Assembly (NCBI GenBank): GCA_964443325.1
Contig: CAYUCL010000006.1
Location: 14,644-78,643, forward strand
From: an uncultured Dehalococcoidales bacterium
GTDB lineage: Bacteria > Chloroflexota > Dehalococcoidia > E44-bin15
Direction of reading: 5' to 3'
Length of the DNA: 64,000 nt
Shown here: piece by piece, positions 1 through 64,000 of the stretch
How the letters are laid out: each line of letters begins with the position of its first letter
Position numbering within the stretch: position 1 is the first letter of the stretch
Made by a program: the position numbers and the translations under genes
The notes under the pieces: generated by a model
Database searches by the model: none
What the model was told of the DNA's origin: nothing
The model's input: only the letters and a program-made list of their open reading frames with translations

Positions 1-313
1 CGCTCGAGGCTTTGTCTTCTGGGTGGTGCGAGAGCTGCTGATGAATGTGGTCAAGCACGCTGAGGCGCAAGCGGTCACGGTATCGGTTTGTAGAGATGAC
101 GGCGAGCTACGGGTGGTGGTTGAGGACAATGGGGTCGGATTCGACACGTCGGAAATGGAACAGAGGACCCGCGGCTTCGGCCTGTTCAGCATACGGGAGC
201 GATTGACCGAGTTCGGGGGGCAGTTTGAAGTGGAATCGGAGCCGGGCAGGGGAACGTGGGTGACTCTTGTTGCGCCACTGGAAAGCGGTGGCGAGAGCAC
301 AGGAGGAAACTGA
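1..313 (+). CDS. Histidine kinase, C-terminal HATPase_c fragment (5'-truncated by window start); HisKA_3/NarX-like family
   Basis: Translation VVRELLMNVVKHAEA...DNGVGFDTSE...GFGLFSIRERL...GRGTWVTLVAPL shows the N-, G1- and G2-boxes of an HATPase domain. It is about 80% identical to the C-terminus of the kinase at 2272-3840. The stop is separated from the next start by one base (TGA 311-313, ATG 315-317). Confidence 0.75.
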   Translation, partial: ARGFVFWVVRELLMNVVKHAEAQAVTVSVCRDDGELRVVVEDNGVGFDTSEMEQRTRGFGLFSIRERLTEFGGQFEVESEPGRGTWVTLVAPLESGGESTGGN

Positions 314-314
314 C

Positions 315-968
315 ATGAGCATTAGGGTTATCCTTGCCGACGACCACATGATCATGCGCCAAGGGGTGCGCGCCATGCTGGAGAAGGAGCCCGACATGGA
401 GGTGGTTGCCGAGGCGGATAACGGACGGACAGCGGTAGAGCTGACACGCAAGCTGCAGCCAGATGTGATCGTCATGGACCTCACCATGCCCGATTTAAAT
501 GGTGTTGAAGCTACCCGGCAGGTCGTCGCTGAATACCCTGGCGTCAAAGTACTCGCCCTATCTATGCATTCCGACAAGCGTTATGTCGCTGGAGTGCTTG
601 GCGCAGGTGCATCGGGCTACCTGTTGAAGGACTGCGCGCTGGAGGAACTGGTGCGGGCGATCCATGCAGTGGTGGCCAACCAGACCTATCTGAGTCCGGG
701 GATAGCTGGCATTGTGGTGGAAGGTTACATAGCTCACCTGCCAGCGACTGAGTCCGCCCTCATGTCCAACTTGACGGCGAGGGAGCGAGAGGTGCTGCAG
801 CTTATAGCCGAGGGCAAGACGATAAAGGAGATTGCCTCCACCCTGCACGTGAGCGTTAAGACGGTTGAAACGCACCGCCAGCAAATCATGAACAAGCTGG
901 ATATCTACAGTGTGGCCGAGCTAACCAAATATGCCATCCGTGAAGGATTGACCGCCCTCGAAGGCTAG
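315..968 (+). CDS. NarL/LuxR-family response regulator (REC + HTH_LuxR)
   Basis: MSIRVILADDH...VIVMDLTMPDLNG (receiver Asp) and a C-terminal TAREREVLQLIAEGKTIKEIASTLHVSVKTVETHRQQIMNKL LuxR-type HTH. The ORF-track start at 267 is an upstream extension. ATG at 315 is separated from the kinase stop by one base (stop 311-313; CTGACATGAGC). Confidence 0.88.
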   Translation: MSIRVILADDHMIMRQGVRAMLEKEPDMEVVAEADNGRTAVELTRKLQPDVIVMDLTMPDLNGVEATRQVVAEYPGVKVLALSMHSDKRYVAGVLGAGASGYLLKDCALEELVRAIHAVVANQTYLSPGIAGIVVEGYIAHLPATESALMSNLTAREREVLQLIAEGKTIKEIASTLHVSVKTVETHRQQIMNKLDIYSVAELTKYAIREGLTALEG

Positions 969-1264
969 CCATACCGCCGCTAACACTGCCACTGCCTCAC
1001 CTGGATTGCTTCGTCGAGTTCCCTCACTTAGTTCGAGACAGGCCTCGCAATGACATTTTTATTTTCGCACTATTGTTGAGACATATATCTTGGGGGAGCA
1101 CCACCTATTCCTGTAGTTGCCTGATTTATCAGGCACACTAGCCCAATAAATCGCGCCCAATCCTTCAAAGAAGGATGGGCAACTACATTTTTATACCCCC
1201 CCTCCCTTGAAGGGAGAGGGTGAGGGTGATGGCCTATCCTGAATTTTATATAAGGCCCGTTCAT

Positions 1265-1480
1265 GGTTCGACAGGCCTGTCCTGAGCCGAGTCGAAGGGC
1301 TCACCACGAACGGATTTACTAGCATGTCCTTAGCGTATTCGAAGGGCTCACCACGAACGGTGCGTGGCTTCAGCCAGATGCATAAGTAGGGTGGGTGTAG
1401 CCCTTCAGCGGAAGGGCGAAACCCACCATTTCCATCTCCATTTGGGAAGGTGGGTTCCATTTCATTTCACCCACCCTACT
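1265..1480. repeat. GC-rich palindromic interspersed repeat (CCGTTCGTGGTGAGCCCTTCGA family plus GGGTGGGTG/CCCACC hairpins)
   Basis: Near-identical to 4690-4930. The core motif recurs at 16730-16810 and 20225-20400. Several inverted sub-repeats are present. Confidence 0.7.
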
Positions 1481-1539
1481 TCTGGTTCGTCGCCACAGAG
1501 AGGCGACGCTGCCGGTCCTTGGGGAGGGGGGACTTCTGC

Positions 1540-1640
1540 CTCAGGTTTTTCGAAGGGCGAAATCAGGTTTTTCGAAGGGCAAACTCAGTAATTCCCTGAT
1601 TGTGTGCTCAGCCATAACCGTTTAGTTTAGGCATGTGTGC
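1540..1640 (+). repeat. Upstream repeat element (URE) copy A: three 22-bp direct repeats CTCAGGTTTTTCGAAGGGC followed by the CTGATTGTGTGCTCAGCCATAACCGTTTAGTTTAGG box
   Basis: Member of a family with at least 10 copies; other copies are at 4961, 14825, 17022, 18300, 20460, 26885, 32329, 63366 (- strand) and 63800. Confidence 0.8.
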
Positions 1641-1980
1641 AACTGGGCTGGAGCAAAACAAGTCGCCAGTGCCACAAAAGACGCTGAAATGACGGGCAAA
1701 GCACAGGGAAATACCGCGATTGTGGCAGTGCTGGACCACATCTGGCTGCTGGAGATTTTCAAAATCAGAGATAGTTCGTCGTGGCGTCCCTCCTTTTCGG
1801 TAGGTCCGATCCGTACGCCCCCGCACGGATCGGACCTACACAAGTTCGGGGATAGCTGGCACCACGAGAAGGCAAATTGCTTGACCAACTGCGCATTAGA
1901 TCGCTAGACGAATTTAACAGGGAGTAAGCATAAGTAGATATGAAACCAAAGCCTCTTTGAGGTTTGAGGAGTAAGGCAGG

Positions 1981-2121
1981 ATGAAAGATGGAAATTGGAC
2001 CGAAGAGCAAATCGCTAATGAAATGCTGCGATTGCTGCGGCGAATTAGCGAGTTGGAAGCAGCAGAAATCGAGCGCAAACGGGCCGAGGAGACGCTGGCA
2101 GAATCGGTGGCCACGTGCTGA
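1981..2121 (+). pseudogene. Orphan 46-codon remnant of the shared sensor-protein N-terminal leader (MKDGNWTEEQIANEMLRLLRRISELEAAEIERKRAEETLAESVATC*)
   Basis: Matches the coiled-coil leader of the genes at 5189, 15171, 18548 and 20892 (..ELEAAE.ERKRAEE..) but stops where the first PAS domain would begin. It lies in a decayed 630-bp region between URE copy A and the kinase at 2272. Confidence 0.5.
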
Positions 2122-2271
2122 AGGGCTGCCGCTGGGAAATGGCTGGTCCGATGTAGCGGACGGTGAACAGTTGGACCTGTGCGTGCACCTACAAACCCCG
2201 TGATATGACAATGGTGCCCCGCTTACGGGACGAGTTCATTCAAGGAAGATGGAAGTTGGAGTGGACTAAGA

Positions 2272-3840
2272 ATGGCGAAATATGAGAAAGGGCGTATTCT
2301 CATCGTTGACAGTATCGAGAGCACCGGCGAAACCATGTCGCTCATGTTAACGAAGAGCGGTTATGCGACGAAGGTGGCCGTAACAGGGCAAGAGGCGATG
2401 GAGAAGGCGCGAAGCCAACTCTTCAGCATGGCTCTTGTGGATATCGAGTTGCCTGATATGAATGGAGTGGAGCTAGTGGCATCTTTGAAGGAAATAAATC
2501 CAGATATAACGATGGTTGTCACCGGCTGTCCTTCTTCGGAAACCGTAGTGCAGGCCCTGAATAACGGAGCAGCGGCGTACATCACCAAGCCGTTGAACAT
2601 GGGTGACATACTGGCTACAGTTGAGGGGGCTGTTGAAAAGCAGCATCTGGCTATGGAGAGCAGGAAGCTGTACCAGAAGGCTCAGCGTGAGCTTGCCGAG
2701 AGCAGGCGGGCAGAGCAGGCGCTCAGGGAGTACACGGAGCGGCTGGAAGAGATGCTGGAACGGCGCACCAAGGGGCTTCGAGATGCACGTGAATACGCGG
2801 AGAGCATTGTGGCCGCGATTCGTGAGCCCCTGCTGGTGCTTGATGAGGAGCTGCGTGTAGTCTCGGCCAATCGGTCCTTCTACCGGACTTTCAAGGTGAC
2901 ACCAAAAGAGACTGAGGGACAGCCATTATACGAACTGGGCAACGGTCAGTGGGACATCCCCAGGCTGCGGGAGCTTCTGGCGGAGGTTCTACCCAATAAC
3001 GCAGCCTTTGACGACTTCGAGGTGGAGCATGACTACCCCACCATCGGGCAACGGACGATGCTACTGAGTGCTCGGAGGGAGAGAGAGGCGAGCGAGACAC
3101 GGATGATCCTTCTTACCATTGAAGACATCACCGAGCGCAAGCGGGCAGAGGAAAAAGTCCATATGTTTCAGCGGCGGCTTCGGTCTCTGGCGTCCCAGCT
3201 ATCATTGGCCGAGGAGCGGGAACGCAAGCGTATGGCGTCGGGTCTGCATGACCAGGTTGGCCAGCCGCTGGCTGCGGTTAAGATGAAGTTAGGCGCATTG
3301 CGAGGGCTGTTATCTGATGGCCTTGTTGACCAGGTGGACGAAATCCGGGAGCTTATCGACCAGGCGATTCACGAGATGCGGTCGCTGACTTTTGAGCTCA
3401 GCCCCCCTATTCTCTATGACCTGGGCCTTGAGCCAGCGCTAGAGTGGTTAGTCGAACAGGTGCAAGCAGAGCACGGCATCCTGGGCCGGTTCGAGGACGA
3501 CGGCCAGAACAAGCCACTGGGAGATGACTCTCGGGGGCTGCTCTTCTGGGTGGTGCGCGAGTTGCTGCTGAATGTCGTCAAGCACGCCAAGGCGCGAACC
3601 GCTACAGTATCCATTTGGAGAGATGACGACGAACTACGGGTGAGCGTTGAAGACGACGGGGTGGGATTCGACACCTCGGAGATTGAAAAGATGACCCGCG
3701 GCTTCGGCCTGTTCAGCATCCGGCAGCGATTGACCGAGTTTGGTGGGCAGGTTGAAGTCGAATCTAAGCCCGGCCAGGGAACGCGGGTTATTCTGGTGGC
3801 GCCACTTGATTGCAGTGATGAAAGCGAGCAAGGACACTGA
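2272..3840 (+). CDS. Sensor histidine kinase with N-terminal receiver: REC-PAS-HisKA_3-HATPase_c
   Basis: REC: ILIVDS...ALVDIELPDMNG...ITKP. PAS with the DITERKRAEE linker. H-box SGLHDQVGQPL (HisKA_3). HATPase N/G1/G2 boxes (VVRELLLNVVKHA, DDGVGFD, GFGLFSIRQRL). 522 aa. Confidence 0.85.
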   Translation: MAKYEKGRILIVDSIESTGETMSLMLTKSGYATKVAVTGQEAMEKARSQLFSMALVDIELPDMNGVELVASLKEINPDITMVVTGCPSSETVVQALNNGAAAYITKPLNMGDILATVEGAVEKQHLAMESRKLYQKAQRELAESRRAEQALREYTERLEEMLERRTKGLRDAREYAESIVAAIREPLLVLDEELRVVSANRSFYRTFKVTPKETEGQPLYELGNGQWDIPRLRELLAEVLPNNAAFDDFEVEHDYPTIGQRTMLLSARREREASETRMILLTIEDITERKRAEEKVHMFQRRLRSLASQLSLAEERERKRMASGLHDQVGQPLAAVKMKLGALRGLLSDGLVDQVDEIRELIDQAIHEMRSLTFELSPPILYDLGLEPALEWLVEQVQAEHGILGRFEDDGQNKPLGDDSRGLLFWVVRELLLNVVKHAKARTATVSIWRDDDELRVSVEDDGVGFDTSEIEKMTRGFGLFSIRQRLTEFGGQVEVESKPGQGTRVILVAPLDCSDESEQGH

Positions 3841-3842
3841 GG

Positions 3843-4495
3843 TGAGCGTCAAGGTTATACTGGCTGATGACCACAGGATCGTGCGCCAGGGGCTGCACTC
3901 CTTGCTGGAGAAGGAGCTCGATATGGAGGTGGTTGGCGAGGCGGACAACGGGCGAGCAACTGTAGAGATGGCGCGGGATTTAAAGCCCGACGTTATCGTC
4001 ATGGACATCACCATGCCTGAATTGAACGGAATTGAAGCCACCAGACAGGTCCTCGCCGATGACTCCGCCGTCAGGGTACTCGCCCTGTCGATGCATTCTG
4101 ACAAGCGTTTTGTCTCTGGAGTGCTCGGTGCTGGTGCAACGGGCTATTTATTGAAGGACTGCGTACTGGAGGAACTGGTGCGGGCCATCCGCGTTGTGGT
4201 CGCCGATCAGACCTACCTGAGTCCAGGGATAGCTGGCATAGTGGTAGAAGGATACATGCGTTATCTGCCAGAGGCCGAGAATTCGATTTTGTCTGCTTTG
4301 ACGGCGAGGGAGCGCGAGGTTCTACAGCTCTTAGCCGAAGGGAAAACCGTCAAGGAGATCGGGTACACCCTCCACTTGAGCGTTAAGACCGTTGAAACCC
4401 ACCGCCAGCAAATCACGAAGAAGCTGGATATCCGCACTCTAGCTGAACTCACCAAATATGCCATCCGCGAAGGATTGACCTCCCTCGAGCGCTAA
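3843..4495 (+). CDS. NarL/LuxR-family response regulator (paralog of 315-968 and 17616-18269)
   Basis: VSVKVILADDHRIVRQG...VIVMDITMPELNG...TAREREVLQLLAEGKTVKEIGYTLHLSVKTVETHRQQI. GTG at 3843 follows the kinase stop directly. An alternative ATG lies at 3818. Roughly 80% identical to the other two LuxR regulators. Confidence 0.85.
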
Positions 4496-4689
4496 CTCTG
4501 CAGGTTCTCTTGGAACACAATTGATATGAATTGATGAAGTTTCCCCCTCCCTCTCCTTCCCTAGAAGGATCCCTCCCGCCAGGTCGAAGACTCTTCGTGG
4601 GAGGGAGAACATGTTCCCACCCACCCGCCCCTTGTGTCATTTTTAGGTAGCGTCCCCAGACCCCCGGCAGATTTAAAACCCATTCACCC

Positions 4690-4930
4690 TGAGCCTGTCG
4701 AAGGGCCTGTCCTGAGCTGGTTCGAAGGGCTCACCACGAACGGTGTTTGGCTTCGGCCAGATGGAGCAGCAGGGTGGGTGCAGCCCCTGAGCGGAAGGGC
4801 GAAACCCACCATTTCCATCTCCATTTGGGAAGGTGGGTTCCATTTCATTTCACCCACCCTACTTCTGGTTGGAGCCCTTCCGCTGAAGGGCTCCAACCTA
4901 CTCCGATCCTTTTTCCCCCTCCCTCTAACT
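4690..4930. repeat. GC-rich palindromic interspersed repeat (second copy of the 1265-1480 block)
   Basis: GGTTCGAAGGGCTCACCACGAACGGTG...GGGTGGGTG...GAAACCCACCATTTCCATCTCCATTTGGGAAGGTGGGTTCCATTTCATTTCACCCACCCTACTTCTGGTT is nearly identical to 1330-1500. Confidence 0.75.
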
Positions 4931-4960
4931 CCCTCCCACCAAGGAAGGGGGGACTTCTGC

Positions 4961-5060
4961 CTCAGGTATTTCGAAGGTCAAATTCAGGGATTATAAACCA
5001 AAACTCAGGGATTTCCCGATTGTGCGCTGAACCGTGACCATTTAGTGTAGGAATGTTCTT
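4961..5060 (+). repeat. URE copy B (three TCAGG(G/T)ATT direct repeats at 22-bp spacing plus the CCCGATTGTGCGCTGAACCGTGACCATTTAGTGTAGGAATG box)
   Basis: Sequence family member. It lies 129 nt upstream of the ATG at 5189. Confidence 0.8.
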
Positions 5061-5188
5061 TAGGGCATGTGAGCAAGTCATCGGGGCGAAACAAGTTTAG
5101 GTGACGACACGTGCCGTACACAGTGCCCACTTATAAATGGCTGGCAGCAGTTGGCCAAAATGTCGCTCGTATTGAGGAGAGATATGAG

Positions 5189-6061
5189 ATGAAAGTCAAG
5201 GATAGGACAACAGAGCAGCAACTCATAAGTGAATTGGTGGAGACTCACCAACAGGTCGCCGAATTGGAGATATCAGAGGCCGAGCACAAGCAACGGGAGG
5301 AGGAACTGAGGGAGCATTTGGAGCGATTGGGAACGATGGTGGAGCGGCGCACCAAAGAGCTCCGGGATGCCCACGAAAAGCTCATTCGCCAGGAGAAGCT
5401 GGTCGTGCTGGGAAAACTGGCTGGCGGCGTGGGCCAAGAACTGCGCAACCCGCTGGAAGCTATCAAGAACGCCGCTTGCTTCCTCAACATGTTCCTGAAA
5501 GAGCCGGAACAGGAGGTAAAGAAGACACTGCATATCCTGGAGAAGGAAGTGGCGGCGTCCCAGAGAATCGTCAGCAGCTTACTCGAATTCGCCCGTCCCA
5601 GGCCCCCTGTTTGGCGAAAGGTGGATATCAACCATGTCATTGAGGAAGCACTGTCTCGCGCTGTGTTGCCGCCGAACATCCAGGTGGTAAGGCAACTGGA
5701 CGAGGCGTTGCCGCCCATCCTGGCTGATCCCTATCAGTTATGCCAGGTCTTCGACAACCTCATTCTCAACGCTATCCAGGCTATGCCCGAGGGCGGGCAG
5801 TTGCTGGTCAAATCGGAAATGCAAAGTCCGGAGCGGGTGTGCGTCTCCATCGCCGATACAGGGGAGGGCATAGCGGAGGAGGACATAGGCGAAATCTTCG
5901 AGCCACTCTTCAGCACCAGGGCTGGAGGTATTGGCCTTGGCTTGACCACTGTCAGGACCATTGTAGAGGGTTATGGAGGCACAATCGGAGCCGAAAGTGA
6001 ACAGGGGCAAGGCAGCACTTTCAGGGTAAACCTGCACAAGGACGGGGTTGGTGCAAAGTAG
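5189..6061 (+). CDS. HisKA-type histidine-kinase-like protein (coiled-coil leader-HisKA-HATPase_c) whose H-box reads GQELRNPL, Gln in place of the phospho-acceptor His
   Basis: The H-box region KLAGGVGQELRNPLEAI has CAA at 5435-5437 where HisKA proteins have His. The N-box (QVFDNLILNAIQA), G1 (DTGEGI) and G2 (GGIGLGL) are intact. No transmembrane segment. ATG at 5189 has an upstream GGAGAG RBS; the ORF-track GTG at 5111 is an alternative. Confidence 0.75.
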   Translation: MKVKDRTTEQQLISELVETHQQVAELEISEAEHKQREEELREHLERLGTMVERRTKELRDAHEKLIRQEKLVVLGKLAGGVGQELRNPLEAIKNAACFLNMFLKEPEQEVKKTLHILEKEVAASQRIVSSLLEFARPRPPVWRKVDINHVIEEALSRAVLPPNIQVVRQLDEALPPILADPYQLCQVFDNLILNAIQAMPEGGQLLVKSEMQSPERVCVSIADTGEGIAEEDIGEIFEPLFSTRAGGIGLGLTTVRTIVEGYGGTIGAESEQGQGSTFRVNLHKDGVGAK

Positions 6062-6126
6062 CATGGAGGAGAAGGAGAGCATCCTCATAGTTGTGGAAGT
6101 GCCAGCAATCAATTGAGAACTACAGG

Positions 6127-8970
6127 ATGAAAAAGGGACTGGAAGATAGCAACGGCACAGGTAGAACAGCGACGCCTCCCAAAATCCTGGTGATTGAAGA
6201 CGACCAGGCTCTGTCGCACTTAATCCAGACAAACCTTCGGCGTCTTGATTTTCATACAGAAGGCGTGTCGGATGGCGCTCAAGCTATTGATTGGATAGTC
6301 AACAATGCGGTCACACTGGCGCTGCTGGACTACCGTCTGCCAGACATGAGCGGCGAGCAAGTGATGAAAGCTCTTGCCAAGCGGCAGCGCACCGTTCCCT
6401 TCATCGTTATCACAGGATATGGTGACGAAAAGGTAGCGGTGGAAATGATGAAGCTTGGTGCACGAGACTACCTGGTGAAGGACACGGCATTTCTTGACCG
6501 GCTGTCTCAAGCAGTTGAACGAACGGTTGAACAGCTAGCTATTGAGGACAAACTGGCTGAAGCGGAAAGGGCGCTGAGGGAAAGCGAGGGCAAATACAGG
6601 ACATTGTTGGAGACCAGCGCAACTCCTGTTTACTGGGTTGAGGTGCCGGGTGGGGAGATAACATTTATCAACAAGAAAGCAGAGGACTTGTTCGGAAGGG
6701 GGAAAAAAGACCTGCTGGGCCACAAGCTTTTTGAATTTGTCCCTGAAGATGAGGTAGCGCTTCACCAGGAGAAAATGAAAGAAGCCGCCAGGGAGATGAA
6801 AATCAAAGAGCAGCCAATACCTCAAGTCATAATAAGGCCTGGCGGCGAGCTTAGATACACCGAAGTATACCCGACCATGTTTGAATCGGAGGGGAAGATA
6901 ATAGCACAGGTTATATGCCCAGACATCACCGAGCGCAAGCGGGCGGAGGAGGAGTTGCGGGCTTCGGAAGAAAAACTCCGCCTTATGTTTGAGTCAATAA
7001 GGGAGGGGATCACCGTCACTGATTTGCAAGGCAGCATGACAGATGTAAACGAGTCAGTGCTTCGGATGCATGGGTTCAGAGATAAGGAAGAAATTATAGG
7101 ACGAAGCGCCTTTGAATTCATCTCGGCCAAAGACCGTGCTAGAGCTGAGCAGAACCTGATGAGGACATTTGAGGAGGGGGTAAGCGGGACAATAGAGTAT
7201 ACATTGCTAACCAGGGATGGAGAGCAATTCGATGCTGAGTTAAATGCTGCTTTGATTAGGGATAGCTCTGGAAATCCCGCCGGATTCATTGCAGTTACCA
7301 GGGACATCACCGAACGCAAGCGGGCGGAGGAGGAGATAAAGCGCCATGCTAAGCGCGCTGAGGCGCTCCATGCTGTTGTCCAGGCGGTGAGCCAGACCCT
7401 GGACCTGGATGATATGCTAAGCAATGCGATGGATACAGTAAAAGGGATCATGGAGGTTGATGTTGTTAACGTATACCTTCTCGATGAAGGAACTGGAGAA
7501 CTGACTCTCATTACTCATACAGGGGTGTCCAACGAATTCATTGTCAGCATGAGCATTTTGAAGCTGGATCAAGAGGAAATCGAGAAGCTGCGTCAGTGGA
7601 AAGAGCCGATCATTGTGCTGGAGAGGGCGTTAAATCAGCCTAATCTAGCCAGGATAGCACAAGCGGTACAAAATGAGGGACTACAATCACGTATTGTCGT
7701 GCCGTTGTGGTTGAAAGGCGTCGTTTCGGGCGCAATTGCGCTTGCCTGCCGCCATCCCCGCCAGTATAGCACTGAGGAGATAGCCCTGCTCAAGGCTGTA
7801 AGTAACGAGATAGGAGTGGGTATAGAGAATGCCCAACTTCTGGAGAGGACAAGAGAGCTATCGGTAACCGATGAGCTGACGGAGCTATACAATCGACGTC
7901 ACTTCTACCAGGCGCTTGAGGCAGAGATAGACCGCGCGCAGCGCTATGGTCACTCTTTCTGTTTGGCAATGCTCGATCTTGACGAGTTCAAGGAATACAA
8001 TGACCGGTTTGGACACACCAATGGCGATGCTGTCCTCAAATCCCTTGCCCGTACGCTCAAGTCAGCACTGAGGAAGAGCGATATGGCTTTCCGCTACGGC
8101 GGCGACGAGTTCACTATCATCCTGCCGGTAACAGAGGCTTATAGAGCCAGGAAGATTGTAGACCGCATCAGATCAAAGTGGCTAGAAACGCCTAAGTCAG
8201 ACAAACTCATTCTGGAAGCTCCTCTGGGTTTTAGCGCTGGAATCGCTCAATTCCCTCAGGATGCTGGAACGGCTGATGGCCTGGTATTCCTCGCCGACAC
8301 TGCCCTGTACCATTCAAAGAGGCAGGGAGGATACAAATCTTCACTGGTGTCCGATCTGGGGGCAGTGACACTGGGCGTCCTGGACAGTGCAATGCTGGAC
8401 CACGTCTATGCCCTGGCGGCTACGGTAGATGCCAGAGACCCCTACACCTATGGTCATTCGGAGAGGGTCGCATACATATCGGAAACAATAGGCAGAGCTA
8501 TCGGGCTATCTATGGATGAACTAGTGAACTTACATGCTGCTGCCCTCCTTCACGACATCGGTAAGGTGGGCGTCCCTGACTCAATCTTAACCAAGCCCGG
8601 TAGGCTAACTAAGGATGAATGGCGAGTGATGGAAAGGCACCCTGTTGAAGGGGCAAGGATAGTGGGCCATGTAACGGAACTGGCGGCGCTGGTGCCGATG
8701 ATACGGCACCACCACGAGTGGTATAACGGCACGGGATACCCGGATAGACTCAAGGGTGAAGATATACCCCTTGGCGCCAGAATTATAAGCATAGCTGATG
8801 CCTACGACACCATGACCACACAGCGTCCTTACAGGGATACCGTGTCTGAGGAGGAAGCGCTTGAGGAGCTCAGGCGGTGTTCGGGCACTCAGTTTGACCT
8901 CGGGCTTGTGGAGGCGTTCTGCGGGATCGTCGAGGAACATAATAAGAGAAAAATAAGGGTTGGCGGTTAG
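6127..8970 (+). CDS. Response regulator REC-PAS(x3)-GAF-GGDEF-HD-GYP (c-di-GMP cyclase/phosphodiesterase-type output)
   Basis: REC: KILVIEDDQ...LALLDYRLPDMSG. Three DITERKRAEEE PAS linkers, a GAF region, the GGDEF motif (AFRYGGDEFTIILP) and HD-GYP (HSERVAY...LHDIGKVGVPD...HHHEWYNGTGYPDRLKGEDIP). The ORF-track start is 6091; ATG at 6127 is more likely. Confidence 0.85.
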   Translation: MKKGLEDSNGTGRTATPPKILVIEDDQALSHLIQTNLRRLDFHTEGVSDGAQAIDWIVNNAVTLALLDYRLPDMSGEQVMKALAKRQRTVPFIVITGYGDEKVAVEMMKLGARDYLVKDTAFLDRLSQAVERTVEQLAIEDKLAEAERALRESEGKYRTLLETSATPVYWVEVPGGEITFINKKAEDLFGRGKKDLLGHKLFEFVPEDEVALHQEKMKEAAREMKIKEQPIPQVIIRPGGELRYTEVYPTMFESEGKIIAQVICPDITERKRAEEELRASEEKLRLMFESIREGITVTDLQGSMTDVNESVLRMHGFRDKEEIIGRSAFEFISAKDRARAEQNLMRTFEEGVSGTIEYTLLTRDGEQFDAELNAALIRDSSGNPAGFIAVTRDITERKRAEEEIKRHAKRAEALHAVVQAVSQTLDLDDMLSNAMDTVKGIMEVDVVNVYLLDEGTGELTLITHTGVSNEFIVSMSILKLDQEEIEKLRQWKEPIIVLERALNQPNLARIAQAVQNEGLQSRIVVPLWLKGVVSGAIALACRHPRQYSTEEIALLKAVSNEIGVGIENAQLLERTRELSVTDELTELYNRRHFYQALEAEIDRAQRYGHSFCLAMLDLDEFKEYNDRFGHTNGDAVLKSLARTLKSALRKSDMAFRYGGDEFTIILPVTEAYRARKIVDRIRSKWLETPKSDKLILEAPLGFSAGIAQFPQDAGTADGLVFLADTALYHSKRQGGYKSSLVSDLGAVTLGVLDSAMLDHVYALAATVDARDPYTYGHSERVAYISETIGRAIGLSMDELVNLHAAALLHDIGKVGVPDSILTKPGRLTKDEWRVMERHPVEGARIVGHVTELAALVPMIRHHHEWYNGTGYPDRLKGEDIPLGARIISIADAYDTMTTQRPYRDTVSEEEALEELRRCSGTQFDLGLVEAFCGIVEEHNKRKIRVGG

Positions 8971-8975
8971 GAGCG

Positions 8976-10340
8976 ATGCAGAATACGAGGCTATTTGGAA
9001 CCAGTGGCATCAGGGGTGTGGTCAATCAAGACCTGACGCCAGAGTTGTGCCAGGCAGTGGGCCAGGCGATTGGTGCAACACTGCCTACACATTCAAGGGT
9101 ATGTATCGCCACTGATACGCGGGTGAGCCGAGAAATGGTCAAGAACGCCGTCACTTTAAGCTTGCTTTCTTCAGGCGTAGATGTGACCAGCTTTGGAATT
9201 CTCCCCACCCCGGCACTGGCGCTACTGACCCGCGAGATGGGATTTGATACTGGTATCATGATCACTGCTTCGCATAATCCCCCCGAGTACAATGGCATCA
9301 AACTTTTCAATGGGAACTCAATGGGATATAGCGGGGCTCAGGAAGCCGAGATAGAGCAATTGATGAGCAAAAAGACAGTGAAGATAAGCTTCCCGGGCAC
9401 GCTCAGTCCAGGTCAGCAGTTGAAGGAAACCTACTTCCAGTTCATACAGGACAGGTTCTCCGGCAAGGGCTTCGACCGTCACATGAGGATCGTTGTTGAC
9501 CCGGGAAACGGTGCCGCTGCGGGATTTGCCAGCGAGCTTTTCTCCACCATGGGCTTCAAGGTGTTGCCCTTGAACGATAAGCCAGACGGGCTTTTCCCGG
9601 GAAGAGACCCCGAGCCCATGGAGGATACGCTGCGGGGCACGGTGGAGTTCCTCAGACAGGAGAAGGCTGACCTCGCCGTCTGTTTCGATGGCGATGCCGA
9701 CCGGGTTGTGTTCTGCGACAGGGAGGGGTTCCTCGGATTCAATGAGATGGTCGCCTATATCTCCAGGATTATTGCCATGCAGACGGGGAGGAAGAAAATC
9801 GCCACCACCGTCGAAACGGGCAGACTTCTCGATCTATCGGTGGCGGATCTAGGAGTGGAGGTGGTGCGAGGGATGGTTGGGGATACGGATGTCGCCTATC
9901 TGGCAAGGGAGCTCGATGCTGCCATCGGGGTGGAGGGAGTGGGGGTGTATATAATCCCGGAGGCGGGATACTATCCCGACAGTATTTTCGCTGTACTTAC
10001 ACTCCTAAGCCATCTGAACGATACGCGTGAGATCAGAGGATTCTTCGATGGGATTCCCAGGCTTTTTTTCGAGAAGAGTAAAATACAATGCCCCAATAGG
10101 CTCAAAGAAGATGTCATGGTGGAGATAAGGAAAAGGGTCCATCTCTTTGAAGCCAGTGAGATGAATATCCTGGATGGGCTGAGGCTTGAATACGATGATG
10201 CCTGGATGCTTATCAGGGCTAGCGGCACCGAGCCAGCCATCAGGGTCATTGCGGAGGCTCCATCGCGATCGAGAACCGTAGAGCTCCTGGCCGAGGGGGC
10301 CGAGGCAGTTCACTCATGCCTTGCGAGGTGCGAGCTATGA
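8976..10340 (+). CDS. glmM: Phosphohexomutase of the alpha-D-phosphohexomutase superfamily, probably phosphoglucosamine mutase (archaeal-type GlmM)
   Basis: Phospho-Ser loop TASHNPPEYNGIK and N-terminal LFGTSGIRGVVN. 454 aa. It lies directly upstream of nucleotidyltransferase/acetyltransferase and glmS genes. The stop overlaps the next ATG (ATGA at 10337-10340). Confidence 0.65.
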   Translation: MQNTRLFGTSGIRGVVNQDLTPELCQAVGQAIGATLPTHSRVCIATDTRVSREMVKNAVTLSLLSSGVDVTSFGILPTPALALLTREMGFDTGIMITASHNPPEYNGIKLFNGNSMGYSGAQEAEIEQLMSKKTVKISFPGTLSPGQQLKETYFQFIQDRFSGKGFDRHMRIVVDPGNGAAAGFASELFSTMGFKVLPLNDKPDGLFPGRDPEPMEDTLRGTVEFLRQEKADLAVCFDGDADRVVFCDREGFLGFNEMVAYISRIIAMQTGRKKIATTVETGRLLDLSVADLGVEVVRGMVGDTDVAYLARELDAAIGVEGVGVYIIPEAGYYPDSIFAVLTLLSHLNDTREIRGFFDGIPRLFFEKSKIQCPNRLKEDVMVEIRKRVHLFEASEMNILDGLRLEYDDAWMLIRASGTEPAIRVIAEAPSRSRTVELLAEGAEAVHSCLARCEL

Positions 10341-11656
10341 AGGTGGTCTTTCTCTGTGGGGGCATCGGGAAGAGGATGTTCCCTATTACCGAGGATAAGT
10401 TCCTGCTCAAGTTTCTGGGGAAAACCCTGCTAGAACACCAGATCGAGAGGGCAAAGGAGGCTGGGCTGACGGACTTCGTTTTCATCGCAAGTCCGAGCAA
10501 TATCGACAGAGTGGGGGAGATCACAAAGAGCCTTACTGGTGTCAAGGCCGAGCTGGCCCTCCAGATTCGGCCGATGGGAATTGCTGATGCACTCAGGAGT
10601 GCTGAGCGCTTTTTCGACGGTGAAATCATCGTGCTCAACCCGAACGACATCTTCGAAAGATCAGCCTATAGCAGCCTTATTGAAGCCGTCAGTGACAACT
10701 CTGCCATTTCATACCTGCTTGGCTACGAAGTGAAAAGCTATTTCCCCGGGGGCTACCTTGTGGTGAACGAGAACAACGAGTTGCAAATCATCATTGAAAA
10801 GCCAGGCAAGGGTGTGGAGCCGAGTAATCTGGTAAACGTCATGGTTCACCTCCATACCGATCCAAAGAGGCTTATCAAATACGCTGATGGCGTCGAGAGC
10901 CGTAGAGATGATATTTATGAGTGCGCCTTAGATGCTATGGTGAGGGACAAGCATAAGATCAAGGTCGTTCCCTATTCCGGCTTCTGGACGGCGATAAAGT
11001 ACCCGTGGCATATATTCAATGTGGTGAGGCGATTCCTCGACGAGAGCGAAGGATACATATCACCATCGGCAAATATCTCTGACAAGGCGGTAATCGAGGG
11101 CAAGGTTATTATAAGTGACAACGTAAGGATTTTCGAGAATGCGGTCATACGTGGGCCTGTGTACATCGGACCGAACTCGGTGATCGGCAATGGTAGCCTG
11201 GTTCGGGAATACAGCCACATCGGGGCAAATTGCGTTGTGGGATATTCGACCGAGGTAAAGAACTCCTATATTGGGGATAATTGCTGGTTTCACATGAGCT
11301 ACATCGGTGATTCCATAATAGCTGAGCGATGCTCCTTTGGCGCTGGGACCACACTGGCCAACTTCCGTTTTGACGAAGGAAATATCTCGGTCAGAATAGG
11401 GGATGAGTTGGTAGATACTGGGCTCGATAAGCTGGGGGCCATAATCGGGAACAACTCCAGGACGGGGATAAACGCCAGCGTTCTGCCCGGTATTAGAATC
11501 GGTCCCAATTCTGTTGTCGGCCCACACGTATGCCTTGCCGAGGATCTTGAACAAGGCAAGTTTGCCGTAGTTGAGCCGAGGTATAGGGTAATGTCAAACA
11601 AGATCAGGGTGAATAATCAAGAGAATGCAAGGGGAGGAGGGAGTTTCGAAAAATAG
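10337..11656 (+). CDS. Bifunctional sugar-1-phosphate nucleotidylyltransferase / acetyltransferase (N-terminal NTP_transferase, C-terminal left-handed beta-helix), GlmU-like archaeal type
   Basis: N-terminal MKVVFLCGGIGKRMFP matches the G-G-x-G-x-R nucleotidyltransferase motif. The C-terminal half is rich in hexapeptide repeats (IGPNSVIGNGSLV, IGANCVVGYSTEV, IGDNCWF). It lies between glmM-like and glmS genes. Confidence 0.7.
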   Translation: MKVVFLCGGIGKRMFPITEDKFLLKFLGKTLLEHQIERAKEAGLTDFVFIASPSNIDRVGEITKSLTGVKAELALQIRPMGIADALRSAERFFDGEIIVLNPNDIFERSAYSSLIEAVSDNSAISYLLGYEVKSYFPGGYLVVNENNELQIIIEKPGKGVEPSNLVNVMVHLHTDPKRLIKYADGVESRRDDIYECALDAMVRDKHKIKVVPYSGFWTAIKYPWHIFNVVRRFLDESEGYISPSANISDKAVIEGKVIISDNVRIFENAVIRGPVYIGPNSVIGNGSLVREYSHIGANCVVGYSTEVKNSYIGDNCWFHMSYIGDSIIAERCSFGAGTTLANFRFDEGNISVRIGDELVDTGLDKLGAIIGNNSRTGINASVLPGIRIGPNSVVGPHVCLAEDLEQGKFAVVEPRYRVMSNKIRVNNQENARGGGSFEK

Positions 11657-12167
11657 AAGCGGTGGAAGAATCTCCACCACACCGAGATTCTTCCCCTTCA
11701 CTCTGTTCAGGGTCAGAATGACAGTAAGGGCTGGTGGGTGGGAAGACACGGCTGTCATTGCGAGGAGCATTAGCGACGAAGCAATCCAAGGGAGGCATTC
11801 CAGGCCCACGTATCATTCTGTGGGTCTCTATGGGGAGCGGCAGCACACATGTCATTCTGAGAGTCCTCGAGTAAAACGAAGGGCCATGGAGAGCCCCCCA
11901 CCGAGATTGCTTCCCCTTCACTTTGTGAAGGGTCGCAATGACAATAACGGACCGGGGTTTAGATGTGTACACATAGAGATTCTTCGCTGCGCTCAGAATG
12001 ACAGTTAAAGCGATGGGGTAGGCTACCCTGTTTAGGTATGCGCCCCAGGGTGGGCGGGTGGGTGGGAATTTAAGGATATCGTTGCCAGGTCTCCGAAGGC
12101 GACTCGCCTTTGGCGAGGGCATCAGAGGCGAATAAATATTCGGGGGAGGAAATGGAAGGAAAGAATA
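11657..12167. repeat. Repeat-rich 510-bp intergenic spacer (CCACCGAGATTCTTCCCCTTCAC..GTCAGAATGACAG family plus GGCGACTCGCC hairpins)
   Basis: Three degenerate copies of a roughly 45-bp unit ending in (T/C)CAGAATGACA (11673-11745, 11894-11950, 11975-12002). Related copies occur at 26300 and 26760-26810. The GGCGACTCGCCTTTGGCGAG hairpin also occurs at 16925-16960 and 26395-26415. Confidence 0.6.
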
Positions 12168-13940
12168 ATGTGCGGAATAGTCGGTTTTGTAGGCAAAAGC
12201 GATGCTGCGCCCAGTGTGCTTAGAGCGCTGAGGAAGCTGGAGTACCGCGGTTATGATTCTGCCGGTATGGCCACCATCAGCAATGGCCACATTTCGTACG
12301 GTAAAGACGTAGGCATGCTCGCAGAGGTGGAGCAAAAACAGGGCCTCGATAAGCTTTCGGGACGGGTTGGGATTGGGCATGTCCGCTGGGCAACTCATGG
12401 TGGCGTTACTCCAATAAATGCGCACCCTCATTTCGACTGCAAGCAGCAGATCGCAGTGGTCCATAACGGGATCGTAGAGAATCACGAGCAACTGCGGCGC
12501 AGACTCAAGAGCGGGCACAATTTCGTCTCCGAAACCGACACCGAGGTGATTCCCCATCTTATTGAAGAGTATATGGAAACGGGCGCCTCTCTTGAGCAGG
12601 CCATGTGCCAGACGGTGAAAGAGCTCAGGGGCTCCTATGCTATCCTTGCCATCTCAGCTAGTGAACCGCAGAAGATAGTTGCTGCCCGCAAGGATAGCCC
12701 TATGGTGGTTGGGGTCGGGGAGGGTGGAAACTACATTGCCAGCGATGCTCTTTGTTTCCTCGATACTACCAATCGAGTTCTGTTCGTTGAAGACGGCGAT
12801 ATCGTCAGTGTGACCAGGGAGAAAGTCACCTTTCTCGATAGCGGCGGTATGGAATTACAGAGAGAGCCGCAGGAAATAGACTGGAAATGGGACGAAGCCA
12901 CAAAGCAGGGTTATGACTTCTTCATGCACAAGGAGATAATGGAGCAACCGCAGGCAGTGCGCTCTGCCCTGATGCAGGACAGGCATTTAATAATGGGAAT
13001 GGCCATGGACATTCTGAGGGCAAGATCGGTGGTGTTTACCGGCTGCGGCACTTCCAGGCATGCCGCCCTCATCGGCAGGTATCTTTTTTCAAAGGTTGGC
13101 GGCAAGCTGAGCGATGTCATAATAGGCTCTGAATTCCATCATTTCTCCGATTCGATTGACAGGAACACCGTGGTGGTAGCCATCTCCCAGAGCGGTGAGA
13201 CCGCCGATGTTCTGGAAGGGGTGAAGAGAGCCAAGGAGAACGGAGCTGCCATATTCTCCGTGGTCAACGTGGTGGGGTCTTCACTGGCCAGGATGAGTGA
13301 CAAGGTCATCTATCTAAACTGCGGTCCTGAGATAGGCGTAGCCGCCAGCAAGACGTTCGTGAGCCAACTGGTAATCTTGTATCTACTGGCTTTTGCTATG
13401 GTAAATAGACTTCGCGAAGGGGTTCGCACCATCAGGGCCATTTCTCCGTTGATAGAGAAGAATTGCAATCACAACGGAGACTCCTTAGAAAAATTGTCTG
13501 TGATACTCAGGGAAAAGAACCAGTTCTATTACATAGCTCGGGGGATAAACTTCGCTATAGCTGCTGAAGCGGCACTGAAGCTCAAGGAGATCGCCTACGT
13601 ATATGCCGAGGGCATGCCCGCCGGGGAGCTGAAGCATGGCAGTTTGGCCTTAATAGAGGAAGGAACTCCAGTAGTGGCGATATGCCCGGCGGATTATACA
13701 TTTGAAGAGACCATGTCCAATGTCGCTGAGGCCAAGGCACGGGGGGCATTTGTCATCGGGGTTTCCGACCGCGACGAAGAGCTCTTTGACAGGTGGATCA
13801 GGATTCCTTCTGTTGGGGAGGTATTGTACCCCTTGGTGAGCATCGTGCCGCTTCAGCTTTTTGCCTATCACTCGGCGGTGGCACGGGGCCTGGACCCCGA
13901 TAAGCCTCGCAACCTGGCGAAGTCGGTGACTGTTAAATAG
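12168..13940 (+). CDS. glmS: Glutamine--fructose-6-phosphate aminotransferase (isomerizing)
   Basis: N-terminal MCGIVGFVG class-II glutamine amidotransferase with Cys2, followed by two SIS domains. 590 aa. The C-terminus ends ...NLAKSVTVK as in GlmS. An RBS GGAGGAAATGGAAGG lies upstream. Confidence 0.9.
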   Translation: MCGIVGFVGKSDAAPSVLRALRKLEYRGYDSAGMATISNGHISYGKDVGMLAEVEQKQGLDKLSGRVGIGHVRWATHGGVTPINAHPHFDCKQQIAVVHNGIVENHEQLRRRLKSGHNFVSETDTEVIPHLIEEYMETGASLEQAMCQTVKELRGSYAILAISASEPQKIVAARKDSPMVVGVGEGGNYIASDALCFLDTTNRVLFVEDGDIVSVTREKVTFLDSGGMELQREPQEIDWKWDEATKQGYDFFMHKEIMEQPQAVRSALMQDRHLIMGMAMDILRARSVVFTGCGTSRHAALIGRYLFSKVGGKLSDVIIGSEFHHFSDSIDRNTVVVAISQSGETADVLEGVKRAKENGAAIFSVVNVVGSSLARMSDKVIYLNCGPEIGVAASKTFVSQLVILYLLAFAMVNRLREGVRTIRAISPLIEKNCNHNGDSLEKLSVILREKNQFYYIARGINFAIAAEAALKLKEIAYVYAEGMPAGELKHGSLALIEEGTPVVAICPADYTFEETMSNVAEAKARGAFVIGVSDRDEELFDRWIRIPSVGEVLYPLVSIVPLQLFAYHSAVARGLDPDKPRNLAKSVTVK

Positions 13941-14062
13941 GGCATAGAAATGTCCAGGCTGTATTTTAATAGATTTAAACGGCGATGTAGAAGTATTCTC
14001 CGGAAGTGATAGGAACACGAGGCCTGTTATATATAACCGCCATCCTGGCGGCAATGAATATC

Positions 14063-14100
14063 GGCTACGTTTAGGTTACTGGACGTAGCCTTCGTTTTTG
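14063..14100 (+). terminator. Candidate rho-independent terminator after glmS
   Basis: GGCTACGT-TTAGGTTACTGG-ACGTAGCC is an 8-bp stem followed by TTCGTTTTTGTGG. Confidence 0.5.
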
Positions 14101-14209
14101 TGGCATGTATCCTCTTCGCCTTGGTAGCAAAAAAGATAGGCTCACTCATAGGAGTGACCCTATCTTAAGGCATGGCTATTATAGTGAGGTGTCTAATGGT
14201 CCTCTTCTT

Positions 14210-14512
14210 CTAAGTGAGGACTTCAATGACCTTCATCACTACAATCATGCCAAAGACCATTAGCAAGGGGGCGATGCCCACACTGAGACGATTCCCCAGC
14301 ATTTGAAATCGCCGCCCCACGCTGGCGCCGGCAAGCTCCTTCGTTGCCAAGAAAGCGATTAGAAGGATGACTGCCACAGCGCCTAACGTAGCCATGGATG
14401 CGACAGAGGCTGTGGTGGTAGTGGTAGTGGTCACCGCACTTGTTACTGCACTTGTTACTGTCGAAATCATTTGTTCACCGCCCTTGTTACTGTTGAAATC
14501 ATTTGCGTTCAT
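14210..14512 (-). CDS. Small hypothetical 2-TM membrane protein with a tandemly repeated Thr-rich N-terminus
   Basis: The ORF reads MNANDFNSNKGGEQMISTVTSAVTSAVTTTTTTTASVAS, then two hydrophobic segments (MATLGAVAVILLIAFLA; VGIAPLLMVFGMIVVMKVI). The 5' end holds nucleotide direct repeats (AAATGATTTC(A/G)ACAGTAACAAG x2; AGTAACAAGTGC x2). The start may be the second ATG at 14470, which has an upstream GGGCGGTG. Confidence 0.4.
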   Translation of the reverse strand: MNANDFNSNKGGEQMISTVTSAVTSAVTTTTTTTASVASMATLGAVAVILLIAFLATKELAGASVGRRFQMLGNRLSVGIAPLLMVFGMIVVMKVIEVLT

Positions 14513-14630
14513 GATAAGGCATGCTTTTAAATTGTGCAATCGGGGAATCCCTGAATTTGTACTTCTAAATACCTGAGTTTGCAGGTAGCTGAAAACATGT
14601 TCGAAGGCTGCATGTGTTACCTGCCGCTGA

Positions 14631-14834
14631 CCGGTCTCCTCGACTTGGTACGCCCAGAAGGCCGACAAGTGCGAGGCGCTCCAGCTTGTAGCTGAAGGCA
14701 AAGCCACAGAGGCGATTATGTACACTCGCTGCGTAGGCGCTATTGGCGTCGAAACGAGCCGTCAACAAACTGCGAACAGGATGAGTATTCGCGGTGTAGG
14801 TGAGCTAACCGAATATGTCATCCTCCACTGTTGA
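14631..14834 (+). pseudogene. Decayed remnant of a LuxR-type HTH (response-regulator C-terminus)
   Basis: The frame translates ...YAQKADKCEALQLVAEGKATEAIMYTRCVGAIGVETSRQQTANRMSIRGVGELTEYVILHC*. This is collinear with [56 protein letters not shown] of the intact regulators. There is no receiver domain and no start. It runs directly into URE copy C. Confidence 0.55.
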
Positions 14835-14940
14835 CCTGTCCTATTGGCGTTATTGCGTGACAGATTCAGGTATTTCGAAGCCCAAAATCAGGGATTTCCT
14901 GATTGTAGACTGAGGTATAACGATGTAGTTTAAGGATGTT
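14825..14940 (+). repeat. URE copy C (CCACTGTTGACCTGTCCTATTGGCGTTATTGCGTGACAG plus two TCAGG(K)ATTTC repeats plus the GATTGTAGACTGAGGTATAACGATGTAGTTTAAGG box)
   Basis: Family member. It lies 230 nt upstream of the ATG at 15171. Confidence 0.8.
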
Positions 14941-15170
14941 AACTACTAGCTTGGGTAGGATTGAATACGATTTGTAGGGTTACGTCATACGGTAAGTCAG
15001 ATCCAGCTAGAAGGTTGTGCTCAGGACTCTTGGTGAGGATTGCGGCATTAGGCACAGCGGAGCTCGATGGCTGAATGTAGATAACCGGTAAGTTACAGTC
15101 GGAGGCGTTATTCAAGGGCCAACCGATTGAGACCTAGCGGCATCGTCCTCTACTGTAGGGAGCGCACAGG

Positions 15171-16253
15171 ATGTTAAAACAGGATGAGATGAAAACGCAA
15201 CTCCTAGATAAGCTGCCAGCATTGTTGCAGCCAACTGCTGAGTTGGAAGCATCAGAAACCGAGCGCAAGCGGGCGGAGGAGGCACTGGAGAAATCCGAAG
15301 GACTGTCCCGAGGCCTGATAGAGGCTGCGACAGTCGGCATATACATTGTCCAAAATGGGAAGTTCCAGTATGTCACCCCAGAATACGCACAGATTTCGGG
15401 TTACACAGTTGATGAGCTTTTAGGGACTTATTCTCTCAATTATATCCACCCGGACGATAAAGAGACGGTCAGAAAGAAAGCAGTAGAGCACCTGAAGGGT
15501 AAGAATGGGATACCCTACAAGTTTAGGCTTGTATGTAAGGACGGCAGGATATTGTGGGGTTTGGAGAAGGTTGCTTCCATCCGGTACAAAGGGAGGCCAG
15601 CAACGGTAGGAAGCTTTAGGGATATCACCGAGCGCAAACAGGCTGAGGAGACGTTCAGACAGAGTTTGGAAAAACTGGAAAGAATATTGGGGCAAACGGT
15701 CAATGCGCTGGCATCGGTGGTCGAATTAAGGGATCCCACAATGGCTGGTCACCAGAGGCGGGTAGCCCACCTGGCGAGCGCTATAGCCAGTGAGATGGGG
15801 CTCCTAGAGGATCAGATTAGTGGAATCTATATGGCCGGGCTTGTTCACGATGTGGGCACGGTATATGTGGCTGAAGAAATCCTCAGAAAGCCCGGTCGGT
15901 TAGATGAGGTTGAATTCAGCATGGTGAAAGTTCAGCCTCAAGCCTCTTACGACATATTGAAGACGATAGAGTTCCCATGGCCGGTTGCCGAGATGGTGCT
16001 TCAGCATCGCGAAAGGATGGATGGGTCTGGCTATCCTGCCGGTTTATCGGGTGAAGATATTCTCCTGGAAGCGAGGATTTTGGGGGTAGCTGAAGTTGTC
16101 GAGGCTATGACCTCCGACCGATCTTACCGACCAGCTCCGGGCATAGATGCAGCCCTGGCTGAGATTTTAAACAACCGGGGCATCCTATATGACCCGGTGG
16201 TGGTAGATACCTACTTGAGGCTCTTCAACGAGAATAGGTTTAAGTTCGAGTAG
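15171..16253 (+). CDS. PAS-HD-GYP domain protein (c-di-GMP phosphodiesterase type) with coiled-coil N-terminal leader
   Basis: Leader MLKQDEMKTQLLDKLPALLQPTAELEASETERKRAEEALEKSE. PAS: GIYIVQNGKFQYVTPEYAQISGY...DITERKQAEE. HD-GYP: HQRRVAHLASAIA...GLVHDVG...HRERMDGSGYPAGLSGEDI. 360 aa. About 85% identical to 18548-19630. Confidence 0.85.
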   Translation: MLKQDEMKTQLLDKLPALLQPTAELEASETERKRAEEALEKSEGLSRGLIEAATVGIYIVQNGKFQYVTPEYAQISGYTVDELLGTYSLNYIHPDDKETVRKKAVEHLKGKNGIPYKFRLVCKDGRILWGLEKVASIRYKGRPATVGSFRDITERKQAEETFRQSLEKLERILGQTVNALASVVELRDPTMAGHQRRVAHLASAIASEMGLLEDQISGIYMAGLVHDVGTVYVAEEILRKPGRLDEVEFSMVKVQPQASYDILKTIEFPWPVAEMVLQHRERMDGSGYPAGLSGEDILLEARILGVAEVVEAMTSDRSYRPAPGIDAALAEILNNRGILYDPVVVDTYLRLFNENRFKFE

Positions 16254-16294
16254 GGGTGGTACGTTCCTGATCGAGTCGCAGGGTTGCACCAGCT

Positions 16295-16603
16295 ATGGTT
16301 GAGCATGTCAACGATTTTCAGACGCTTCCGAAAAACAACTTCAAGAGCAAATATTCTGCTAAGATCATAGATATCTTGGAAAACCCTCAACTGGCCGAGG
16401 CGGACGGCATCTTTGCCACGCCGACAGTGATCAGAACTTGTCTAGTACCAATCAGGAGAATAGTGGGGAGCCTCGGCGAGCAAGAGAAGGTACTGGCGAT
16501 GTTGTATTTGGAGGAGACAAAGCTAGGGTTGGCCGTGTCCGCCTTTGTCGGGCCAGCAGGAAGTCTTCTCTCCTCTTCTGGAGTGAATGTGTCAGCAGCT
16601 TAA
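16295..16603 (+). CDS. KaiB-like protein (lacks the usual first beta-strand; has a roughly 35-aa Gly/Ser-rich C-terminal tail)
   Basis: Residues 20-75 are SAKIIDILENPQLAEADGIFATPTVIRTCLVPIRRIVGSLGEQEKVLAMLYLEE. They align with the KaiB core ([22 protein letters not shown]...PVRRIIGDLS..EKVLIGLDLL); the KaiB sequence is quoted from memory. An in-frame stop at 16268-16270 prevents N-terminal extension. Confidence 0.6.
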   Translation: MVEHVNDFQTLPKNNFKSKYSAKIIDILENPQLAEADGIFATPTVIRTCLVPIRRIVGSLGEQEKVLAMLYLEETKLGLAVSAFVGPAGSLLSSSGVNVSAA

Positions 16604-16700
16604 CTACTATGGGGTAGGTTGGAGCATCCGCTCCAACCACACCTTGAGCCCTTCCGCTGAAGGGCTCAAGGCTACCCTATTTTGGTAGTTGCTTCTGGTG
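16604..16700 (+). repeat. 3'-end hairpin-cluster repeat (TATGGGGTAGGTTGGAGCATCCGCTCCAACCACACCTTGAGCCCTTCCGCTGAAGGGCTCAAGGCTACCCTATTTTGGTA)
   Basis: Two consecutive perfect hairpins (GGTTGGAG/CTCCAACC; GAGCCCTT/AAGGGCTC). The same element follows the KaiB-like remnant at 20040-20140 and the giant gene at 26240-26620 (variant GGTCGGTCGCC-TAA-GGCGACCGACC). Confidence 0.7.
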
Positions 16701-16729
16701 GCTAGCGGTAACAGGCAACAAAAAGGATT

Positions 16730-16900
16730 GAATCGCAGACCGTTCGTGGTGAGCCTGTCGAACCATGAACGGCCCTTCGACAAGCTCAGGACAGGCCCTT
16801 CGACAAGCTCAGGGCAAGCGGATTAAACGCCACCCACCTGCCGGGGGACCGGGGGTGGGCATATGTCATTATGAGTAGGGGCGGGTTTGAAACCCGCCCC
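16730..16900. repeat. GC-rich palindromic repeat (CCGTTCGTGGTGAGCCTGTCGAACCATGAACGG...GGGCGGGTTTGAAACCCGCCCC)
   Basis: Same family as 1265-1480 and 20225-20440. The GGGCGGGTTT(G/C)AAACCCGCCCC hairpin also occurs at 26700-26730. Confidence 0.7.
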
Positions 16901-17021
16901 TCGCCAGAGTCGACGCCAAGGTCTCCATAGGCGACTCGCCGTGGCGAGCGCCTGCCTTTGGCAGAGTCTTCGACTACTGTTGGTTTCACTGGAATCGAAA
17001 TAATCTAGATGACCAAGACCC

Positions 17022-17195
17022 TATCGACTTCACTTTTCCTCCGACTTATGCCTAAACTCCCACTGTTGATCTGTCCTATTGGCGTTCTTGCGTGACAAAC
17101 TCAGGTGTTTCGAAGCCCAAATTCAGGTATTACAGGCCATAAATCAGGGGTTTCCCGATTGTTCAGTTAAGCATCACGATGTAATGTAGGAATGT
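17022..17195 (+). repeat. URE copy D (extended form with the 5' TTTTCCTCCGACTTATGCC...CCACTGTTGATCTGTCCTATTGGCG arm, three direct repeats and the ATGTAATGTAGGAATG box)
   Basis: Family member. A kinase remnant and then the orphan LuxR regulator lie downstream. Confidence 0.8.
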
Positions 17196-17199
17196 GGGC

Positions 17200-17615
17200 A
17201 ATTAACTTGGGTAAAAAAAGGCGACAATGCTGGAGGAGATACCAAGAACGAAAGGCAAAGCAAGCGAAAATGATACCGTTCTTGAAGGACTGGACCGCGG
17301 GTTACTACTGGATGCCATCAACCTCAAAGGACATACAAGATGGCGTCCTTGTTTTCCTTTGGGTCCGATCTGCTCCATACTTGCGGATCGGACCCACTTG
17401 AACAAGGGGACAGCCGGCACCGCGTGGAGGCAGACTGCGTTGGGAGTTGCACATGGGCTTGGTGCATAGGGTATGCAAAGATGAAGTGAGAAGACCGCGA
17501 CGAGCGCTGGAGCTGTACATGCGTTGTGAACTCGAATCCAAGCTCGCCCATACAACGCGGGTCACCCGTGTCGTGCCGATCGGGCATGTTGAAGAGAACA
17601 TAGGGGGCAACTAAG
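17200..17615 (+). pseudogene. Decayed histidine-kinase C-terminal remnant immediately upstream of the orphan LuxR regulator
   Basis: The frame ending at 17613-17615 (TAA) reads ...RVTRVVPIGHVEENIGGN*, collinear with ...GTWVTLVAPLESGGESTGGN* and ...GTRVILVAPLDCSDESEQGH* of the intact kinases. Further upstream DRGLLLDAINLKGH resembles the N-box region RGLLFWVVRELLLNVVKH. There is no intact ORF or start. Confidence 0.5.
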
Positions 17616-18269
17616 TTGAGTGTGAGAGTTATACTTGCAGACGACCACAGGATCATTCGCGAGGGGCTCCGCGCCATGCTTGAGAAGGAGCCCGACATGG
17701 AGGTGGTTGCCGAAGCGGATAATGGGCGAGCAGCGGTAGAGCTGGCGCGGGAGCTAAAGCCCGACATCATCGTCATGGACCTTACCATGCCTGAATTGAA
17801 CGGTATTGAGGCCACTCGACAGATCCTCGCCAGTGACCCCGGTGTCAAGGTACTTGCCCTGTCAATGCATTCAGACAAACGTTTTGTCACCGGAGTGCTC
17901 AGTGCGGGTGCATCGGGCTATCTATTAAAGGACTGTGCATTGGAGGAGCTGGTGCGGGCGATCCGCGCCGTGGTCGCAGACCAGACCTATCTGAGTCCGG
18001 GAATAGCTGGCATTGTGGTCGACGACTACATGCATCGCCTGCCACCGACCGACGACTGCACTTTGTCCGCCCTGACGGCAAGGGAGCGCGAGGTGCTACA
18101 GCTTATAGCTGAAGGCAAGGCCCTAAAGGAGATTGCATCCACTCTCAACTTGAGTGTTAAGACTATTGAAACACACCGCCAGCAAATCATGAAGCGGTTG
18201 GACATACACAGTGTAGCTGAACTCACCAAATATGCCATCCGCGAAGGACTGACCTCCCTCGAAAGCTGA
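17616..18269 (+). CDS. NarL/LuxR-family response regulator (orphan; third paralog)
   Basis: TTG start with AGGGGG 9 nt upstream. MSVRVILADDHRIIREG...IIVMDLTMPELNG...TAREREVLQLIAEGKALKEIASTLNLSVKTIETHRQQIMKRL. 217 aa. Confidence 0.85.
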   Translation: MSVRVILADDHRIIREGLRAMLEKEPDMEVVAEADNGRAAVELARELKPDIIVMDLTMPELNGIEATRQILASDPGVKVLALSMHSDKRFVTGVLSAGASGYLLKDCALEELVRAIRAVVADQTYLSPGIAGIVVDDYMHRLPPTDDCTLSALTAREREVLQLIAEGKALKEIASTLNLSVKTIETHRQQIMKRLDIHSVAELTKYAIREGLTSLES

Positions 18270-18299
18270 CCTCCCATCTGTGGGGGACTCCACCACCAC

Positions 18300-18420
18300 C
18301 GTTGCCCTTTCCTAATCATGTCCCTGAGTTACCATCTCAGGTATTTCGAAGCCCAAAATCAGGGATTCCCCGCCCAAACTCAGGCGTTTCCCGATTGTGC
18401 ACTGGGTCGTAAGGGTGTAT
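18300..18420 (+). repeat. URE copy E (three direct repeats plus CCCGATTGTGCACTGGGTCGTAAGGGTGTATTTTACAC)
   Basis: Family member. It lies 128 nt upstream of the ATG at 18548. Confidence 0.75.
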
Positions 18421-18547
18421 TTTACACATATCACATATAATAGAGACGAGCCTGAGCGAACAGGTTGAAATGGCGGCGGCGGCCACGTACCGACCGGTGA
18501 GTTGGGAGGATACGTGTCCGTAATTATGTTTTTTGGTGGGACAAGAG

Positions 18548-19630
18548 ATGGTAAAGCAACATACGGCGAAAGAGCAAGTCACAAACGAGTTGGCGGCGTT
18601 GCAGCAGCGAATCAGTGAACTGGAAGCAGCGGAAGCCGAGCACAAGCGAGTGGAGGAGGCACTCAGGGAATCTGAAGAACTGTCGCGAGGCCTGATCGAG
18701 GCGGCCACAGTCGGCACATACATTGTCCAGGATGGAAAATTCCAGTATATCAACCCGGAGTACGCACAGATTTCAGGTTACACCGCGGATGAGCTTCTGA
18801 TGACATATTCCCTCGATTACGTCCACCCTGACGACAGAGAGGCAGTCAGGACGAAGGCGATAGAGCACCTGAAGGGCCGCGATAGGAGATCCTACGAGTT
18901 CAGGCTTGTGCGCAAGGATGGGGAGATACGGTGGATTCTGGAGAGGGTCGCTTCCATCCCTTACAAAGGGCAGCGAGCAACGATAGGAAGCTTTATGGAT
19001 ATCAGCGAGCGCAAGCGGGCGGAGGAAGCGCTCAGATACAATGTTGAAAGACTGCAAAGAATGCTGGGGCAGACGGTTGGTGTGCTGGCATCAGTTGTTG
19101 AAGTGAGGGACCCCACCACCGCTGGTCACCAGCGGCGAGTGGCCCACCTGGCGAGTGCCATAGCCAGCGAGATGGGCCTAATAGCGGATCAGATCACTGG
19201 AATCTATATGGCCGGGCTTGTTCACGATGTGGGAGCGATATATACCCCCAGCGATATCCTCACTAAGCCGGGCCGGCTGGACGATGCTGAATTCAGCATG
19301 GTGAAAGACCAGCCGCGGGTCTCCTATGACATATTGAAGATGATAGAGTTCCCGTGGCCGGTGGCCGAAGTGGTCCTCCAGCACCGAGAAAGGATGGACG
19401 GGTCTGGCTATCCTGCTGGTCTATCGGGCGAAGATATCCTGCTTGAGGCGAGGATTCTGGGCGTGGCCGACGTGGTGGAGGCCATGACCTCCGACCGCCC
19501 CTACCGTCCGGCTCCGGGCATAGATGTAGCCCTGGAGGAGATCTCAAAGAACCGGGGCATCCTGTATGACCCGGTGGTGGTAGATACCTGCTTGAGTCTC
19601 TTCAACGAGAAGAAGTTCAAGTTTGAGTAG
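18548..19630 (+). CDS. PAS-HD-GYP domain protein (paralog of 15171-16253)
   Basis: Leader MVKQHTAKEQVTNELAALQQRISELEAAEAEHKRVEEALRESEE, then a PAS domain and an HD-GYP domain (HQRRVAHLASAIASEMGL...HRERMDGSGYPAGLSGEDI). ATG at 18548 has GGTGGG upstream; the ORF-track TTG at 18533 is an alternative. Confidence 0.85.
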   Translation: MVKQHTAKEQVTNELAALQQRISELEAAEAEHKRVEEALRESEELSRGLIEAATVGTYIVQDGKFQYINPEYAQISGYTADELLMTYSLDYVHPDDREAVRTKAIEHLKGRDRRSYEFRLVRKDGEIRWILERVASIPYKGQRATIGSFMDISERKRAEEALRYNVERLQRMLGQTVGVLASVVEVRDPTTAGHQRRVAHLASAIASEMGLIADQITGIYMAGLVHDVGAIYTPSDILTKPGRLDDAEFSMVKDQPRVSYDILKMIEFPWPVAEVVLQHRERMDGSGYPAGLSGEDILLEARILGVADVVEAMTSDRPYRPAPGIDVALEEISKNRGILYDPVVVDTCLSLFNEKKFKFE

Positions 19631-19639
19631 GGGGGTGGA

Positions 19640-19870
19640 GGTGTAAATCCCGATCGAGTCGCAGGGTTACGCCGCCCATAGTTGAGTATGTCAGCGGTCA
19701 CCTCGAGACGAGCGTGGCATTTCACCAAGGCCTAGGGAACTTGGTGCTCAAGGTCAGTGCCGCCGACGGTGGTCAGGACCCGCCCGGCTCCAGTCAGGAG
19801 AATAGTGGGGAGCCTCGGCGAACCAGAGAAGGTAATGGCGATATTGTGTTCGGAGGAGACGAGCTAGTAC
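19640..19870 (+). pseudogene. Frameshifted, decayed KaiB-like remnant (paralog of 16295-16603)
   Basis: The nucleotide stretch CCAGTCAGGAGAATAGTGGGGAGCCTCGGCGAACCAGAGAAGGTAATGGCGATATTGTGTTCGGAGGAGAC matches 16445-16515 of the KaiB-like gene. It reads VRRIVGSLGEPEKVMAIL only in a frame different from the surrounding ORF, and no intact ORF remains. Confidence 0.45.
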
Positions 19871-20224
19871 TAGAGCGCCCAGATATGATCGTGGCAATTA
19901 CAAGGATCGGGTCAGTTGAAAAATGTAGTTGCCCAATTCATTGGGTTGGTCGATATATGTCATTTGTTGATCTGTCCTATCCGCCTTTGTCGGCACAGGA
20001 GGAGGTCTTATCTCCTCTTTATGGAGTGAATATGGCAGCCGCTTAACCTATATGGGGTAGGTTGGAGCATCCGCTCCAACCACACCTTGAGCAAATGCCC
20101 GACAGGGTCGGATCATTCGACTCAAGGCTACCCTATTTGGGTAAGCGCCCCGATATGATCGGGGCAACTACAGTTACTGCTGGTGGCTAGCGGTAATAGG
20201 CAACAAAAAGGAATGAGTCGCAGA

Positions 20225-20344
20225 CCGTTCGTGGTCAGCTTTACACCGTTCGTGGTCAACTGTATACCATTCGTGGTGAACTGTACACCGTTCGTGGTGA
20301 ACTGTACACCGTTCGTGGTGAACTGTACACCGTTCGTGGTGAGC
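20225..20344 (+). repeat. 21-bp tandem repeat, about 5.5 copies of CCGTTCGTGGTGAACTGTACA
   Basis: Units at 20225, 20246, 20267, 20288, 20309 and 20330 with 0-4 mismatches. The same 21-mer is single-copy in the paralogous spacer at 16750. Confidence 0.85.
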
Positions 20345-20459
20345 TTGTCGAACCATGAACGGCCCTTCGGTGAACTCAGGACAGGCCCTTCGACAAGCTC
20401 AGGGCAAACGGACTAAACGCCACCCACTTTCCGGGTGTCTGGGGGTAGGCATATGTCAA

Positions 20460-20590
20460 TCGTTGACCTGTCCTATTCGCCTTCTTGATTGACAGACTCA
20501 GGTGTTTCGAAGGTAAAAATCAGGGATTCCACGACCGAACTCAGGGATTTCCCGATTGTGGGCTGAGCCATAACAATGTAGTGTAGGCAT
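20460..20590 (+). repeat. URE copy F (TTGACCTGTCCTATTCGCCTTCTTGATTGACAG plus three TCAGG(K)ATT(T/C)C repeats at 22/21-bp spacing plus the CCCGATTGTGGGCTGAGCCATAACAATGTAGTGTAGGCATG box)
   Basis: This is the best-preserved full-length copy. The giant sensor gene lies downstream. Confidence 0.8.
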
Positions 20591-20658
20591 GAGTGTAACT
20601 AACTAGAAAAAACCATCTACGGTTAGGAAGATTCCAGTACGATGGCGGGGGCTGCTAT

Positions 20659-20895
20659 ATGAAGAGCTGGTTATCTATGGGCCTTTCTCATAGGGGAGAG
20701 GCTTTATATTTTTTAGGTGGTATCGGTGGTGTTGTGCTTCAGACTATGGAGCGTCGCTATTCCGCGACACCCAAACAGGCTGAAAGCGTGTCGGCAGCGA
20801 ATCTATTGGATGAGGTGATATATCGTCACATCAAAACGGGTGACGGGCTGTGGTTGCCTGAAATTGCCGCTCTTTTTAGGAGGCACACGAAATGA
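20659..20895 (+). CDS. Hypothetical 78-aa protein in the leader of the giant sensor gene (stop overlaps its ATG as ATGA)
   Basis: ORF MKSWLSMGLSHRGEALYFLGGIGGVVLQTMERRYSATPKQAESVSAANLLDEVIYRHIKTGDGLWLPEIAALFRRHTK. I recognise no known domain. A weak GGCGGGGG lies upstream. It could be non-coding 5'-UTR. Confidence 0.25.
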   Translation: MKSWLSMGLSHRGEALYFLGGIGGVVLQTMERRYSATPKQAESVSAANLLDEVIYRHIKTGDGLWLPEIAALFRRHTK

Positions 20896-23800
20896 AAGAT
20901 CAACACAAGACAAAAGAGCAACTCATTAAGGAATTGGCGCAGATGCGCCAGCGACTCGCTGAATGTAAAGTATCAGAAGCCGAGCGAAAGCGGGTGGAGG
21001 AGGAAGTAAAGCAACTGAGTTCTGCTGTTGATCAGTCCATTGACGGCATAGCCATAGGTGACCTTGAACCGAAGATGACGTATGTCAACGATGCCTTTGC
21101 CCAGATGCACGGCTACTCGCCCGAGGAAATGATGGGGATGAAAGTTGCGAACCTGCACAACGAGGAACAGATGGACGAGTTCAAAACGGGTATCGATCAG
21201 ATAATGACGCAGGGTTCATGGATGGGTGAAATAGGGCATGTTAGAAAGGATGGAGCGCCTTTTCCCACATACATGTCGGTTACTTTGTTGAAGGATAGCG
21301 ACGGCAATCCGACAGGAATTGTGGCAGTTGCAAGAGACATCACCGAGCGCAAGCGGGCGGAGGGGGCGCTGCGGGAGTCGGAGGAGAAGTTCTCCAAGGC
21401 CTTTCGTTCCAGCCCTATCCCGATGGTTATTGCGGTGCTTGAAGATGGACGCGCTATCGATGTAAACGAAAGTCTTTTACATATGACCGGCTATTGTCGC
21501 GAAGAGTTCAGAGGTCGGAAGAGGGGCGAACTGGGTTTCTGGGTAAATCCAGAGAACCATGCCAGAATAGTGCAGATATTGCGTGACCAGGGGCAGATTC
21601 GCGATAGAGAGGAGGAGTATCGCATAAAGTCGGGCGAGATCCGTACCGCGCTGACTTCAGCAGAGATAGTTCACATTGGCGATGAACTGTGCGCGCTCTA
21701 CGTACTCAATGACATCACCGAGCGAAAGCGGGCGGAGGAGGCGCTGCGTGAGACTGAGAACCGCTACAAGGCCATCTTTGATAACCGGCTGCAGATGGTC
21801 TACATCAATGATGGCAAGGGGCTTTTTCTTGACGCCAACGATTACGCTCTGGAGCGGCTAGGATACACTCGCGATGATCTTGGAAAGGTCTCGTTCCAGG
21901 ACATGATCCATCCAGACGACCTTCCAGCGATACTACAAGTTTTTTCAGAGATCTTGACCAAGGGCTCCATGGAACGCTCTATTGAAATTCGCCTCGTTAC
22001 CAAATCCGGAGAGATAATCTGGGTTGAGACTTTCGGCATTCCCCTTGAGCGCGATGTTGACCATTATATGGCTCTGGGTATTGCAAATGACATCACCGAG
22101 CGCAAGAAGGCAGAGGAGGCGCTGCGGGAGAGCGAGGAAAAATATCGCCATGTGGTCGAGCGGGCAAATGACGGCATTCTGATTATTCAGGATGGGACAA
22201 TCAAGTATGCCAATCGGCGTGCGGAGGAATTAAGCGGGTACATTTTTGCACAGACCACTGAGGCGCAGTTTATTAATTATCTCCATCCCGATGAAATTCC
22301 CAAAGTGGTTGAGCGATACCAGCGACGTATGGCAGGGGAGGATGTCGAACCGGTATATGAGACGATTATGAGGCGCGAAGACGGCAGTGATATATATGTC
22401 GAGATCAATGCAGGAACAATTTCATATCGGGGAGAACCGGCGGATCTTGTTTTCATCCACGACATCACCGAGCGCAAGCAGGCAGAGCAGGCGTTGAGGC
22501 AGTCCGAGTACAAATTTAGAACTGCCCTTGAGTCGGCAAGGGATGGCATCCTCATAACTAGTAACGATGGCTCAGTGGTGGACATCAACAGGACGTTGCT
22601 GAACGCTTTGGGATACGATTCTAAGGAGCAAGTCATCGGTAGAAACTCTCTTGAGCTTCTTGCGGTCGAGCGATCCCAAAAGCAACTGGATGGCGTGCGA
22701 CGGGAGATGGCTCAAAAAGGCCACATTAGCAACGTGGAGTTAATGGGACTCACCCGCGATGGTAGAAAGGTGCCGGTTGAGGTAACCGTCTCCAACATGA
22801 CTGACGACGAAGGGCAGCCTGCAGGGTCTATTGTTGTAATAAGGGATATCACCCAACGCAAGAGGGCTGAGGAGGCGCTGAAGGAGTCGGAGGAGTTGTC
22901 CCGGGGAATGCTGGAGGCCGCAACGATCGGTATATACATCGTCCAGGATGGGAAATTCCAGTATGTCAACCCGCAGTTCGAGCACATAGGGGGCTACACT
23001 GCGGATGACTTTTTAGGGAAAGATTCTCTCGAGCATGTCCACTCTGAAGATAGAGAGATGGTCAGGAAGAAAGCGATAGAGCAATTAAAGGGACAGAGTA
23101 CCCAGCCATATGAGTACAGGTTTATATGTAAGGGCGGAGGGGAATTGTGGATACTGGAGAAGGTCAGTTCCATCCAGTATAAAGGGAAACCGGCGGCGAT
23201 CGGGAGCTTTATAGACATCACCGAGCGCAAGCAGGCGGAGGGGAAGCTAGAACGTTTGAACCTCGTGCTTCGCACCATCGGCGACGTCAACCAGCTCATC
23301 GCTAAAGAAAAGGACCGCGACAAGCTGATTAAAGCGACCTGCGACGCCTTCCTCGAGCATAGCAGTTACTATAATGCCTGGATGGCCCTGTTTGATGAGT
23401 CAGGAGAGCTTGTTGCCACTGCCGAAGCTGGCCTGGGCAATAATTTCCTGCCAATGGTAGACCAGCTCAAGCGTGGTCAGTTGACCAAATGCGGGCGCAG
23501 GGCGCTGAGGCAATCGGGCGTTGTGGTAACCAAAGACCCGTCTTCAACATGTCGTGATTGCTCATTAGCGGACAAGTACCCAGGCAGAGCGGCCATCACC
23601 ACCCGGATAGAATACGAAGGAAGGGTCTACGGCCTGCTGTCCGCCTCGATGCCACGAGCTTTCATCACGGAGGAACAAGAGCTATCCCTGTTCAAAGAGG
23701 TTGCCGCCGACATCGCTTTCGCCCTCTACACCATAGAACTGGAGGTGGAGCGCAAGCGGATGGAGGAGGCACTTCGGGAGAGCGAGGAGAGGCTCAGGGC

Positions 23801-26186
23801 GCTCATACAGAACGCCCCTGACGCCATCTATACCAACGACCTTGAGGGCAATTTCACCAGTGGGAACAAAAAAGCAGAGGAATTGGTCGGCTATTCCCGG
23901 CAGGAGCTCACCGGTGAGAACTTCTTCGATAAAGGGATTCTACCTGGGGAGTATGTCCCCAAAGCGATAGAGCTTCTGGAAAGGAACAGGAGAGGTGAAC
24001 CGACGGGGCCTGATGAATTTGAATTGGTCAGGAAGGACGGCACCAGTGTGGTCGTGGAGATATCGACCTTCCCGGTGAACAGAGGAGGGGAGGTTGAGAT
24101 TATGGGCATAGCCCGCGACATTACCGAGCGCAAGAAAGCAGATGAGGCGCTACGGGAGAGCGAGGAAAAACTGCGTGCCACATTTGGGACCATGTCTGAT
24201 GCGATAGCTGTTACCGATGTATCCGGCAATCTCGTAGACATAAACGAGGCAACAGTGCGCCTGCTTGGTTACAGGCAGAAGGAAGAGCTTATCGGGAGAA
24301 ACGCTCTTGATCTTATCGCTGAAAGAGACAGGGCTAAGGCTGCGGAAGATATTGGAAAGGCATTGGTAGAGGGGGACACTTCGCTCACAGAGTATGCGTT
24401 GCTGACCGAAAACGGTGGAGAAGTAGAGATCGAGGCGAGCGCTGCCCTCCTGCGTGACGGATCCGGGAATCCGGCAGGGGTAATCGCGGTAATGAGGGAT
24501 ATCACCGAGCGCAAGCGGGCGGAGGAGGAGATTCATCGCTACAACAAGCGGCTTGAAGCGCTCCACGCCATCAGCGCCGCGGTGAGCCAGACCATGGACC
24601 TGGATGAGATGCTAAACAGCGCCCTGGAGAAGGTGCTTGAGGTTACTGAGACACAGGCAGGCTATATACATCTCTATGACTGGGAAAGAAAGGAACTTGC
24701 TCTAAGGGCCCATCGGGGGATATCCGAGAAGTATGCTGCAACTCTGGAAAGATTGCCGGTGAGTGAGAAAGTCATACGGCGCTGGCAGAACAAGCCGGAG
24801 CCCAGTTTCAGGGCGCGTGGAATTGTAAGCGAGCTCGCTGATAGTGAAGCAACCGCCGCCGAGCTGGAAGACGGCATAGCAGTGCTGGCGACACTGCCCC
24901 TGGCGTCCAAATCGGGGATGCATGGAGGTTTGACCCTTGTCGGCGGCACACGCCGCTGGTTCTCCCCCGAGGAGCTGGAGCTTCTCAAGGCTATATGCAA
25001 CGAAATAGCGGTGGGCATAGAGAACGCCGAGCTACTCGAGAGAACGAGAGAGCTATCGGTGACTGATGAGCTGACCGAGCTGTACAATCGCCGCCACTTC
25101 TACGAGGTGCTTGAGAACGAGATGGCCCGCACGCAGCGCTATGGTGGCTGCTTCACTCTGGCAATGCTCGACCTTGATGAATTCAAGCAATACAACGATA
25201 GATTTGGGCACACCAATGGCGATGCCATCCTGAGGTCCGTTGGCCAAACGCTCAGGTCGCAATTGAGGAATGCCGACATGGTCTTTCGCTACGGGGGCGA
25301 TGAGTTCACCCTCGTCCTGCCGGCAACTGATGCGGCAAAAGCCAGGAAGATTGTGGACCGCATCAGGGTAAAAAGGTTACAAGGGCTTAAGGCCGATAAT
25401 GAAGGTTTGGAACACTGTCTCGGGTTCAGCGCTGGAATCGCTCAGTTCCCTGAGAATGCTGAAACGGCGGATGCCCTGGTATTCCTGGCCGACGCTGCCC
25501 TGTACCGTTCCAAGAGAGGGGGAGGAGGTAAATCTACGCTGGTCTCCGAGCTGGGGGGACTTGCAGCGGGCGCCCTGGACAGTGCAACCATGGACCAGGT
25601 CTATGCCCTGGCGGCTATGGTAGATGCCAAGGACCCGCATACCTATGGTCACTCGAAGAGGGTCGCCACAATATCGGAAATGATAGGCAAAGAAATCGCT
25701 CTACAGCCAAAAGAGCTAGCCGACTTACGCGCCGCTGCCCTGCTGCATGATATTGGCAAAGTGGGCGTACCCGACTCGATCCTGACCAAATCTGGCAAGC
25801 CGACAGAGCATGAATGGAAAATCCTAAAGAAGCACCCTGTTGAAGGGGCTAGGATCATAGGCTATGTGAAGGAACTCGAAGGGTTGGTGCCCTTAGTGCG
25901 GCACCACCACGAGTGGTGTAACGGCACCGGCTATCCAGATGGGCTAAGGGGAGAAGACATACCCCTTGGCGCCAGGATCATAAGCATAGCTGATGCCTAT
26001 GACACCATGACCACGCAGCGTCCCTACCGGGATGTCGTGTCTCAGGAAGAGGCACTTGAGGAACTGAGGCGGTGTTCTGGGACGCAGTTCGACTCTGAGC
26101 TTGTTGAGGCGTTTGGCCGCGCTCTGAATAGGACTATTCAGCAAGATGCTGGCAAAATGAAGTCCCCCTCTTTAGTCACGAAATAG
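20892..26186 (+). CDS. Giant multidomain signalling protein: coiled-coil leader - PAS x6 - GAF-like - PAS x2 - GAF - GGDEF - HD-GYP (1764 aa)
   Basis: Strong RBS AGGAGG 8 nt before the ATG. Eight DITERK(R/K)AEEALRESEE PAS linkers. GGDEF motif VFRYGGDEFTLVLP. HD-GYP: HSKRVATISE...LHDIGKVGVPD...HHHEWCNGTGYPDGLRGEDIP. The C-terminal roughly 550 aa is about 85% identical to the C-terminus of 6127-8970. Confidence 0.9.
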   Translation: MKDQHKTKEQLIKELAQMRQRLAECKVSEAERKRVEEEVKQLSSAVDQSIDGIAIGDLEPKMTYVNDAFAQMHGYSPEEMMGMKVANLHNEEQMDEFKTGIDQIMTQGSWMGEIGHVRKDGAPFPTYMSVTLLKDSDGNPTGIVAVARDITERKRAEGALRESEEKFSKAFRSSPIPMVIAVLEDGRAIDVNESLLHMTGYCREEFRGRKRGELGFWVNPENHARIVQILRDQGQIRDREEEYRIKSGEIRTALTSAEIVHIGDELCALYVLNDITERKRAEEALRETENRYKAIFDNRLQMVYINDGKGLFLDANDYALERLGYTRDDLGKVSFQDMIHPDDLPAILQVFSEILTKGSMERSIEIRLVTKSGEIIWVETFGIPLERDVDHYMALGIANDITERKKAEEALRESEEKYRHVVERANDGILIIQDGTIKYANRRAEELSGYIFAQTTEAQFINYLHPDEIPKVVERYQRRMAGEDVEPVYETIMRREDGSDIYVEINAGTISYRGEPADLVFIHDITERKQAEQALRQSEYKFRTALESARDGILITSNDGSVVDINRTLLNALGYDSKEQVIGRNSLELLAVERSQKQLDGVRREMAQKGHISNVELMGLTRDGRKVPVEVTVSNMTDDEGQPAGSIVVIRDITQRKRAEEALKESEELSRGMLEAATIGIYIVQDGKFQYVNPQFEHIGGYTADDFLGKDSLEHVHSEDREMVRKKAIEQLKGQSTQPYEYRFICKGGGELWILEKVSSIQYKGKPAAIGSFIDITERKQAEGKLERLNLVLRTIGDVNQLIAKEKDRDKLIKATCDAFLEHSSYYNAWMALFDESGELVATAEAGLGNNFLPMVDQLKRGQLTKCGRRALRQSGVVVTKDPSSTCRDCSLADKYPGRAAITTRIEYEGRVYGLLSASMPRAFITEEQELSLFKEVAADIAFALYTIELEVERKRMEEALRESEERLRALIQNAPDAIYTNDLEGNFTSGNKKAEELVGYSRQELTGENFFDKGILPGEYVPKAIELLERNRRGEPTGPDEFELVRKDGTSVVVEISTFPVNRGGEVEIMGIARDITERKKADEALRESEEKLRATFGTMSDAIAVTDVSGNLVDINEATVRLLGYRQKEELIGRNALDLIAERDRAKAAEDIGKALVEGDTSLTEYALLTENGGEVEIEASAALLRDGSGNPAGVIAVMRDITERKRAEEEIHRYNKRLEALHAISAAVSQTMDLDEMLNSALEKVLEVTETQAGYIHLYDWERKELALRAHRGISEKYAATLERLPVSEKVIRRWQNKPEPSFRARGIVSELADSEATAAELEDGIAVLATLPLASKSGMHGGLTLVGGTRRWFSPEELELLKAICNEIAVGIENAELLERTRELSVTDELTELYNRRHFYEVLENEMARTQRYGGCFTLAMLDLDEFKQYNDRFGHTNGDAILRSVGQTLRSQLRNADMVFRYGGDEFTLVLPATDAAKARKIVDRIRVKRLQGLKADNEGLEHCLGFSAGIAQFPENAETADALVFLADAALYRSKRGGGGKSTLVSELGGLAAGALDSATMDQVYALAAMVDAKDPHTYGHSKRVATISEMIGKEIALQPKELADLRAAALLHDIGKVGVPDSILTKSGKPTEHEWKILKKHPVEGARIIGYVKELEGLVPLVRHHHEWCNGTGYPDGLRGEDIPLGARIISIADAYDTMTTQRPYRDVVSQEEALEELRRCSGTQFDSELVEAFGRALNRTIQQDAGKMKSPSLVTK

Positions 26187-26884
26187 TCCCTTGGAAGTCC
26201 TCCCCACCATAGCGGGAGTAGCGTCGCCATTTAATCTCTCTGTGGGGTAGGTCGGTCGCCTAAGGCGACCGACCACACCTTGAGCACCCCGATTTGTCAA
26301 CGATATGTCATTCTGAGGGAGGCCGAGGAAAGCGGGGGCGACCGAAGAATCTTAGGAAAGGCGGGCGGGAATAGATCCTCCCTCCCCTGGCGGGAGGCGA
26401 GTCGCCTTTGGAGACTGGCGGGAGGGTCCTTCCCTGGAAGGAGAGGGAGGGGGAACTTCACCCTCACCCTCGCCCTCTCCTCGCCAGAGTTCGCATCAGG
26501 CGACCCTTCAAGGGAGAGGGGATAGAAGAGAGCATCCGCTCCAACCACGCCTTGAGCCCTTCAGCGGAAGGGCTCAAGGCTATCCTGTTTTGGTAAGCGC
26601 CCCGATATGGTCGGGGCAACTATTAAAGAAAGGGGGGGTGAAAAATGTAGTTGCCCATCCTTCTTTGAAGGATTGGGCGTGCGGGCATATATCATTATGA
26701 GTAGGGGCGGGTTTCAAACCCGCCCCTACAATTAGTTACACGAGGCCCGAAGAACCTCCACCCCACCGAGACTCTTCCCCTTCACAAAGAGAAGGGACTC
26801 AGAATAACAGTGATGATGGGCGGGCAACCAGCAATATATCTCCAAGGTATTGGACGACAACACCTATAAAATCCTATCACACTG

Positions 26885-27030
26885 ATTTTTCCTACCACTT
26901 ATGCCACAGCTTCCACTGTTGACCTGTCCTATTCGACTTCTTGATTGACAAGACTCAGGTGTTTCGAAGGCACAAATCAGGGATTTCCCGATTGTGCACT
27001 GAGCTATCATGTTGTAGTTTGGGCATATTA
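26885..27030 (+). repeat. URE copy G (extended 5' arm, two direct repeats, CCCGATTGTGCACTGAGCTATCATGTTGTAGTTTGGG box)
   Basis: Family member. It lies 85 nt upstream of 27116. Confidence 0.8.
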
Positions 27031-27115
27031 GCAGAAGACATGGGGCAGAATAAGTTAGGGATCCAAAATCCCGTTTTGGGATAGGAAATTTCAGATTATA
27101 CGACGGAGGTGAAAC

Positions 27116-27580
27116 ATGCTAGCGGCGGCGATGGTTTTCGCACTTATGGGTGGAGTGGCGTATCTCTTAGCAGGTCTTGTCGTCACTATTGTAGGCGTAC
27201 CTGTGGGCGACGCTTGGACCACCGCTACTCTGACAAGTGCACCCTGGTGGATAGTAATGATGATACCAATCGGATTAGCTGGCATTATCGGCGGCGGTTG
27301 GGTACGCTGGAACCGCAATGCAGGGGGAATTCTATTGTGGCTGGCTAGCGCCGCTTTTATTGTGATCGGCCTGGTTTCGATACGTGAAGTGCTGGCGTTA
27401 ATTGCTGATAGTCCTCTCTCCGTGCAAGGCTGGCAATGGATCATTTTGCTAGCTTTGGTTTCCTATTTTATAGGGGCACTGCTGGCACTGATGCTGGGGG
27501 GCACTTTATCTTTGGTTGGGGGGATGAGGGAAACTCAAGCCAAGGGTTCGCTAAGAACGGCAAAGGCGAAGAGCATGTGA
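27116..27580 (+). CDS. Hypothetical integral membrane protein (4 predicted TM helices)
   Basis: MLAAAMVFALMGGVAYLLAGLVVTIVG..., WWIVMMIPIGLAGIIGGGWV..., ILLWLASAAFIVIGLV..., WIILLALVSYFIGALLALMLGG. I recognise no known domain. First gene after URE copy G. Confidence 0.55.
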   Translation: MLAAAMVFALMGGVAYLLAGLVVTIVGVPVGDAWTTATLTSAPWWIVMMIPIGLAGIIGGGWVRWNRNAGGILLWLASAAFIVIGLVSIREVLALIADSPLSVQGWQWIILLALVSYFIGALLALMLGGTLSLVGGMRETQAKGSLRTAKAKSM

Positions 27581-27965
27581 AGGGTGCCCACGGCCGTGTA
27601 GTCGCTTTTCGGACTGCCAAGATTCTTCGACTTCACAGTGAAGTGATAAAGGCGATGATCTAAATCAAGGGACCGCTGGACAAGAAGAGTTGAGAAGAGG
27701 AATGTGCCCTCGGTGCTAAGAAAGATACGAAACAGGAAAGCTGTTCTTGGCTTAGGTTTCTCCGTCGGTGAAGTAAGCCCGTGTTCCATCATCCATTAGC
27801 GCGATTACCGGTAAAGTTGCTACCGCTAGACCGGGCATCTTCTCAACCGGTTTTGTTTCTACCTTTTTCCTTGTAGCAATCCGGTAAAACATGAGGTGGT
27901 CTGTGTCAGAAGCTGGGGTATATCGATATAGAAGCAAAGATATCCAGAGAGAACGAGAGGTGGCC

Positions 27966-30029
27966 ATGTCTATCAACAAAGAGGGCCAGGAAAGCGCATC
28001 TTTCGGATATGCGGTAGAGCGTAGGCGGGCGAGAGAAGGGAGGAGGGTTACGGATGGTGCCATAGCCGCATCGATAAATGCTATTGCCATCGCTGACCTG
28101 GACGGCAATTTGACATATGTAAATAGGTCTTTTCTGCAAATGTGGGGATATGCTTCGGAGAAAGACGTTCTCGGAAGGCCTGCTGTAGAATTATGCCAGG
28201 CGGCAGATAAAGCTGGGGCGGTAGTGGCGGCACTATTCGAAAGAGGGGGCTGGCAAGGAGAGTTAGTCGCCTTAAGAAGGGATGACTCAACGTTTGATGT
28301 CCAGCTATCAGCAAGCATGATTACCGATGTGGCTGGCAAGCCAGTACGCATGGTGGCCTCACTTATCGACGTTACCGAGCGTAAGCAGGCAGAACGCATG
28401 CTTCGGGAAAAGAACGAGCAACTGGATGCTCAGAATGAAGAGCTTCACTTGCAGCGGGAAGAACTGGTAGGACAGCAAGAAGAGCTTAAAGAAAAAACGG
28501 CGCAACTAGAAGAGGCTAGCAAGCTGAAATCCGAGTTTTTGGCTAGAATGTCGCATGAACTCCGTACGCCACTTAATGCCATTATTGGCTTCTCTGAGTT
28601 AATGCTGGATGGTATCCCCGGTGGAGTCAATGATGAGCAGAAACAGTGCCTTGCCGACATATTAGATAGTGGTCGACACCTACTGAGCCTCATTAACGAC
28701 GTCCTGGACCTGTCTAAAGTAGAGGCGGGAAAGATGGAGTTCAGACTGGAAGACGTGGATATGGCTGACGTTATCGGTAGCGTAGTTCAAAGTGTCAGAC
28801 CCATGCTCCACGAAAGCAGACATAGGTTGACGGTAAGCATTCAAGAAGGGCTGCCACAAGTTCGCGCCGATGAAGGCAGATTAAGGCAGATATTTCTTAA
28901 TCTGCTGAGCAACGCTATCAAATTCACACCATCTGGTGGTAAGCTCGATATCCAGGCCAGTGGGGATGGCGATTGGTGCCAAGTTAGTGTGGTTGATAAT
29001 GGCATAGGCCTCAGGGAGGAGGATCAGACACGGATATTCGACGCTTTTATGCAGGCAGAGGCTGTACTTGAGGGAAGGAAAGAAGGTACTGGGTTGGGTC
29101 TAGCACTTACCAGGCAAATCGTCGAGACCATGGGCGGCACGATATGGGTAGAGAGCACATACGGGAAGGGGAGCAAATTCAGTTTTGCCCTTCCACTGGC
29201 AAGAGAGGGCGAGCCTTATATATTGGGGGAAGCACCGTTCGCAATTCCGGGGAAAAAACTCCCTGAGGCAAAGGAAATGCCTCTTAAGCCAGGACAGAAG
29301 CGAATCTTGGTAGTGGATGACGACCGCATGGCACGAAGTCTGTTAAGGGCTTGGCTGGAAAGAGAAGGCTATGCCGTCGTTGAAGTATCGAGCGGTGATG
29401 ATGGGATTGAGGAGGCCAATAAGCTGATGCCAGAAGCGGTTGTACTAGATATATTGATGCCTAGAAAGGATGGCTGGCAGGTGCTCCGGGAGCTTAAGTC
29501 AACGCCGAGGACAAGAGAAATCCCAGTGGTGATTACTTCAATTGTTGAAAGAAAAGGGTATGGTTTTAGCTTGGGAGCGGTGGACTACTTCGTCAAGCCT
29601 GTTGATAGGCAAGAGTTTCTGGAAAGGATAGCCGAGGTTGGTCTTCAGCCTCGAGAGAAAGTCTTGGTGATGGACGATAATCCTGCTGATGTTCGCCTGG
29701 TGGCTTCTATCCTTGAATCGGAAGGCATCGCGGTACTCCGTGCTTACGGGGGTGAGGAGGGACTGCGAGTAGCAAAGGAGGATAGGCCGGCACTAATACT
29801 GCTGGATATATTAATGCCTGACTTGAGCGGATTCGAAGTGATAGAGAAGTTACGTGCCGACGAAGAAACCAGAAATATCCCGATAATTGTGCTAACCGTA
29901 AAGGACTTGAGTGCTGAGGAATTAAAAGTACTCAGCAGACAGACAACGGCGATTATGAGGAAGGCAATCTTAAGACGCGGAGCCTTCTTATCGGAAGTGA
30001 AGAATGCTCTCGGGCTGGGTAAAAATTAG
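27966..30029 (+). CDS. Hybrid sensor histidine kinase: PAS-HisKA-HATPase_c-REC-REC
   Basis: H-box MSHELRTPLNAIIGFSELM. N/G boxes (LLSNAIKFT, DNGIGL, GTGLGLAL). Two receivers (RILVVDDD...VLDILMPRKDG; KVLVMDDN...LLDILMPDLSG). ATG at 27966 has GAGAGGTGG upstream; the ORF-track start 27891 is an extension. Confidence 0.85.
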   Translation: MSINKEGQESASFGYAVERRRAREGRRVTDGAIAASINAIAIADLDGNLTYVNRSFLQMWGYASEKDVLGRPAVELCQAADKAGAVVAALFERGGWQGELVALRRDDSTFDVQLSASMITDVAGKPVRMVASLIDVTERKQAERMLREKNEQLDAQNEELHLQREELVGQQEELKEKTAQLEEASKLKSEFLARMSHELRTPLNAIIGFSELMLDGIPGGVNDEQKQCLADILDSGRHLLSLINDVLDLSKVEAGKMEFRLEDVDMADVIGSVVQSVRPMLHESRHRLTVSIQEGLPQVRADEGRLRQIFLNLLSNAIKFTPSGGKLDIQASGDGDWCQVSVVDNGIGLREEDQTRIFDAFMQAEAVLEGRKEGTGLGLALTRQIVETMGGTIWVESTYGKGSKFSFALPLAREGEPYILGEAPFAIPGKKLPEAKEMPLKPGQKRILVVDDDRMARSLLRAWLEREGYAVVEVSSGDDGIEEANKLMPEAVVLDILMPRKDGWQVLRELKSTPRTREIPVVITSIVERKGYGFSLGAVDYFVKPVDRQEFLERIAEVGLQPREKVLVMDDNPADVRLVASILESEGIAVLRAYGGEEGLRVAKEDRPALILLDILMPDLSGFEVIEKLRADEETRNIPIIVLTVKDLSAEELKVLSRQTTAIMRKAILRRGAFLSEVKNALGLGKN

Positions 30030-30062
30030 GTTGGTCGATTTAGACTGTGGGGTTAACAGACA

Positions 30063-30449
30063 ATGCCGGAGAAAATACTGATCGTAGAAGATAACCCCCA
30101 GAGTATGAGGGTAGCTCTAATGACGCTCAGGCCACACGGTTATAGCTTGCTTCAGGCAACGGATGGGGAAGAGGCCCTCGCAGTTGCTACCGGGGACAAA
30201 CCAGACCTCATCATAATGGATTTACAGCTTCCCAAAGTGCATGGACTTGAGGCAACAAGAAGGCTCAGGCAGATGCCAGACTTTGGAGGTATTCCTATAA
30301 TTGCAGTCACTGCGCATGCCATGAAGGGAGATGAGGAGAAGGTTTTTGAAGCTGGGTGCGATGCCTATTTGCCAAAGCCGATCAATACTCGCGAGTTGGC
30401 TAGAGTGGTTGCCGAAATGCTGCTTAAGCGCAAGAAAGCTAATGCTTAG
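30063..30449 (+). CDS. CheY-like single-domain response regulator
   Basis: 128 aa. ILIVEDNPQSM...LIIMDLQLPKVHG...IIAVTAHAMKGDEEKVFEAGCDAYLPKPI. Confidence 0.85.
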   Translation: MPEKILIVEDNPQSMRVALMTLRPHGYSLLQATDGEEALAVATGDKPDLIIMDLQLPKVHGLEATRRLRQMPDFGGIPIIAVTAHAMKGDEEKVFEAGCDAYLPKPINTRELARVVAEMLLKRKKANA

Positions 30450-30460
30450 CTTTAAAGTGG

Positions 30461-31171
30461 GTGTCAATGGAGAAGACAATCCTTGTAGTGGACGACGACC
30501 CCGCCTTTGTCAGGCTAGTTAGCAAGGCTCTTACCCACGAAGGGTACGAGGTGCTCACTGCCGGTGATGGCCAGGAAGCCTTGCGGCTTCTGTTTGCACA
30601 CAAGCCAGGCTTGGTGCTTCTGGATGTTGTGATGCCAAGGATGGATGGCTGGCAAACCTGTAGCCGTATCCGCGAACTCTCTGACGCACCCATAATTATG
30701 CTTACCGGTGAGCAGAAGTCTGAGGAGGATGTGGTGCGCGGGCTCAACTACGGCGCTGATGAATACGTTATCAAACCCGTAGGGAATAAAGAGTTATTAG
30801 CAAGGGTGCGAACGGTGCTGAGACGCGCTGATTTGTCGACTTCACCGGGTACTGAGAAGGAGATTGCCTATAACGATGACTACCTTACTGTTGATGTCGC
30901 CAAGCGTATGGTTATGGTAAATGGAGAGCGAGTGAAGTTGACCCCAACGGAGTTTCGCTTATGTGCACTCCTGGTGGAGAATGCTGGACGCGTTCTCACT
31001 CACAAGCAAGTACTGGAAAAAGTGTGGGGCTGGGAATATGCTGATGATTTGGATTACGTACGTATCTATGTGTGGCACCTGCGCCAGAAGATAGAGCCAG
31101 ACCCGGCTCAGCCCAGATACATTATAACCGAACCTGGAGTGGGATATTACTTCCAGAAAGCTAAGTTGTGA
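30461..31171 (+). CDS. OmpR/PhoB-family response regulator (REC + winged-helix Trans_reg_C)
   Basis: ILVVDDDPAFV...LVLLDVVMPRMDG. The C-terminus LTPTEFRLCALLVENAGRVLTHKQVLEKVWGWEY...VRIYVWHLRQKIE is a typical OmpR wing. Confidence 0.85.
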   Translation: MSMEKTILVVDDDPAFVRLVSKALTHEGYEVLTAGDGQEALRLLFAHKPGLVLLDVVMPRMDGWQTCSRIRELSDAPIIMLTGEQKSEEDVVRGLNYGADEYVIKPVGNKELLARVRTVLRRADLSTSPGTEKEIAYNDDYLTVDVAKRMVMVNGERVKLTPTEFRLCALLVENAGRVLTHKQVLEKVWGWEYADDLDYVRIYVWHLRQKIEPDPAQPRYIITEPGVGYYFQKAKL

Positions 31172-31302
31172 TGAAGTACGCATCCTTGCCGCAGATCTCT
31201 CCAGAAGGAGCGGCTCGGATCTCCCGCCAGGAGACGTAGAAATACACATGTGATTTCTTGCAACTTTGCTTTTATTATCAGGGTGGCTGGATACAGAGTG
31301 GC

Positions 31303-31338
31303 GGCCTCACGGTCCAAAATTCCATTGTGAGGCTTTTT
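31303..31338 (+). terminator. Candidate rho-independent terminator after the OmpR-family regulator
   Basis: GGCCTCAC-(16-nt loop)-GTGAGGC followed by TTTTT. Confidence 0.4.
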
Positions 31339-31474
31339 AATAATGCAGTTGCCCAATCTGTTGGGTAAATTGTGTATGATAATAAGGCGATTACAAAGAT
31401 TGGATCGACGGATTCCAAATATCTTCCATGTACTTGTTACTTAGGTCTGCCTACCGGAGTATAAGGAACTTGAA

Positions 31475-32089
31475 ATGATGCCGCTAGCCCATATGGGAAT
31501 CACCGTTGGTGCTGCCTGGGGGTTGCAGAAGGCGGCAATCGTGGCGATGGGCCTTGCCCCAGAGGTGGCGCTGGAGAGCGATAGCGCTGGCAATCCATCG
31601 GGGCCAACTACCAGAGCCTCACGAATCGATTCGGCGCTCAGTCGGATCGATTTCAGGCTGATCCTGCTGGGCTCAATGCTGCCAGACATCATTGATAAAC
31701 CTCTGGGGTTCTTGTTCTTGGACAACGGGCGGGCATTTGGCCATACTCTGTTGTTTACCGTGCTTCTGGCGGCTGTTGGCTTCTATCTATATACCAGGCG
31801 CCGGAGTATAGTACTGCTCTGCCTTTCCTTTGGCACTATGATGCACATCATACTGGATGAGATGTGGCTCAACCCCAGGACGCTTCTGTGGCCGCTCTAT
31901 GGCTGGAGCTTCGGGCGTTTCGATGTGGAAGGCCTTGGTTACTATCTAAAACAGTGGCTCTTGGCGTATACAATACCTAGGGCATATGTGCCGGAGATCG
32001 TTGGTACAGTGATATTAGTTACCTTCGTTTTCTATCTAATTGGGCACGGCACCCTGCGCAACTTTAGCAGGGACGGGAGGCTGGAATGA
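31475..32089 (+). CDS. Membrane-bound metal-dependent hydrolase-like protein (YdjM/DUF457-like); assignment tentative
   Basis: N-terminal MMPLAHMGITVGAAWGL with a conserved His, several hydrophobic segments and dispersed His/Asp residues (DIIDKP, GHTLLF, HIILDEMW). The family call is from pattern memory only. Confidence 0.4.
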   Translation: MMPLAHMGITVGAAWGLQKAAIVAMGLAPEVALESDSAGNPSGPTTRASRIDSALSRIDFRLILLGSMLPDIIDKPLGFLFLDNGRAFGHTLLFTVLLAAVGFYLYTRRRSIVLLCLSFGTMMHIILDEMWLNPRTLLWPLYGWSFGRFDVEGLGYYLKQWLLAYTIPRAYVPEIVGTVILVTFVFYLIGHGTLRNFSRDGRLE

Positions 32090-32328
32090 GGTGCAGGGGC
32101 TGGCCTAGAGTACACAAGGCGACAACTCATAGCTAAAGGCCAGTCCCCAAAGGATACCACAGACGATCATAGCACGAGCGCTGAGACTAATGATACTTAT
32201 CGCCAGCACATCATGGACAGGTTTAACATTCTTGGCGTAGCCTATCTCCCCAAATATATCTTCTCAGAAGTATTGCTTTCCCTAGGAGACTAACCCCGCA
32301 TTAGTTTAGAACGCCGCATCCACCGTAG

Positions 32329-32450
32329 ACCTATCCTGTTCGCCTTCATAGATGATGCCCTCAGGTATTTCGAAGTCTAAACTCAGGGATTTCACCCCCG
32401 AACTCAGGGATTTCCCGATTGTAGGCTTGGCCATAAGCGTATAGTTTAGG
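32329..32450 (+). repeat. URE copy H (GACCTATCCTGTTCGCCTTC arm plus three TCAGG(G/T)ATTTC repeats at 22/21-bp spacing plus CCCGATTGTAGGCTTGGCCATAAGCGTATAGTTTAGGAGG)
   Basis: It ends 5 nt before ATG 32455, the first gene of the + arm of the glycan cluster. Confidence 0.8.
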
Positions 32451-32454
32451 AGGT

Positions 32455-33279
32455 ATGCGAGCAGTTAACTTGGACAAGACATGGCTTGATAGCGACGTGG
32501 GTAGCCTAATACTTTCTGATTCGACATCTCACTTCGTGAGCGTTATTGTTCCAGCAAAAAACGAGGCGAAAAACATCGGCAGTCTTATCCCAGAAATCAG
32601 ACAGAGTCTTTATGAATATGACAATGAGATAATCTTGGTTGACGATGGGTCGGATGATGGAACAAGTAAGGTCGCACATACCAATGATACAATTGTTGTT
32701 TCTCACGAAAAGAATCTAGGTAAGGGCGCTGCCATGAAGACCGGTGTGAAGAATGCCAGAGGTGATCTATTTGTATTCATTGATGCCGATGGCGCCCATG
32801 ACCCGTGGGACATACCAGCGATAATCGCACCAATCTTGGAAGGAAAAGCCGACCTCGTTATCGGTTCAAGGATTCTTCCAGACTCAAAAGTGGATGTTTC
32901 TCCCCTTTTTAGGAGGCTGAGTAATAGCTTGGCGTCCTTCGTTATTTCGTTTGTAATTTCGTTCTTGTTGCCCTTGGCGACTCTGCTCAAGTGCCCTGTA
33001 AAGTACATCAGGATAACCGACTGCACCAGCGGCTTCAGGGCAATCAGGAAAGATGTTTGGCAACAGCTTGATCTTAGATCGAGAGGATTCGAGGCAGAGA
33101 CTGAGATGATCTATGAGGCAGCGAGGAATAGGTTCGTTATATCTGAGGTTCCGATAACCTGTAACTGGGATAGCCAGTTTTCGCATCTCTCCATTTGGGG
33201 GGATGGTTTGAGAACTCTGGTATTACTTTTGAAGAAGCTCATTGGTGACCTTGGCAAAGGGCAGGGCAGACATGCTTGA
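32455..33279 (+). CDS. Family-2 glycosyltransferase (dolichyl/polyprenyl-phosphate sugar synthase-like)
   Basis: VSVIVPAKNEAKNI...ILVDDGSDDGT...FIDADGAHDP are GT2 DxD-type motifs. The C-terminal region is hydrophobic. Confidence 0.8.
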   Translation: MRAVNLDKTWLDSDVGSLILSDSTSHFVSVIVPAKNEAKNIGSLIPEIRQSLYEYDNEIILVDDGSDDGTSKVAHTNDTIVVSHEKNLGKGAAMKTGVKNARGDLFVFIDADGAHDPWDIPAIIAPILEGKADLVIGSRILPDSKVDVSPLFRRLSNSLASFVISFVISFLLPLATLLKCPVKYIRITDCTSGFRAIRKDVWQQLDLRSRGFEAETEMIYEAARNRFVISEVPITCNWDSQFSHLSIWGDGLRTLVLLLKKLIGDLGKGQGRHA

Positions 33280-33568
33280 GATTGAAGTTAGAGAGGTCAG
33301 GGGCAAGTGCCCTGTTTATGAGGTTGGGGACAAGATAGTGGTAGACGACCCCAGGATATTACTGGATAGGACGGATGAACTCTGCACACACGCACTATCA
33401 ACCTTGCTCCATTACGTTACCATATTGGAGCACCACTGGTGTCCAGTGGAACTTGGATTGACCACCCCCGATGAGCCCGGGCATGCCTACATGCAGTGTG
33501 TTGATCCTGGTAGGCCCTACACTGAAGGTGGAACAGTGCTCTTTGAATGCCGTAGGATAGAAAAGTGA
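33272..33568 (+). CDS. Small Cys/His-rich protein (TIGR04076-like?), overlapping the GT2 stop
   Basis: MLEIEVREVRGKCPVYEVGDKIVVDDP...CTHALSTLLHYVTILEHHWCP...MQCVDPG...VLFECRRIEK. The ATG at 33272 overlaps the upstream TGA at 33277-33279. Family assignment is from memory and uncertain. Confidence 0.4.
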   Translation: MLEIEVREVRGKCPVYEVGDKIVVDDPRILLDRTDELCTHALSTLLHYVTILEHHWCPVELGLTTPDEPGHAYMQCVDPGRPYTEGGTVLFECRRIEK

Positions 33569-34647
33569 AAGTAGCAGTAATCCTTGGAACTCGCCCCGAA
33601 ATAATCAAGATGGCACCTGTGGTAAAGGAACTAGAACGGAGACACGTTGACTTCTTCATCCTTCATACCGGTCAACACTACTTCTATGACTTGGACAAGG
33701 TTTTTTTTGAGCAGTTGAAGCTACCGCAGGCCAAATACAACCTGGAGGTGGGCTCCGGTTCTCATGCTGAGCAGACAGCAGGAGTACTTATTGGCGTTGA
33801 GAAGGTCTTGCAAAAGGAAAACCCCGACATCGTTTTGGTAGAGGGCGATACCAACTCTGTTCTTGCTGGTGCCCTTTCCGCAGCGAAGCTCCACCTGGAA
33901 GTTGGCCATGTCGAGGCAGGTTTACGAAGTTACGACAGAAACATGCCAGAGGAAATCAACCGCACTCTGACTGACCATTGCTCCGATTATTTGTTTGCAC
34001 CAACTGATAATGCGAAGGCAATTCTCCTGGGTGAGGGTATCTCTGAAAAGAAGGTTTTTGTCACTGGTAATACTATTGTCGATGCAATCTTCCAGAACTT
34101 AGAAATTGCTAAAGGACGAATGGAAACCCTGAGTAAATTAAGTCTTAGGTCCAAGGAGTATTGCCTAGTCACCGTTCATCGTCAGGAGAATGTGGATGAC
34201 CAGGTAAGATTCGCCTCCATTCTAGAGGGACTGGAGAAGGTGGTAGACGAGTTTCATCTACCGGCAATCTATCCTATGCACCCCCATTCTTTGAGGAGAA
34301 TGAATGAGTTTCACCTAGCGCTGCAGAACCTCACGCTTATCGACCCCATCGATTTTCTGGGATTTACCCAGCTTGAGAGCAATGCAAAGCTTATCCTTAC
34401 CGACTCAGGGGGTGTACAGGAGGAAGCCTGCATCCTTGGCGTGCCTTGTGTCACCTTAAGGGACAATACCGAAAGATCTGAAACGGTCGAGGTTGGCGCC
34501 AACATGGTGGCTGGGACTTCGGCGGTTAAAATACTCGAATGTACCAGGGTGATGCTGACAGAGGGAAAGGGTTGGCAGAACCCCTTTGGTGATGGGAAAG
34601 CCGCCGAAAGGATAGTTAGCATAATTATGGAAGGAAGTGATGGCTAA
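33565..34647 (+). CDS. wecB: UDP-N-acetylglucosamine 2-epimerase (non-hydrolysing)
   Basis: MKVAVILGTRPEIIKMAPVV...HTGQHY...LVEGDTNSVLAGALSAAKLHLEVGHVEAGLRS...DSGGVQEEA. 360 aa. Canonical WecB/MnaA motifs. Confidence 0.88.
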   Translation: MKVAVILGTRPEIIKMAPVVKELERRHVDFFILHTGQHYFYDLDKVFFEQLKLPQAKYNLEVGSGSHAEQTAGVLIGVEKVLQKENPDIVLVEGDTNSVLAGALSAAKLHLEVGHVEAGLRSYDRNMPEEINRTLTDHCSDYLFAPTDNAKAILLGEGISEKKVFVTGNTIVDAIFQNLEIAKGRMETLSKLSLRSKEYCLVTVHRQENVDDQVRFASILEGLEKVVDEFHLPAIYPMHPHSLRRMNEFHLALQNLTLIDPIDFLGFTQLESNAKLILTDSGGVQEEACILGVPCVTLRDNTERSETVEVGANMVAGTSAVKILECTRVMLTEGKGWQNPFGDGKAAERIVSIIMEGSDG

Positions 34648-35563
34648 GATACTGGTTACCGGCGGGCTGGGCTTTATCGGCTCGAACCTTGTGCCTGAAC
34701 TGAAGAAGCGTGGTCATGATGTCTGGGTGTGTGACCTGGGGCAGTCAGAAAGCCCTAATTACATACGCTGCGACGTTACCAAATACCGCCAGCTTGAGAA
34801 GATATTTGAGGAGGATGACCTCGACTACGTCTATCACCTTGCCGCGGAATATGGCCGCTGGAACGGCGAGGACTACTATGAAAACCTGTGGCTCACCAAC
34901 GTGGTAGGTACGAAGCACATGCTCCGGCTTCAGGAAAAGAAAAGGTTCAGGCTGATATTCTTCAGCAGTGCCGAGGTCTATGGTGACTACGAGGGGGTGA
35001 TGAGCGAGGATGTAATGGATCGGATACCAATCAAGCAGATGAACGACTATGCCATGACCAAGTGGGTAGGGGAGCTGCAGGTGCTGAATTCGCAGGCCAT
35101 GTTCGGCACTGAGACGGTGAGGGTGCGGCCGGTGAACGCCTACGGGCCGCATGAGCACTACAGCCCTTATCGGGGGGTGATTCCTGCGTTTATCTATAAG
35201 GCGTTAAACAATGAGTCCTACACTGTATATCTGGGGCACAATCGCATCTTCGACTACGTTGAGGATACCTGTCGCACCTTTGCTAACATCGCCGACAACT
35301 TCAAGCCTGGCGAGGTGTACAACACTGGCGGCAAAGAGGAATGGGAGCACGAGATAAAGTACGTTTCCGACCTCATCCTCAGGAATCTGGGCAAAGACGA
35401 TTCAAGGATCACGTACAAGGAAGCTGAGCCCTTTACTACGAAGGTCAAGCACATGGACTTCTCCAAGGCGAGGAGAGACCTGAACCATGACCCTAAGGTC
35501 CCTTTGGAAGAGGGAATACCAAGGACTATTGAGTGGATGAAGAAGGTGTATTGCAGCAAATGA
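34637..35563 (+). CDS. NAD-dependent epimerase/dehydratase (extended SDR)
   Basis: ILVTGGLGFIGSNLV Rossmann motif and a Y-x3-K catalytic motif. 308 aa. Confidence 0.75.
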   Translation: MMAKILVTGGLGFIGSNLVPELKKRGHDVWVCDLGQSESPNYIRCDVTKYRQLEKIFEEDDLDYVYHLAAEYGRWNGEDYYENLWLTNVVGTKHMLRLQEKKRFRLIFFSSAEVYGDYEGVMSEDVMDRIPIKQMNDYAMTKWVGELQVLNSQAMFGTETVRVRPVNAYGPHEHYSPYRGVIPAFIYKALNNESYTVYLGHNRIFDYVEDTCRTFANIADNFKPGEVYNTGGKEEWEHEIKYVSDLILRNLGKDDSRITYKEAEPFTTKVKHMDFSKARRDLNHDPKVPLEEGIPRTIEWMKKVYCSK

Positions 35564-36783
35564 GAATCCTAATCACTCAAGAGACCGATTGGCTTAAACG
35601 AAACCCTGCACAGCAGCATCATCTGGCAGAGATGCTGTCGCTAAGGGGTCACGAAATACGCGTTATCGATTACGAGTTTCTATGGAGAATAGAAGCTAGA
35701 AAAAGGCTATATTCGATGCGGGGAATCTTTGAAAATGTGTCCAAGATTCACCAAGGTGCAAATATCACTTTAATTCGCCCTGGTATTGTCAAGATACTCC
35801 CTTGGTTGGATTATGTTTCTCTGATATTTTCCCACAGAAGAGAAATCAAGCGCCAGATAAAGGAATTCTCTCCCGATGTGATTATTGGCCTGGGCATCCT
35901 GAATAGTTATCTGTCTGCAATGGCGACGAAAAATAGTAATATACCCTTCATTTATTATTGGATAGATGTATTGCACTTGCTCATACCATCTAAGCCATTG
36001 CGTTTTCTAGGAAAGCTTGTAGAGAGGGCGGTTCTGAAAAGGGCTGATCGAGTTCTGGTAATAAATGAAGAGCTCAAAGACTATGTAGTGGCATTGGGGG
36101 CTTTGCCTGAGCGATCTCAGGTATTGAGAGCTGGCATCGATATCGGGCGATTTAACCCCAATAGTGATGGCGATGCTATTAGAAAAGAATATGGGTATAG
36201 TGAACAAGATGTGATCCTCTTCTTCATGGGCTGGCTTTACAGCTTTTCTGGCTTAAAAGAAGTCTGCTCACAACTGGCGCAGATCGAGAACCATAACCTC
36301 AAGCTATTTATCGTTGGTGATGGCGATGCCTACAACGAACTCTGTGCAATACGGGACAGGCAAGGCCTGCAAGACAGGCTTATTCTGGCCGGCAAGAAGG
36401 CCTATCAGGAGATCCCCGCCTTCATAAGTGCATCCGACATTTGTCTTTTGCCAGCCTATCCTGCGGAGAAGATAATGCAGCACATTGTCCCCATAAAGAT
36501 GTACGAGTATATGGCGATGAGAAAGCCAGTGATCGCAACCAAGCTCCCTGGATTAATCAAAGAGTTCGGCGAGGATAACGGGATAGTCTATGTGGATAGA
36601 CCAGAGGATGTTGTCGAAAAGGCTATCGAACTGATTGATAGTGCTAGCGTAGAGGTACTAGGTACAAAGGCGAGGAGCTTCGCTGAGAAGTACGATTGGG
36701 ACAGAATCACCGATCAATTTGAGCGAATCTTGGAAGAAGCTACTAAGGAGAAGGCAGGAACAAATGAAACAATACATAGATAA
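35533..36783 (+). CDS. Family-4 glycosyltransferase (GT-B)
   Basis: C-terminal Glycos_transf_1 region (LKLFIVGDGDAY...LLPAYPAEKIMQHIVPIKMYEYMAMRKPVIATKLPG). Confidence 0.75.
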   Translation: MDEEGVLQQMRILITQETDWLKRNPAQQHHLAEMLSLRGHEIRVIDYEFLWRIEARKRLYSMRGIFENVSKIHQGANITLIRPGIVKILPWLDYVSLIFSHRREIKRQIKEFSPDVIIGLGILNSYLSAMATKNSNIPFIYYWIDVLHLLIPSKPLRFLGKLVERAVLKRADRVLVINEELKDYVVALGALPERSQVLRAGIDIGRFNPNSDGDAIRKEYGYSEQDVILFFMGWLYSFSGLKEVCSQLAQIENHNLKLFIVGDGDAYNELCAIRDRQGLQDRLILAGKKAYQEIPAFISASDICLLPAYPAEKIMQHIVPIKMYEYMAMRKPVIATKLPGLIKEFGEDNGIVYVDRPEDVVEKAIELIDSASVEVLGTKARSFAEKYDWDRITDQFERILEEATKEKAGTNETIHR

Positions 36784-37762
36784 GTACAAGGGCAAGAACA
36801 TCCTCATTACCGGAGGGGCGGGATGCATCGGCAGCAATCTCACCAAAGCCTTAATCAAGGCGGAGGCTGCCAGTATCATTGTCCTTGATGACCTGTCTGC
36901 CGCTGAGAGGTGGAATGTCCCCGATGACCCCAACGTGGTCTTCATCCAAGGGAGCGTCTGCGACGACGAAGTCTTGAAGCGAGCGTTTTCAAACAGGCTC
37001 GACTTTGTCTTCCATCTGGCGGCGCACTTCGCCAACCAGAATTCGGTGGACAATCCGGAGACCGACCTTAAAGTCAATGGACTTGGCACACTCAAGATGC
37101 TGGAGTACTCCCACCTGGCGGGCGTCGGCAGGCTTGTCTTTGCCTCCTCTGGCTGCTCGGTCTATGGCAGCCAGGCACCCCTGCCGCTGAAGGAGGACTT
37201 CGTTTCCGTTCACCTGGATACCCCCTATCAAATCACCAAGCTCCTGGGAGAACTATATTGTAATTTCTTTCATGACTACTACGGCTTGCCAATAGCCATA
37301 GCGCGCTACTTCAACGTCTATGGCCCTGGAGAAATACCCGGTGCCTATCGCAACGTAATTCCCAATTTCATCTGGTGGGGGCTTCATGGCCAACCTCTGA
37401 CAATCACCGGTACCGGTGAAGAGACCAGGGACTTCACCTTTGTGGATGACATCGTTGACGGCACTCTGCGATTGGGCGTTATGCCTGAAGCACTAGGGCA
37501 AGCCTTCAACCTTGCTTCCGAAATTGAGACCAAGGTCATCGATATTGCCACCACGGTGAATGAACTGACCGGCAACGACGGAGCAGTGCAGTACGTCGGC
37601 AGAAGGGATTGGGACAAGATCACAAGGAGAAGAGCCTCTATTGAAAGAGCAAGGGGAGTATTGGGTTACGAACCCAAGACGCAATTGAAGGACGGGGTCA
37701 AGAAAGCCTATGAATGGATAGCTGGGAATCGCGAGAGAATAGAGGAAAGCACAAGGTTCTAG
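36764..37762 (+). CDS. NAD-dependent epimerase/dehydratase (extended SDR; UDP-glucuronate decarboxylase / 4,6-dehydratase-like)
   Basis: ILITGGAGCIGSNL, YQITKLLGE (Y-x3-K), ARYFNVYGP. ATG at 36764; the ORF-track start at 36719 overlaps the previous gene. Confidence 0.75.
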   Translation: MKQYIDKYKGKNILITGGAGCIGSNLTKALIKAEAASIIVLDDLSAAERWNVPDDPNVVFIQGSVCDDEVLKRAFSNRLDFVFHLAAHFANQNSVDNPETDLKVNGLGTLKMLEYSHLAGVGRLVFASSGCSVYGSQAPLPLKEDFVSVHLDTPYQITKLLGELYCNFFHDYYGLPIAIARYFNVYGPGEIPGAYRNVIPNFIWWGLHGQPLTITGTGEETRDFTFVDDIVDGTLRLGVMPEALGQAFNLASEIETKVIDIATTVNELTGNDGAVQYVGRRDWDKITRRRASIERARGVLGYEPKTQLKDGVKKAYEWIAGNRERIEESTRF

Positions 37763-37778
37763 AATAGCAGAAGATGCT

Positions 37779-38744
37779 GTGAAAAGAGGCCATATGAATC
37801 ACAATTACGTCGTGGCTGAACCACTAATAGAGACATTCAGAGGCAGCAATATCGATCTAAGCAATCTGCCAAGAGTTTCGTTCTGCATACCCACCAGGAA
37901 CAGGGAAAGGAGTCTCAGATATTGCCTCCAGAGCATCGTTACACAGGATTACCCCGATATTGAAACCGTGGTGGTAGACAATGGGTCCACCGATGCGTCT
38001 GTGGAGGTAGCAAGGGAGTTCACCGACAACGTCTTCACTTGCGATGGGCCGCTGGGTAAGGTGCGGCAATTCTCGATCGAGAGGAGCAGTGGTGCAATTC
38101 TTGCGCTGCTGGATGATGATGTTACACTTCCGCACCAGAAATGGCTGATCAATGCCATCAGATATTTCAACTACAGTGACCGCGTCAGCACCGTGTGGCC
38201 TCGAAACGTAGCTCCTCCCAGCGCATCGCGCTTCACCAGGCTGTATCTCAATTTCTGGAAGGTCACTATGGAGGACCGCGTTGCCAAAGGACGGGGTCTT
38301 TGCGGTGGTGGCAACGCGTTGTTCCTGAGGAAAGCAATCAAGGAAATCGGAGGTATCAACACCTCGCTACACTGGGGAGAGGACTACGACTGGGCGGGAA
38401 AGCTCAGAGATAGAGGATACCAGGTGGTGTACATCAAGGACCCTATCTGGCATGACACCATGATGTCTCTCCGAGAGTTCACCCGAAAGCAGTTCACCGG
38501 CGCAGCCACATTCACCACGTCGCAGGGCTTCCGTCTGGTGCAACTGTCGCTCCGTGACGTATTCTACGAACAGGTCATACTGGGCACAAAGGGAATGATA
38601 CTCGGGCTCCTCAGGGAGAGGGACATGTCGTGGTTTCTCTACCCCGCGTTCGTAGGTGCTAGAACTCTGGCGTTTGGATATACCTATATTTCTTGCCACG
38701 CAAGGCAATTATTGAACGACAGAAGATTCAGGATATCTGGATAG
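37779..38744 (+). CDS. Family-2 glycosyltransferase
   Basis: VSFCIPTRNRERSLRYCLQSIVTQDYPDIETVVVDNGSTDAS...LDDDVT. Confidence 0.75.
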   Translation: MKRGHMNHNYVVAEPLIETFRGSNIDLSNLPRVSFCIPTRNRERSLRYCLQSIVTQDYPDIETVVVDNGSTDASVEVAREFTDNVFTCDGPLGKVRQFSIERSSGAILALLDDDVTLPHQKWLINAIRYFNYSDRVSTVWPRNVAPPSASRFTRLYLNFWKVTMEDRVAKGRGLCGGGNALFLRKAIKEIGGINTSLHWGEDYDWAGKLRDRGYQVVYIKDPIWHDTMMSLREFTRKQFTGAATFTTSQGFRLVQLSLRDVFYEQVILGTKGMILGLLRERDMSWFLYPAFVGARTLAFGYTYISCHARQLLNDRRFRISG

Positions 38745-38828
38745 AATGATAGATCGTAAACCAGACTGTACTACACCAAGGTATGAAAATATCGTTTTGC
38801 CAAGCAACAAAGAAGAGGAGAGTAAGCG

Positions 38829-39755
38829 ATGCTAAAGACACTGATGACAAAGTTGATTTATCGGGCTCATACATCACGATATTTTCCTTTTAGAAATGGA
38901 GTGACCCAAGTAGTCCTCATACTGTTCTACAGAGGATTGAAATTGATTAGAAAAAAAATGACCTTCATAACTACAGTCGGCGAAATAACGTATGAAGTGG
39001 ACCTTCACGAAAAAATGGATTTTCAGTTGTACTTTTTGGGTATTTATGAGCAAGAGGTCACTTGGGCTACCGATTTGTTGTGTCGAGAAGGCATGACTGT
39101 CCTGGATATTGGGGCAAATGCCGGATTTCACACATTTCGTTTTGCCAGATTGGTGGGTTCAGAAGGAAAAGTAATAGCATTTGAACCAATGGCAAACGCT
39201 TTTGCAAGACTTAACAGAAACATGGTACTGAATAGTTACAACAATATCATCCTTGAAAAGCTAGCAATCTCAAATGAGAGCAAGCGCAATCAAGTCGTTG
39301 ATTTTAGAACAAGTTGGCTGCTGGATCAACCTAGCTTTCCTCAGGCTGACAATGTTGCCCGAGAAAAGGATGTCGTTGATTTCATTACTTTGGACGAGTA
39401 CCTGAGGGAAAAGCAATATAACAAGGTTGATCTCATTAAGATTGATGTTGATGGCTATGAGCTTAAAGTTATTCAAGGTGCAATTGAAACACTGAAATTA
39501 CACAAGCCTTTCCTCCTGCTCGAAATCGGACCAAAATCCATGGAGACAGTAGAGGACAAAGCAACGGATCTGGTATCTCAACTTTCAGATTTAGGCTATG
39601 AATTCTATTGGTATTCTCCTTCGAAACGTAAGATTAAGAAATATCCAAGCTTAGATTACTTCATAGAGTCAATACTCTATGAAGGAGAATCAACTAACTA
39701 TGTTTTGAGTGTAAAGGATTTGTCGGCAGTGCATGAAAGCAAGTGCATTAGTTGA
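38829..39755 (+). CDS. FkbM-family SAM-dependent methyltransferase
   Basis: TVLDIGANAGFHTFRFARLVGSEGKVIAFEP...VDLIKIDVDGYELKVIQGA is the FkbM signature. Roughly 40% GC. Confidence 0.75.
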   Translation: MLKTLMTKLIYRAHTSRYFPFRNGVTQVVLILFYRGLKLIRKKMTFITTVGEITYEVDLHEKMDFQLYFLGIYEQEVTWATDLLCREGMTVLDIGANAGFHTFRFARLVGSEGKVIAFEPMANAFARLNRNMVLNSYNNIILEKLAISNESKRNQVVDFRTSWLLDQPSFPQADNVAREKDVVDFITLDEYLREKQYNKVDLIKIDVDGYELKVIQGAIETLKLHKPFLLLEIGPKSMETVEDKATDLVSQLSDLGYEFYWYSPSKRKIKKYPSLDYFIESILYEGESTNYVLSVKDLSAVHESKCIS

Positions 39756-39873
39756 GAAAAATATTAGCGTGAACTATGTGAGTAGTATTACGATTTGTGT
39801 TGCGAAATTTTATTTATCCGGCAACAGCTAGTTTGATTGTAGCGGAGAAGTGCAAATCAGAGGTCGAAAACCA

Positions 39874-41049
39874 ATGAAAATCCTTCAGGTGATATCTTCT
39901 TTCCCGCCGGCATATGCATATGGTGGTCCTCTCAAGATGGCTTACGGTATTTCGAAGGAGCTGGCAAGAAGAGGGCATGAAGTCACTGTTTATACGACCG
40001 ATGTCTACGATGCCCAGTGCCGCTTCAAACAAATCCAAAATCCGAGCTATATGGACGGTGTAAAGGTTCACCGCTTTAGAAATGTTAATAACAAGCTTGC
40101 CCATGGAAACCTTGCTATCGCTCCAATGATGGCACGCGCATTAGACAGGAACATCGCCAATTTCGATATAGCTCACGTGCATGAAACTCGTACCTTTCAG
40201 GCGATGATTGTACGCCACTATGCGAACAAACACGGCATTCCTTACGTATTACAGGCTCGCGGCTCTCTTCCTAGGATAATGGCCAAACGGAGACTGAAGA
40301 TGGTGCTTGACGTTGTGTGGGGCTACAAGTTGCTAAGGGATGCTGCAAAGGTGATTGCTCTCACAGAAGCCGAAGCTCAGCAATACAGAAGCATGGATTT
40401 AACCAAGGACAGAATTGAGATCGTTCCCAATGGAATCGACCTCTCGGAATTTAATGCTTTGCCGCAAAAGGGCGAATTCAGAAGGAAATATGGCATCGGT
40501 GATGACCAAAAGCTACTTCTTTATCTGGCTAGGATCCATAAGATAAAGGGGCCAGACCTCCTAGCGAAAGCATTTGCTGGACTTCGGGGAGAAATTGGAG
40601 ATGCCAAGCTGGTGGTAGTCGGCCCAGACGATGGATATCTGTCAACGCTAAGACGACTGATAAAGGAACTGGGCATTGAACAAAGGGTCATGTTCACTGG
40701 TCCACTCTATGGACAAGATAAGCTATCAGCCTATGTTGATGCTGATGTATATATCTTGCCCTCATTCTACGAGGTTTTTGGTAATACAGCACTTGAAGCA
40801 TGTGCCTGTGGCACACCAGTGATGGTAACCGACCGTTGTGGTGTAGCAGACTTTGTCGGAAGGGTTGGATGCGTCGTGGGATATGACGAAGACCAGTTGC
40901 GAGATGGGCTCTTGAGAATGTTGTGCAATGGGATTTCAAGGAGGAGGTTGGGGGACGAAACTAAGCGGCTGGTGGGGGAAGAGTTTGGGTGGGACGTGAT
41001 TGCAGGGAAACTGGAGGATCTTTATGAGCGTATTCAGAATAGAGGATAA
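39874..41049 (+). CDS. Family-4 glycosyltransferase
   Basis: MKILQVISSFPPAYAYGGP N-terminus and C-terminal EVFGNTALEACACGTPVMVTDRCG. The ORF-track start 39850 is an extension. Confidence 0.8.
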   Translation: MKILQVISSFPPAYAYGGPLKMAYGISKELARRGHEVTVYTTDVYDAQCRFKQIQNPSYMDGVKVHRFRNVNNKLAHGNLAIAPMMARALDRNIANFDIAHVHETRTFQAMIVRHYANKHGIPYVLQARGSLPRIMAKRRLKMVLDVVWGYKLLRDAAKVIALTEAEAQQYRSMDLTKDRIEIVPNGIDLSEFNALPQKGEFRRKYGIGDDQKLLLYLARIHKIKGPDLLAKAFAGLRGEIGDAKLVVVGPDDGYLSTLRRLIKELGIEQRVMFTGPLYGQDKLSAYVDADVYILPSFYEVFGNTALEACACGTPVMVTDRCGVADFVGRVGCVVGYDEDQLRDGLLRMLCNGISRRRLGDETKRLVGEEFGWDVIAGKLEDLYERIQNRG

Positions 41050-41076
41050 CTACTGTCAGGGATATGGAATGGCGAG

Positions 41077-42963
41077 ATGAGTGGTATATGCGGCATAGTG
41101 CAAAGGGAACATGATATCCTACCCCAGAATCTGGAGCCTATGGTTAAGGCCATGGAGCATCGTGGTCCAGACGGTGCTGGCACAAGGTACTTTCCGGGAG
41201 TGGGTTTAGGCAATACTAGACTTGCCGTTATTGATCTCACCTCCGCTGGCAATCAACCAATGACCAATGAGGACGGCACTGTTTGGATTACTTATGATGG
41301 TGAAATTTATAACTATGGCGAACTCCGGGACAAGCTAATCAGCAAGGGGCACAGATTCAGCTCTGCAACCGATACCGAGGTCATCATTCACTTGTATGAG
41401 GAATACGGCAAGGATTGCCTTGGCTATCTGCGGGGAATGTTTGCTTTTGCTATCTGGGATGAGAGAAACAAGAGTCTTTTTCTAGCAAGAGATAGACTGG
41501 GTGTCAAGCCTCTGTACTATGTATATTATGGAGACAGGCTTATCTTTGCTTCAGAGATTAAGGCTATCCTCTCTGCCAAGCTTTTACCTAAGAAACTCAA
41601 TACCCAAGCAGTATTGGCCTATTTCTTGTTTGGCTCAATCCCGCCTCCACTTACCATCTTCGAAGGCGTAAACGTTCTCCCCCCAGGGCACCATATGGAG
41701 CTTCAAAATGGGCGTATGAATCCCCAAAGCTACTGGGAGCTTTCTTTCCAACCAAAAGAGAATATTGGGAAGGAGCAAGCCACCACCGAGCTCAGATCGC
41801 TACTGGAACAGGCTATGAATTCTCATATTATGAGTGATGCTCCATTAGGTGCCTTTATCAGCGGTGGTATTGACTCTTCAATTATAGTCGCAATTGTGAG
41901 TAGGCTGATTAGCAGTCCTCTAAGGACTTTCAGCATCACCTTTCCTGAAATATCCTTCAGCGAGTCTCATTTTGCTAGGCTCGTGGCTGCGAGGTTTGAA
42001 ACTAATCATACCGAATACGAGGTTACCAGCGACAATGTCAAGGACCAACTTACCGCCATAATCCGCGCTATGGACCAGCCAACGGTAGACGGGGTCAATA
42101 CCTACTTCGTTTCCAAAGCCGCCAGGGAGGCTGGAATCGTAGTAGCCCTATCTGGGCTTGGAGGTGATGAGCTCTTTCATGGCTACTCAAGCTTCACGGC
42201 GATTCCCAGGATGCACCGAAGACTGACCCCGTTGCGATATATGCCTGTCAGCATGCGGAAGCCGTTCTGCTGGCCCCTTTCCCGGGGTGCCCTTGGAGGA
42301 CATGGTAAGAAGTTAGCTTATCTGATATCTAGCGCTCTCTCCATAGAAGACATCTACTTCGCGTGGAGGTCTTGCTTTGTGGATAGTGATCTAGCTTGCC
42401 TGATTAACCCAGATGTCTGGCGTCAGGAGGACCTATCTGTGGGATCAGAGTATGTAAAAAGCATGGGTAGGAGGTGTAATGCTCGTGATCCTGTGGACAG
42501 AATATCCTTCTTGGAATTGATGACATATATGAGTAATCAGTTACTTTGGGATACCGATGTGATGAGCATGGCACATTCCCTAGAAGTGAGGACTCCTTAC
42601 TTGGACGATGTTCTGGTGGAATTCGCCTCCAAATTGCCCGCCAACCTTAGGAAGGCTGAGGGACGGCCAAAAGGACTGTTGCTAGAGTCAGTAGATGGTC
42701 TTCTGCCTCCGGAGGTCGTTGAGCGAAAGAAAATGGGGTTTGAGTTCCCATTTTATCTATGGCTTAGGGAAGGTCTAAGACCTTTAGTGTCAGAGGTTTT
42801 GTCTCCAAAGAACATTGAACAGCTCGGTCTACTTCAACCCAGAGCGGTTAGTTCCTTATGGCAGAATTTTCTCCATAGTAAGAAAGGTATTGGATGGTCA
42901 AGAGTTTGGGCAATACTTATCTTTCAGCTCTGGTGCAATGAGGTGCTAAGATCTCAGTCTTAG
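41077..42963 (+). CDS. Asparagine-synthetase-family glutamine amidotransferase (AsnB/WbpS-like)
   Basis: N-terminal ...ICGIVQ GATase-II domain with Cys at position 5 (MSGICGI). SGGIDSS PP-loop. About 628 aa. It sits inside the glycan cluster. Confidence 0.8.
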   Translation: MSGICGIVQREHDILPQNLEPMVKAMEHRGPDGAGTRYFPGVGLGNTRLAVIDLTSAGNQPMTNEDGTVWITYDGEIYNYGELRDKLISKGHRFSSATDTEVIIHLYEEYGKDCLGYLRGMFAFAIWDERNKSLFLARDRLGVKPLYYVYYGDRLIFASEIKAILSAKLLPKKLNTQAVLAYFLFGSIPPPLTIFEGVNVLPPGHHMELQNGRMNPQSYWELSFQPKENIGKEQATTELRSLLEQAMNSHIMSDAPLGAFISGGIDSSIIVAIVSRLISSPLRTFSITFPEISFSESHFARLVAARFETNHTEYEVTSDNVKDQLTAIIRAMDQPTVDGVNTYFVSKAAREAGIVVALSGLGGDELFHGYSSFTAIPRMHRRLTPLRYMPVSMRKPFCWPLSRGALGGHGKKLAYLISSALSIEDIYFAWRSCFVDSDLACLINPDVWRQEDLSVGSEYVKSMGRRCNARDPVDRISFLELMTYMSNQLLWDTDVMSMAHSLEVRTPYLDDVLVEFASKLPANLRKAEGRPKGLLLESVDGLLPPEVVERKKMGFEFPFYLWLREGLRPLVSEVLSPKNIEQLGLLQPRAVSSLWQNFLHSKKGIGWSRVWAILIFQLWCNEVLRSQS

Positions 42964-43251
42964 CTTGGCTGCAAAAGCTGGGACAGAGTAAGAAACCTAT
43001 TTAGAGGATAGTTAACATATGGATTTGAATATGAATGCCTACGCGTAGAACTAGCATGACGTCTGGTTTCACTGTGCTTTCTGAGTAGGCGGTTTGAGAT
43101 TGAAGATAGCGTAGGTAAAGCGACCCACGCTGGGGAGTACCTCAGCAATGGTGAAGAAAATAGAAAGCGATATGTCCTGCGTTTTATGGAAAGGCCTAGA
43201 TAATTGGTATCAGCACTGGTGATAACCATGCAAAAAGAGGAGTCATAGGAA

Positions 43252-44418
43252 ATGCCGAAGCTTAGCCTGAATCTTCTCTATTATGCCCCCGTTGGGCTGC
43301 ATCAAGGCATGGGTGGGGGAGGGCGGTTTATAAATATGGTAGATATTCTTGAGCGACTGGAAGTAACTACCCAACTGATATCTTATCGACCAGATGCAAG
43401 ATTTAAAATCACGCATGAGCGAGAGAGCGATATTCTGAGGAAAACAACAATTCATGTTCCAGAGTCTCTTCCCAAGTTCTTGAAAGCGTTTTCAATCCCC
43501 CTAATGCTCATGTATGGGCTGAGATATGCTAATAGAAGTGACATCGTATTTGCCCATGGACCTACTGTTGTATCTGGGTTTCCGGCTATGATCCTGGCGA
43601 AAATGTTCAGGAAACCATTGGTCGTTGATCACATGGATATCAATGATGCCCCTTCCTTCATTTACAACTTTGTATTAAAAAACTCAACTTTTATTCTTGC
43701 AATAAGCCATTACCTGGAAAACGAAGCTAAAGAAAAGGGTTGTAGAAATGTAGTATACATTCCAAATTCCGTAGATACAGACTACTTCATAAGAGATGTC
43801 TCGGTAGGTAGAAGAATCAGGAAGGAACTAGGAATCGGTGATAACGAGATTGTAGTTGGGTATACAGGCTCTTTCTGGAACGTTCACGGTGTCTCGATTC
43901 TCCTGAAAACGTTCAGTAGGCTAGTAAAAAGACATGCTAATATCAGACTCATGGTAGTCGGTGGGGAGATTTCAGCAGCGTCTGACAATGTACCACTCCT
44001 GATAGAGAAATTGGCTTTGGAAGAGAAAGTGTCTGTTATCCCGCCACAGCCATATGAATCGGTGCCGGGATATCTCTCCGCGTGTGATATTGCCTGTGCG
44101 CCAATAATCGATTGCGAAGAGACCAGGGCGGCGATGCCGATAAAGATTTACGAGTATATGTCAATGGGTCTACCAGTGGTTGCATCCGCTGTAGGTGGAA
44201 TCTCGAATCTTATTAAAAACGGTGTCAACGGCTTTCTGGTTATGCCTGCGGATGAAATCGATTTAGAAAAAACTCTGGAATACGTTGCACAAAACCTTGA
44301 GTCAGCAAAGGAAGTAGGAAAAAGAGCAAGGAAGGAAGTAGTTAGTAATTACAGCCAAAGGGCAGCTATGGAGAAGGTTGGGGAGATATTTGAACGTGCG
44401 CTCGCTAGGTCGGTCTAG
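43252..44418 (+). CDS. Family-4 glycosyltransferase
   Basis: GT-B C-terminal motif (IYEYMSMGLPVVASAVGGISNLIKNGVNGFLV). Confidence 0.75.
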   Translation: MPKLSLNLLYYAPVGLHQGMGGGGRFINMVDILERLEVTTQLISYRPDARFKITHERESDILRKTTIHVPESLPKFLKAFSIPLMLMYGLRYANRSDIVFAHGPTVVSGFPAMILAKMFRKPLVVDHMDINDAPSFIYNFVLKNSTFILAISHYLENEAKEKGCRNVVYIPNSVDTDYFIRDVSVGRRIRKELGIGDNEIVVGYTGSFWNVHGVSILLKTFSRLVKRHANIRLMVVGGEISAASDNVPLLIEKLALEEKVSVIPPQPYESVPGYLSACDIACAPIIDCEETRAAMPIKIYEYMSMGLPVVASAVGGISNLIKNGVNGFLVMPADEIDLEKTLEYVAQNLESAKEVGKRARKEVVSNYSQRAAMEKVGEIFERALARSV

Positions 44419-44492
44419 CAGATGCATGAAGCGCCGTTCGGCCTATATGGTCCTGAGCCGAGCCTTAAAAGAAATCGAACGGAGGTAAACAT

Positions 44493-45455
44493 ATGGCAGA
44501 GGTCGTGCTTACCCCTTTCCTCATGGAGAATTTGGCATGTCCTATATGCAAGGCGAACCCATTGGTGGTTGAAGAAGGCTGCTTGATTTGCCCTGTTTGC
44601 GCCAGGCGGTTTGCCAACAAAGATGGCATTTGGTATATGGCACCCGATTACTTACATGGTGATACTTTGTTCTTAAAAGAAGACGTGGATAAAAAGTATG
44701 TGAAGAATCTAGCCGAGGTGATAGACAGGTCAGATAAACATATAGGAGAGCGCTATGATATGAAGGCGATGATGCCAGGGACATTACGGGAGCTCATCGA
44801 GAGAGTGACGGCTTTTGAGTTGCTGGGTCTAAAGGGAGGGGAGTATGTCCTAGATGTAGGTGCTGGCACCCTGCGAAATGGCATATATGCTCTACAAAAG
44901 GGTGCGGAGGTAGTATGTGCAATTGATTTGATTCCCGGCATGCTTGAGTGGGGAAAAGCAAAGGCTGATGAAAGAGGTTTTGACGGTAAAGTGAGCGCTA
45001 TTGTGGCTGATGCGCGCTTCATACCATTCCGAGACGGCGCGTTTCACAGCATAATTTCTCTGGAGCTGGTGGAGCATATTCCCATAGGAGCAGACATGGT
45101 TTTTAGGGAGATATTCAGGGTTTTGAAACCTGGGGGAACAGCTGTAGTTAATGTTTGGAGTATAGCTACCCATACCACCAATAGACATCAAAAGAATATG
45201 GGATACTTTTATAATAATGCGTTTTACAAGTTCTACTTCCGCAGGGAATTCCTAGACCTCTTTTCTGACATAGATTTCACTAGGAAGGAGCTATATGGGC
45301 ACTATTTAGTGCCATTCATAGGTTATTTGCTGTGCAAAATGAAGATTCCCCGTTCCGTGGGCTTCAGTCTAGCAATTGAGCGAATTGTAAGGCGTTGTTG
45401 CCCACGGCTATCCATATTGCTGGGCCGATTCCTCGTAGTGAAGTTAGAGAAGTGA
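44493..45455 (+). CDS. Class I SAM-dependent methyltransferase with an N-terminal Trm112-like zinc ribbon
   Basis: LACPICKANPLVVEEGCLICPVCARRF (CxxC...CxxC). Then VLDVGAGTLRNG (motif I) ...IISLELVEHI (Methyltransf_11-like). Confidence 0.7.
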   Translation: MAEVVLTPFLMENLACPICKANPLVVEEGCLICPVCARRFANKDGIWYMAPDYLHGDTLFLKEDVDKKYVKNLAEVIDRSDKHIGERYDMKAMMPGTLRELIERVTAFELLGLKGGEYVLDVGAGTLRNGIYALQKGAEVVCAIDLIPGMLEWGKAKADERGFDGKVSAIVADARFIPFRDGAFHSIISLELVEHIPIGADMVFREIFRVLKPGGTAVVNVWSIATHTTNRHQKNMGYFYNNAFYKFYFRREFLDLFSDIDFTRKELYGHYLVPFIGYLLCKMKIPRSVGFSLAIERIVRRCCPRLSILLGRFLVVKLEK

Positions 45456-45638
45456 TTGACAGCATATCGGGTGACCAATGGTGTCCAGTGCGCTTACGAT
45501 TGGAAAATCAAGCTTTGATGACGTTATCTGGGCTCCGGGAAGGTGAGAGCCCGAGGTAACAGAATGGTAGAACGAGAGATGAAAATGTTATCCAGATAGA
45601 AGGGGAGACGAAGTTTATGGAGTATGTGACAAGTAGTT

Positions 45639-46490
45639 ATGAAACGCGGTCGTGAAGGTTATCCTCAGCAAATGCGAGATGTGAAGCGTATCCTGGACAG
45701 GGTCTTTGTGTACTCTGGGTCAAAAGCATTGTATTTTGGCGTCAAAAAGAAGGATGAGCATTCAATAAAGTGCCCAATACTGCTGTACCACACGATAGGC
45801 GATGGCGCTCTTTCGCCACGTCTACTGACTGAGCACATTGACTTCCTTTCTTCCCGTTTTCAGTTAATAACTCTAAGAGGTCTGTACCAAGGAGTAACCA
45901 GCGGTAATCTCCCCCAAAACCCCCTTGTTATAACCTTTGATGATGGGTATAGAGATAATTATGAGCTTGCTCTGCCAACACTTGAGAAATATCAAGTTGT
46001 CGCCACTGTATTTGTAGCCACAGGATATGTGGGCAGTCAATTTCAAGGGAAACCAACCATGACTCCAGGACAGATTAGAGCACTGGCAGACTATGGTATC
46101 GAGATAGGAGGCCATAGCGTGACACACCCTGACCTAAGGCAGCTAAACCGATGCGATCTGAGAAAGGAACTGGCGGCAAGCAAAGCCAGACTTGAGGACA
46201 TCACGGGTGTTGAACTGGTTTCATTTGCATATCCAAGCGGACTCTATAACTCCGAGGTCGTAGAAATGGTTGAAGAGGTCGGGTTCAAAATAGCTGTAAC
46301 CACGGTTCATGATTTCCTGGTGAACCCGGACAGGCTATTTGTGTGTCCACGCCTTCTGGTATATTCGTATGACTCTTGTAAGGATTTAGAAGCAAAACTA
46401 AATGGCGACCAACACTGGCTGAAGATGGCTCACATAGTCTCCCTACCGATGCTAAGTAGGCTGGAGGCTAAATCTGTTATTGGGGGGTGA
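45639..46490 (+). CDS. Polysaccharide deacetylase (NodB-homology, CE4)
   Basis: LITFDDGYRDNYELALPTLEKY...GGHSVTHPDL. The TFDDG and H-x-x-H-P motifs are present. Confidence 0.8.
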   Translation: MKRGREGYPQQMRDVKRILDRVFVYSGSKALYFGVKKKDEHSIKCPILLYHTIGDGALSPRLLTEHIDFLSSRFQLITLRGLYQGVTSGNLPQNPLVITFDDGYRDNYELALPTLEKYQVVATVFVATGYVGSQFQGKPTMTPGQIRALADYGIEIGGHSVTHPDLRQLNRCDLRKELAASKARLEDITGVELVSFAYPSGLYNSEVVEMVEEVGFKIAVTTVHDFLVNPDRLFVCPRLLVYSYDSCKDLEAKLNGDQHWLKMAHIVSLPMLSRLEAKSVIGG

Positions 46491-46567
46491 AGACCATGAC
46501 TACCGATGGGGAGAGAGAAAGATACTAACTTTGCAAGCTGGATGTGACTCAATAGGAGGTAATCATC

Positions 46568-47341
46568 ATGTTGAGCGTGGAGAAGAGCGTGCTTTTATTC
46601 AAAGTCAAGGAAATACATTTCTCAGAGCATCCGTATGATGTCGAGGGATGCCATGTTGTAAGCTTTCCCTTATGCAGGGACAAGGTAGAAGCCGATGGTT
46701 TTACCAGAGTTGAGTCGCTGACTTCGGTTATCGACTTGACCCAGGATTTGGATGAAATATGGCGCAAATTGGACAAGAAATCTTCTCGATATTCGATAAG
46801 GCGGGCACAACAAGATGGAATCAATTTGAGGATAAATAGGGATTACGACGAATTCTATCAGATGAACAAGAACCTGCTGAAGAATAAGGGCTTCAGTACG
46901 ATATATGTTGTGGGGGTTCCAAAGGCCGATGTAATGGAAAAGTATGGCACCCTGTTTACTGCCGAACATAAAGGAGAGACCCTCGGAGGACATCTTTATT
47001 TGGAAGATGGGGCCAATATAAAGCTTTGGTACAGCGCTTCAAAGCGGTTAGGCGTGGATAGAGATAAGGCGACATTGATAGGCAATGCCAACCGCCTACT
47101 CCACTGGGAGGCAATAAAATACGCCAAAGACAAGGGCATAAAGGAGTTCGATTGGGGAGGGTTGTGCTCACAAGAGGAAGCCGATAAAGACGAGAGGCTG
47201 AAGGCGATAAATTCATTTAAGTTGAGTTTCGGCGGCGAAATAGTAACTTATTATTCCTATCAAAAAGTCTATTCCAAAGCCTATGAGCTAGCACAATTCC
47301 TGTATGGTTTGGCAAGTGGCGGAATAAGGCCGGTGAAATAG
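46568..47341 (+). CDS. FemAB-like / GNAT-type acyltransferase (Acetyltransf_6-like); tentative
   Basis: 257 aa. The family is assigned from overall pattern and EPS-cluster context only. Confidence 0.4.
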   Translation: MLSVEKSVLLFKVKEIHFSEHPYDVEGCHVVSFPLCRDKVEADGFTRVESLTSVIDLTQDLDEIWRKLDKKSSRYSIRRAQQDGINLRINRDYDEFYQMNKNLLKNKGFSTIYVVGVPKADVMEKYGTLFTAEHKGETLGGHLYLEDGANIKLWYSASKRLGVDRDKATLIGNANRLLHWEAIKYAKDKGIKEFDWGGLCSQEEADKDERLKAINSFKLSFGGEIVTYYSYQKVYSKAYELAQFLYGLASGGIRPVK

Positions 47342-47519
47342 AGCAATAGGGAAGCCACGCTCATCCTTTGATGTCAAAAATTTGGAGGGGACTGAATACG
47401 CTCTCATTGTATCACTGAGGGAAAACAAAAAGGCGCTAAGGAAAGCGTTGCCGGACGAATGATATGCAGGAAGTGATAACGACCGAGTCTGAGACAACTT
47501 CATCTGTTGGGGATCGAAA

Positions 47520-48713
47520 ATGAGAATCTGCCAGATAACCAATGTGTTCCCACCGGTGGGAGCAGGGGGAGCACAAACGCACAATCATTCGCTGGTCAGA
47601 TACCTCATCCAAAGAGGCTATGATGTGGATGTAATAGTTGTTAGGTCTCCCCTTCTATCAGAAAGGGAAGCTGCTGAGGCAGCAAATAACGTTAATAAAG
47701 GAATCAAGGTTCATAACATCTGGTATAACGGATTTCCCTTCTGGGTTTTTCGGGTGAGAAACAAGATCAAGGAAATTGAAAAGGAAGGGGAAATAGATAT
47801 CTTTGACATTCATTCGATTTATGACGTTTTCATTTTTCTTTTCCAAAGGAGAACAATTCTCTACTCCTTGCATTTTTTTGAGCTCAGTTGCCCTGGTCCG
47901 CAGCCGAATCGTACTCCACGGCCTTGCCTGCCTTCCTTTAGAAAATGCTGGCGATGCTGCGGGGTTAGGAATTATTTTCTGTGGAGATCTGTAAGATGGC
48001 TTGCTACAAAAAAGGTAACAAGATTCATGGTCAAATATGAGTATATGAAGAGACTGGCGGTTGAAAGTGGAATAGCAGAGGACAAAATTGAGGTAGTTCC
48101 ATTCTGGCTAGATGTGGATAGATTTTGGGAGAGAGCGAACAATACCGGATTCAGAATGAACGTGATAGATGAGGGGGATAAGCTGATTGTCCATGTAGGG
48201 AGACTATCTCCAGAAAACGGAGTCCTAGAATTGCTAAAGGCTTTTACCATTTTGGGCAAGAAGATCAGCAATGCCAAGCTGGTGTTGGTGGGGGACGGCA
48301 TTTTGAAAAAACATATGGATGCTTTTTGCAGCGAGAATCATATCGAGAACAAGGTTGTTTTTGTTGGAGCCGTACAGCGTGAAGATGTCTTCAAATATTT
48401 GTCTATAGCTGATTGTGCCGTTTCTTGCCAGCTTACTCATAACTATAACTGGGCCTTACTGGAGTATATGTGCGCACAAAAGCCGATTGTGGCAACGAAT
48501 GTCGGAGGAACATCGGAGATACTAACGGATGGATATAGCGCCATACTCGCCGAGCCGACACCCGAATCACTAAGTTCGAAAATGCAACTAATGCTGGAGA
48601 ATCCACAGTTGGGCAAGAAATTGGCGCAGAATGCTCTAACAATAGTGAAAGAAAAGCACACGCTTGAGAATCTAAAGAAATATGAGGAGCTGGTCCATAG
48701 GTTGAAAGAATGA
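47520..48713 (+). CDS. Family-4 glycosyltransferase
   Basis: MRICQITNVFPPVGAGGAQTH N-terminus and C-terminal ALLEYMCAQKPIVATNVGGTSEIL. Confidence 0.8.
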   Translation: MRICQITNVFPPVGAGGAQTHNHSLVRYLIQRGYDVDVIVVRSPLLSEREAAEAANNVNKGIKVHNIWYNGFPFWVFRVRNKIKEIEKEGEIDIFDIHSIYDVFIFLFQRRTILYSLHFFELSCPGPQPNRTPRPCLPSFRKCWRCCGVRNYFLWRSVRWLATKKVTRFMVKYEYMKRLAVESGIAEDKIEVVPFWLDVDRFWERANNTGFRMNVIDEGDKLIVHVGRLSPENGVLELLKAFTILGKKISNAKLVLVGDGILKKHMDAFCSENHIENKVVFVGAVQREDVFKYLSIADCAVSCQLTHNYNWALLEYMCAQKPIVATNVGGTSEILTDGYSAILAEPTPESLSSKMQLMLENPQLGKKLAQNALTIVKEKHTLENLKKYEELVHRLKE

Positions 48714-49882
48714 ACGTATGTATGATCGCTTCGGGATATCCGTCTAACGATATGCCAGTTCGAGATATTTTTATCCACGAACAGGCAAAAGAAATTGTAA
48801 GACAAGGGGTGAATGTTCATGTAATTACTCCAGGCGATGATGATAGCCTAAGACAGGAAACCATTGAAGGAGTGCGTGTTTATCGGGTGATGAATACTAA
48901 GTTCAAGCCCGAACGTCTGTTCCCTTTTGTTTTTGCTATGAAAGCTATGAGAAAAGCGGCACAGCTTGATAGAAAAGAGGAATTTGACGTCATCCATTCG
49001 CATTTCGCCGACCATGCTGGCTTTGCCGGTGCAATAATATCTAAGGTCTTGGGGAGGCCTTTCGTGATAACCGCGCATGGTTATGATGTATTTTATAGCA
49101 AAGAGCTAGGCTATGGTATAGGCACAACTTGGCTGGGGCGAGTTTACGTGTTCTTCATCCTTAGATGTGCTGATAGGATTTTCCCAGTCAGTAACACTTT
49201 AAAGAGGCACTGTATCACCAAGTGGCACATTAAGCCCAAAAAGCTGGAGGTGATCCACAATGGCATTTATATTCAACAACTGCCGGAGGAAGACGAACTG
49301 AATAGGTTTAGGTCGACCTTGAACATAGATAATAAGAAAGTAATTTTTAGCGTTTCCTCACTGATAAAGAGAAAAGGACAGCAGCATATTATTAAGGCGT
49401 TACCCGCCGTTGTCGAGGAAGTCCCGGATGCTGTCTTTGTCTTAGTGGGGGAAGGACCATACTTGACTGAATTGGAACAGCTAGTAAGGGAGTTAAACCT
49501 AGAAAGCTATGTAAAAATAATCAATAGGTTTGCCGATAGAAGTGAATTGCCGATGTTCTTCAGCATTTGTGATGTCTTCACATTAGTGAGCGTTCTGGAG
49601 AGCTTTGGCATAGTGTATATTGAGGCTTTGGCTTTGGGTAAGCCGGTAATAGGCAGTCGCGGGGAGGGCGATGAGGACTTTATCGTAGATGGTGAAAATG
49701 GCTTCCTGGTAGACCCTAATGATACAGATGGGTTGGCAAGAAAAATAGTGACCCTACTAAAAGATGAGAGTTTAAGAGAAAGCATGGGTAAGAAAGGCCA
49801 AAGAGCTGTGATGGAAGGCTATCTATGGAAACATAGTGTGCAAAGTCTCATAAGGAGCTATAAGGAGCTTATCAATCGATGA
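48710..49882 (+). CDS. Family-4 glycosyltransferase
   Basis: Overlaps the previous gene (ATGA). C-terminal FGIVYIEALALGKPVIGSRGEGDEDFIVDGENGFLV. Confidence 0.8.
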   Translation: MNVCMIASGYPSNDMPVRDIFIHEQAKEIVRQGVNVHVITPGDDDSLRQETIEGVRVYRVMNTKFKPERLFPFVFAMKAMRKAAQLDRKEEFDVIHSHFADHAGFAGAIISKVLGRPFVITAHGYDVFYSKELGYGIGTTWLGRVYVFFILRCADRIFPVSNTLKRHCITKWHIKPKKLEVIHNGIYIQQLPEEDELNRFRSTLNIDNKKVIFSVSSLIKRKGQQHIIKALPAVVEEVPDAVFVLVGEGPYLTELEQLVRELNLESYVKIINRFADRSELPMFFSICDVFTLVSVLESFGIVYIEALALGKPVIGSRGEGDEDFIVDGENGFLVDPNDTDGLARKIVTLLKDESLRESMGKKGQRAVMEGYLWKHSVQSLIRSYKELINR

Positions 49883-50082
49883 ATGGACTGAAGGAAGCAC
49901 TGGGTACACTAAAGAATACTATATCGGTTGACATACGGGACGCCCGGGTTTCCCTTGGGACCAAGGATGTTCAGTTACCTGCCCCTATGCATTACCGAAC
50001 GACCCGAGAATACCGGCCTTGGGCTACGATACCTATGAATGCTTGCAAAATCTGACTGAGAAATAAGGACATATGAAAGGAT

Positions 50083-52041
50083 TTGTTGGTGACAAGAGAA
50101 GTGCAAGCGGGTCCTAGAGGCCCAGTGGCAAAGAAAAGAGAGCCATCCAAAATTCCTGCAGTCTTGGTCCTATGTGGAGGCATTCTATTAATATTTTGGG
50201 GTGTCGTTGGTGGTGAGCTTATCCCAGCGAAAGGCATTGCTTTGACTTTGGCAGGTCTGGGCTACTTGCTGATAAGGAAGCGAATTCCTGCCAAGTTAAA
50301 AATGGCAATTCCATCAAGCCTGCAACGAAAGCCCTCTATATCTCTCATACTAAATATCGTTTTCCTCATAGCGTTTTCTTATACCCTAATCACAGTAGCT
50401 ACGTATGACGTTTACTCTATTCCGGTGGGTTATTTTGTATCCACTGTGGTTATGTGCATTGTGATAGCTTTAGATGTGTTCCTCATGCCACGTGAAAAAA
50501 CAGCCTACACTTACATCATCCTTGTAAAAATAATCGTTCTATCATTGCTTCTGATATGGATTCCGCACAACCAATTCCCCAATATCGGGACTGACCCTTG
50601 GTATCATATGAGTTTTGTAGAAGCCATATTAAGAGGATCGCATATTCCTTCAATCGGTTATGACTATTATCGCGATTTTACCGCAATGCACTTTCTTGTA
50701 GCAGCAATTAAAGAGATGACTGGCTTGGGGATTATGAATTCCATGATGCTCGTAGGCTCGATTGTGGTTGCATGCTTGTCGGTTCTTTTTTGTCTGGGGA
50801 AGGTCCTTTTTAGTGAAAGGGTGGGTTTGCTTGGAGCCCTGCTGTTAGGTGTTACTAGTACCTTTGTTTTTTGGGGGTACTATATTATCCCAATGACGTT
50901 AGGCATAGGTCTAGCTGTAGTGCTGACCTACTTGATGATTAGAAGGACAACTGCGTCACGGAGACCGGCTTTTACGGCCCTCTTTTTGCTCGCAACGTTC
51001 GTAATAGTTTATACACATACCATCGTAGGAATTATTTGCCTAGTAGTGGCTATGTCGATGTATTTAGGCGAGAAGTTGCTCTCTGTTAGGTCAAGGGGAA
51101 AACTATCGGCCTATGTGTCCTTCGTAACTCCCCTTTTGTTTGGGGTTGTGATGATATCTTACTGGGCATATGTCTCGGGCTATTTCTTTTCCGAAGCAGT
51201 TCATGGTCTGGCGCATGTTTTTTCATTCCCGACCTCGGAATATGTATGGACTAAAATACCCAATGATATTACGCCAGCTATTCTGAAGAGCATTGGATTT
51301 ATGTGCCTAATAGGATTAGGGGCTGTGGCCATTCTATATAGCTGGGACCACAGGAAGGATTATCGAACGTCCCTGATGTTGATTGCGGCTGGCTTGGGAG
51401 TGGTAATTGTTCTATATGCGGGTTATCTGTCGGGCCTTGCTGAGATCTTGGTTTCCGATAGATGGGACGTCTTCATGTTCATGCTCTTCTCTATCTTGGC
51501 AGGCTTGGGGGTCTTCTTAGTCTACTGTAGTTTCCGAGGCAAGCTACTGAAGCTATTTAGCATCAGCTTGATAGTCCTGGTTTTCTCCTTCACTATGATA
51601 TCTACTTCACTACTTGGTCATAGCAATCCCCTGGTGGATAAAGACGCATCGCAAAGGGGTTTCTTTTTTGACAGTGAGATAGTGGCCGCAGATACAATTT
51701 CAAGCCTTTATGATGGGAAAATAATATCTGATTACTTTCATGACAACTACTTCGAGCTCGTTCTTGGCAGAGAAACTGGGGATATATATTATTCTTTCAT
51801 TGTCCCGGAGGAGGCCAAAGTCAAGGACGTTATAGTCATCAGGAGATATATCCTCAACTATATCTTTGCATCCACAAGACCTGTGGAGGAAATCAAGGTG
51901 TACGCAAACGTCGGTGTGCTTCTCAATGAAACACAGAAAGACAAGGTAAGAAGCCTGAATGAAGATCCGATTTACAGCAAGATATATTGCAATAGTGAAG
52001 TAGTTGCCTATATGCCCCAGCCAATGGAAGAGGGCGAATGA
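50083..52041 (+). CDS. Large polytopic membrane protein (12 or more TM helices plus a C-terminal soluble domain), putative glycan polymerase (Wzy-like / DUF2206-like)
   Basis: A long run of hydrophobic helices through about residue 520, then a 130-aa hydrophilic C-terminal domain. It lies next to the flippase. Roughly 40% GC. The start is uncertain. Confidence 0.5.
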   Translation: MLVTREVQAGPRGPVAKKREPSKIPAVLVLCGGILLIFWGVVGGELIPAKGIALTLAGLGYLLIRKRIPAKLKMAIPSSLQRKPSISLILNIVFLIAFSYTLITVATYDVYSIPVGYFVSTVVMCIVIALDVFLMPREKTAYTYIILVKIIVLSLLLIWIPHNQFPNIGTDPWYHMSFVEAILRGSHIPSIGYDYYRDFTAMHFLVAAIKEMTGLGIMNSMMLVGSIVVACLSVLFCLGKVLFSERVGLLGALLLGVTSTFVFWGYYIIPMTLGIGLAVVLTYLMIRRTTASRRPAFTALFLLATFVIVYTHTIVGIICLVVAMSMYLGEKLLSVRSRGKLSAYVSFVTPLLFGVVMISYWAYVSGYFFSEAVHGLAHVFSFPTSEYVWTKIPNDITPAILKSIGFMCLIGLGAVAILYSWDHRKDYRTSLMLIAAGLGVVIVLYAGYLSGLAEILVSDRWDVFMFMLFSILAGLGVFLVYCSFRGKLLKLFSISLIVLVFSFTMISTSLLGHSNPLVDKDASQRGFFFDSEIVAADTISSLYDGKIISDYFHDNYFELVLGRETGDIYYSFIVPEEAKVKDVIVIRRYILNYIFASTRPVEEIKVYANVGVLLNETQKDKVRSLNEDPIYSKIYCNSEVVAYMPQPMEEGE

Positions 52042-53350
52042 TTTGAATTTTACGAAGAATGTCACAAGCGTGCTTGTCACCAATATCTTGATTTTTCTTG
52101 TGAGCATACCCAATGCCATTATTGTCGCTAGAGTATTGGGACCAGAGGGTAAAGGAATATATGCCCTTGTAATGCTAGTTCCAGGTATGCTGTACATATT
52201 GGCCAACCTCGGACTCAGTGGAGCAAATATATATTTCATCGGTTCAAAGAAGTTTAGTCCTACAGATATAGCATCCAATTCCTTGGTGTTTGGATTTATG
52301 GTCAGCATTCTCCTCGGCATTCTTTTCGCGCTGGCTTATAGGTTTTTCCTTTATCCTTTTTTTGCCGATGTAGAGCCTCTACTCATTTATTTAATTATAT
52401 TGAGCCTGCCGTTTTCCCTCATTGCTGTCTATTTCAAAGGGATTCTGCTGGCGAAATTCAAAATCAAGGAATATAACCTGTTAAATACACTTGATCCTCT
52501 ATTGCTGCTAATTGGTGTCGCACTACTATTGATTCTGTTCAACAAGGGGATATTCTCACTTGTTTTACTATCTATCTTGGTTACGGTAATCACATTATGC
52601 GTTTCCTCCTTCTTGGTACATAAGATGACAAAGATCAGGTTTCTCCTAAGAGTAAATATGCTAAAGGAATCCCTGAAATATGGAGTTAGAGTATACCTCG
52701 CAAATATACTTACTTTCCTTTGCTATCGGTTGGACATGTTGCTGGTAGCCTATTATCTTGGCGCAACGCAGGTTGGATTCTACGCTCTCGCGGTGGGAAT
52801 GGCTGAAATGGTGTGGATCTTATCTCGTGCTGTGCAAACAATTTTGTTTCCACTGGTATCCTCTTCGGAGCAGAGCGAATCCAGGGTACTGTCGGCAGTG
52901 GTGGCTAGGCATACATTGTTTTTGAGCCTTTTGGGCTGTATTGGATTGGCAGTTGTTGGCAGGTGGGTGATAGAGATTTTCTATGGCTCACAGTTTCTTC
53001 CCAGCTTCGTGCCACTATTGATTCTCTTACCTGGGATTCTGTCATTTGCTTTCGTCGGCGCTCCAGTATCCTATTTATCTGGCATAGGGAGGCCCATATT
53101 TGCTACATGGGCCTCATTAATAGCCTTAGTTGTCAATATTGGATTGAATATGATACTTATTCCAAAATGGGGAATTGCAGGGGCAGCATTTGCCACCACG
53201 ATAGCATATTCATTAGCGACTTTGATAGTTTTGTTGTCGTATCTGAAGATGTCACAGAATATGTTAGCCAGTTGCATGATTATGAACTCAGATGATTTCA
53301 GAATCTACTTTAATCTAGTTGCAAAGGTATTACGTAGAAGGAAAAAGTAG
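52004..53350 (+). CDS. Polysaccharide biosynthesis protein / Wzx-type flippase (MOP superfamily)
   Basis: About 12-14 TM helices throughout, with Polysacc_synt-like topology. It is the last gene of the + arm. Confidence 0.7.
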   Translation: MPICPSQWKRANDLNFTKNVTSVLVTNILIFLVSIPNAIIVARVLGPEGKGIYALVMLVPGMLYILANLGLSGANIYFIGSKKFSPTDIASNSLVFGFMVSILLGILFALAYRFFLYPFFADVEPLLIYLIILSLPFSLIAVYFKGILLAKFKIKEYNLLNTLDPLLLLIGVALLLILFNKGIFSLVLLSILVTVITLCVSSFLVHKMTKIRFLLRVNMLKESLKYGVRVYLANILTFLCYRLDMLLVAYYLGATQVGFYALAVGMAEMVWILSRAVQTILFPLVSSSEQSESRVLSAVVARHTLFLSLLGCIGLAVVGRWVIEIFYGSQFLPSFVPLLILLPGILSFAFVGAPVSYLSGIGRPIFATWASLIALVVNIGLNMILIPKWGIAGAAFATTIAYSLATLIVLLSYLKMSQNMLASCMIMNSDDFRIYFNLVAKVLRRRKK

Positions 53351-54065
53351 TCAGGCCTGGTGCTGCAAAAATGGATCAGGCTTCTTTGAGGCAAGAATCA
53401 CGGTGTACAGTCCCGACTTGGTCATCCGGAGAATTGGCTCAACAATATGGTAGTATAGCCAGTAATGATTGCGAATCTTATAACATACCGGTTCGAAATA
53501 GCTGGTGTAGATCCTTTGAATTTTGAAATAGTCAGATAGCAGTTCTGTAAGTTCGTCGATTGCTAACCAGCTTTCGATTGGTTGATCCCCCTTTATATCT
53601 AGTGCATTAGCAACTCTCTTATTTGGCGTGGTCAATATCACATGGCCATCTTCAACCAAAAATTGATAAATCAATCTTATAAATTCTATTTGTTCGTCCT
53701 TGGCAAGATGCTCGATAACTTCAGATGATACAATCAGTTCATAGCCATTTTCCTCTATGGAGACATCAAAGAAAGGTGCGAAGATGAATAATGTGAGGAT
53801 ATCTCGCTTTAGCTATTGCAATAGCCGAATCCGAAATGTCTATCGCGGTTGTTTTGCCGTATTTTAACAAGTGACTGGTCAAATCACCGATGCCACAACC
53901 CAAATCCAAAATCCTAGCATTCTGCTTAAGTTTTACATATCGAAGAGCTGACATTACAGTATTGTGACGGCAGACGGCTTCCACCTTTAGTGCTACGCTT
54001 AGGCTTTCTTCTTTCCAAAACGCATTGTAGTATTCTATTATAGATTTTCGATTTGAACTTCCCAC
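53351..54065 (-). pseudogene. Class I SAM-dependent methyltransferase split by a frameshift (two ORFs: 53766-54065 N-terminal part, 53351-53674 C-terminal part)
   Basis: The N-terminal part carries motif I (ARILDLGCGIGDLTS) and ends ...HLRTFL*. Reading -1 across 53760-53775 continues FDVSIEENGYELIVSSEVIEHLAKDEQIEF and joins the downstream ORF (IRLIYQFLVEDGHVILTTPN). A single-base indel in TTTCTTT explains the split. Confidence 0.6.
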
Positions 54066-54110
54066 AAGAACTCACATTCTATCAAGTAGTTGGTGATATT
54101 GCAGCCTATA

Positions 54111-55016
54111 CTATTGCCTGTTAACCTTTGAACTTTGGCATAGAAGTGGAGTGCACCCCCATGGTTGGACAGGTAGGGTTAGTCCTTCCCAGGAAGGATG
54201 GCGGAGTAGCACGGTCTCTGGCTGAACAAGCAGAGACTCTTCAAACTCATTCGGTGGGCGATAACCCAGAGCCGAATGAAGCCTCTTCCGATTATAGACC
54301 TCCTCAATGAAGTAAGGAAGTCTTTCCAGTACATCTTTTAAAGTCTCATATTCACACAGGTAAACCTCCTCGTACTTAAGAGTCTTGAAAAAGCTCTCTA
54401 TCACGGCATTCTCATAGGGGTTACCCGCCCGGGCCATGCTGATTTGAAACCCATGCCCCCTGAGCTCGGCCGTGTACTCATCTGAGGCATACTGCACTCC
54501 CTGGTCAGAGTGATGAATGACCCCTATGCCAGGCTGTCTTTCACCTATCGCCATGCGCAATGCCCTCAGTGCCAACGCTGTATCCAAGCTGGTAGAGATT
54601 GCATACCCGATAACCCGCCTAGAAAAGGCATCCAGAATGGCTGCCAGGTAGACAAAGCCAGTCCGGATACGGATGTAAGTGATGTCGGGCAACCATACCT
54701 GACTCAGCCGGCTGACAGTCACCCCTTTGATAAGATTGGGATACCTGGGGAAGCGATGTCGGCTATCAGTGGTTTTCACCCACTTACGCCTCACCCGGCA
54801 CAGCAGATCACTTTCCCTCATTAACCGCAGTACCTTCTTGTGATTCACTACCCATCCCTCTCGCTGCAGTTGTTTGGTAACCCTGCGACATCCGTATCGG
54901 GGAAACTCAAGGCAAATAGCTTCAATACGGTCCACCAGGTCAGCCTCTGCTTCCATCCGGTCGGGGCTTTTGGTTTTGGGTTTGTAGTAGAAACTGCTCC
55001 TTGCAAGGTTCATCAA
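54111..55016 (-). CDS. IS3 transposase OrfB (DDE integrase core, rve)
   Basis: 301 aa. D...D...E region (VWLPDITYIRI...HHSDQGVQYAS...ENAVIESFFKTLKYE) typical of the IS3 rve domain. Expressed as an OrfAB fusion by -1 frameshift. Confidence 0.8.
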   Translation of the reverse strand: MMNLARSSFYYKPKTKSPDRMEAEADLVDRIEAICLEFPRYGCRRVTKQLQREGWVVNHKKVLRLMRESDLLCRVRRKWVKTTDSRHRFPRYPNLIKGVTVSRLSQVWLPDITYIRIRTGFVYLAAILDAFSRRVIGYAISTSLDTALALRALRMAIGERQPGIGVIHHSDQGVQYASDEYTAELRGHGFQISMARAGNPYENAVIESFFKTLKYEEVYLCEYETLKDVLERLPYFIEEVYNRKRLHSALGYRPPNEFEESLLVQPETVLLRHPSWEGLTLPVQPWGCTPLLCQSSKVNRQ

Positions 55017-55454
55017 TCGACACCCCCGCCGGATATTGCTGACGAGGCATCCCCACCGTGCAATGACTTCGCGTTTCTTCTCGACTGGCTGAGGCTGTTC
55101 TGTAACCCCTTTTTTAGGAATTCGTTCTCCAGGGTCAGCCTACCCACCAATCGCTCCAATTGCTCGATCCTGTCCCTAAGACCACCTTCTTCAGTGGGCT
55201 CATTATCAAACTTGCCCCGGCTATATTGCTTCCTCCAGTGGTGAATTAAGCTTGATTGGATATTGTATCTACGGCAGATCTGAGCAGGGCGACTTTCGCC
55301 ACTGAGCAACTCCTCGACTATCTGGCGCTTAAACTCTACACTGAAACTCCTCTGGTTCCTCATGGCAAGATCCTTTCTATCCCTTATTATAACGTTACTC
55401 CGACCCTGCCAAACAGTCCTAACCCAAAGTGTCCAGTTTCAGGGGTTCACTCCA
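54147..55454 (-). mobile_element. IS3-family insertion sequence (1308 bp) with terminal inverted repeats and a 3-bp target-site duplication AAG
   Basis: IRL TGGAGTGCACCCCCATGGTTGGACAGGTAGGGTTAG matches IRR (reverse complement) TGGAGTGAACCCCTGAAACTGGACACTTTGGGTTAG, with TG...CA termini. AAG flanks both ends (54144-54146 and 55455-55457). OrfA and orfB have an A-AAA-AAG slippery site. Confidence 0.8.
55013..55363 (-). CDS. IS3 transposase OrfA (HTH)
   Basis: 116 aa. RRYNIQSSLIHHWRKQY HTH. It contains the CTA-AAA-AAG-GGG slippery heptamer (+ strand 55110-55120), after which the -1 frame stays open into orfB. Confidence 0.8.
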   Translation of the reverse strand: MRNQRSFSVEFKRQIVEELLSGESRPAQICRRYNIQSSLIHHWRKQYSRGKFDNEPTEEGGLRDRIEQLERLVGRLTLENEFLKKGLQNSLSQSRRNAKSLHGGDASSAISGGGVD

Positions 55455-55655
55455 AAGGTTTATCGATAAATACAGCGAAATTAGCTATAGCCTTTTAGAA
55501 GAGAGTGAAATCATTGAACATCATCACTGGATATACATTTCAAATGCAATAATGATGCAAACCAGAAGAGAAGCCCAAGGGCAACAACGAAGTATATGTT
55601 TATCACGCCTTGTTATCCTCACTTAATTAGCCGATATTTCACTCATTTATCTCTC

Positions 55656-56795
55656 TTAATCTATACCCCCTTTAGTTTCCTCTTTAAGCTCTTCATAAAT
55701 CTTCTCCACCCTACTCATCTCCTTTTCATAACTTGCTTTTTCCTCAACTAATTTCCGGTTAGCTTTTCTAGCATTTTCCCTTAGGTCTTCATCTCTCAGC
55801 AGGCAAACAATTCTTTCAGCCAATAACTCCGGGCTCTTTACGGGGATTACAAATCCATTCTCGCTATCGCTCACCCATCTTTTGGCATCACCTGCATCGG
55901 TAGTAACAATGGCAAGTCCACAAGCAAGTGCTTCTATCAAGCTAATAGAGGCACCGTCGGAGAGAGATGTCGAAACATAAATATCCGCTGATGCCAGATA
56001 TTTGGGGAGTTCATTATGAGGTATCCAGCCTACAAACCTTGTGCTCTCCCATATGCCAAGTGATTTTGCCAGTCCTTCAAGGTAACCTCTCTGTGACCCC
56101 TCGCCAGCAATTACAAATCTTGTGTCAGGAGCTTGAGATAAAACTGAAGGGATAGCTTTAATAAGCGTTTCGACATCGTATACTGGCTCAAAATTCCGAA
56201 TACTAATAACAGTGAATGAATCTGATACCTCCAAACTTGACCTAAGTTTCTCATCTTTCGGTTGGGGGTAAAATTTTCGCATGTCTATGCCTAAAGGGGC
56301 TGCCTTTACTTTTTCGGGCTCTATACCTAGTTTTATGACTCCTTCCCTGGGCTTTGCACCAAAACAAAGTATCACCTCTGCCTCTCCTAATGCCTTCTTC
56401 ATTAAATTGACATGCTTCTCGCCAAACCGTTTCGGAGCAAGTAAAACATCGCTACCCCAGATGGTTATAATAAAGGGATGGAATTGTAGACGTGAGGCAG
56501 GAATCCCATAGCTTGTGAGATAATGGGCATCCAATACATCTGGTTTAATCTCTTCGAGAAGCTTTCTCCTTTTCTTCGTTTCATAGCGCTCGTGCAAAAA
56601 ATGGAAAACACGCGCAATGATAGGGATCTTATAAGGAAAAGAGGATGTGGATGAGGAGATATCATAAACATGGGCACCCTCTATTTCAGCGGGTTCGGGG
56701 GTAATTACATGAACCTCGTGTCCTTTGTCTATGAAGTACTTCATCCATCTCTTTAGATGGATACTTTGGGGATTGCCGTAATAACAGATTCTCAT
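55656..56795 (-). CDS. Family-4 glycosyltransferase
   Basis: MRICYYGNPQSIH N-terminus and C-terminal RFVGWIPHNELPKYLASADIYVSTSLSDGASISLIEALACGLAIVTTDAGD. Confidence 0.8.
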   Translation of the reverse strand: MRICYYGNPQSIHLKRWMKYFIDKGHEVHVITPEPAEIEGAHVYDISSSTSSFPYKIPIIARVFHFLHERYETKKRRKLLEEIKPDVLDAHYLTSYGIPASRLQFHPFIITIWGSDVLLAPKRFGEKHVNLMKKALGEAEVILCFGAKPREGVIKLGIEPEKVKAAPLGIDMRKFYPQPKDEKLRSSLEVSDSFTVISIRNFEPVYDVETLIKAIPSVLSQAPDTRFVIAGEGSQRGYLEGLAKSLGIWESTRFVGWIPHNELPKYLASADIYVSTSLSDGASISLIEALACGLAIVTTDAGDAKRWVSDSENGFVIPVKSPELLAERIVCLLRDEDLRENARKANRKLVEEKASYEKEMSRVEKIYEELKEETKGGID

Positions 56796-57008
56796 GGTTT
56801 GTGTTGTTATTCCTTTGCAATTACAAAGATATCATTTGCCTAATTCTTAAACACCTTACATAGGAAAGGGTCAACGATCGGTGATAGCAGGCCCATTCCA
56901 GCCTCCATATTTATCTGAAAGCCCGATTGTCGGGGTAATTTACTTAAGCTCTCAAAGGTGAAGAACCTTACGTGTAGTGGCTGTTCAGGATATCCTATGC
57001 TTTCAAAG

Positions 57009-58151
57009 CTAAGTTCTGGCATATTCGTCTCCTTTCGTCTCGCTCACATGGGTCGATATGATGTCATGTAATGTATCCGCTCGTCTCTTCCAAGTATTAT
57101 CTTGCTTAAGCTCGTGCAGTTCTCTGCTTAATTTCATCCTTTCGCTGGGATTACTAAGTAGGTATTCCAGCTTCTCGTAAAAATCCTCCGCGGAATAATC
57201 GACCCATAAGAAACCTTTTCCATCGCTGATCATCTTCAAGCCCTCGCATCGCGTTGCTATGAAGGGAATCTCTGAACCGATATACTCAAAGAATTTGGTT
57301 GGCCTAGTAGTGTTATGGTAGGGGATATTGGGATTGGCGGGATAGGCAAATACATCTACATCAGAGAAACAGGATAATAGTTTTGTCCTCGGCACGGTCT
57401 TGTGTATGATAAACTGTGACTCCTCAATCTTTCTCTCCGTTTTTTCAACCAGAAGAGCCATTTTCCCAAAAAGGAGAAGCTTGACATATGGATACTTCTT
57501 GTGCAACGTAATGGCTGCGTTAACCACGAGGTTGATACCCTCATCCGGTACGATGGCTCCAGCATAAGCGATATTGAACCTGTCCTTGTAAATCTCATAT
57601 CTCAGGTTGGCAAATTCTTCTTCCTCAAGCCCTCCTGGCAAAACTGCTGTTTCATATTCAGGATACTTGCTGGACACAACAACCAGGATGTCGGACATCC
57701 CAACAAGCTCCTCCTCCAGCTTTCGCAGTGGCGCGACCTCCTCAGGGCTTCTGCCTCTTATCTCATATTGTTCCACCCAGTCATGTCCATACATTAGAAG
57801 CTTCACACCAATCTTCCTGGCAAACCTTAGCAGTGGAACGTTGAAGCTGTCGCTGAAGACTACATTTGGATATGAGAAATAGATAAAATCTGGACGCCAG
57901 AGAAGGATTATCAGGAATGATAAGGAGGGTATTGTGAAGTGATAGAATAGATCGATAAACCAATTGAGTCTAGAATAGCTATCTGAGTATTTCTGCTTAT
58001 ATTCGAAAGGGATGTAGATTAAACTGATGTCCTCTTTCTGTTTTAAGTACATCAAGATGTAGTGAATACGTATGAAAGTTCCACTCACCCTATCGCTGAG
58101 CCTATCGACGATCTTACCCTCAACTAAGGCAAAAATCTTGATCTTCTTCAT
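57009..58151 (-). CDS. Glycosyltransferase (GT-B, GT4-like)
   Basis: C-terminal TKFFEYIGSEIPFIATRCEGL is an E-x7-E-type motif. 380 aa. Confidence 0.6.
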   Translation of the reverse strand: MKKIKIFALVEGKIVDRLSDRVSGTFIRIHYILMYLKQKEDISLIYIPFEYKQKYSDSYSRLNWFIDLFYHFTIPSLSFLIILLWRPDFIYFSYPNVVFSDSFNVPLLRFARKIGVKLLMYGHDWVEQYEIRGRSPEEVAPLRKLEEELVGMSDILVVVSSKYPEYETAVLPGGLEEEEFANLRYEIYKDRFNIAYAGAIVPDEGINLVVNAAITLHKKYPYVKLLLFGKMALLVEKTERKIEESQFIIHKTVPRTKLLSCFSDVDVFAYPANPNIPYHNTTRPTKFFEYIGSEIPFIATRCEGLKMISDGKGFLWVDYSAEDFYEKLEYLLSNPSERMKLSRELHELKQDNTWKRRADTLHDIISTHVSETKGDEYART

Positions 58152-58170
58152 TATTCCACTCTATCCCTAA

Positions 58171-59337
58171 CTATTGTTGAAGTTTTGCCTTGGAAATAGT
58201 CGACTTGATTTCATCTGCTATTCTTTCTATCTGGCGACCGCTAAGTTCTGGATACATTGGAAGGGAAATAACCTCCTCCTGAGCGCGCTCGCTTTGTGGG
58301 AAATCGCCTGGTTTATGACCCAGATATCCATAGATCGGCTGAAGATGCAGGGAGAGCGGGTAATAGACGGCTGTGGTAATGCCACGGGAAGCCAGATACT
58401 CTCGTAATGCATCCCTATACCCACCAGAATTCCTTATGCGGATGGTGTAGTAGTTGAAAATGTGGTAACTGGCAGAGGCTACATAAGGCGGTTCGACACC
58501 TTCAACTTCGGTTAGAAACTGGGAATAGAGTCCGGCATTGCGCCGCCGCTGGCCAATCCACTCATCCAAGTACCTCAGCTTGACCCGAAGGACCGCGGCC
58601 TGCAACTCATCCAGGCGGCTATTGAATCCGGGAATGAGGTGGTAGTATTTCTCCTTGCAGCCGTGATTACGGAGCATTGCTATTTCCTCAGCGATAGCCG
58701 CATCGTTTGTAACCACCATTCCTCCGTCCCCGTAAGCACCGAGAATCTTGCTGGGGAAGAAACTCAGGCAGCCGGCGTCACCGAGAGAGCCGGCTCTGTT
58801 CCCCTCATATCTCGCTCCAAGAGCCTGGGCGCAGTCCTCGATGACTTTGAGGTTATGTTTCTTGGTGAGTGCCACTATAGGGCCCATATCTGCTGGTTGA
58901 CCGTAGAGATGAACGGGAAGGATGGCCCTGGTGTTTTCAGTTATTTTGGGCTCGATATTGGCAGGTTCGATATTAAGGGTTTTGGGGTCTATATCCACAA
59001 AAACCGGCGTAGCACCGCATTTGGCTATTGCCTCAGCAGTGGCGATGAAGGTGAATGGTGTGGTGATGACCTCGTCACCCGGTCTAACTCCACAGGCGAG
59101 AAGGACAAGCTGCAGCGCATCGGTTCCCGAGGCAACCCCTATTGCATATTTAACACCAAGGTAGGCAGCAACCTCTTCTTCAAAGGCTCTGACTTCGGGT
59201 CCAAGGATGAACTGCCCCTGCTGCATAGCCTGATGAATGGCAGCTTCAATCTCTTGTCCTATTGAGTTGAATTGTGCCTTGAGATCGACTAAGGGAATAA
59301 TCATTTTCCCTGTGATCTGCTTCCTAGTATTTATCAC
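58171..59337 (-). CDS. DegT/DnrJ/EryC1/StrS-family PLP-dependent sugar aminotransferase (WbpE-like)
   Basis: 388 aa. GVASGTDALQLVL..., active-site Lys region SFFPSKILGAYGDGG, AIAEEIAMLRNHG. Confidence 0.85.
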   Translation of the reverse strand: MINTRKQITGKMIIPLVDLKAQFNSIGQEIEAAIHQAMQQGQFILGPEVRAFEEEVAAYLGVKYAIGVASGTDALQLVLLACGVRPGDEVITTPFTFIATAEAIAKCGATPVFVDIDPKTLNIEPANIEPKITENTRAILPVHLYGQPADMGPIVALTKKHNLKVIEDCAQALGARYEGNRAGSLGDAGCLSFFPSKILGAYGDGGMVVTNDAAIAEEIAMLRNHGCKEKYYHLIPGFNSRLDELQAAVLRVKLRYLDEWIGQRRRNAGLYSQFLTEVEGVEPPYVASASYHIFNYYTIRIRNSGGYRDALREYLASRGITTAVYYPLSLHLQPIYGYLGHKPGDFPQSERAQEEVISLPMYPELSGRQIERIADEIKSTISKAKLQQ

Positions 59338-59519
59338 TTTGATGTCCTGCGCAACGAGTAATGCCTTCCCTATATTTTGTACAAACTAGGAAATAGAAAT
59401 CGCCGAACTGTCTTAACAACGATGCCTTGCATAGTGTTCTTTCCATTGTGCATTATTCTATGTAGATTCGTGTTTAGGTGTTTCTGCGGTCATTCAAATG
59501 CGATGCTTACTATTCGGGA

Positions 59520-60836
59520 CTATATTACGATGTAATCCAAGTACCTGATCATTTCTCTTCCATCTTGAATGCTAATCTCGCCAATCGGGTCGCCTAGCAT
59601 CAGCTTCATCATTAACAGGGGAATGTTCAGGCCAGCACTTGCAGCAAGTGGCATCCCACCAGACGCAAATCTCGGGTTCACCTCCAGAAACACCAATTCT
59701 TCGTCCCTTTTGATAACCTGGACGTTCGACGGACCTATGAGTCCTAGAAGCTCTACTATCCTCTTGCTCTCACATATAAGGGCCGGATCCATCTCCACTT
59801 GTGCCACGACAGCCAGTCCGCCTTTCACAACTACTCGTCGCAGAGGGACGAGGCCAACCACCTTGCCATCGAAATCCGAGACGATATTCACTGTGTATTC
59901 CGTTCCCTCGACGTATTGCTGGACAACAGGATCAGGGGTTCTATTCATGAAAAAGGCCAGTTCATCTTTGCTTTCGATTTTACGAACGTATGCCGAACCT
60001 GAGCCAAAGCGTGATTTGATAAGCAGGGGGTATTCGCTCTCAGGAATGTCTGCTGAATCATAGATCCTTGGATGAGTGGCCCCTTGTTTGTGAAAAAACT
60101 CTGCTATTGCCCGCTTGTCATCGCATATCCTGAGCTTGTCCAATGATGATATTGCGAGTTTCACTCCTATGTCCTGAAACAGCTTCTGGTTATAGCTGTA
60201 AAACGGCAGCTCGACTGAGTGAGTGGGCATTAAAATACTAACACCGAATTGCCTACAGATGTTTGATATGAAGTCTCGAAAAGACGGTTCGGATACCCTA
60301 GGAGCTATCTCATATTCATCGGCCAGATGCAGGCCTGCGGCGTGCGGACTAGAGTCAATTGCAATGATTCTTGTTTGGTATTCCTGTTGGCTGCGCAGAG
60401 CCTGTATAACATTAACGCCGTTGGTGGAACCGGCAGCCGAGACAAGCACAGTGACCGCTTTTCGCACATGAGTATTTTGCGACTGCACCAGTTTATTTGT
60501 TTTCTGCTCAATAGTGCTTAGGAGCGTATTCCAAATATCGGACCAGTCGGTCAACGAGATAGCTCTATCGTCCACGAAGATGTCAGCTACAGGTTTTCCC
60601 AGAACCAAATGATGGTACTTTATCCCGTACCGGCTGAGTTGAGTCAATGTAAGTTCCAACTCCCTGTAAGTTCTGGCTGTATATATGATAATTGTATGCC
60701 CCATTGCGTACAGAGCATTGACAGCGTCAACTGCTCCATCAATTGGAGCTGCTGTTGATCTTTTAGGCTCCTCCTTTTCTTGAAGTATCGTTCCATCCAG
60801 GTCGATTGCGATTCTCAAGTGGTCTCTGCTCTTCAT
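59520..60836 (-). CDS. Fusion protein: N-terminal HAD-like hydrolase domain plus C-terminal ATP-grasp ligase domain
   Basis: Start MKSRDHLRIAIDLDGTIL (HAD motif I DxDGT) ...IIIYTARTY...FVDDRAI. The second half has an ATP-grasp fold (ILMPTHSVELPF...LLIKSRFGSGSAYVRKIES...QQYVEGTEYTVNIVSDFDGKVVGL...LEVNPRFASG). ATG at 60836 overlaps the upstream stop as ATGA. Confidence 0.65.
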   Translation of the reverse strand: MKSRDHLRIAIDLDGTILQEKEEPKRSTAAPIDGAVDAVNALYAMGHTIIIYTARTYRELELTLTQLSRYGIKYHHLVLGKPVADIFVDDRAISLTDWSDIWNTLLSTIEQKTNKLVQSQNTHVRKAVTVLVSAAGSTNGVNVIQALRSQQEYQTRIIAIDSSPHAAGLHLADEYEIAPRVSEPSFRDFISNICRQFGVSILMPTHSVELPFYSYNQKLFQDIGVKLAISSLDKLRICDDKRAIAEFFHKQGATHPRIYDSADIPESEYPLLIKSRFGSGSAYVRKIESKDELAFFMNRTPDPVVQQYVEGTEYTVNIVSDFDGKVVGLVPLRRVVVKGGLAVVAQVEMDPALICESKRIVELLGLIGPSNVQVIKRDEELVFLEVNPRFASGGMPLAASAGLNIPLLMMKLMLGDPIGEISIQDGREMIRYLDYIVI

Positions 60837-61798
60837 TGCCGCCCTGCCTCCAGGAGATGTTGGAGAGCCTCCAGGGTTTGCACCACCTCGAGCCCCAGTT
60901 TGCCGTCTGATAGAGGTTTGCTGCGGTCTTCCATGCAGTGGACAAACTGCTGGCATTCAAGCAATAAGGGCTCACTATGGGCCAGCGGTGGTGAGGACTG
61001 CCCCGACGACCTTGTCAGAAGAGTGTCATTAGCTGCCCCTTTGTCATGTATTTGGAGTTTGAATTGCGGCTCCATATCATCGAAGATTGCCATCTTTTCG
61101 CTTCCTACTACGGTGAGTTGACGTGTTTTATGAGGATCGAGCCAACTGGCATGAATGTGAGCCAGAATACCACCCGGGAATTCTAGCGTAGCAAAAACAA
61201 CATCCTCCAGATGGGGCTGGAGGTAGCACGAGCCGTGCGCTGAGACAGGTACAGGCGAACTATCAAGCAGGTAGAGAAATACCGCGATGTCGTGGGGAAC
61301 GAGCCGCCAAAGCGCACTTTCGTCGCGGCGGATTTGTCCCAAATTAACCCTAGTGGAGTATAGATAGTAGATATCACCCAGCTCGCCGGATTGAATATAT
61401 TGTTTCAGCATTTGAACCGCTGGATGATAAAGTAGCAAATGACCGCTCATGAGAATCCGGTGGTCATCGTGGGCAAGTTGCACCAGTTCGCCGGCGTCCC
61501 GAGCGTTGGTCGTAAATGGTTTTTCCACAAAGACATCTTTGCCCGCTAACAGCGCTTCCTTTGCCATGGAGTAGTGCAATGCTGCTGGAGAGGCAATAAC
61601 TACGCCTTCTATTTCGTTGTTGGCAAGGACTTGCTGATAACTTCGCTCGGCGTTTGCTCCGGGATAGCGCAAAGCAAGCTCCTCCAGGGTGTCGGGGTCG
61701 GCATCACAAATGATATGCAGGGCGCCGAGTTCGGCGAAGTTGCGCACCAAGTTCCTACCCCAGTATCCACAGCCAATAACCGCTATGTTTCCTTCCAT
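60833..61798 (-). CDS. Gfo/Idh/MocA-family NAD(P)-dependent oxidoreductase (WbpB-like UDP-sugar 3-dehydrogenase candidate)
   Basis: MEGNIAVIGCGYWGRNLVRNF Rossmann motif, EKP motif (DVFVEKPFT). 321 aa. Confidence 0.8.
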   Translation of the reverse strand: MEGNIAVIGCGYWGRNLVRNFAELGALHIICDADPDTLEELALRYPGANAERSYQQVLANNEIEGVVIASPAALHYSMAKEALLAGKDVFVEKPFTTNARDAGELVQLAHDDHRILMSGHLLLYHPAVQMLKQYIQSGELGDIYYLYSTRVNLGQIRRDESALWRLVPHDIAVFLYLLDSSPVPVSAHGSCYLQPHLEDVVFATLEFPGGILAHIHASWLDPHKTRQLTVVGSEKMAIFDDMEPQFKLQIHDKGAANDTLLTRSSGQSSPPLAHSEPLLLECQQFVHCMEDRSKPLSDGKLGLEVVQTLEALQHLLEAGRQ

Positions 61799-61801
61799 AT
61801 T

Positions 61802-63109
61802 CTATTCACCTAGCCTGACAATGTTATCGCCGTTCAATCCTTTTGTGACTCCTCTGGTATCAAAGACCAATTTGGACGATGCAACTATCTTCTCGATGTC
61901 ATAGCAACTGTGGGCTGTCGCTATTACTACGCAGTCTAGGGACGACAAACATTTATCAGTGAGTTCTGTCGAGATTAGAACATCATGATCGTGTTGGACC
62001 GTGGGAATGTAGGGATCATTGTATCTCATGCTAGCTCCCCGTTCGCCAAGAAGTTGGATTATTTTCAGGGAAGGGGACTCCCTGATGTCTTCAACATCTT
62101 TCTTATAGGCGACCCCCAGCACCAAGACCTTTGCCCCACAAAGGCTCTTGCCATGGCTGTTGAAGACCTCCATTATGCGTGACACTACATGATAAGGCAT
62201 TTGCTCGTTAACCTCGGCGGCAACTTCAATGAACCTGGTATGGAAGTCATATTCCCTGGCCTTGTTACTCAGATAGTATGGGTCGAGGGGAATACAATGA
62301 CCTCCAAGTCCGGGTCCGGGGTAAAAAGGCATGTAGCCGAAAGGCTTGGTAGCGGCGGCATCAATGACTTCCCAGACGCTTATGCTCATTCTCTCACAAA
62401 GCTGGGCAAGCTCATTGACCAGGGCGATATTCACGCTACGAAAGACGTTCTCAAATAACTTGGTCATCTCGGCTACTTCGGGACAGGACACGGGAGCAAC
62501 GGCTTCGGCTACCTGACTATAAAGGAGTGCAGCAATTCTGGTCGATTGTGGATCTATCCCACCTACTATCTTGGGAATATTCTGGATGTTGTAAGTTTCG
62601 TTGGCGGGGTCAGCTCTTTCTGGTGAGAACGCAAGGTAGAAATCTGAGCCTGCCTTGAGTCCGGAACGTTCCAAGATAGGTAAAACCACCTCCCTCGTAG
62701 TGCCTGGATAAGTGGTGCTTTCAAGAACCACCAGTTGCCCTCTCTGGAGACGCTTTGAAATTTCCTCAGATTCGTGGATCACAGCCGACAGATCTGGTTC
62801 CTTTGTCTTGGTTAGTGGAGTGGGAACACATATGCAGATGGCATCTACTTCCCCAAGCCTGCTCTGGTCTACCGTTGCCTCGAGAACCCTGTCTACCACT
62901 ATGGCCGAAAGGCGATCACTTGTAACATCAGCGATATAGGACTTACCGCTATTGATTGAATTGACTCGTTTTTCCTGGATATCGAACCCAAGAACTTTGA
63001 AGCCTGCGTCCGTAAAAGCAGCGGCGAGAGGGAGGCCAACATAGCCAAGCCCTATTATGCCTAATTTGGCTGACCTATCTTTGATCTTTTCTTTCAATAA
63101 GCTTGGCAA
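61802..63109 (-). CDS. Nucleotide-sugar dehydrogenase (UDP-N-acetyl-D-glucosamine/mannosamine 6-dehydrogenase, WbpA/WecC-like)
   Basis: KLGIIGLGYVGLPLAAAF N-terminus and catalytic Cys region (GGHCIPLDPYYL). 435 aa. It is the first gene of the - arm. Confidence 0.85.
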   Translation of the reverse strand: MPSLLKEKIKDRSAKLGIIGLGYVGLPLAAAFTDAGFKVLGFDIQEKRVNSINSGKSYIADVTSDRLSAIVVDRVLEATVDQSRLGEVDAICICVPTPLTKTKEPDLSAVIHESEEISKRLQRGQLVVLESTTYPGTTREVVLPILERSGLKAGSDFYLAFSPERADPANETYNIQNIPKIVGGIDPQSTRIAALLYSQVAEAVAPVSCPEVAEMTKLFENVFRSVNIALVNELAQLCERMSISVWEVIDAAATKPFGYMPFYPGPGLGGHCIPLDPYYLSNKAREYDFHTRFIEVAAEVNEQMPYHVVSRIMEVFNSHGKSLCGAKVLVLGVAYKKDVEDIRESPSLKIIQLLGERGASMRYNDPYIPTVQHDHDVLISTELTDKCLSSLDCVVIATAHSCYDIEKIVASSKLVFDTRGVTKGLNGDNIVRLGE

Positions 63110-63365
63110 GACTCCCCCTAAAGATTTGGGTACCTCGAATTTCCAACAATTAAGTGCGTTTATTCCCGATGTGGCAGGTCATTTGTCTGGAGTTTTAACC
63201 CCGCCGGCGTAGCTATCACAACTCGACGGTAACACCAAAGCCACGTGACTTTGCCCTATGAGAATATGCGAATTTTGCCTTTCTGGAGCAGGATGTTACA
63301 TCTCTAGCTCTACTTGCCCGACTCAGTTGCTCACGTGCCTAAACTACTGCGTAATGGAGCGCCGC

Positions 63366-63410
63366 GCAATCGGGAAATACCTGAGTTAGGGCTTCGAAAT
63401 ACCTGAGTTG
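63366..63410 (-). repeat. URE copy J in reverse orientation (reverse complement reads CTCAGGTATTTCGAAGCCCTAACTCAGGTATTTCCCGATTGCGCGGCGCTCCATTACGCAGTAGTTTAGG)
   Basis: It is the only copy on the - strand. It lies about 230-260 bp upstream, in the - sense, of the first - strand glycan gene, whose start is at 63109. Confidence 0.75.
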
Positions 63411-63799
63411 GTCATGGAGGAATGCGGATGTAGGAAGTGGTTGGCTCCCTGAACCTTCTCCGGTGTGTGGTTGCCGTTAAGGCCTCATACGTCAGCATGT
63501 TAGTGTGGCTTTAAAAAGCCATATGTCGGTTCCTGGGGGTATTCCTTAATGAGACGAGTTAGTGATTTACGCACGCAGATTAGTAATGCTTTGCTATGAC
63601 GTTGCTTCGGATAGAAGCGGATTCTTTCCTGTTTCTTCCACGCTTTCTCTTCGTGTTACAGCTCTATCTGGGCCGATTCGTGCCCATTGCATATGAGGTG
63701 AAACAATCCCAGGTAATTTGATACTCAAAGTGTAGCCCTAGCTAACCAATCATATCATCCAGGAAGGATGGGATTACCCAGAAGACAAACTCCGTCTCT

Positions 63800-63915
63800 G
63801 CTATCAACATATCCTGTTTGTGTTCTTTGGAGATAAACTCAGGTTTTTCGAAGACCAAACTCAGGGATTTCCTGATTGTGCGCTGAGCCAATTACCGGGA
63901 TTATGGGATGCAAAG
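63800..63915 (+). repeat. URE copy K (two direct repeats plus CTGATTGTGCGCTGAGCCAATTACCGGGATTATGGGATG box)
   Basis: Oriented towards a + strand gene beyond the window end. It is divergent from copy J. Confidence 0.7.
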
Positions 63916-64000
63916 CAAAAACGTTCGGTCACCCTCGGAGTTTTCTTTGTTATCTACTCATTGCGGAGCGATATTTAGGTGGACCTTATTATCATAATTA

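Follow-up and report, generated by a model that had tools for sequence, protein, structure and literature searches.

We found that one gene of the window, that is, of the whole 64,000-nucleotide stretch of DNA analysed here, encodes a small HAD phosphatase and an ATP-grasp ligase in a single polypeptide, and that this ligase and phosphatase pairing is widespread in Bacteria and Archaea and was previously unnamed. Directly supported are the identities of the two domains, their intact catalytic motifs, the genuineness of the fusion, and a conserved linkage of ligase, phosphatase, and aminotransferase. As for function, our tentative proposal, to which we give somewhat less than an even chance, is that the ligase would take the role of WbpD and N-acylate the 3-amino group of a sugar with a phosphorylated acid, whereupon the HAD domain would remove the phosphate. 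The gene and its parts are as follows:

59520..60836, minus strand: HAD-phosphatase~ATP-grasp ligase fusion gene (open reading frame and translation, Pfam, NCBIfam, PDB matches, AF2 model)
60495..60836, minus strand: cap-less (C0) HAD phosphatase domain, residues 1-114 (alignment, profile matches)
60465..60494, minus strand: disordered linker, residues 115-124 (pLDDT <50; comparison with L004)
59523..60464, minus strand: ATP-grasp carboxylate-amine ligase domain, residues 125-438 (Pfam, NCBIfam, 2pn1, Foldseek, conserved residues)

The open reading frame has 439 codons when the stop is counted, which makes the product 438 residues long and not 439, as given in the preliminary description. Its coupling to the neighboring gene by an ATGA, also noted there, was confirmed: positions 60833-60836 read TCAT on the plus strand and hence ATGA on the minus strand, where the ATG of the fusion gene (60836-60834) shares bases with the TGA (60835-60833) that ends the upstream Gfo/Idh/MocA gene (60833..61798). 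A GGAGG lies approximately 10 nt 5′ of this ATG, and the homologues of the fusion protein all begin with MK(S/K/R)RD..RIAIDLDGT. A longer, mechanically called open reading frame starting at 60956 (+40 residues) was discarded: its additional residues overlap the upstream gene, and no homologue has them. The AF2 model of the fusion protein has a mean pLDDT of 87.8. A scan of 59200-63500 for promoters and terminators gave counts not above those of shuffled sequence.

The C-terminal part is an ATP-grasp carboxylate-amine ligase, as had been read from the sequence; Pfam, NCBIfam, 2pn1, and a Foldseek search with the AF2 model all bear this out. Pfam placed PylC-like_N on residues 131-227 (E 3e-13, 50 bits against a cut-off of 27) and ATP-grasp_3 on residues 238-391 (E 1e-20, 74.7 bits against 23.2), and ATPgrasp_Ter also matched the fusion protein (72.4 bits against 29.1). 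The NCBIfam model PRK12767 ('CPSase-like') covers residues 128-437, and the ligase domain misses the NCBIfam equivalog cut-offs for PRK12767 (193 against 390 bits; 189 against 218). Searched against the PDB by sequence, the domain matched 2pn1 (E 6e-29); Foldseek returned 2pn1 (E 3e-25, TM 0.81 on the target) and PylC (4ffl, TM 0.68), other matches being biotin carboxylases and PurT, with Ddl among the structural neighbors. The model shows a three-domain ATP-grasp fold with a pLDDT of 87-98 across residues 130-430. The window ligase shares this fold and the domain order (PylC-like_N followed by ATP-grasp_3) with 2pn1, a structural-genomics entry without an assigned function, and with PylC, which couples 3-methylornithine with lysine; unlike the window protein, 2pn1, PylC, and PRK12767-type proteins have no HAD domain.

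Across 82 homologues, K241, K274, E313, R334, E385, N387, and R389 are invariant or nearly so, and K241, K274, E313, E385, N387, and R389 reach 98-100% conservation. By analogy, the conserved residues would be the two lysines, the hinge glutamate, the E-x-N magnesium ligands, and the arginine of such ligases. At two positions that are otherwise invariant in the family, the window clade has substitutions, D317N and R332L, and may therefore differ in specificity from the other members. When 34 HAD-linked ATP-grasps were compared with 48 HAD-less ones, no extra conserved basic residues marking a phosphate pocket were found; the sole positions that differ between the two groups are G136, F272, L397, and M429.

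The N-terminal domain contains all four HAD motifs (I, D12-L-D14-G-T16; II, T53; III, K81; IV, D89-D90), with D12, D14, K81, D89, and D90 invariant and T53 nearly so among 10 aligned HAD domains (alignment A5). It passes Pfam Hydrolase_3 narrowly (residues 9-68, E 7e-5, 23.1 against a cut-off of 20.9), and in NCBIfam, residues 8-120 match a BT0820-type HAD phosphatase and TIGR01689, 'capsule biosynthesis phosphatase', both under the curated cut-offs (37.4 against 165 bits for NF046079, the BT0820 family; 24.7 against 162 for TIGR01689). Judged by these scores, the domain is a relative of the BT0820 and TIGR01689 (EcbF/BcbF) subfamilies and not an equivalog. As a single sequence it matched 9iqw, a 'capsule biosynthesis protein' (E 9e-9), in the PDB, and a profile of window-type HADs (A5) matched 9iqw (7e-27), 1xpj (2e-19), and 2obb (1e-5). 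The Pfam match, the motifs, and the PDB profile matches uphold the initial assignment of a phosphatase-like HAD domain. BT0820 (2obb), TIGR01689 (EcbF/BcbF), 9iqw, and 1xpj have their size, their lack of a cap, and the four motifs in common with the window HAD, but they are stand-alone or fused to a nucleotidyltransferase, whereas the window HAD is fused to a ligase; a small cap-less HAD of the window type is also found fused to nucleotidyltransferases (P0060, P0067, P0073). The literature searched yielded no published substrate for BT0820, TIGR01689 EcbF/BcbF, 9iqw, or 1xpj.

Between the two domains, residues 115-124 have a pLDDT below 50 in the AF2 model. In the nearest genome, a Dehalococcoidales MAG (L004/L005), the HAD and the ATP-grasp are adjacent separate genes in an unchanged order (Gfo, 119-aa HAD, 314-aa ATP-grasp, DegT; 60-69% identity to the window), and the window HAD domain shares 61% identity with the stand-alone 119-aa gene (L004:9637-9996). 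Since the two genes stand there separately and in the same order, the fusion joins genes that are functionally coupled. At the place equivalent to the linker, L004 has a TGA, 4 nt, and then a GTG start; the window keeps this GTG as an internal, in-frame Val and has no stop codon. By this comparison, the linker arose by loss of the ancestral stop codon and the intergenic spacer. The preliminary description had named a frameshift between two open reading frames as a possible source of error, and the fact that the HAD and ATP-grasp genes of the nearest genome lie just 4 nt apart is in keeping with two genes having been joined by a frameshift or a lost stop in assembly; this is nevertheless highly improbable, as the identical 438-aa protein occurs on 4 contigs from three sources (NCBI, JGI, Logan), six further HAD~GRASP fusions of 50-71% identity come from independent assemblies (P0002-P0006, P0010), and the frame runs on through the 10-residue linker. 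The fusion gene is thus genuine.

The genes around it were assigned as follows:

61802..63109, minus strand: UDP-N-acetylhexosamine 6-dehydrogenase, WbpA/WecC/Cap5O-like (Pfam, TIGR03026, PDB)
60833..61798, minus strand: Gfo/Idh/MocA sugar 3-dehydrogenase, WbpB/GnnA-like (Pfam; NCBIfam; PDB 7bvj)
58171..59337, minus strand: DegT-family sugar C3-aminotransferase, WbpE/QdtB/DesV-like (Pfam DegT E 4e-130; PDB)
57009..58151, minus strand: group-1 glycosyltransferase, downstream in the operon (Pfam; 73% identity to the syntenic L004 gene)
55656..56795, minus strand: GT4 glycosyltransferase, downstream in the operon (Pfam; 62% identity to the syntenic L004 gene)
54111-55363: IS3 element, separating the methyltransferase from the operon (IS3 ORFs)
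53351..54065, minus strand: SAM methyltransferase gene of the cassette, frameshifted (Pfam, N-terminal fragment; tblastn)
41077..42963, plus strand: asparagine-synthase-like glutamine amidotransferase (Pfam Asn_synthase 1e-83 and GATase_7; 67% identity to the syntenic L004 gene)
33565..34647, plus strand: UDP-GlcNAc 2-epimerase family gene, WbpI/WecB-like, in the same glycan cluster (Pfam Epimerase_2 1e-112)

The fusion gene therefore does lie between an aminotransferase (DegT, downstream) and an oxidoreductase (upstream), as first described. The 6-dehydrogenase, the first gene of the operon within the window, has three UDPG_MGDP_dh domains, scores 433 bits with TIGR03026, and matches 3g79, 4r16, and Cap5O in the PDB. 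For the Gfo gene, NCBIfam gives the archaeal UDP-GlcNAc 3-dehydrogenase model as the best match, at a score under its cut-off, and the best PDB match is 7bvj over the full length (E 2.5e-22), whereas WlbA (3q2k/3q2i) aligns with the N-terminal part only (E 1e-11); being closer to 7bvj than to WlbA, the enzyme may act on UDP-GlcNAc rather than on a uronic acid. The DegT protein, whose probable start is the ATG at 59304, is the only PLP enzyme in the operon and groups with C3-aminotransferases (QdtB 4e-99, 2oga 1e-94, WbpE 3e-93). The methyltransferase is frameshifted near 53788-53790; the intact L004 methyltransferase aligns with it by tblastn in two HSPs whose frames differ. The AsnB-like amidotransferase is, by inference, of the WbpS type and a candidate for converting a uronate C6 carboxyl to an amide. 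At the level of family matches, the 32-63 kb glycan cluster thus has WbpA-, WbpB-, WbpE-, and WbpI-like genes; no WbpD-like hexapeptide N-acetyltransferase was found among its scanned ORFs, and the sole Hexapep protein found in the window, a GlmU-like one (10316-11656), is encoded outside the cluster. The ORFs scanned within the 30-63 kb cluster included no PLP decarboxylase. DUF1616 in L004 initially hinted at archaea, but such an origin was rejected for the window, which encodes GGDEF/HD-GYP and OmpR-type regulators and whose nearest genome bears the label Dehalococcoidales.

Of 37 non-Nitrososphaerales loci with this ATP-grasp, about 33 have a HAD phosphatase gene no farther than approximately 3 kb from it, and the paired phosphatase belongs to either of two HAD families. 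The usual neighbors of the ATP-grasp are a DegT aminotransferase, a Gfo-type 3-dehydrogenase, and a SAM methyltransferase, with an N-acetyltransferase or a UDP-sugar 6-dehydrogenase rarely nearby. A Pfam census of 141 neighboring ORFs in 16 diverse loci counted ATP-grasp 17, Gfo 14, HAD_2 13, methyltransferase 13, and DegT 11 times; hexapeptide/GNAT acetyltransferases and UDP-sugar 6-dehydrogenases were not recurrent there. The arrangement is Gfo-GRASP-HAD(115 aa)-DegT in Phycisphaerae and Gfo-GRASP-[HAD~methyltransferase fusion] in Blastocatellia; a HAD_2-family phosphatase replaces the small HAD in most loci, among them those of Methanosarcinales, Ignavibacteria, Bacteroidota, Patescibacteria, Hodarchaeota, and others. 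Ligase and phosphatase are fused in at least three architectures, namely HAD~GRASP (the window, P0002-P0006, and P0010), GRASP~HAD(C0) (P0212, P0223, P0226, P0234, P0238, P0293, P0298), and GRASP~HAD_2 (P0094, P0279, P0334), and HAD~methyltransferase fusions occur in L007, L010, P0054, and P0057. The P0094 locus is a nonulosonic-acid cluster with DegT and without Gfo or a uronate dehydrogenase; the aminotransferase is the common denominator of the cassette loci. A 6-dehydrogenase is near the ligase in the window, in L001, and in L087 (about 5 kb away), and the syntenic L004 cluster has none at this position. A profile of archaeal ATP-grasps matches at least 1279 proteins at E≤1e-30, and among the matches listed all database names are generic ('ATP-grasp domain-containing protein', 'carbamoyl-phosphate synthase large subunit'), as they are for the HAD clade; no named Methanoculleus homologue is among the best 120 of the 1279. 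In the literature searched, we found no paper that mentions an ATP-grasp jointly with WbpB, WbpE, or WbpD. The preliminary description did not recognize the fusion from characterized pathways and suggested a search for it in other genomes; that search returned the six related fusions, and the fusion, while real, is not an isolated oddity but one arrangement of a widespread cassette.

The classical Wbp/Wlb pathway leads to UDP-2,3-diacetamido-2,3-dideoxy-D-mannuronic acid via WbpA, WbpB, WbpE, WbpD, and WbpI (PMC10622841). Genes of the WbpA-like, Gfo-type, WbpE-like (E 3e-93), and 2-epimerase families are common to that pathway and the window; however, the pathway has the N-acetyltransferase WbpD, whereas none was found among the scanned ORFs of the window cluster, which carries the fusion gene directly between the WbpB-like and WbpE-like genes. 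We propose that the Gfo-type dehydrogenase would oxidize C3 of a UDP-N-acetylhexosamine or its uronic acid and that the DegT enzyme would aminate C3. The ATP-grasp, standing in for the acetyltransferase, would turn a small phosphorylated acid into an acyl phosphate at its carboxylate, and attack by the sugar 3-amino group would form an amide. The cap-less HAD would then hydrolyze the phosphate ester on the attached group and expose a hydroxyl, which the SAM methyltransferase may methylate in intact cassettes, while the 6-dehydrogenase and the AsnB-like amidotransferase would supply a uronic acid or uronamide function. The frameshift in the window methyltransferase counts against this reading, as does the result that HAD-linked ligases showed no basic residues of their own for a phosphate pocket. 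What we infer here is that the 3-amino group is the acceptor, which of the two reactions comes first, and which acid is used. ATP-dependent acylation of the newly installed amine, one of the options raised in the preliminary description, is favored by the context because the ATP-grasp tracks DegT and Gfo across phyla and not 6-dehydrogenases or acetyltransferases, and the cluster has no WbpD.

Our best guess for the acyl donor is 3-phospho-D-glycerate, which would leave an N-glyceroyl group. FkbH/OzmB-type proteins provide an analogy only: there, a phosphoglyceryl group is first taken over from a 1,3-bisphosphoglycerate-type acyl phosphate and then stripped of its 3-phosphate by a HAD-superfamily domain, and the product is a glyceryl donor that is later O-methylated; the acyl group passes to a carrier-protein thiol without an ATP-grasp, whereas a sugar amine is proposed for the window. 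A product of the predicted type is known: the Methanoculleus marisnigri N-glycan contains a 2,3-diamino-glucuronamide sugar bearing acetate and glycerate as N-acyl groups and an amide at C6 (PMC11407970). That the ATP-grasp and HAD, with or without the methyltransferase, would constitute a route to N-glyceroyl or O-methyl-glyceroyl amino sugars, in which ATP-activated 3-phosphoglycerate is joined and then dephosphorylated, is a speculative reading with perhaps a modest chance of being right.

For a sugar-modifying ligase paired with a phosphatase there is a precedent in Campylobacter jejuni HS:2: the ATP-grasp-fold enzyme Cj1438C forms an amide with a partner that carries a phosphate, and this phosphate is subsequently taken off by the HAD enzyme Cj1435 (PMC11800397, PMC11800379). 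In both systems an ATP-grasp ligase stands together with a HAD enzyme, the window pair being a candidate for the same kind of ATP-dependent amide formation on a surface sugar with ensuing dephosphorylation, and both lie in a glycan cluster beside a sugar dehydrogenase and glycosyltransferases. The preliminary description had considered hydrolysis of an acyl-phosphate intermediate by the HAD domain, which is unlikely because it would undo the ligase reaction; the Cj1438C/Cj1435 precedent and the recurrent ligase-phosphatase and phosphatase-methyltransferase fusions point instead to a phosphate ester on the ligated group.

The same precedent could be followed more literally. Because a 6-dehydrogenase heads the window operon, a finding against our preferred reading, a uronate carboxyl is available as an alternative substrate: the ligase would couple the C6 carboxylate of a (2,3-diamino)uronic acid, either while it is still a nucleotide sugar or once it is part of the growing glycan, to a phospho-amine (ethanolamine-P, serinol-P, O-phosphoserine, or O-phosphothreonine), and the HAD would then dephosphorylate the product. 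Besides the C. jejuni enzymes and the 6-dehydrogenases of the window, L001, and L087, the amino-acid amides of ManNAc(3NAm)A in Methanococcus N-glycans (PMC11407970) speak for such an amidation, which we nonetheless consider rather unlikely. Across the 16 diverse loci it is DegT and Gfo that recur, not the 6-dehydrogenase, which the L004 cluster lacks at this position; P0094 has no uronate pathway; and the AsnB-like amidotransferase of the window could already modify C6, while the 3-amino group would be left without an acylating enzyme. C. jejuni has the phospho-amine makers Cj1436 (decarboxylase) and Cj1437 (transaminase), but neither the window operon nor the scanned ORFs of the 30-63 kb cluster showed such genes. 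The enzymes differ as well: Cj1438C, which is fused to a GT2 polymerase, belongs to the TupA-like ATP-grasps (PMC11800379), whereas the window domain belongs to another family (PylC-like_N/ATP-grasp_3), the Pfam scan of the fusion protein giving no ATPgrasp_TupA match; and Cj1435 is a separate 25.7-kDa protein, the window HAD a fused cap-less 114-residue domain of another, BT0820/TIGR01689-type subfamily. Finally, the reacting group is the uronate carboxyl in C. jejuni, whereas the context of the window points to the sugar amine.

The two reactions of the proposed acylation may also run in the reverse order and give the same product, the HAD freeing an acid from a phosphorylated metabolite (3-PG or 2-PG to glycerate, 2-phosphoglycolate to glycolate, or phosphoserine to serine) and the ATP-grasp ligating the free acid. 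The HAD_2 family includes small-metabolite phosphatases and, by Pfam matches, stands in for the small HAD in most loci, so the phosphatase could by analogy precede the ligase; a fusion would channel the freed acid to the ligase, and the ligase shows no phosphate-pocket signature. We regard this order as unlikely. Cap-less HAD phosphatases usually take large substrates, and the window HAD has about 114 residues and no cap. The HAD~methyltransferase fusions better fit the unmasking of a hydroxyl followed by its methylation on the final conjugate, and the sole characterized ligase/HAD pair ligates first (PMC11800397).

Less likely again is an ordinary aminoacylation, in which the ATP-grasp would add a non-phosphorylated amino acid such as L-Ala to the sugar amine (GlcNAc3NAlaA-type) and the HAD would serve an unrelated role on a sugar phosphate, a lipid-carrier phosphate, or a nucleotide. 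ATP-grasps are typical amino-acid ligases, with PylC and Ddl among the structural neighbors here, N3-alanyl diamino-uronic acids occur in some O-antigens, and the same small HAD is fused to nucleotidyltransferases; such a reaction, however, leaves the ligase-phosphatase pairing, seen in most loci with two HAD families and at least three fusion architectures, unexplained.

N-acyl decorations of bacterial and archaeal surface sugars set antigenicity, phage and lectin recognition, and vaccine epitopes, and the responsible enzymes are missing for many N-acyl groups (glyceroyl, alanyl, hydroxybutyryl, and others). Our analysis ties a large, generically named family of ATP-grasp proteins to a phosphatase and to sugar aminotransferases and offers a putative assignment for it, that of an ATP-dependent N-acyl ligase with a phosphate-masked donor. 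If the N-glyceroyl reading is right, the cassette would provide a genetic basis for N-glyceroyl sugars, for example the 2,3-diamino-glucuronamide of M. marisnigri and possibly Pse5Am7Gra of Tannerella forsythia, whose genetic basis has been called an open challenge (PMC5378307). The window gene would then be a single-polypeptide version of the N-glyceroyl route, and its fused product is convenient to express as one polypeptide. Should the assignment be confirmed, thousands of glycan clusters could be better annotated, and a new enzyme would be at hand for the chemo-enzymatic preparation of modified nucleotide sugars.

The fusion gene (59520..60836, minus strand) comprises 439 codons including the stop and encodes a 438-aa product that begins MKSRDHLRIAIDLDGTIL. 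Plus-strand positions 60833–60836 read TCAT: the ATG of the fusion gene and the TGA of the Gfo/Idh/MocA gene upstream of it (60833..61798) share the overlap ATGA, and a GGAGG lies ~10 nt 5′ of the ATG. A longer start at 60956, given by mechanical ORF calling, was rejected because the extension overlaps the upstream gene and is absent from all homologues. Pfam placed Hydrolase_3 (HAD) at residues 9–68, PylC-like_N at 131–227, and ATP-grasp_3 at 238–391. In NCBIfam, the N-terminus fell near BT0820 and 'capsule biosynthesis phosphatase' HADs and the remainder near PRK12767 'carbamoyl-phosphate-synthase-like' ATP-grasp proteins; none of the equivalog cut-offs of the named NCBIfam families was reached. 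The closest solved structures by sequence were 2pn1 for the ATP-grasp part (E 6e-29) and 9iqw, a 134-aa 'capsule biosynthesis protein', for the HAD part (E 9e-9). The AlphaFold model, computed from a 22-sequence alignment (mean pLDDT 87.8), shows two well-folded parts with a disordered linker (115–124) between them, and every Foldseek match to it was an ATP-grasp enzyme (2pn1, PylC, biotin carboxylases, and PurT). All four HAD motifs (D12xD14, T53, K81, and D89-D90) are conserved across ten aligned relatives, as are the ATP-grasp nucleotide- and Mg-binding residues K241, K274, E313, E385, N387, and R389 across 82 homologues. By motif, HMM, and fold, the protein is thus a member of both the HAD and ATP-grasp superfamilies. 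The preliminary description (HAD and ATP-grasp domains, ATGA coupling) is correct apart from its length of 439 aa. In P0004, a close fusion homologue, motif I reads DLEGT rather than DLDGT, with Glu replacing the Asp+2 general acid; either natural variation or a sequencing error could account for this.

The preliminary description had also raised a frameshift artefact as a way in which the fusion could be spurious. The identical 438-aa protein occurs on four contigs from three sources, and independent assemblies supply six further fusions at 50–71% identity. Within the species collection, the nearest genome is a MAG that bears the label Dehalococcoidales (loci L004/L005), a kind of label that may be erroneous. 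Its cluster shows synteny with the window, the encoded proteins being 55–73% identical. There the arrangement is split: a 119-aa HAD gene (61% identical to the fusion N-terminus), TGA, 4 nt, a GTG start, and a 314-aa ATP-grasp gene (66%). The window has lost this stop codon and keeps the GTG as an in-frame valine. Together, these observations rule out a sequencing frameshift and leave an assembly or sequencing artefact joining two genes with hardly any probability.

The fusion gene lies in a minus-strand operon with the following order:

61802–63109, minus strand, UDP-HexNAc 6-dehydrogenase (nearest PDB relatives 3g79, 4r16, and Cap5O)
60833–61798, minus strand, Gfo-type dehydrogenase (best PDB match 7bvj, E 2.5e-22; WlbA 3q2k/3q2i only 1e-11)
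59520–60836, minus strand, fusion gene
58171–59337, minus strand, DegT aminotransferase (best matches among solved structures: the C3-aminotransferases QdtB, 2oga, and WbpE, E 4e-99 to 3e-93)
after the DegT gene, minus strand, two glycosyltransferases (Pfam)
55013–55363 (orfA) and 54111–55016 (orfB), minus strand, IS3-family element between the GT4 gene and the SAM methyltransferase
within 53351–55363 (a region that includes the IS3 element), minus strand, SAM methyltransferase, frameshifted, split near 53788–53790

The fusion gene is therefore flanked by an aminotransferase and an oxidoreductase, as first described. The gap between its stop and the DegT start (59338–59519, about 180–215 bp) contains no convincing minus-strand terminator or promoter; the same gene pair overlaps in locus L001 and is 66 bp apart in L004. 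The methyltransferase orthologue in L004 (15355–16047) is intact, and the methylation step may have been lost in the window, or the frameshift may be a sequencing error. The wider cluster (~32–63 kb) adds a UDP-GlcNAc 2-epimerase, SDR epimerases/dehydratases, more glycosyltransferases, an AsnB-like amidotransferase, a flippase, a deacetylase, and a FemAB-like gene; no hexapeptide (WbpD-like) N-acetyltransferase was found in it. Compared with the five-enzyme Wbp pathway (PMC10622841), every step is represented in the window except acylation of the 3-amino group, and the WbpB-like and WbpE-like genes immediately flank the fusion gene on its two sides.

Upstream of the glycan cluster, 2272–30029 holds UDP-GlcNAc supply genes and a dense PAS/GAF/GGDEF/HD-GYP signalling set:

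8976–10340, phosphoglucosamine-mutase-like gene
10316–11656, GlmU-like gene
12168–13940, GlmS
20892–26186, 1764-aa signalling protein carrying 8 or more PAS domains

The GGDEF/HD-GYP and OmpR-type regulators show that the window is bacterial.

A genome scan with one genome per species yielded 142 relatives, and the neighbours of the best 80 were searched by tblastn and by phmmer over six-frame ORFs. Among these 80, the Nitrososphaerales homologues (~30% identical) had no partner genes near the ATP-grasp gene, and a HAD phosphatase lay within ~3 kb in ~33 of the ~37 other loci. Two HAD types, unrelated to each other, supply the phosphatase. One of them, small and cap-less, precedes the ATP-grasp gene in the window clade, forms Gfo–ATP-grasp–HAD–DegT as separate genes in Phycisphaerae, and in Blastocatellia follows Gfo–ATP-grasp as a HAD–methyltransferase fusion. 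All other HAD-linked loci carry a HAD_2-family enzyme instead, for example in the orders GT2–ATP-grasp–HAD_2–DegT–Gfo (Methanosarcinales) and Gfo–ATP-grasp–SDR–methyltransferase–HAD_2 (Ignavibacteria). In a representative library of 1.84 billion proteins, the window-order fusion has one representative (P0010) and the reverse order seven; ATP-grasp–HAD_2 fusions number at least two (P0279 and P0334), with P0094 a third. Cultured organisms are among the carriers of the ligase–phosphatase pair, for example Halobacteroides halobius DSM 5150 (P0039). Because one phosphatase has been replaced by a non-orthologous one and fusion has occurred several times independently, there is strong comparative evidence that ligase and phosphatase would serve a single pathway step. 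If the ligase carried out ordinary aminoacylation and the phosphatase had a role unrelated to it, the recurrent pairing and the fusions would be left unexplained, and we consider this reading improbable.

Among 141 ORFs neighbouring the ligase at 16 taxonomically diverse loci, Pfam counts were ATP-grasp 17, Gfo 14, HAD_2 13, methyltransferase 13, DegT 11, and SDR 8; acetyltransferases and UDP-sugar 6-dehydrogenases did not recur. The cluster of P0094 is of the nonulosonic-acid type, with NeuB, a CMP-transferase, two dehydratases, and DegT, and without Gfo or a uronate dehydrogenase. A sugar aminotransferase is the denominator common to all contexts of the ligase–phosphatase pair.

Several further arrangements were observed. 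Where the window has the 6-dehydrogenase, L004 (6994–8558; L005, 5358–6919) encodes a GNAT acetyltransferase together with another ATP-grasp, only distantly related to the first (24% identity), giving two different ATP-grasp ligases in one related cluster. L001 has a second ATP-grasp and HAD_2 pair (13740–15921) ~8 kb from its fusion gene, accompanied by genes for a radical-SAM enzyme and a methyltransferase and adjoining DegT and a 4,6-dehydratase-like gene, so a single genome can hold two versions of the module. Other fusions within the ATP-grasp family (P0294, P0340, P0284, P0216, and P0333) involve a Bac_transf phosphoglycosyl transferase, Glycos_transf_4 (WecA/MraY-like), a hexapeptide-repeat segment, and tandem ATP-grasp pairs; part of the family could function at the lipid-linked stage. 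The same small HAD occurs mid-protein in ~600-aa nucleotidyltransferase proteins ('capsule biosynthesis phosphatase'; P0060 and P0066–P0074) and fused to a cytidylyltransferase-like domain, indicating that this HAD family serves several distinct glycan pathways. Within the ATP-grasp domain, the window clade (window, L001, and L005) has Asn317 and Leu332 (codons at about 59886–59888 and about 59841–59843), against Asp and Arg in all remaining 79 of the 82 aligned members, the HAD-less Nitrososphaerales proteins among them. Behind the paired D317N/R332L change could lie the loss of a salt bridge linking adjacent strands, or else an altered substrate specificity. A phosphate-pocket signature was sought in the ATP-grasp domain, and none was found.

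ATP-grasp enzymes convert a carboxylate to an acyl phosphate, which a nucleophile, usually an amine, then attacks. Since the ligase tracks the enzymes that make sugar amines, an acetyltransferase is lacking, and the phosphatase is steadily paired, we tentatively propose, at somewhat under even chances, that the ligase would N-acylate the newly made sugar amine, using a small acid that bears a phosphate ester, and that the HAD domain would then take the phosphate off the attached acyl group. The methyltransferase, often fused to or beside the phosphatase, would, where present, cap the hydroxyl thus freed. This ligate–dephosphorylate(–methylate) account is the simplest. We regard amidation of the uronate at C6, in the C. 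jejuni manner, as unlikely: the 6-dehydrogenase does head the window operon, but it is absent from most loci with the ligase–phosphatase pair, including the syntenic L004; phospho-amine-forming genes are missing, an AsnB-type amidotransferase is already present in the window, the ATP-grasp is of another subfamily, and the 3-amine would be left with no acylating enzyme. Somewhat less likely still is that the phosphatase acts first in otherwise the same chemistry.

A biochemically demonstrated parallel for ligation of a phosphorylated partner followed by dephosphorylation comes from Campylobacter jejuni, where Cj1438C joins serinol-P or ethanolamine-P to glucuronate and the HAD enzyme Cj1435 then removes the phosphate (PMC11800397, PMC11800379). 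The fusion protein may work alike but falls outside that system: its ATP-grasp is not TupA-like, its HAD is cap-less, the likely acceptor differs, and both activities reside in one polypeptide. The database names of its relatives are all generic, and our literature search found no paper naming ATP-grasp together with WbpB, WbpE, or WbpD.

The polysaccharide deacetylase (45639–46490) and the FemAB/GNAT-like protein (46568–47341) are encoded on the plus strand within the glycan cluster. FemAB-type enzymes use aminoacyl-tRNA as donor and add amino acids to amines, and the glycan may therefore carry a second, tRNA-dependent aminoacyl decoration.

As for the acid donor of the proposed N-acylation, 3-phosphoglycerate is a guess, and a doubtful one. 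It is favoured because no operon gene would make a special donor, because its acyl phosphate would be familiar 1,3-bisphosphoglycerate chemistry, and because the predicted sugar type exists in nature. A 2017 paper stated that the genetic basis of N-glyceroyl substitution was unknown (PMC5378307). Among the 120 matches listed in the ATP-grasp profile search, out of at least 1279 homologues, we found no cassette of ligase and phosphatase in any organism whose glycan is known to carry N-glyceroyl groups. In the Methanoculleus marisnigri N-glycan, a 2,3-diamino-glucuronic acid bears N-linked acetyl and glyceroyl groups and a C6 amide (PMC11407970); in the window, the 6-dehydrogenase and the AsnB-like amidotransferase would account for such a uronamide.

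Follow-up and report, generated by a model that had tools for sequence, protein, structure and literature searches.

The window, i.e., the whole stretch of 64,000 nucleotides analysed here from an uncultured Dehalococcoidales bacterium, carries a series of two-component and c-di-GMP signalling genes and two glycan clusters that converge on each other. Gene content was read from Pfam matches and from the gene table of the overlapping contig L001. The segment at 63366-63410, in front of the minus-strand glycan cluster, is the reverse complement of a two-box core, CAACTCAGGTATTTCGAAGCCCTAACTCAGGTATTTCCCGATTGC, and 11 copies of the element that contains it were found in the window, with repeat finding, a 12-mer search and a PWM scan in agreement (Table 1). 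The 12-mer CTCAGGKATTTC, taken with up to two mismatches, matched the window 39 times compared with 10.6 times in shuffled sequence. The PWM scan returned exactly the 11 copies together with reverse echoes of the palindromic box, and it found no copy within the genes of the window or within the glycan arms.

Nine copies lie on the plus strand and two on the minus strand. All 11 are intergenic and are oriented in the same direction as the next gene (p ~0.0005 under random orientation). The first-pass annotation had taken copy J for the only minus-strand copy; this does not hold, as a second one, Cm, was found, and it diverges from copy C in the same manner as J from K. The other positional claims are borne out by the coordinates. 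Copy H stands just before the ATG of the GT2 gene at 32455, its -10 hexamer ending 7-8 nt upstream. Copy J is inverted and lies upstream of the dehydrogenase start at 63109, with its predicted start site (~63334) at ~225 nt and its distal box at ~300 nt. Copy K is situated beyond J at a distance of 431 nt, faces outward, and forms a divergent pair with it.

Table 1. Copies of the element in the window with the genes that follow them, and the candidate cognate regulator and kinase. The distal box begins at the first coordinate of a plus-strand copy and at the second coordinate of a minus-strand copy.
Feature	Coordinates	Strand	Boxes	-35	-10	Genes downstream, or description
Copy A	1540-1628	+	3	TTGTGT (1600)	TAGTTT (1623-1628)	probable gene remnant 1981-2121; REC-PAS-HisKA_3 kinase 2272-3840; REC-GerE regulator 3740-4495
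Copy B	4961-5048	+	3	TTGTGC	TAGTGT	kinase 5111-6061; REC-PAS-GAF-GGDEF-HD-GYP 6091-8970; PGM/PMM 8976-10340; GlmU-like 10316-11656
Copy Cm	14511-14577	-	2	TTGCAC	TATCAT	small two-helix membrane-protein ORF within 14210-14470
Copy C	14865-14931	+	2		TAGTTT	PAS-HD-GYP 15171-16253; KaiB-like 16295-16603
Copy D	17100-17187	+	3		TAATGT	conserved ~420-nt leader; orphan REC-GerE regulator 17616-18269
Copy E	18336-18423	+	3		TATTTT	PAS-HD-GYP 18533-19630
Copy F	20497-20584	+	3		TAGTGT	1764-aa multi-PAS-GAF-GGDEF-HD-GYP protein 20892-26186
Copy G	26954-27020	+	2		TAGTTT	unknown 27116-27580; hybrid kinase 27891-30029; REC 30063; OmpR-type regulator 30461-31171; YdjM 31475
Copy H	32360-32447	+	3		TAGTTT (32442-32447)	glycan arm: GT2 32455-33279 first; UDP-GlcNAc 2-epimerase, epimerases, GT4s, FkbM methyltransferase, asparagine synthase, deacetylase, Wzx-like flippase
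Copy J	63341-63407	-	2	TTGCGC	TAGTTT (63346-63341)	glycan arm: UDP-sugar dehydrogenase 63109-61802, GFO oxidoreductase, ATP-grasp, DegT, GT4s
Copy K	63838-63904	+	2		GATTAT	DUF1616 gene (GTG 63979, runs past the window); Rce1-like gene
Candidate cognate regulator	17616-18269	+				NarL/FixJ-type: REC and GerE helix-turn-helix; paralogues 267-968 and 3740-4495
Candidate cognate kinase	2272-3840	+				REC-PAS-HisKA_3-HATPase, directly upstream of regulator 3740-4495

In the alignment, a copy consists of two or three boxes phased by 21-22 bp, namely, a distal box TCAGGTnTTTCGAAG that is invariant, a middle box that may be missing, and a proximal box TCAGGgATTTCCYGATTG. The start-to-start spacing is always 22 bp or 22 + 21 bp (22 bp from the distal box to the next one, 21 bp from the middle box to the proximal one), and hence all boxes of a copy face the same side of the helix. 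The proximal box forms an imperfect palindrome, ATCAGG-N5-CCYGAT, whose half-sites are centred 10 bp from each other; its symmetry is confirmed by the reverse-strand echoes of the PWM. The distal box, TTTCGAAG, has no clear palindrome and lacks the right half-site.

The final T of the proximal box is at the same time the first T of a weak -35 element, TTGnnn. Both the alignment and a coordinate script show that in all 11 copies this element is followed after exactly 17 nt by the -10-like hexamer TAnnnT, replaced by GATTAT in copy K. With the -10 hexamer set at -12 to -7, the box centres fall at approximately -43, -64/-65, and -86. The predicted start sites of copies A to K, in the order of Table 1, are at 1635, 5055, 14504, 14938, 17194, 18430, 20591, 27027, 32454/5, 63334, and 63911. 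Read from the sequence, such an arrangement is that of an activator-dependent (class II) promoter of the sigma-70 type. A generic promoter scan, in which at least 9 of 12 consensus matches were needed, did not flag the copies, because both their -35 and -10 elements are weak; this fits activator dependence but is not proof of it. Two other promoter classes were considered and rejected: a sigma-54 reading of the upstream block TGGCGTTCTTGC, in which inspection gave a GG-GC offset of 9 nt, not 12, and an ECF-type promoter, for which the AAC/CGT signature is absent. Rfam at gathering thresholds gave no match in the whole window.

Several further features surround the copies. A block of ~40 nt, CCACTGTTGACCTGTCCTATTGGCGTTCTTGCGTGACA, immediately precedes the distal box of five copies, C, D, F, G, and H (14819-14862, 17054-17097, 20451-20494, 26907-26950, and 32314-32357), and also that of the loci L019 and L022, with weaker versions at 18290-18333 and 63796-63837. 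Copies A, B, Cm, and J lack this block, which was seen in Dehalococcoidia copies only and might represent a second site. Copy F is preceded at a short distance by six to seven tandem repeats of a 21-nt unit, ACCGTTCGTGGTGAACTGTAC (20203-20366). GC-rich REP-like hairpins occupy intergenic gaps at 1154-1208, 4541-4572, 4680-4746, 12089-12119, 16642-16901, 20375-20411, and 26385-26740, some of them between a regulator gene and the next copy of the element.

Operons encoding GGDEF or HD-GYP proteins are headed by four copies (B, C, E, and F), and two-component operons by three more (A, D, and G). The earlier statement on five GGDEF/HD-GYP/PAS sensor genes behind the element is refined accordingly. 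The operon behind copy B is compact: the PGM/PMM gene begins 6 nt after the GGDEF-HD-GYP gene and is overlapped by the GlmU-like gene, and a GlmS gene (12168-13940) possibly also belongs to it. In the operon of copy C, the KaiB-like gene comes immediately after the PAS-HD-GYP gene; the corresponding position behind copy E (19714-20046) gave no Pfam match. Downstream of copy A, the 46-aa ORF at 1981-2121 resembles the N-terminus of a PAS-HD-GYP protein and is probably the remnant of a gene. A paralogue of the membrane-protein gene of copy Cm (~67% nucleotide identity) is situated at L001:527-784, ~1.6-1.9 kb past the end of the window and beyond the Rce1-like gene; the 500 nt available upstream of this paralogue contain no motif.

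The leaders that follow copies A and D (1650-1900 and 17215-17465) have ~250 nt in common, also present at L008:270-520 and L022:845-1095. They contain a strong hairpin, GGGTCCGATCCG...CGGATCGGACCC, with several compensatory pairs and no Rfam match, as well as an ORF of 80-90 aa with the shared sequence WRPxFxxGPI. Hence, this stretch could be either a structured leader or the gene of a small protein.

Both arms are glycan clusters with genes for GT2 and GT4 glycosyltransferases, epimerases, a Wzx-like flippase, a UDP-sugar dehydrogenase, and DegT. No copy of the element is present in the four internal gaps (180-290 nt) of the plus-strand arm, so that only the first unit (32455-42963) is directly covered by copy H. 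The predicted +1 of this copy (~32454/5) falls on the ATG of the GT2 gene; AGGAGG is located 1 nt before the ATG, and the Pfam domain begins at residue 29. Possibly, the mRNA has no leader; alternatively, the gene may actually begin farther downstream. An IS3-type transposase (rve plus HTH_21; 54111-55363, minus strand) and an ORF upstream of it lie where the two arms converge. The genes behind copy K were read from contig L001, which is 100% identical to the end of the window.

Elsewhere, 32 loci were matched by a 27-nt pattern (21 fixed bases) in a scan that covered a single genome of each species, compared with ~0.3 expected by chance according to our own calculation. The conserved module comprises 45 bp with the -10 element at 17 nt, reads aaaTCAGGtTTTTCGAAGcccAAAATCAGGgaTTCCCCGATTG in other phyla, and is found in MAGs whose names refer to at least seven phyla. 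The source names include Syntrophales, Desulfobacterales, other Desulfobacterota, Planctomycetes, Dehalococcoidia, Anaerolineae, Nitrospirota, Verrucomicrobiota, Aminicenantes, Latescibacterota, "Proteobacteria", and a Sedimenticola sp., whose match has no proximal box and may be due to chance. The motif is also carried by the genomes OY970063.1 and OZ244937.1. Three loci (L008, L019, and L022) come from the Dehalococcoidia MAG CSMAG_854; this MAG is 88-93% identical to parts of the window, which assigns the window to the same lineage.

In 64 instances from outside this lineage, the sole conserved signal past the box is TATa.t, placed 17 nt after TTGnnn, and the histogram of spacer lengths peaks at 17 (22/64). 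No conservation past the -10 element was seen in these instances, which argues that the conserved unit is a promoter/operator acting at the DNA level and not a transcript. Copies elsewhere are mostly intergenic (86%, compared with 26% for random positions): only 9 of 65 fall within open frames that are 200 codons or longer, compared with 74% of random positions. The claim that an element whose orientation tracks the next gene behaves as a promoter or operator is thereby supported on several counts, namely, the co-orientation of 11/11 copies, the TTGnnn-17 nt--10 arrangement with phased boxes in front of it, the spacing conserved across phyla, the mostly intergenic location, and the synteny with a regulator gene described below.

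The candidate cognate regulator is suggested by gene order. All three NarL/FixJ-type regulator genes of the window are followed on the same strand by a copy of the element (267-968 by A, 3740-4495 by B, and 17616-18269 by E); copy E starts 67 nt past the stop codon of 17616-18269. A tblastn search with the latter regulator against the motif loci identified orthologues with 54-95% identity in 11/32 of them, and most of these orthologues end just upstream of the motif. The regulator family proved to be large and uniform in a wider search, in which at least 8000 candidates were scored, all with E <= 1e-30; the best 120 of these are proteins with 65-95% identity, and nearly all are ~217 aa long. 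The canonical acceptor residues (Asp55, Lys105) are kept in the family, and the recognition helix is invariant. The orthologues carry only generic names in their sources, and the regulator scores below every NCBIfam equivalog cut-off, including that of NarL, the best being MctR (213 bits vs. 300), with UvrY at 180 vs. 280.

The association was also assessed in the reverse direction, in 80 metagenome loci picked by regulator homology alone, 71 of which had enough downstream sequence. The unrefined PWM, built from the genome loci only, gave 25 matches compared with none in shuffles; 19 of the 25 are located 0-250 nt past the stop codon of the regulator gene on the same strand. The refined PWM gave 54 matches compared with 0.5 in shuffles, and 30/71 loci were positive within 0-300 nt past the stop codon; this PWM was trained on loci in which it was then counted, a circularity that the unrefined scan avoids. 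The median offset of the motif from the stop codon is ~60 nt. A recognisable motif stands just downstream in only ~40% of the regulator loci, and thus either the pairing is not universal or the motif has diverged past detection by the PWM.

The gene upstream of the regulator encodes a kinase in 57/64 cases, with HisKA_3 in 46 and commonly with a PAS domain. The kinase 2272-3840 of the window belongs to the same family as those that precede regulator orthologues elsewhere. The synteny of kinase, regulator, and motif points to a conserved unit formed by a PAS-HisKA_3 kinase, a NarL-type regulator, a promoter with the motif, and a target gene. Outside the window, the gene that most often follows the motif encodes a further paralogue of the regulator (9/60). 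This observation, together with the position of copies A and D in front of regulator genes, points to autoregulation.

In a few loci, the recognition helix and the operator differ together. Regulators with E-x-N-R, i.e., with N for H in the recognition helix (L050, L055, L079, L081, and L103), are accompanied by operators whose right half-site is CCTAC, CCTGC, or CCTGG and not CCCGAT. The operator variants may therefore track the variants of the recognition helix (E-x-N-R vs. E-T-H-R), as would be expected from protein-DNA covariation, and these examples are anecdotal. In several metagenome loci, the kinase-regulator pair is followed by amtB, which was Pfam-confirmed for two and recognised from the N-terminal sequence in the others; the motif lies in between in L069, L090, and L093, and none was found at threshold in L084 and L092. 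In these lineages, the system may govern nitrogen uptake.

Based on these observations, we propose that each copy is probably a self-contained, activator-dependent promoter of the sigma-70 type that is switched by the NarL/FixJ-type regulator. Whereas the architecture, its conservation, and the gene order around the regulator are observed, we infer regulator binding, activation rather than repression, and the signal. A cytoplasmic PAS-HisKA_3 kinase would partner the regulator, which in its phosphorylated form would bind the boxes cooperatively as dimers and, from approximately -43, recruit RNA polymerase to the weak promoter in the fashion of LuxR-type class II activators. The circuit would also feed back on itself, as copies A and D precede regulator genes. 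Its predicted targets are four c-di-GMP turnover operons, one of which also contains genes for UDP-sugar precursors, a further two-component operon, the gene of a small membrane protein, both glycan arms, and the DUF1616/Rce1-like pair.

A promoter with operator boxes might also be served by a different protein, such as the OmpR-type regulator 30461-31171, a factor encoded elsewhere, or a second factor at the distal box TTTCGAAG, the NarL-type regulator being merely a frequent target and neighbour. The regulator genes are situated downstream of copies and hence are certainly targets, the distal box is devoid of the right half-site of the palindrome, and ~60% of the regulator loci show no detectable motif just downstream, all of which would agree with another binder. 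We nevertheless consider it unlikely, since no other DNA-binding gene recurs beside the motif across phyla, whereas the regulator does so in both searches (11/32 and 30/71), with a tight offset. Dimers of the GerE type bind palindromes with a 10-bp spacing, whereas OmpR-type regulators bind direct repeats, and the 10-bp half-site palindrome observed here suits the former better. The parallel variation of operators and recognition helices likewise speaks for the NarL-type regulator.

The same regulator could instead bind the same boxes as a repressor of an otherwise constitutive promoter by occupying the box over the -35 element. The overlap of the proximal box with the -35 element would allow this, and many copies outside the lineage have a near-consensus -10 (TATAAT, TATATT) that might work unaided. 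However, only the TTG of the -35 element is retained, and the -10 hexamers of the window are weak (TAGTTT). Helically phased upstream boxes are typical of cooperative activators at LuxR-type and DevR-type promoters, and the boxes at approximately -64 and -86 conform to this type; the layouts at copies A and D are those of positive autoregulation. Repression is therefore quite improbable in our estimation, and activation by the NarL-type regulator remains the preferred reading.

That the element represents a selfish or mobile sequence of the MITE or REP type, or else a structured RNA, that has spread through intergenic regions with no regulatory role is very improbable and has already been largely refuted: despite the many copies in 64 kb, the true REP-like hairpins that are also present in the window, and the extra block of ~40 nt shared upstream by some copies, the orientation of the 11 copies is far from random, their aligned flanks show no terminal inverted repeats or target duplications, Rfam gives no match, conservation across phyla ends at the -10 element, and the position relative to the regulator gene is fixed in unrelated phyla.

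With an activator-dependent promoter as the preferred reading, the distribution of the copies suggests that, most likely, the c-di-GMP enzymes, the signalling genes, and both surface-sugar clusters are under one switch. Three glycan-related units are headed by copies, and in the operon of copy B, a GGDEF-HD-GYP gene is combined with PGM/PMM and GlmU-like genes. The co-regulation of glycan and c-di-GMP genes put forward in the first-pass annotation can thus be soundly inferred from the shared element. What the element indicates is a common upstream regulator and not control of glycan synthesis by c-di-GMP.

Outside this lineage, c-di-GMP-I riboswitches follow the motif in three loci of Desulfobacterota (L009, L011, and L021, the last two of which look homologous). 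They begin 77-95 nt past the start of the motif, i.e., 10-25 nt past the predicted +1, and no other riboswitch was detected in the 213 kb scanned. Thus, they begin where the transcript of the promoter would start, which is indirect support for the predicted start site. In 20 further regulator loci, no c-di-GMP riboswitch was found, only a c-di-AMP riboswitch and a tRNA, neither of them beside the motif. The genes behind the motif in other phyla represent 68 families, and neither GGDEF nor HD-GYP is among the 25 most frequent of these. GGDEF/HD-GYP proteins are hence not a dominant target class elsewhere, and the link to c-di-GMP appears to be lineage-specific. Targets in other phyla are of the envelope type, e.g., AmtB, TerC, BON, LolA-like, MMPL, amidase, MlaE, and OAD-beta.

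More tentatively, the kinase, the regulator, and the 45-bp operator-promoter ~60 nt past the stop codon might together form an ancient, horizontally spreading "plug-in" cassette able to control any gene that happens to lie downstream, and in the lineage studied here the promoter would have been multiplied into a master switch joining c-di-GMP turnover to surface-glycan synthesis. We regard this broader scenario as doubtful; it would explain why proteins with 55-68% identity are accompanied by near-identical operators across phyla and why the downstream genes are very heterogeneous.

The reconstruction provides a concrete predicted regulon for an uncultured member of Dehalococcoidia, a group in which, to our knowledge, both regulation and c-di-GMP biology have been little studied. 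It singles out a response-regulator family that has thousands of close orthologues in phyla of anaerobic sediments and has so far been labelled only generically. The pairing of this family with a predicted operator makes its targets predictable in any MAG by a simple motif scan. The sequence also provides evidence of a common input to c-di-GMP enzymes and to UDP-sugar and glycan genes, two classes that are physically linked in one operon, and the same promoter precedes c-di-GMP riboswitches in Desulfobacterota. The kinase-regulator-operator system is conserved over an unusually wide range of phyla. A shallow literature search found no description of the motif or of the regulator family. The kind of element is familiar, and this particular kinase-regulator-operator system seems to be undescribed.

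The closest parallel in promoter architecture is provided by class II activation by LuxR and TraR, in which a GerE-type dimer binds a palindrome of ~20 bp at approximately -42.5, overlapping a weak -35 element, and recruits RNA polymerase. As at the lux and tra boxes, the palindrome of the element is located near -43 and is fused to TTGnnn. In contrast to these systems, the protein is a phospho-accepting response regulator and not an autoinducer receptor, one or two extra phased boxes are present upstream, and the sequence of the box is unrelated.

The promoters of DevR/DosR in Mycobacterium tuberculosis have tandem phased boxes, the proximal one over the -35 element, and show cooperative activation as well as autoregulation. 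DevR itself is recognisable as a structural relative of the regulator (PDB 3c3w, E 4.8e-28). The element shares with these promoters a NarL-family regulator, tandem phased boxes, and a proximal box overlapping the -35 element, and cooperativity and autoregulation are proposed here as well. On the other hand, the DevR box is of the type GGGACN4-6GTCCC, whereas that of the element is TCAGG-N5-CCYGA; the kinases of DevR sense via GAF domains, whereas the kinases considered here would do so via PAS; and none of the named NCBIfam families includes the regulator as an equivalog.

Some orthologues of the regulator carry the KEGG-style label "NreC", and the system indeed resembles the oxygen-sensing NreBC of Staphylococcus in combining a cytoplasmic PAS-HisKA_3 kinase with a NarL-type regulator that has a similar recognition helix (SVKTVE-H-). 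The NreC site, a short G/C palindrome TAGGGN4CCCTA, resembles operator variants such as TTAGGATTTCCCTAA in L040. A sensor of the NreB type, with an Fe-S cluster, was rejected for the kinase 2272-3840, as its PAS region (residues ~177-291) contains no cysteine and the four-cysteine site is absent; no nitrate or nitrite genes are found among the targets.

Finally, the association of a REC-GerE regulator with c-di-GMP genes and exopolysaccharide loci is reminiscent of biofilm regulators of the VpsT/CsgD type. Binding of c-di-GMP as in VpsT was rejected, since the three regulators of the window contain no tryptophan and hence no W[F/L/M][T/S]R motif. With this motif absent and the acceptor residues Asp55 and Lys105 kept, the regulator looks to be driven by phosphorylation and not by c-di-GMP.
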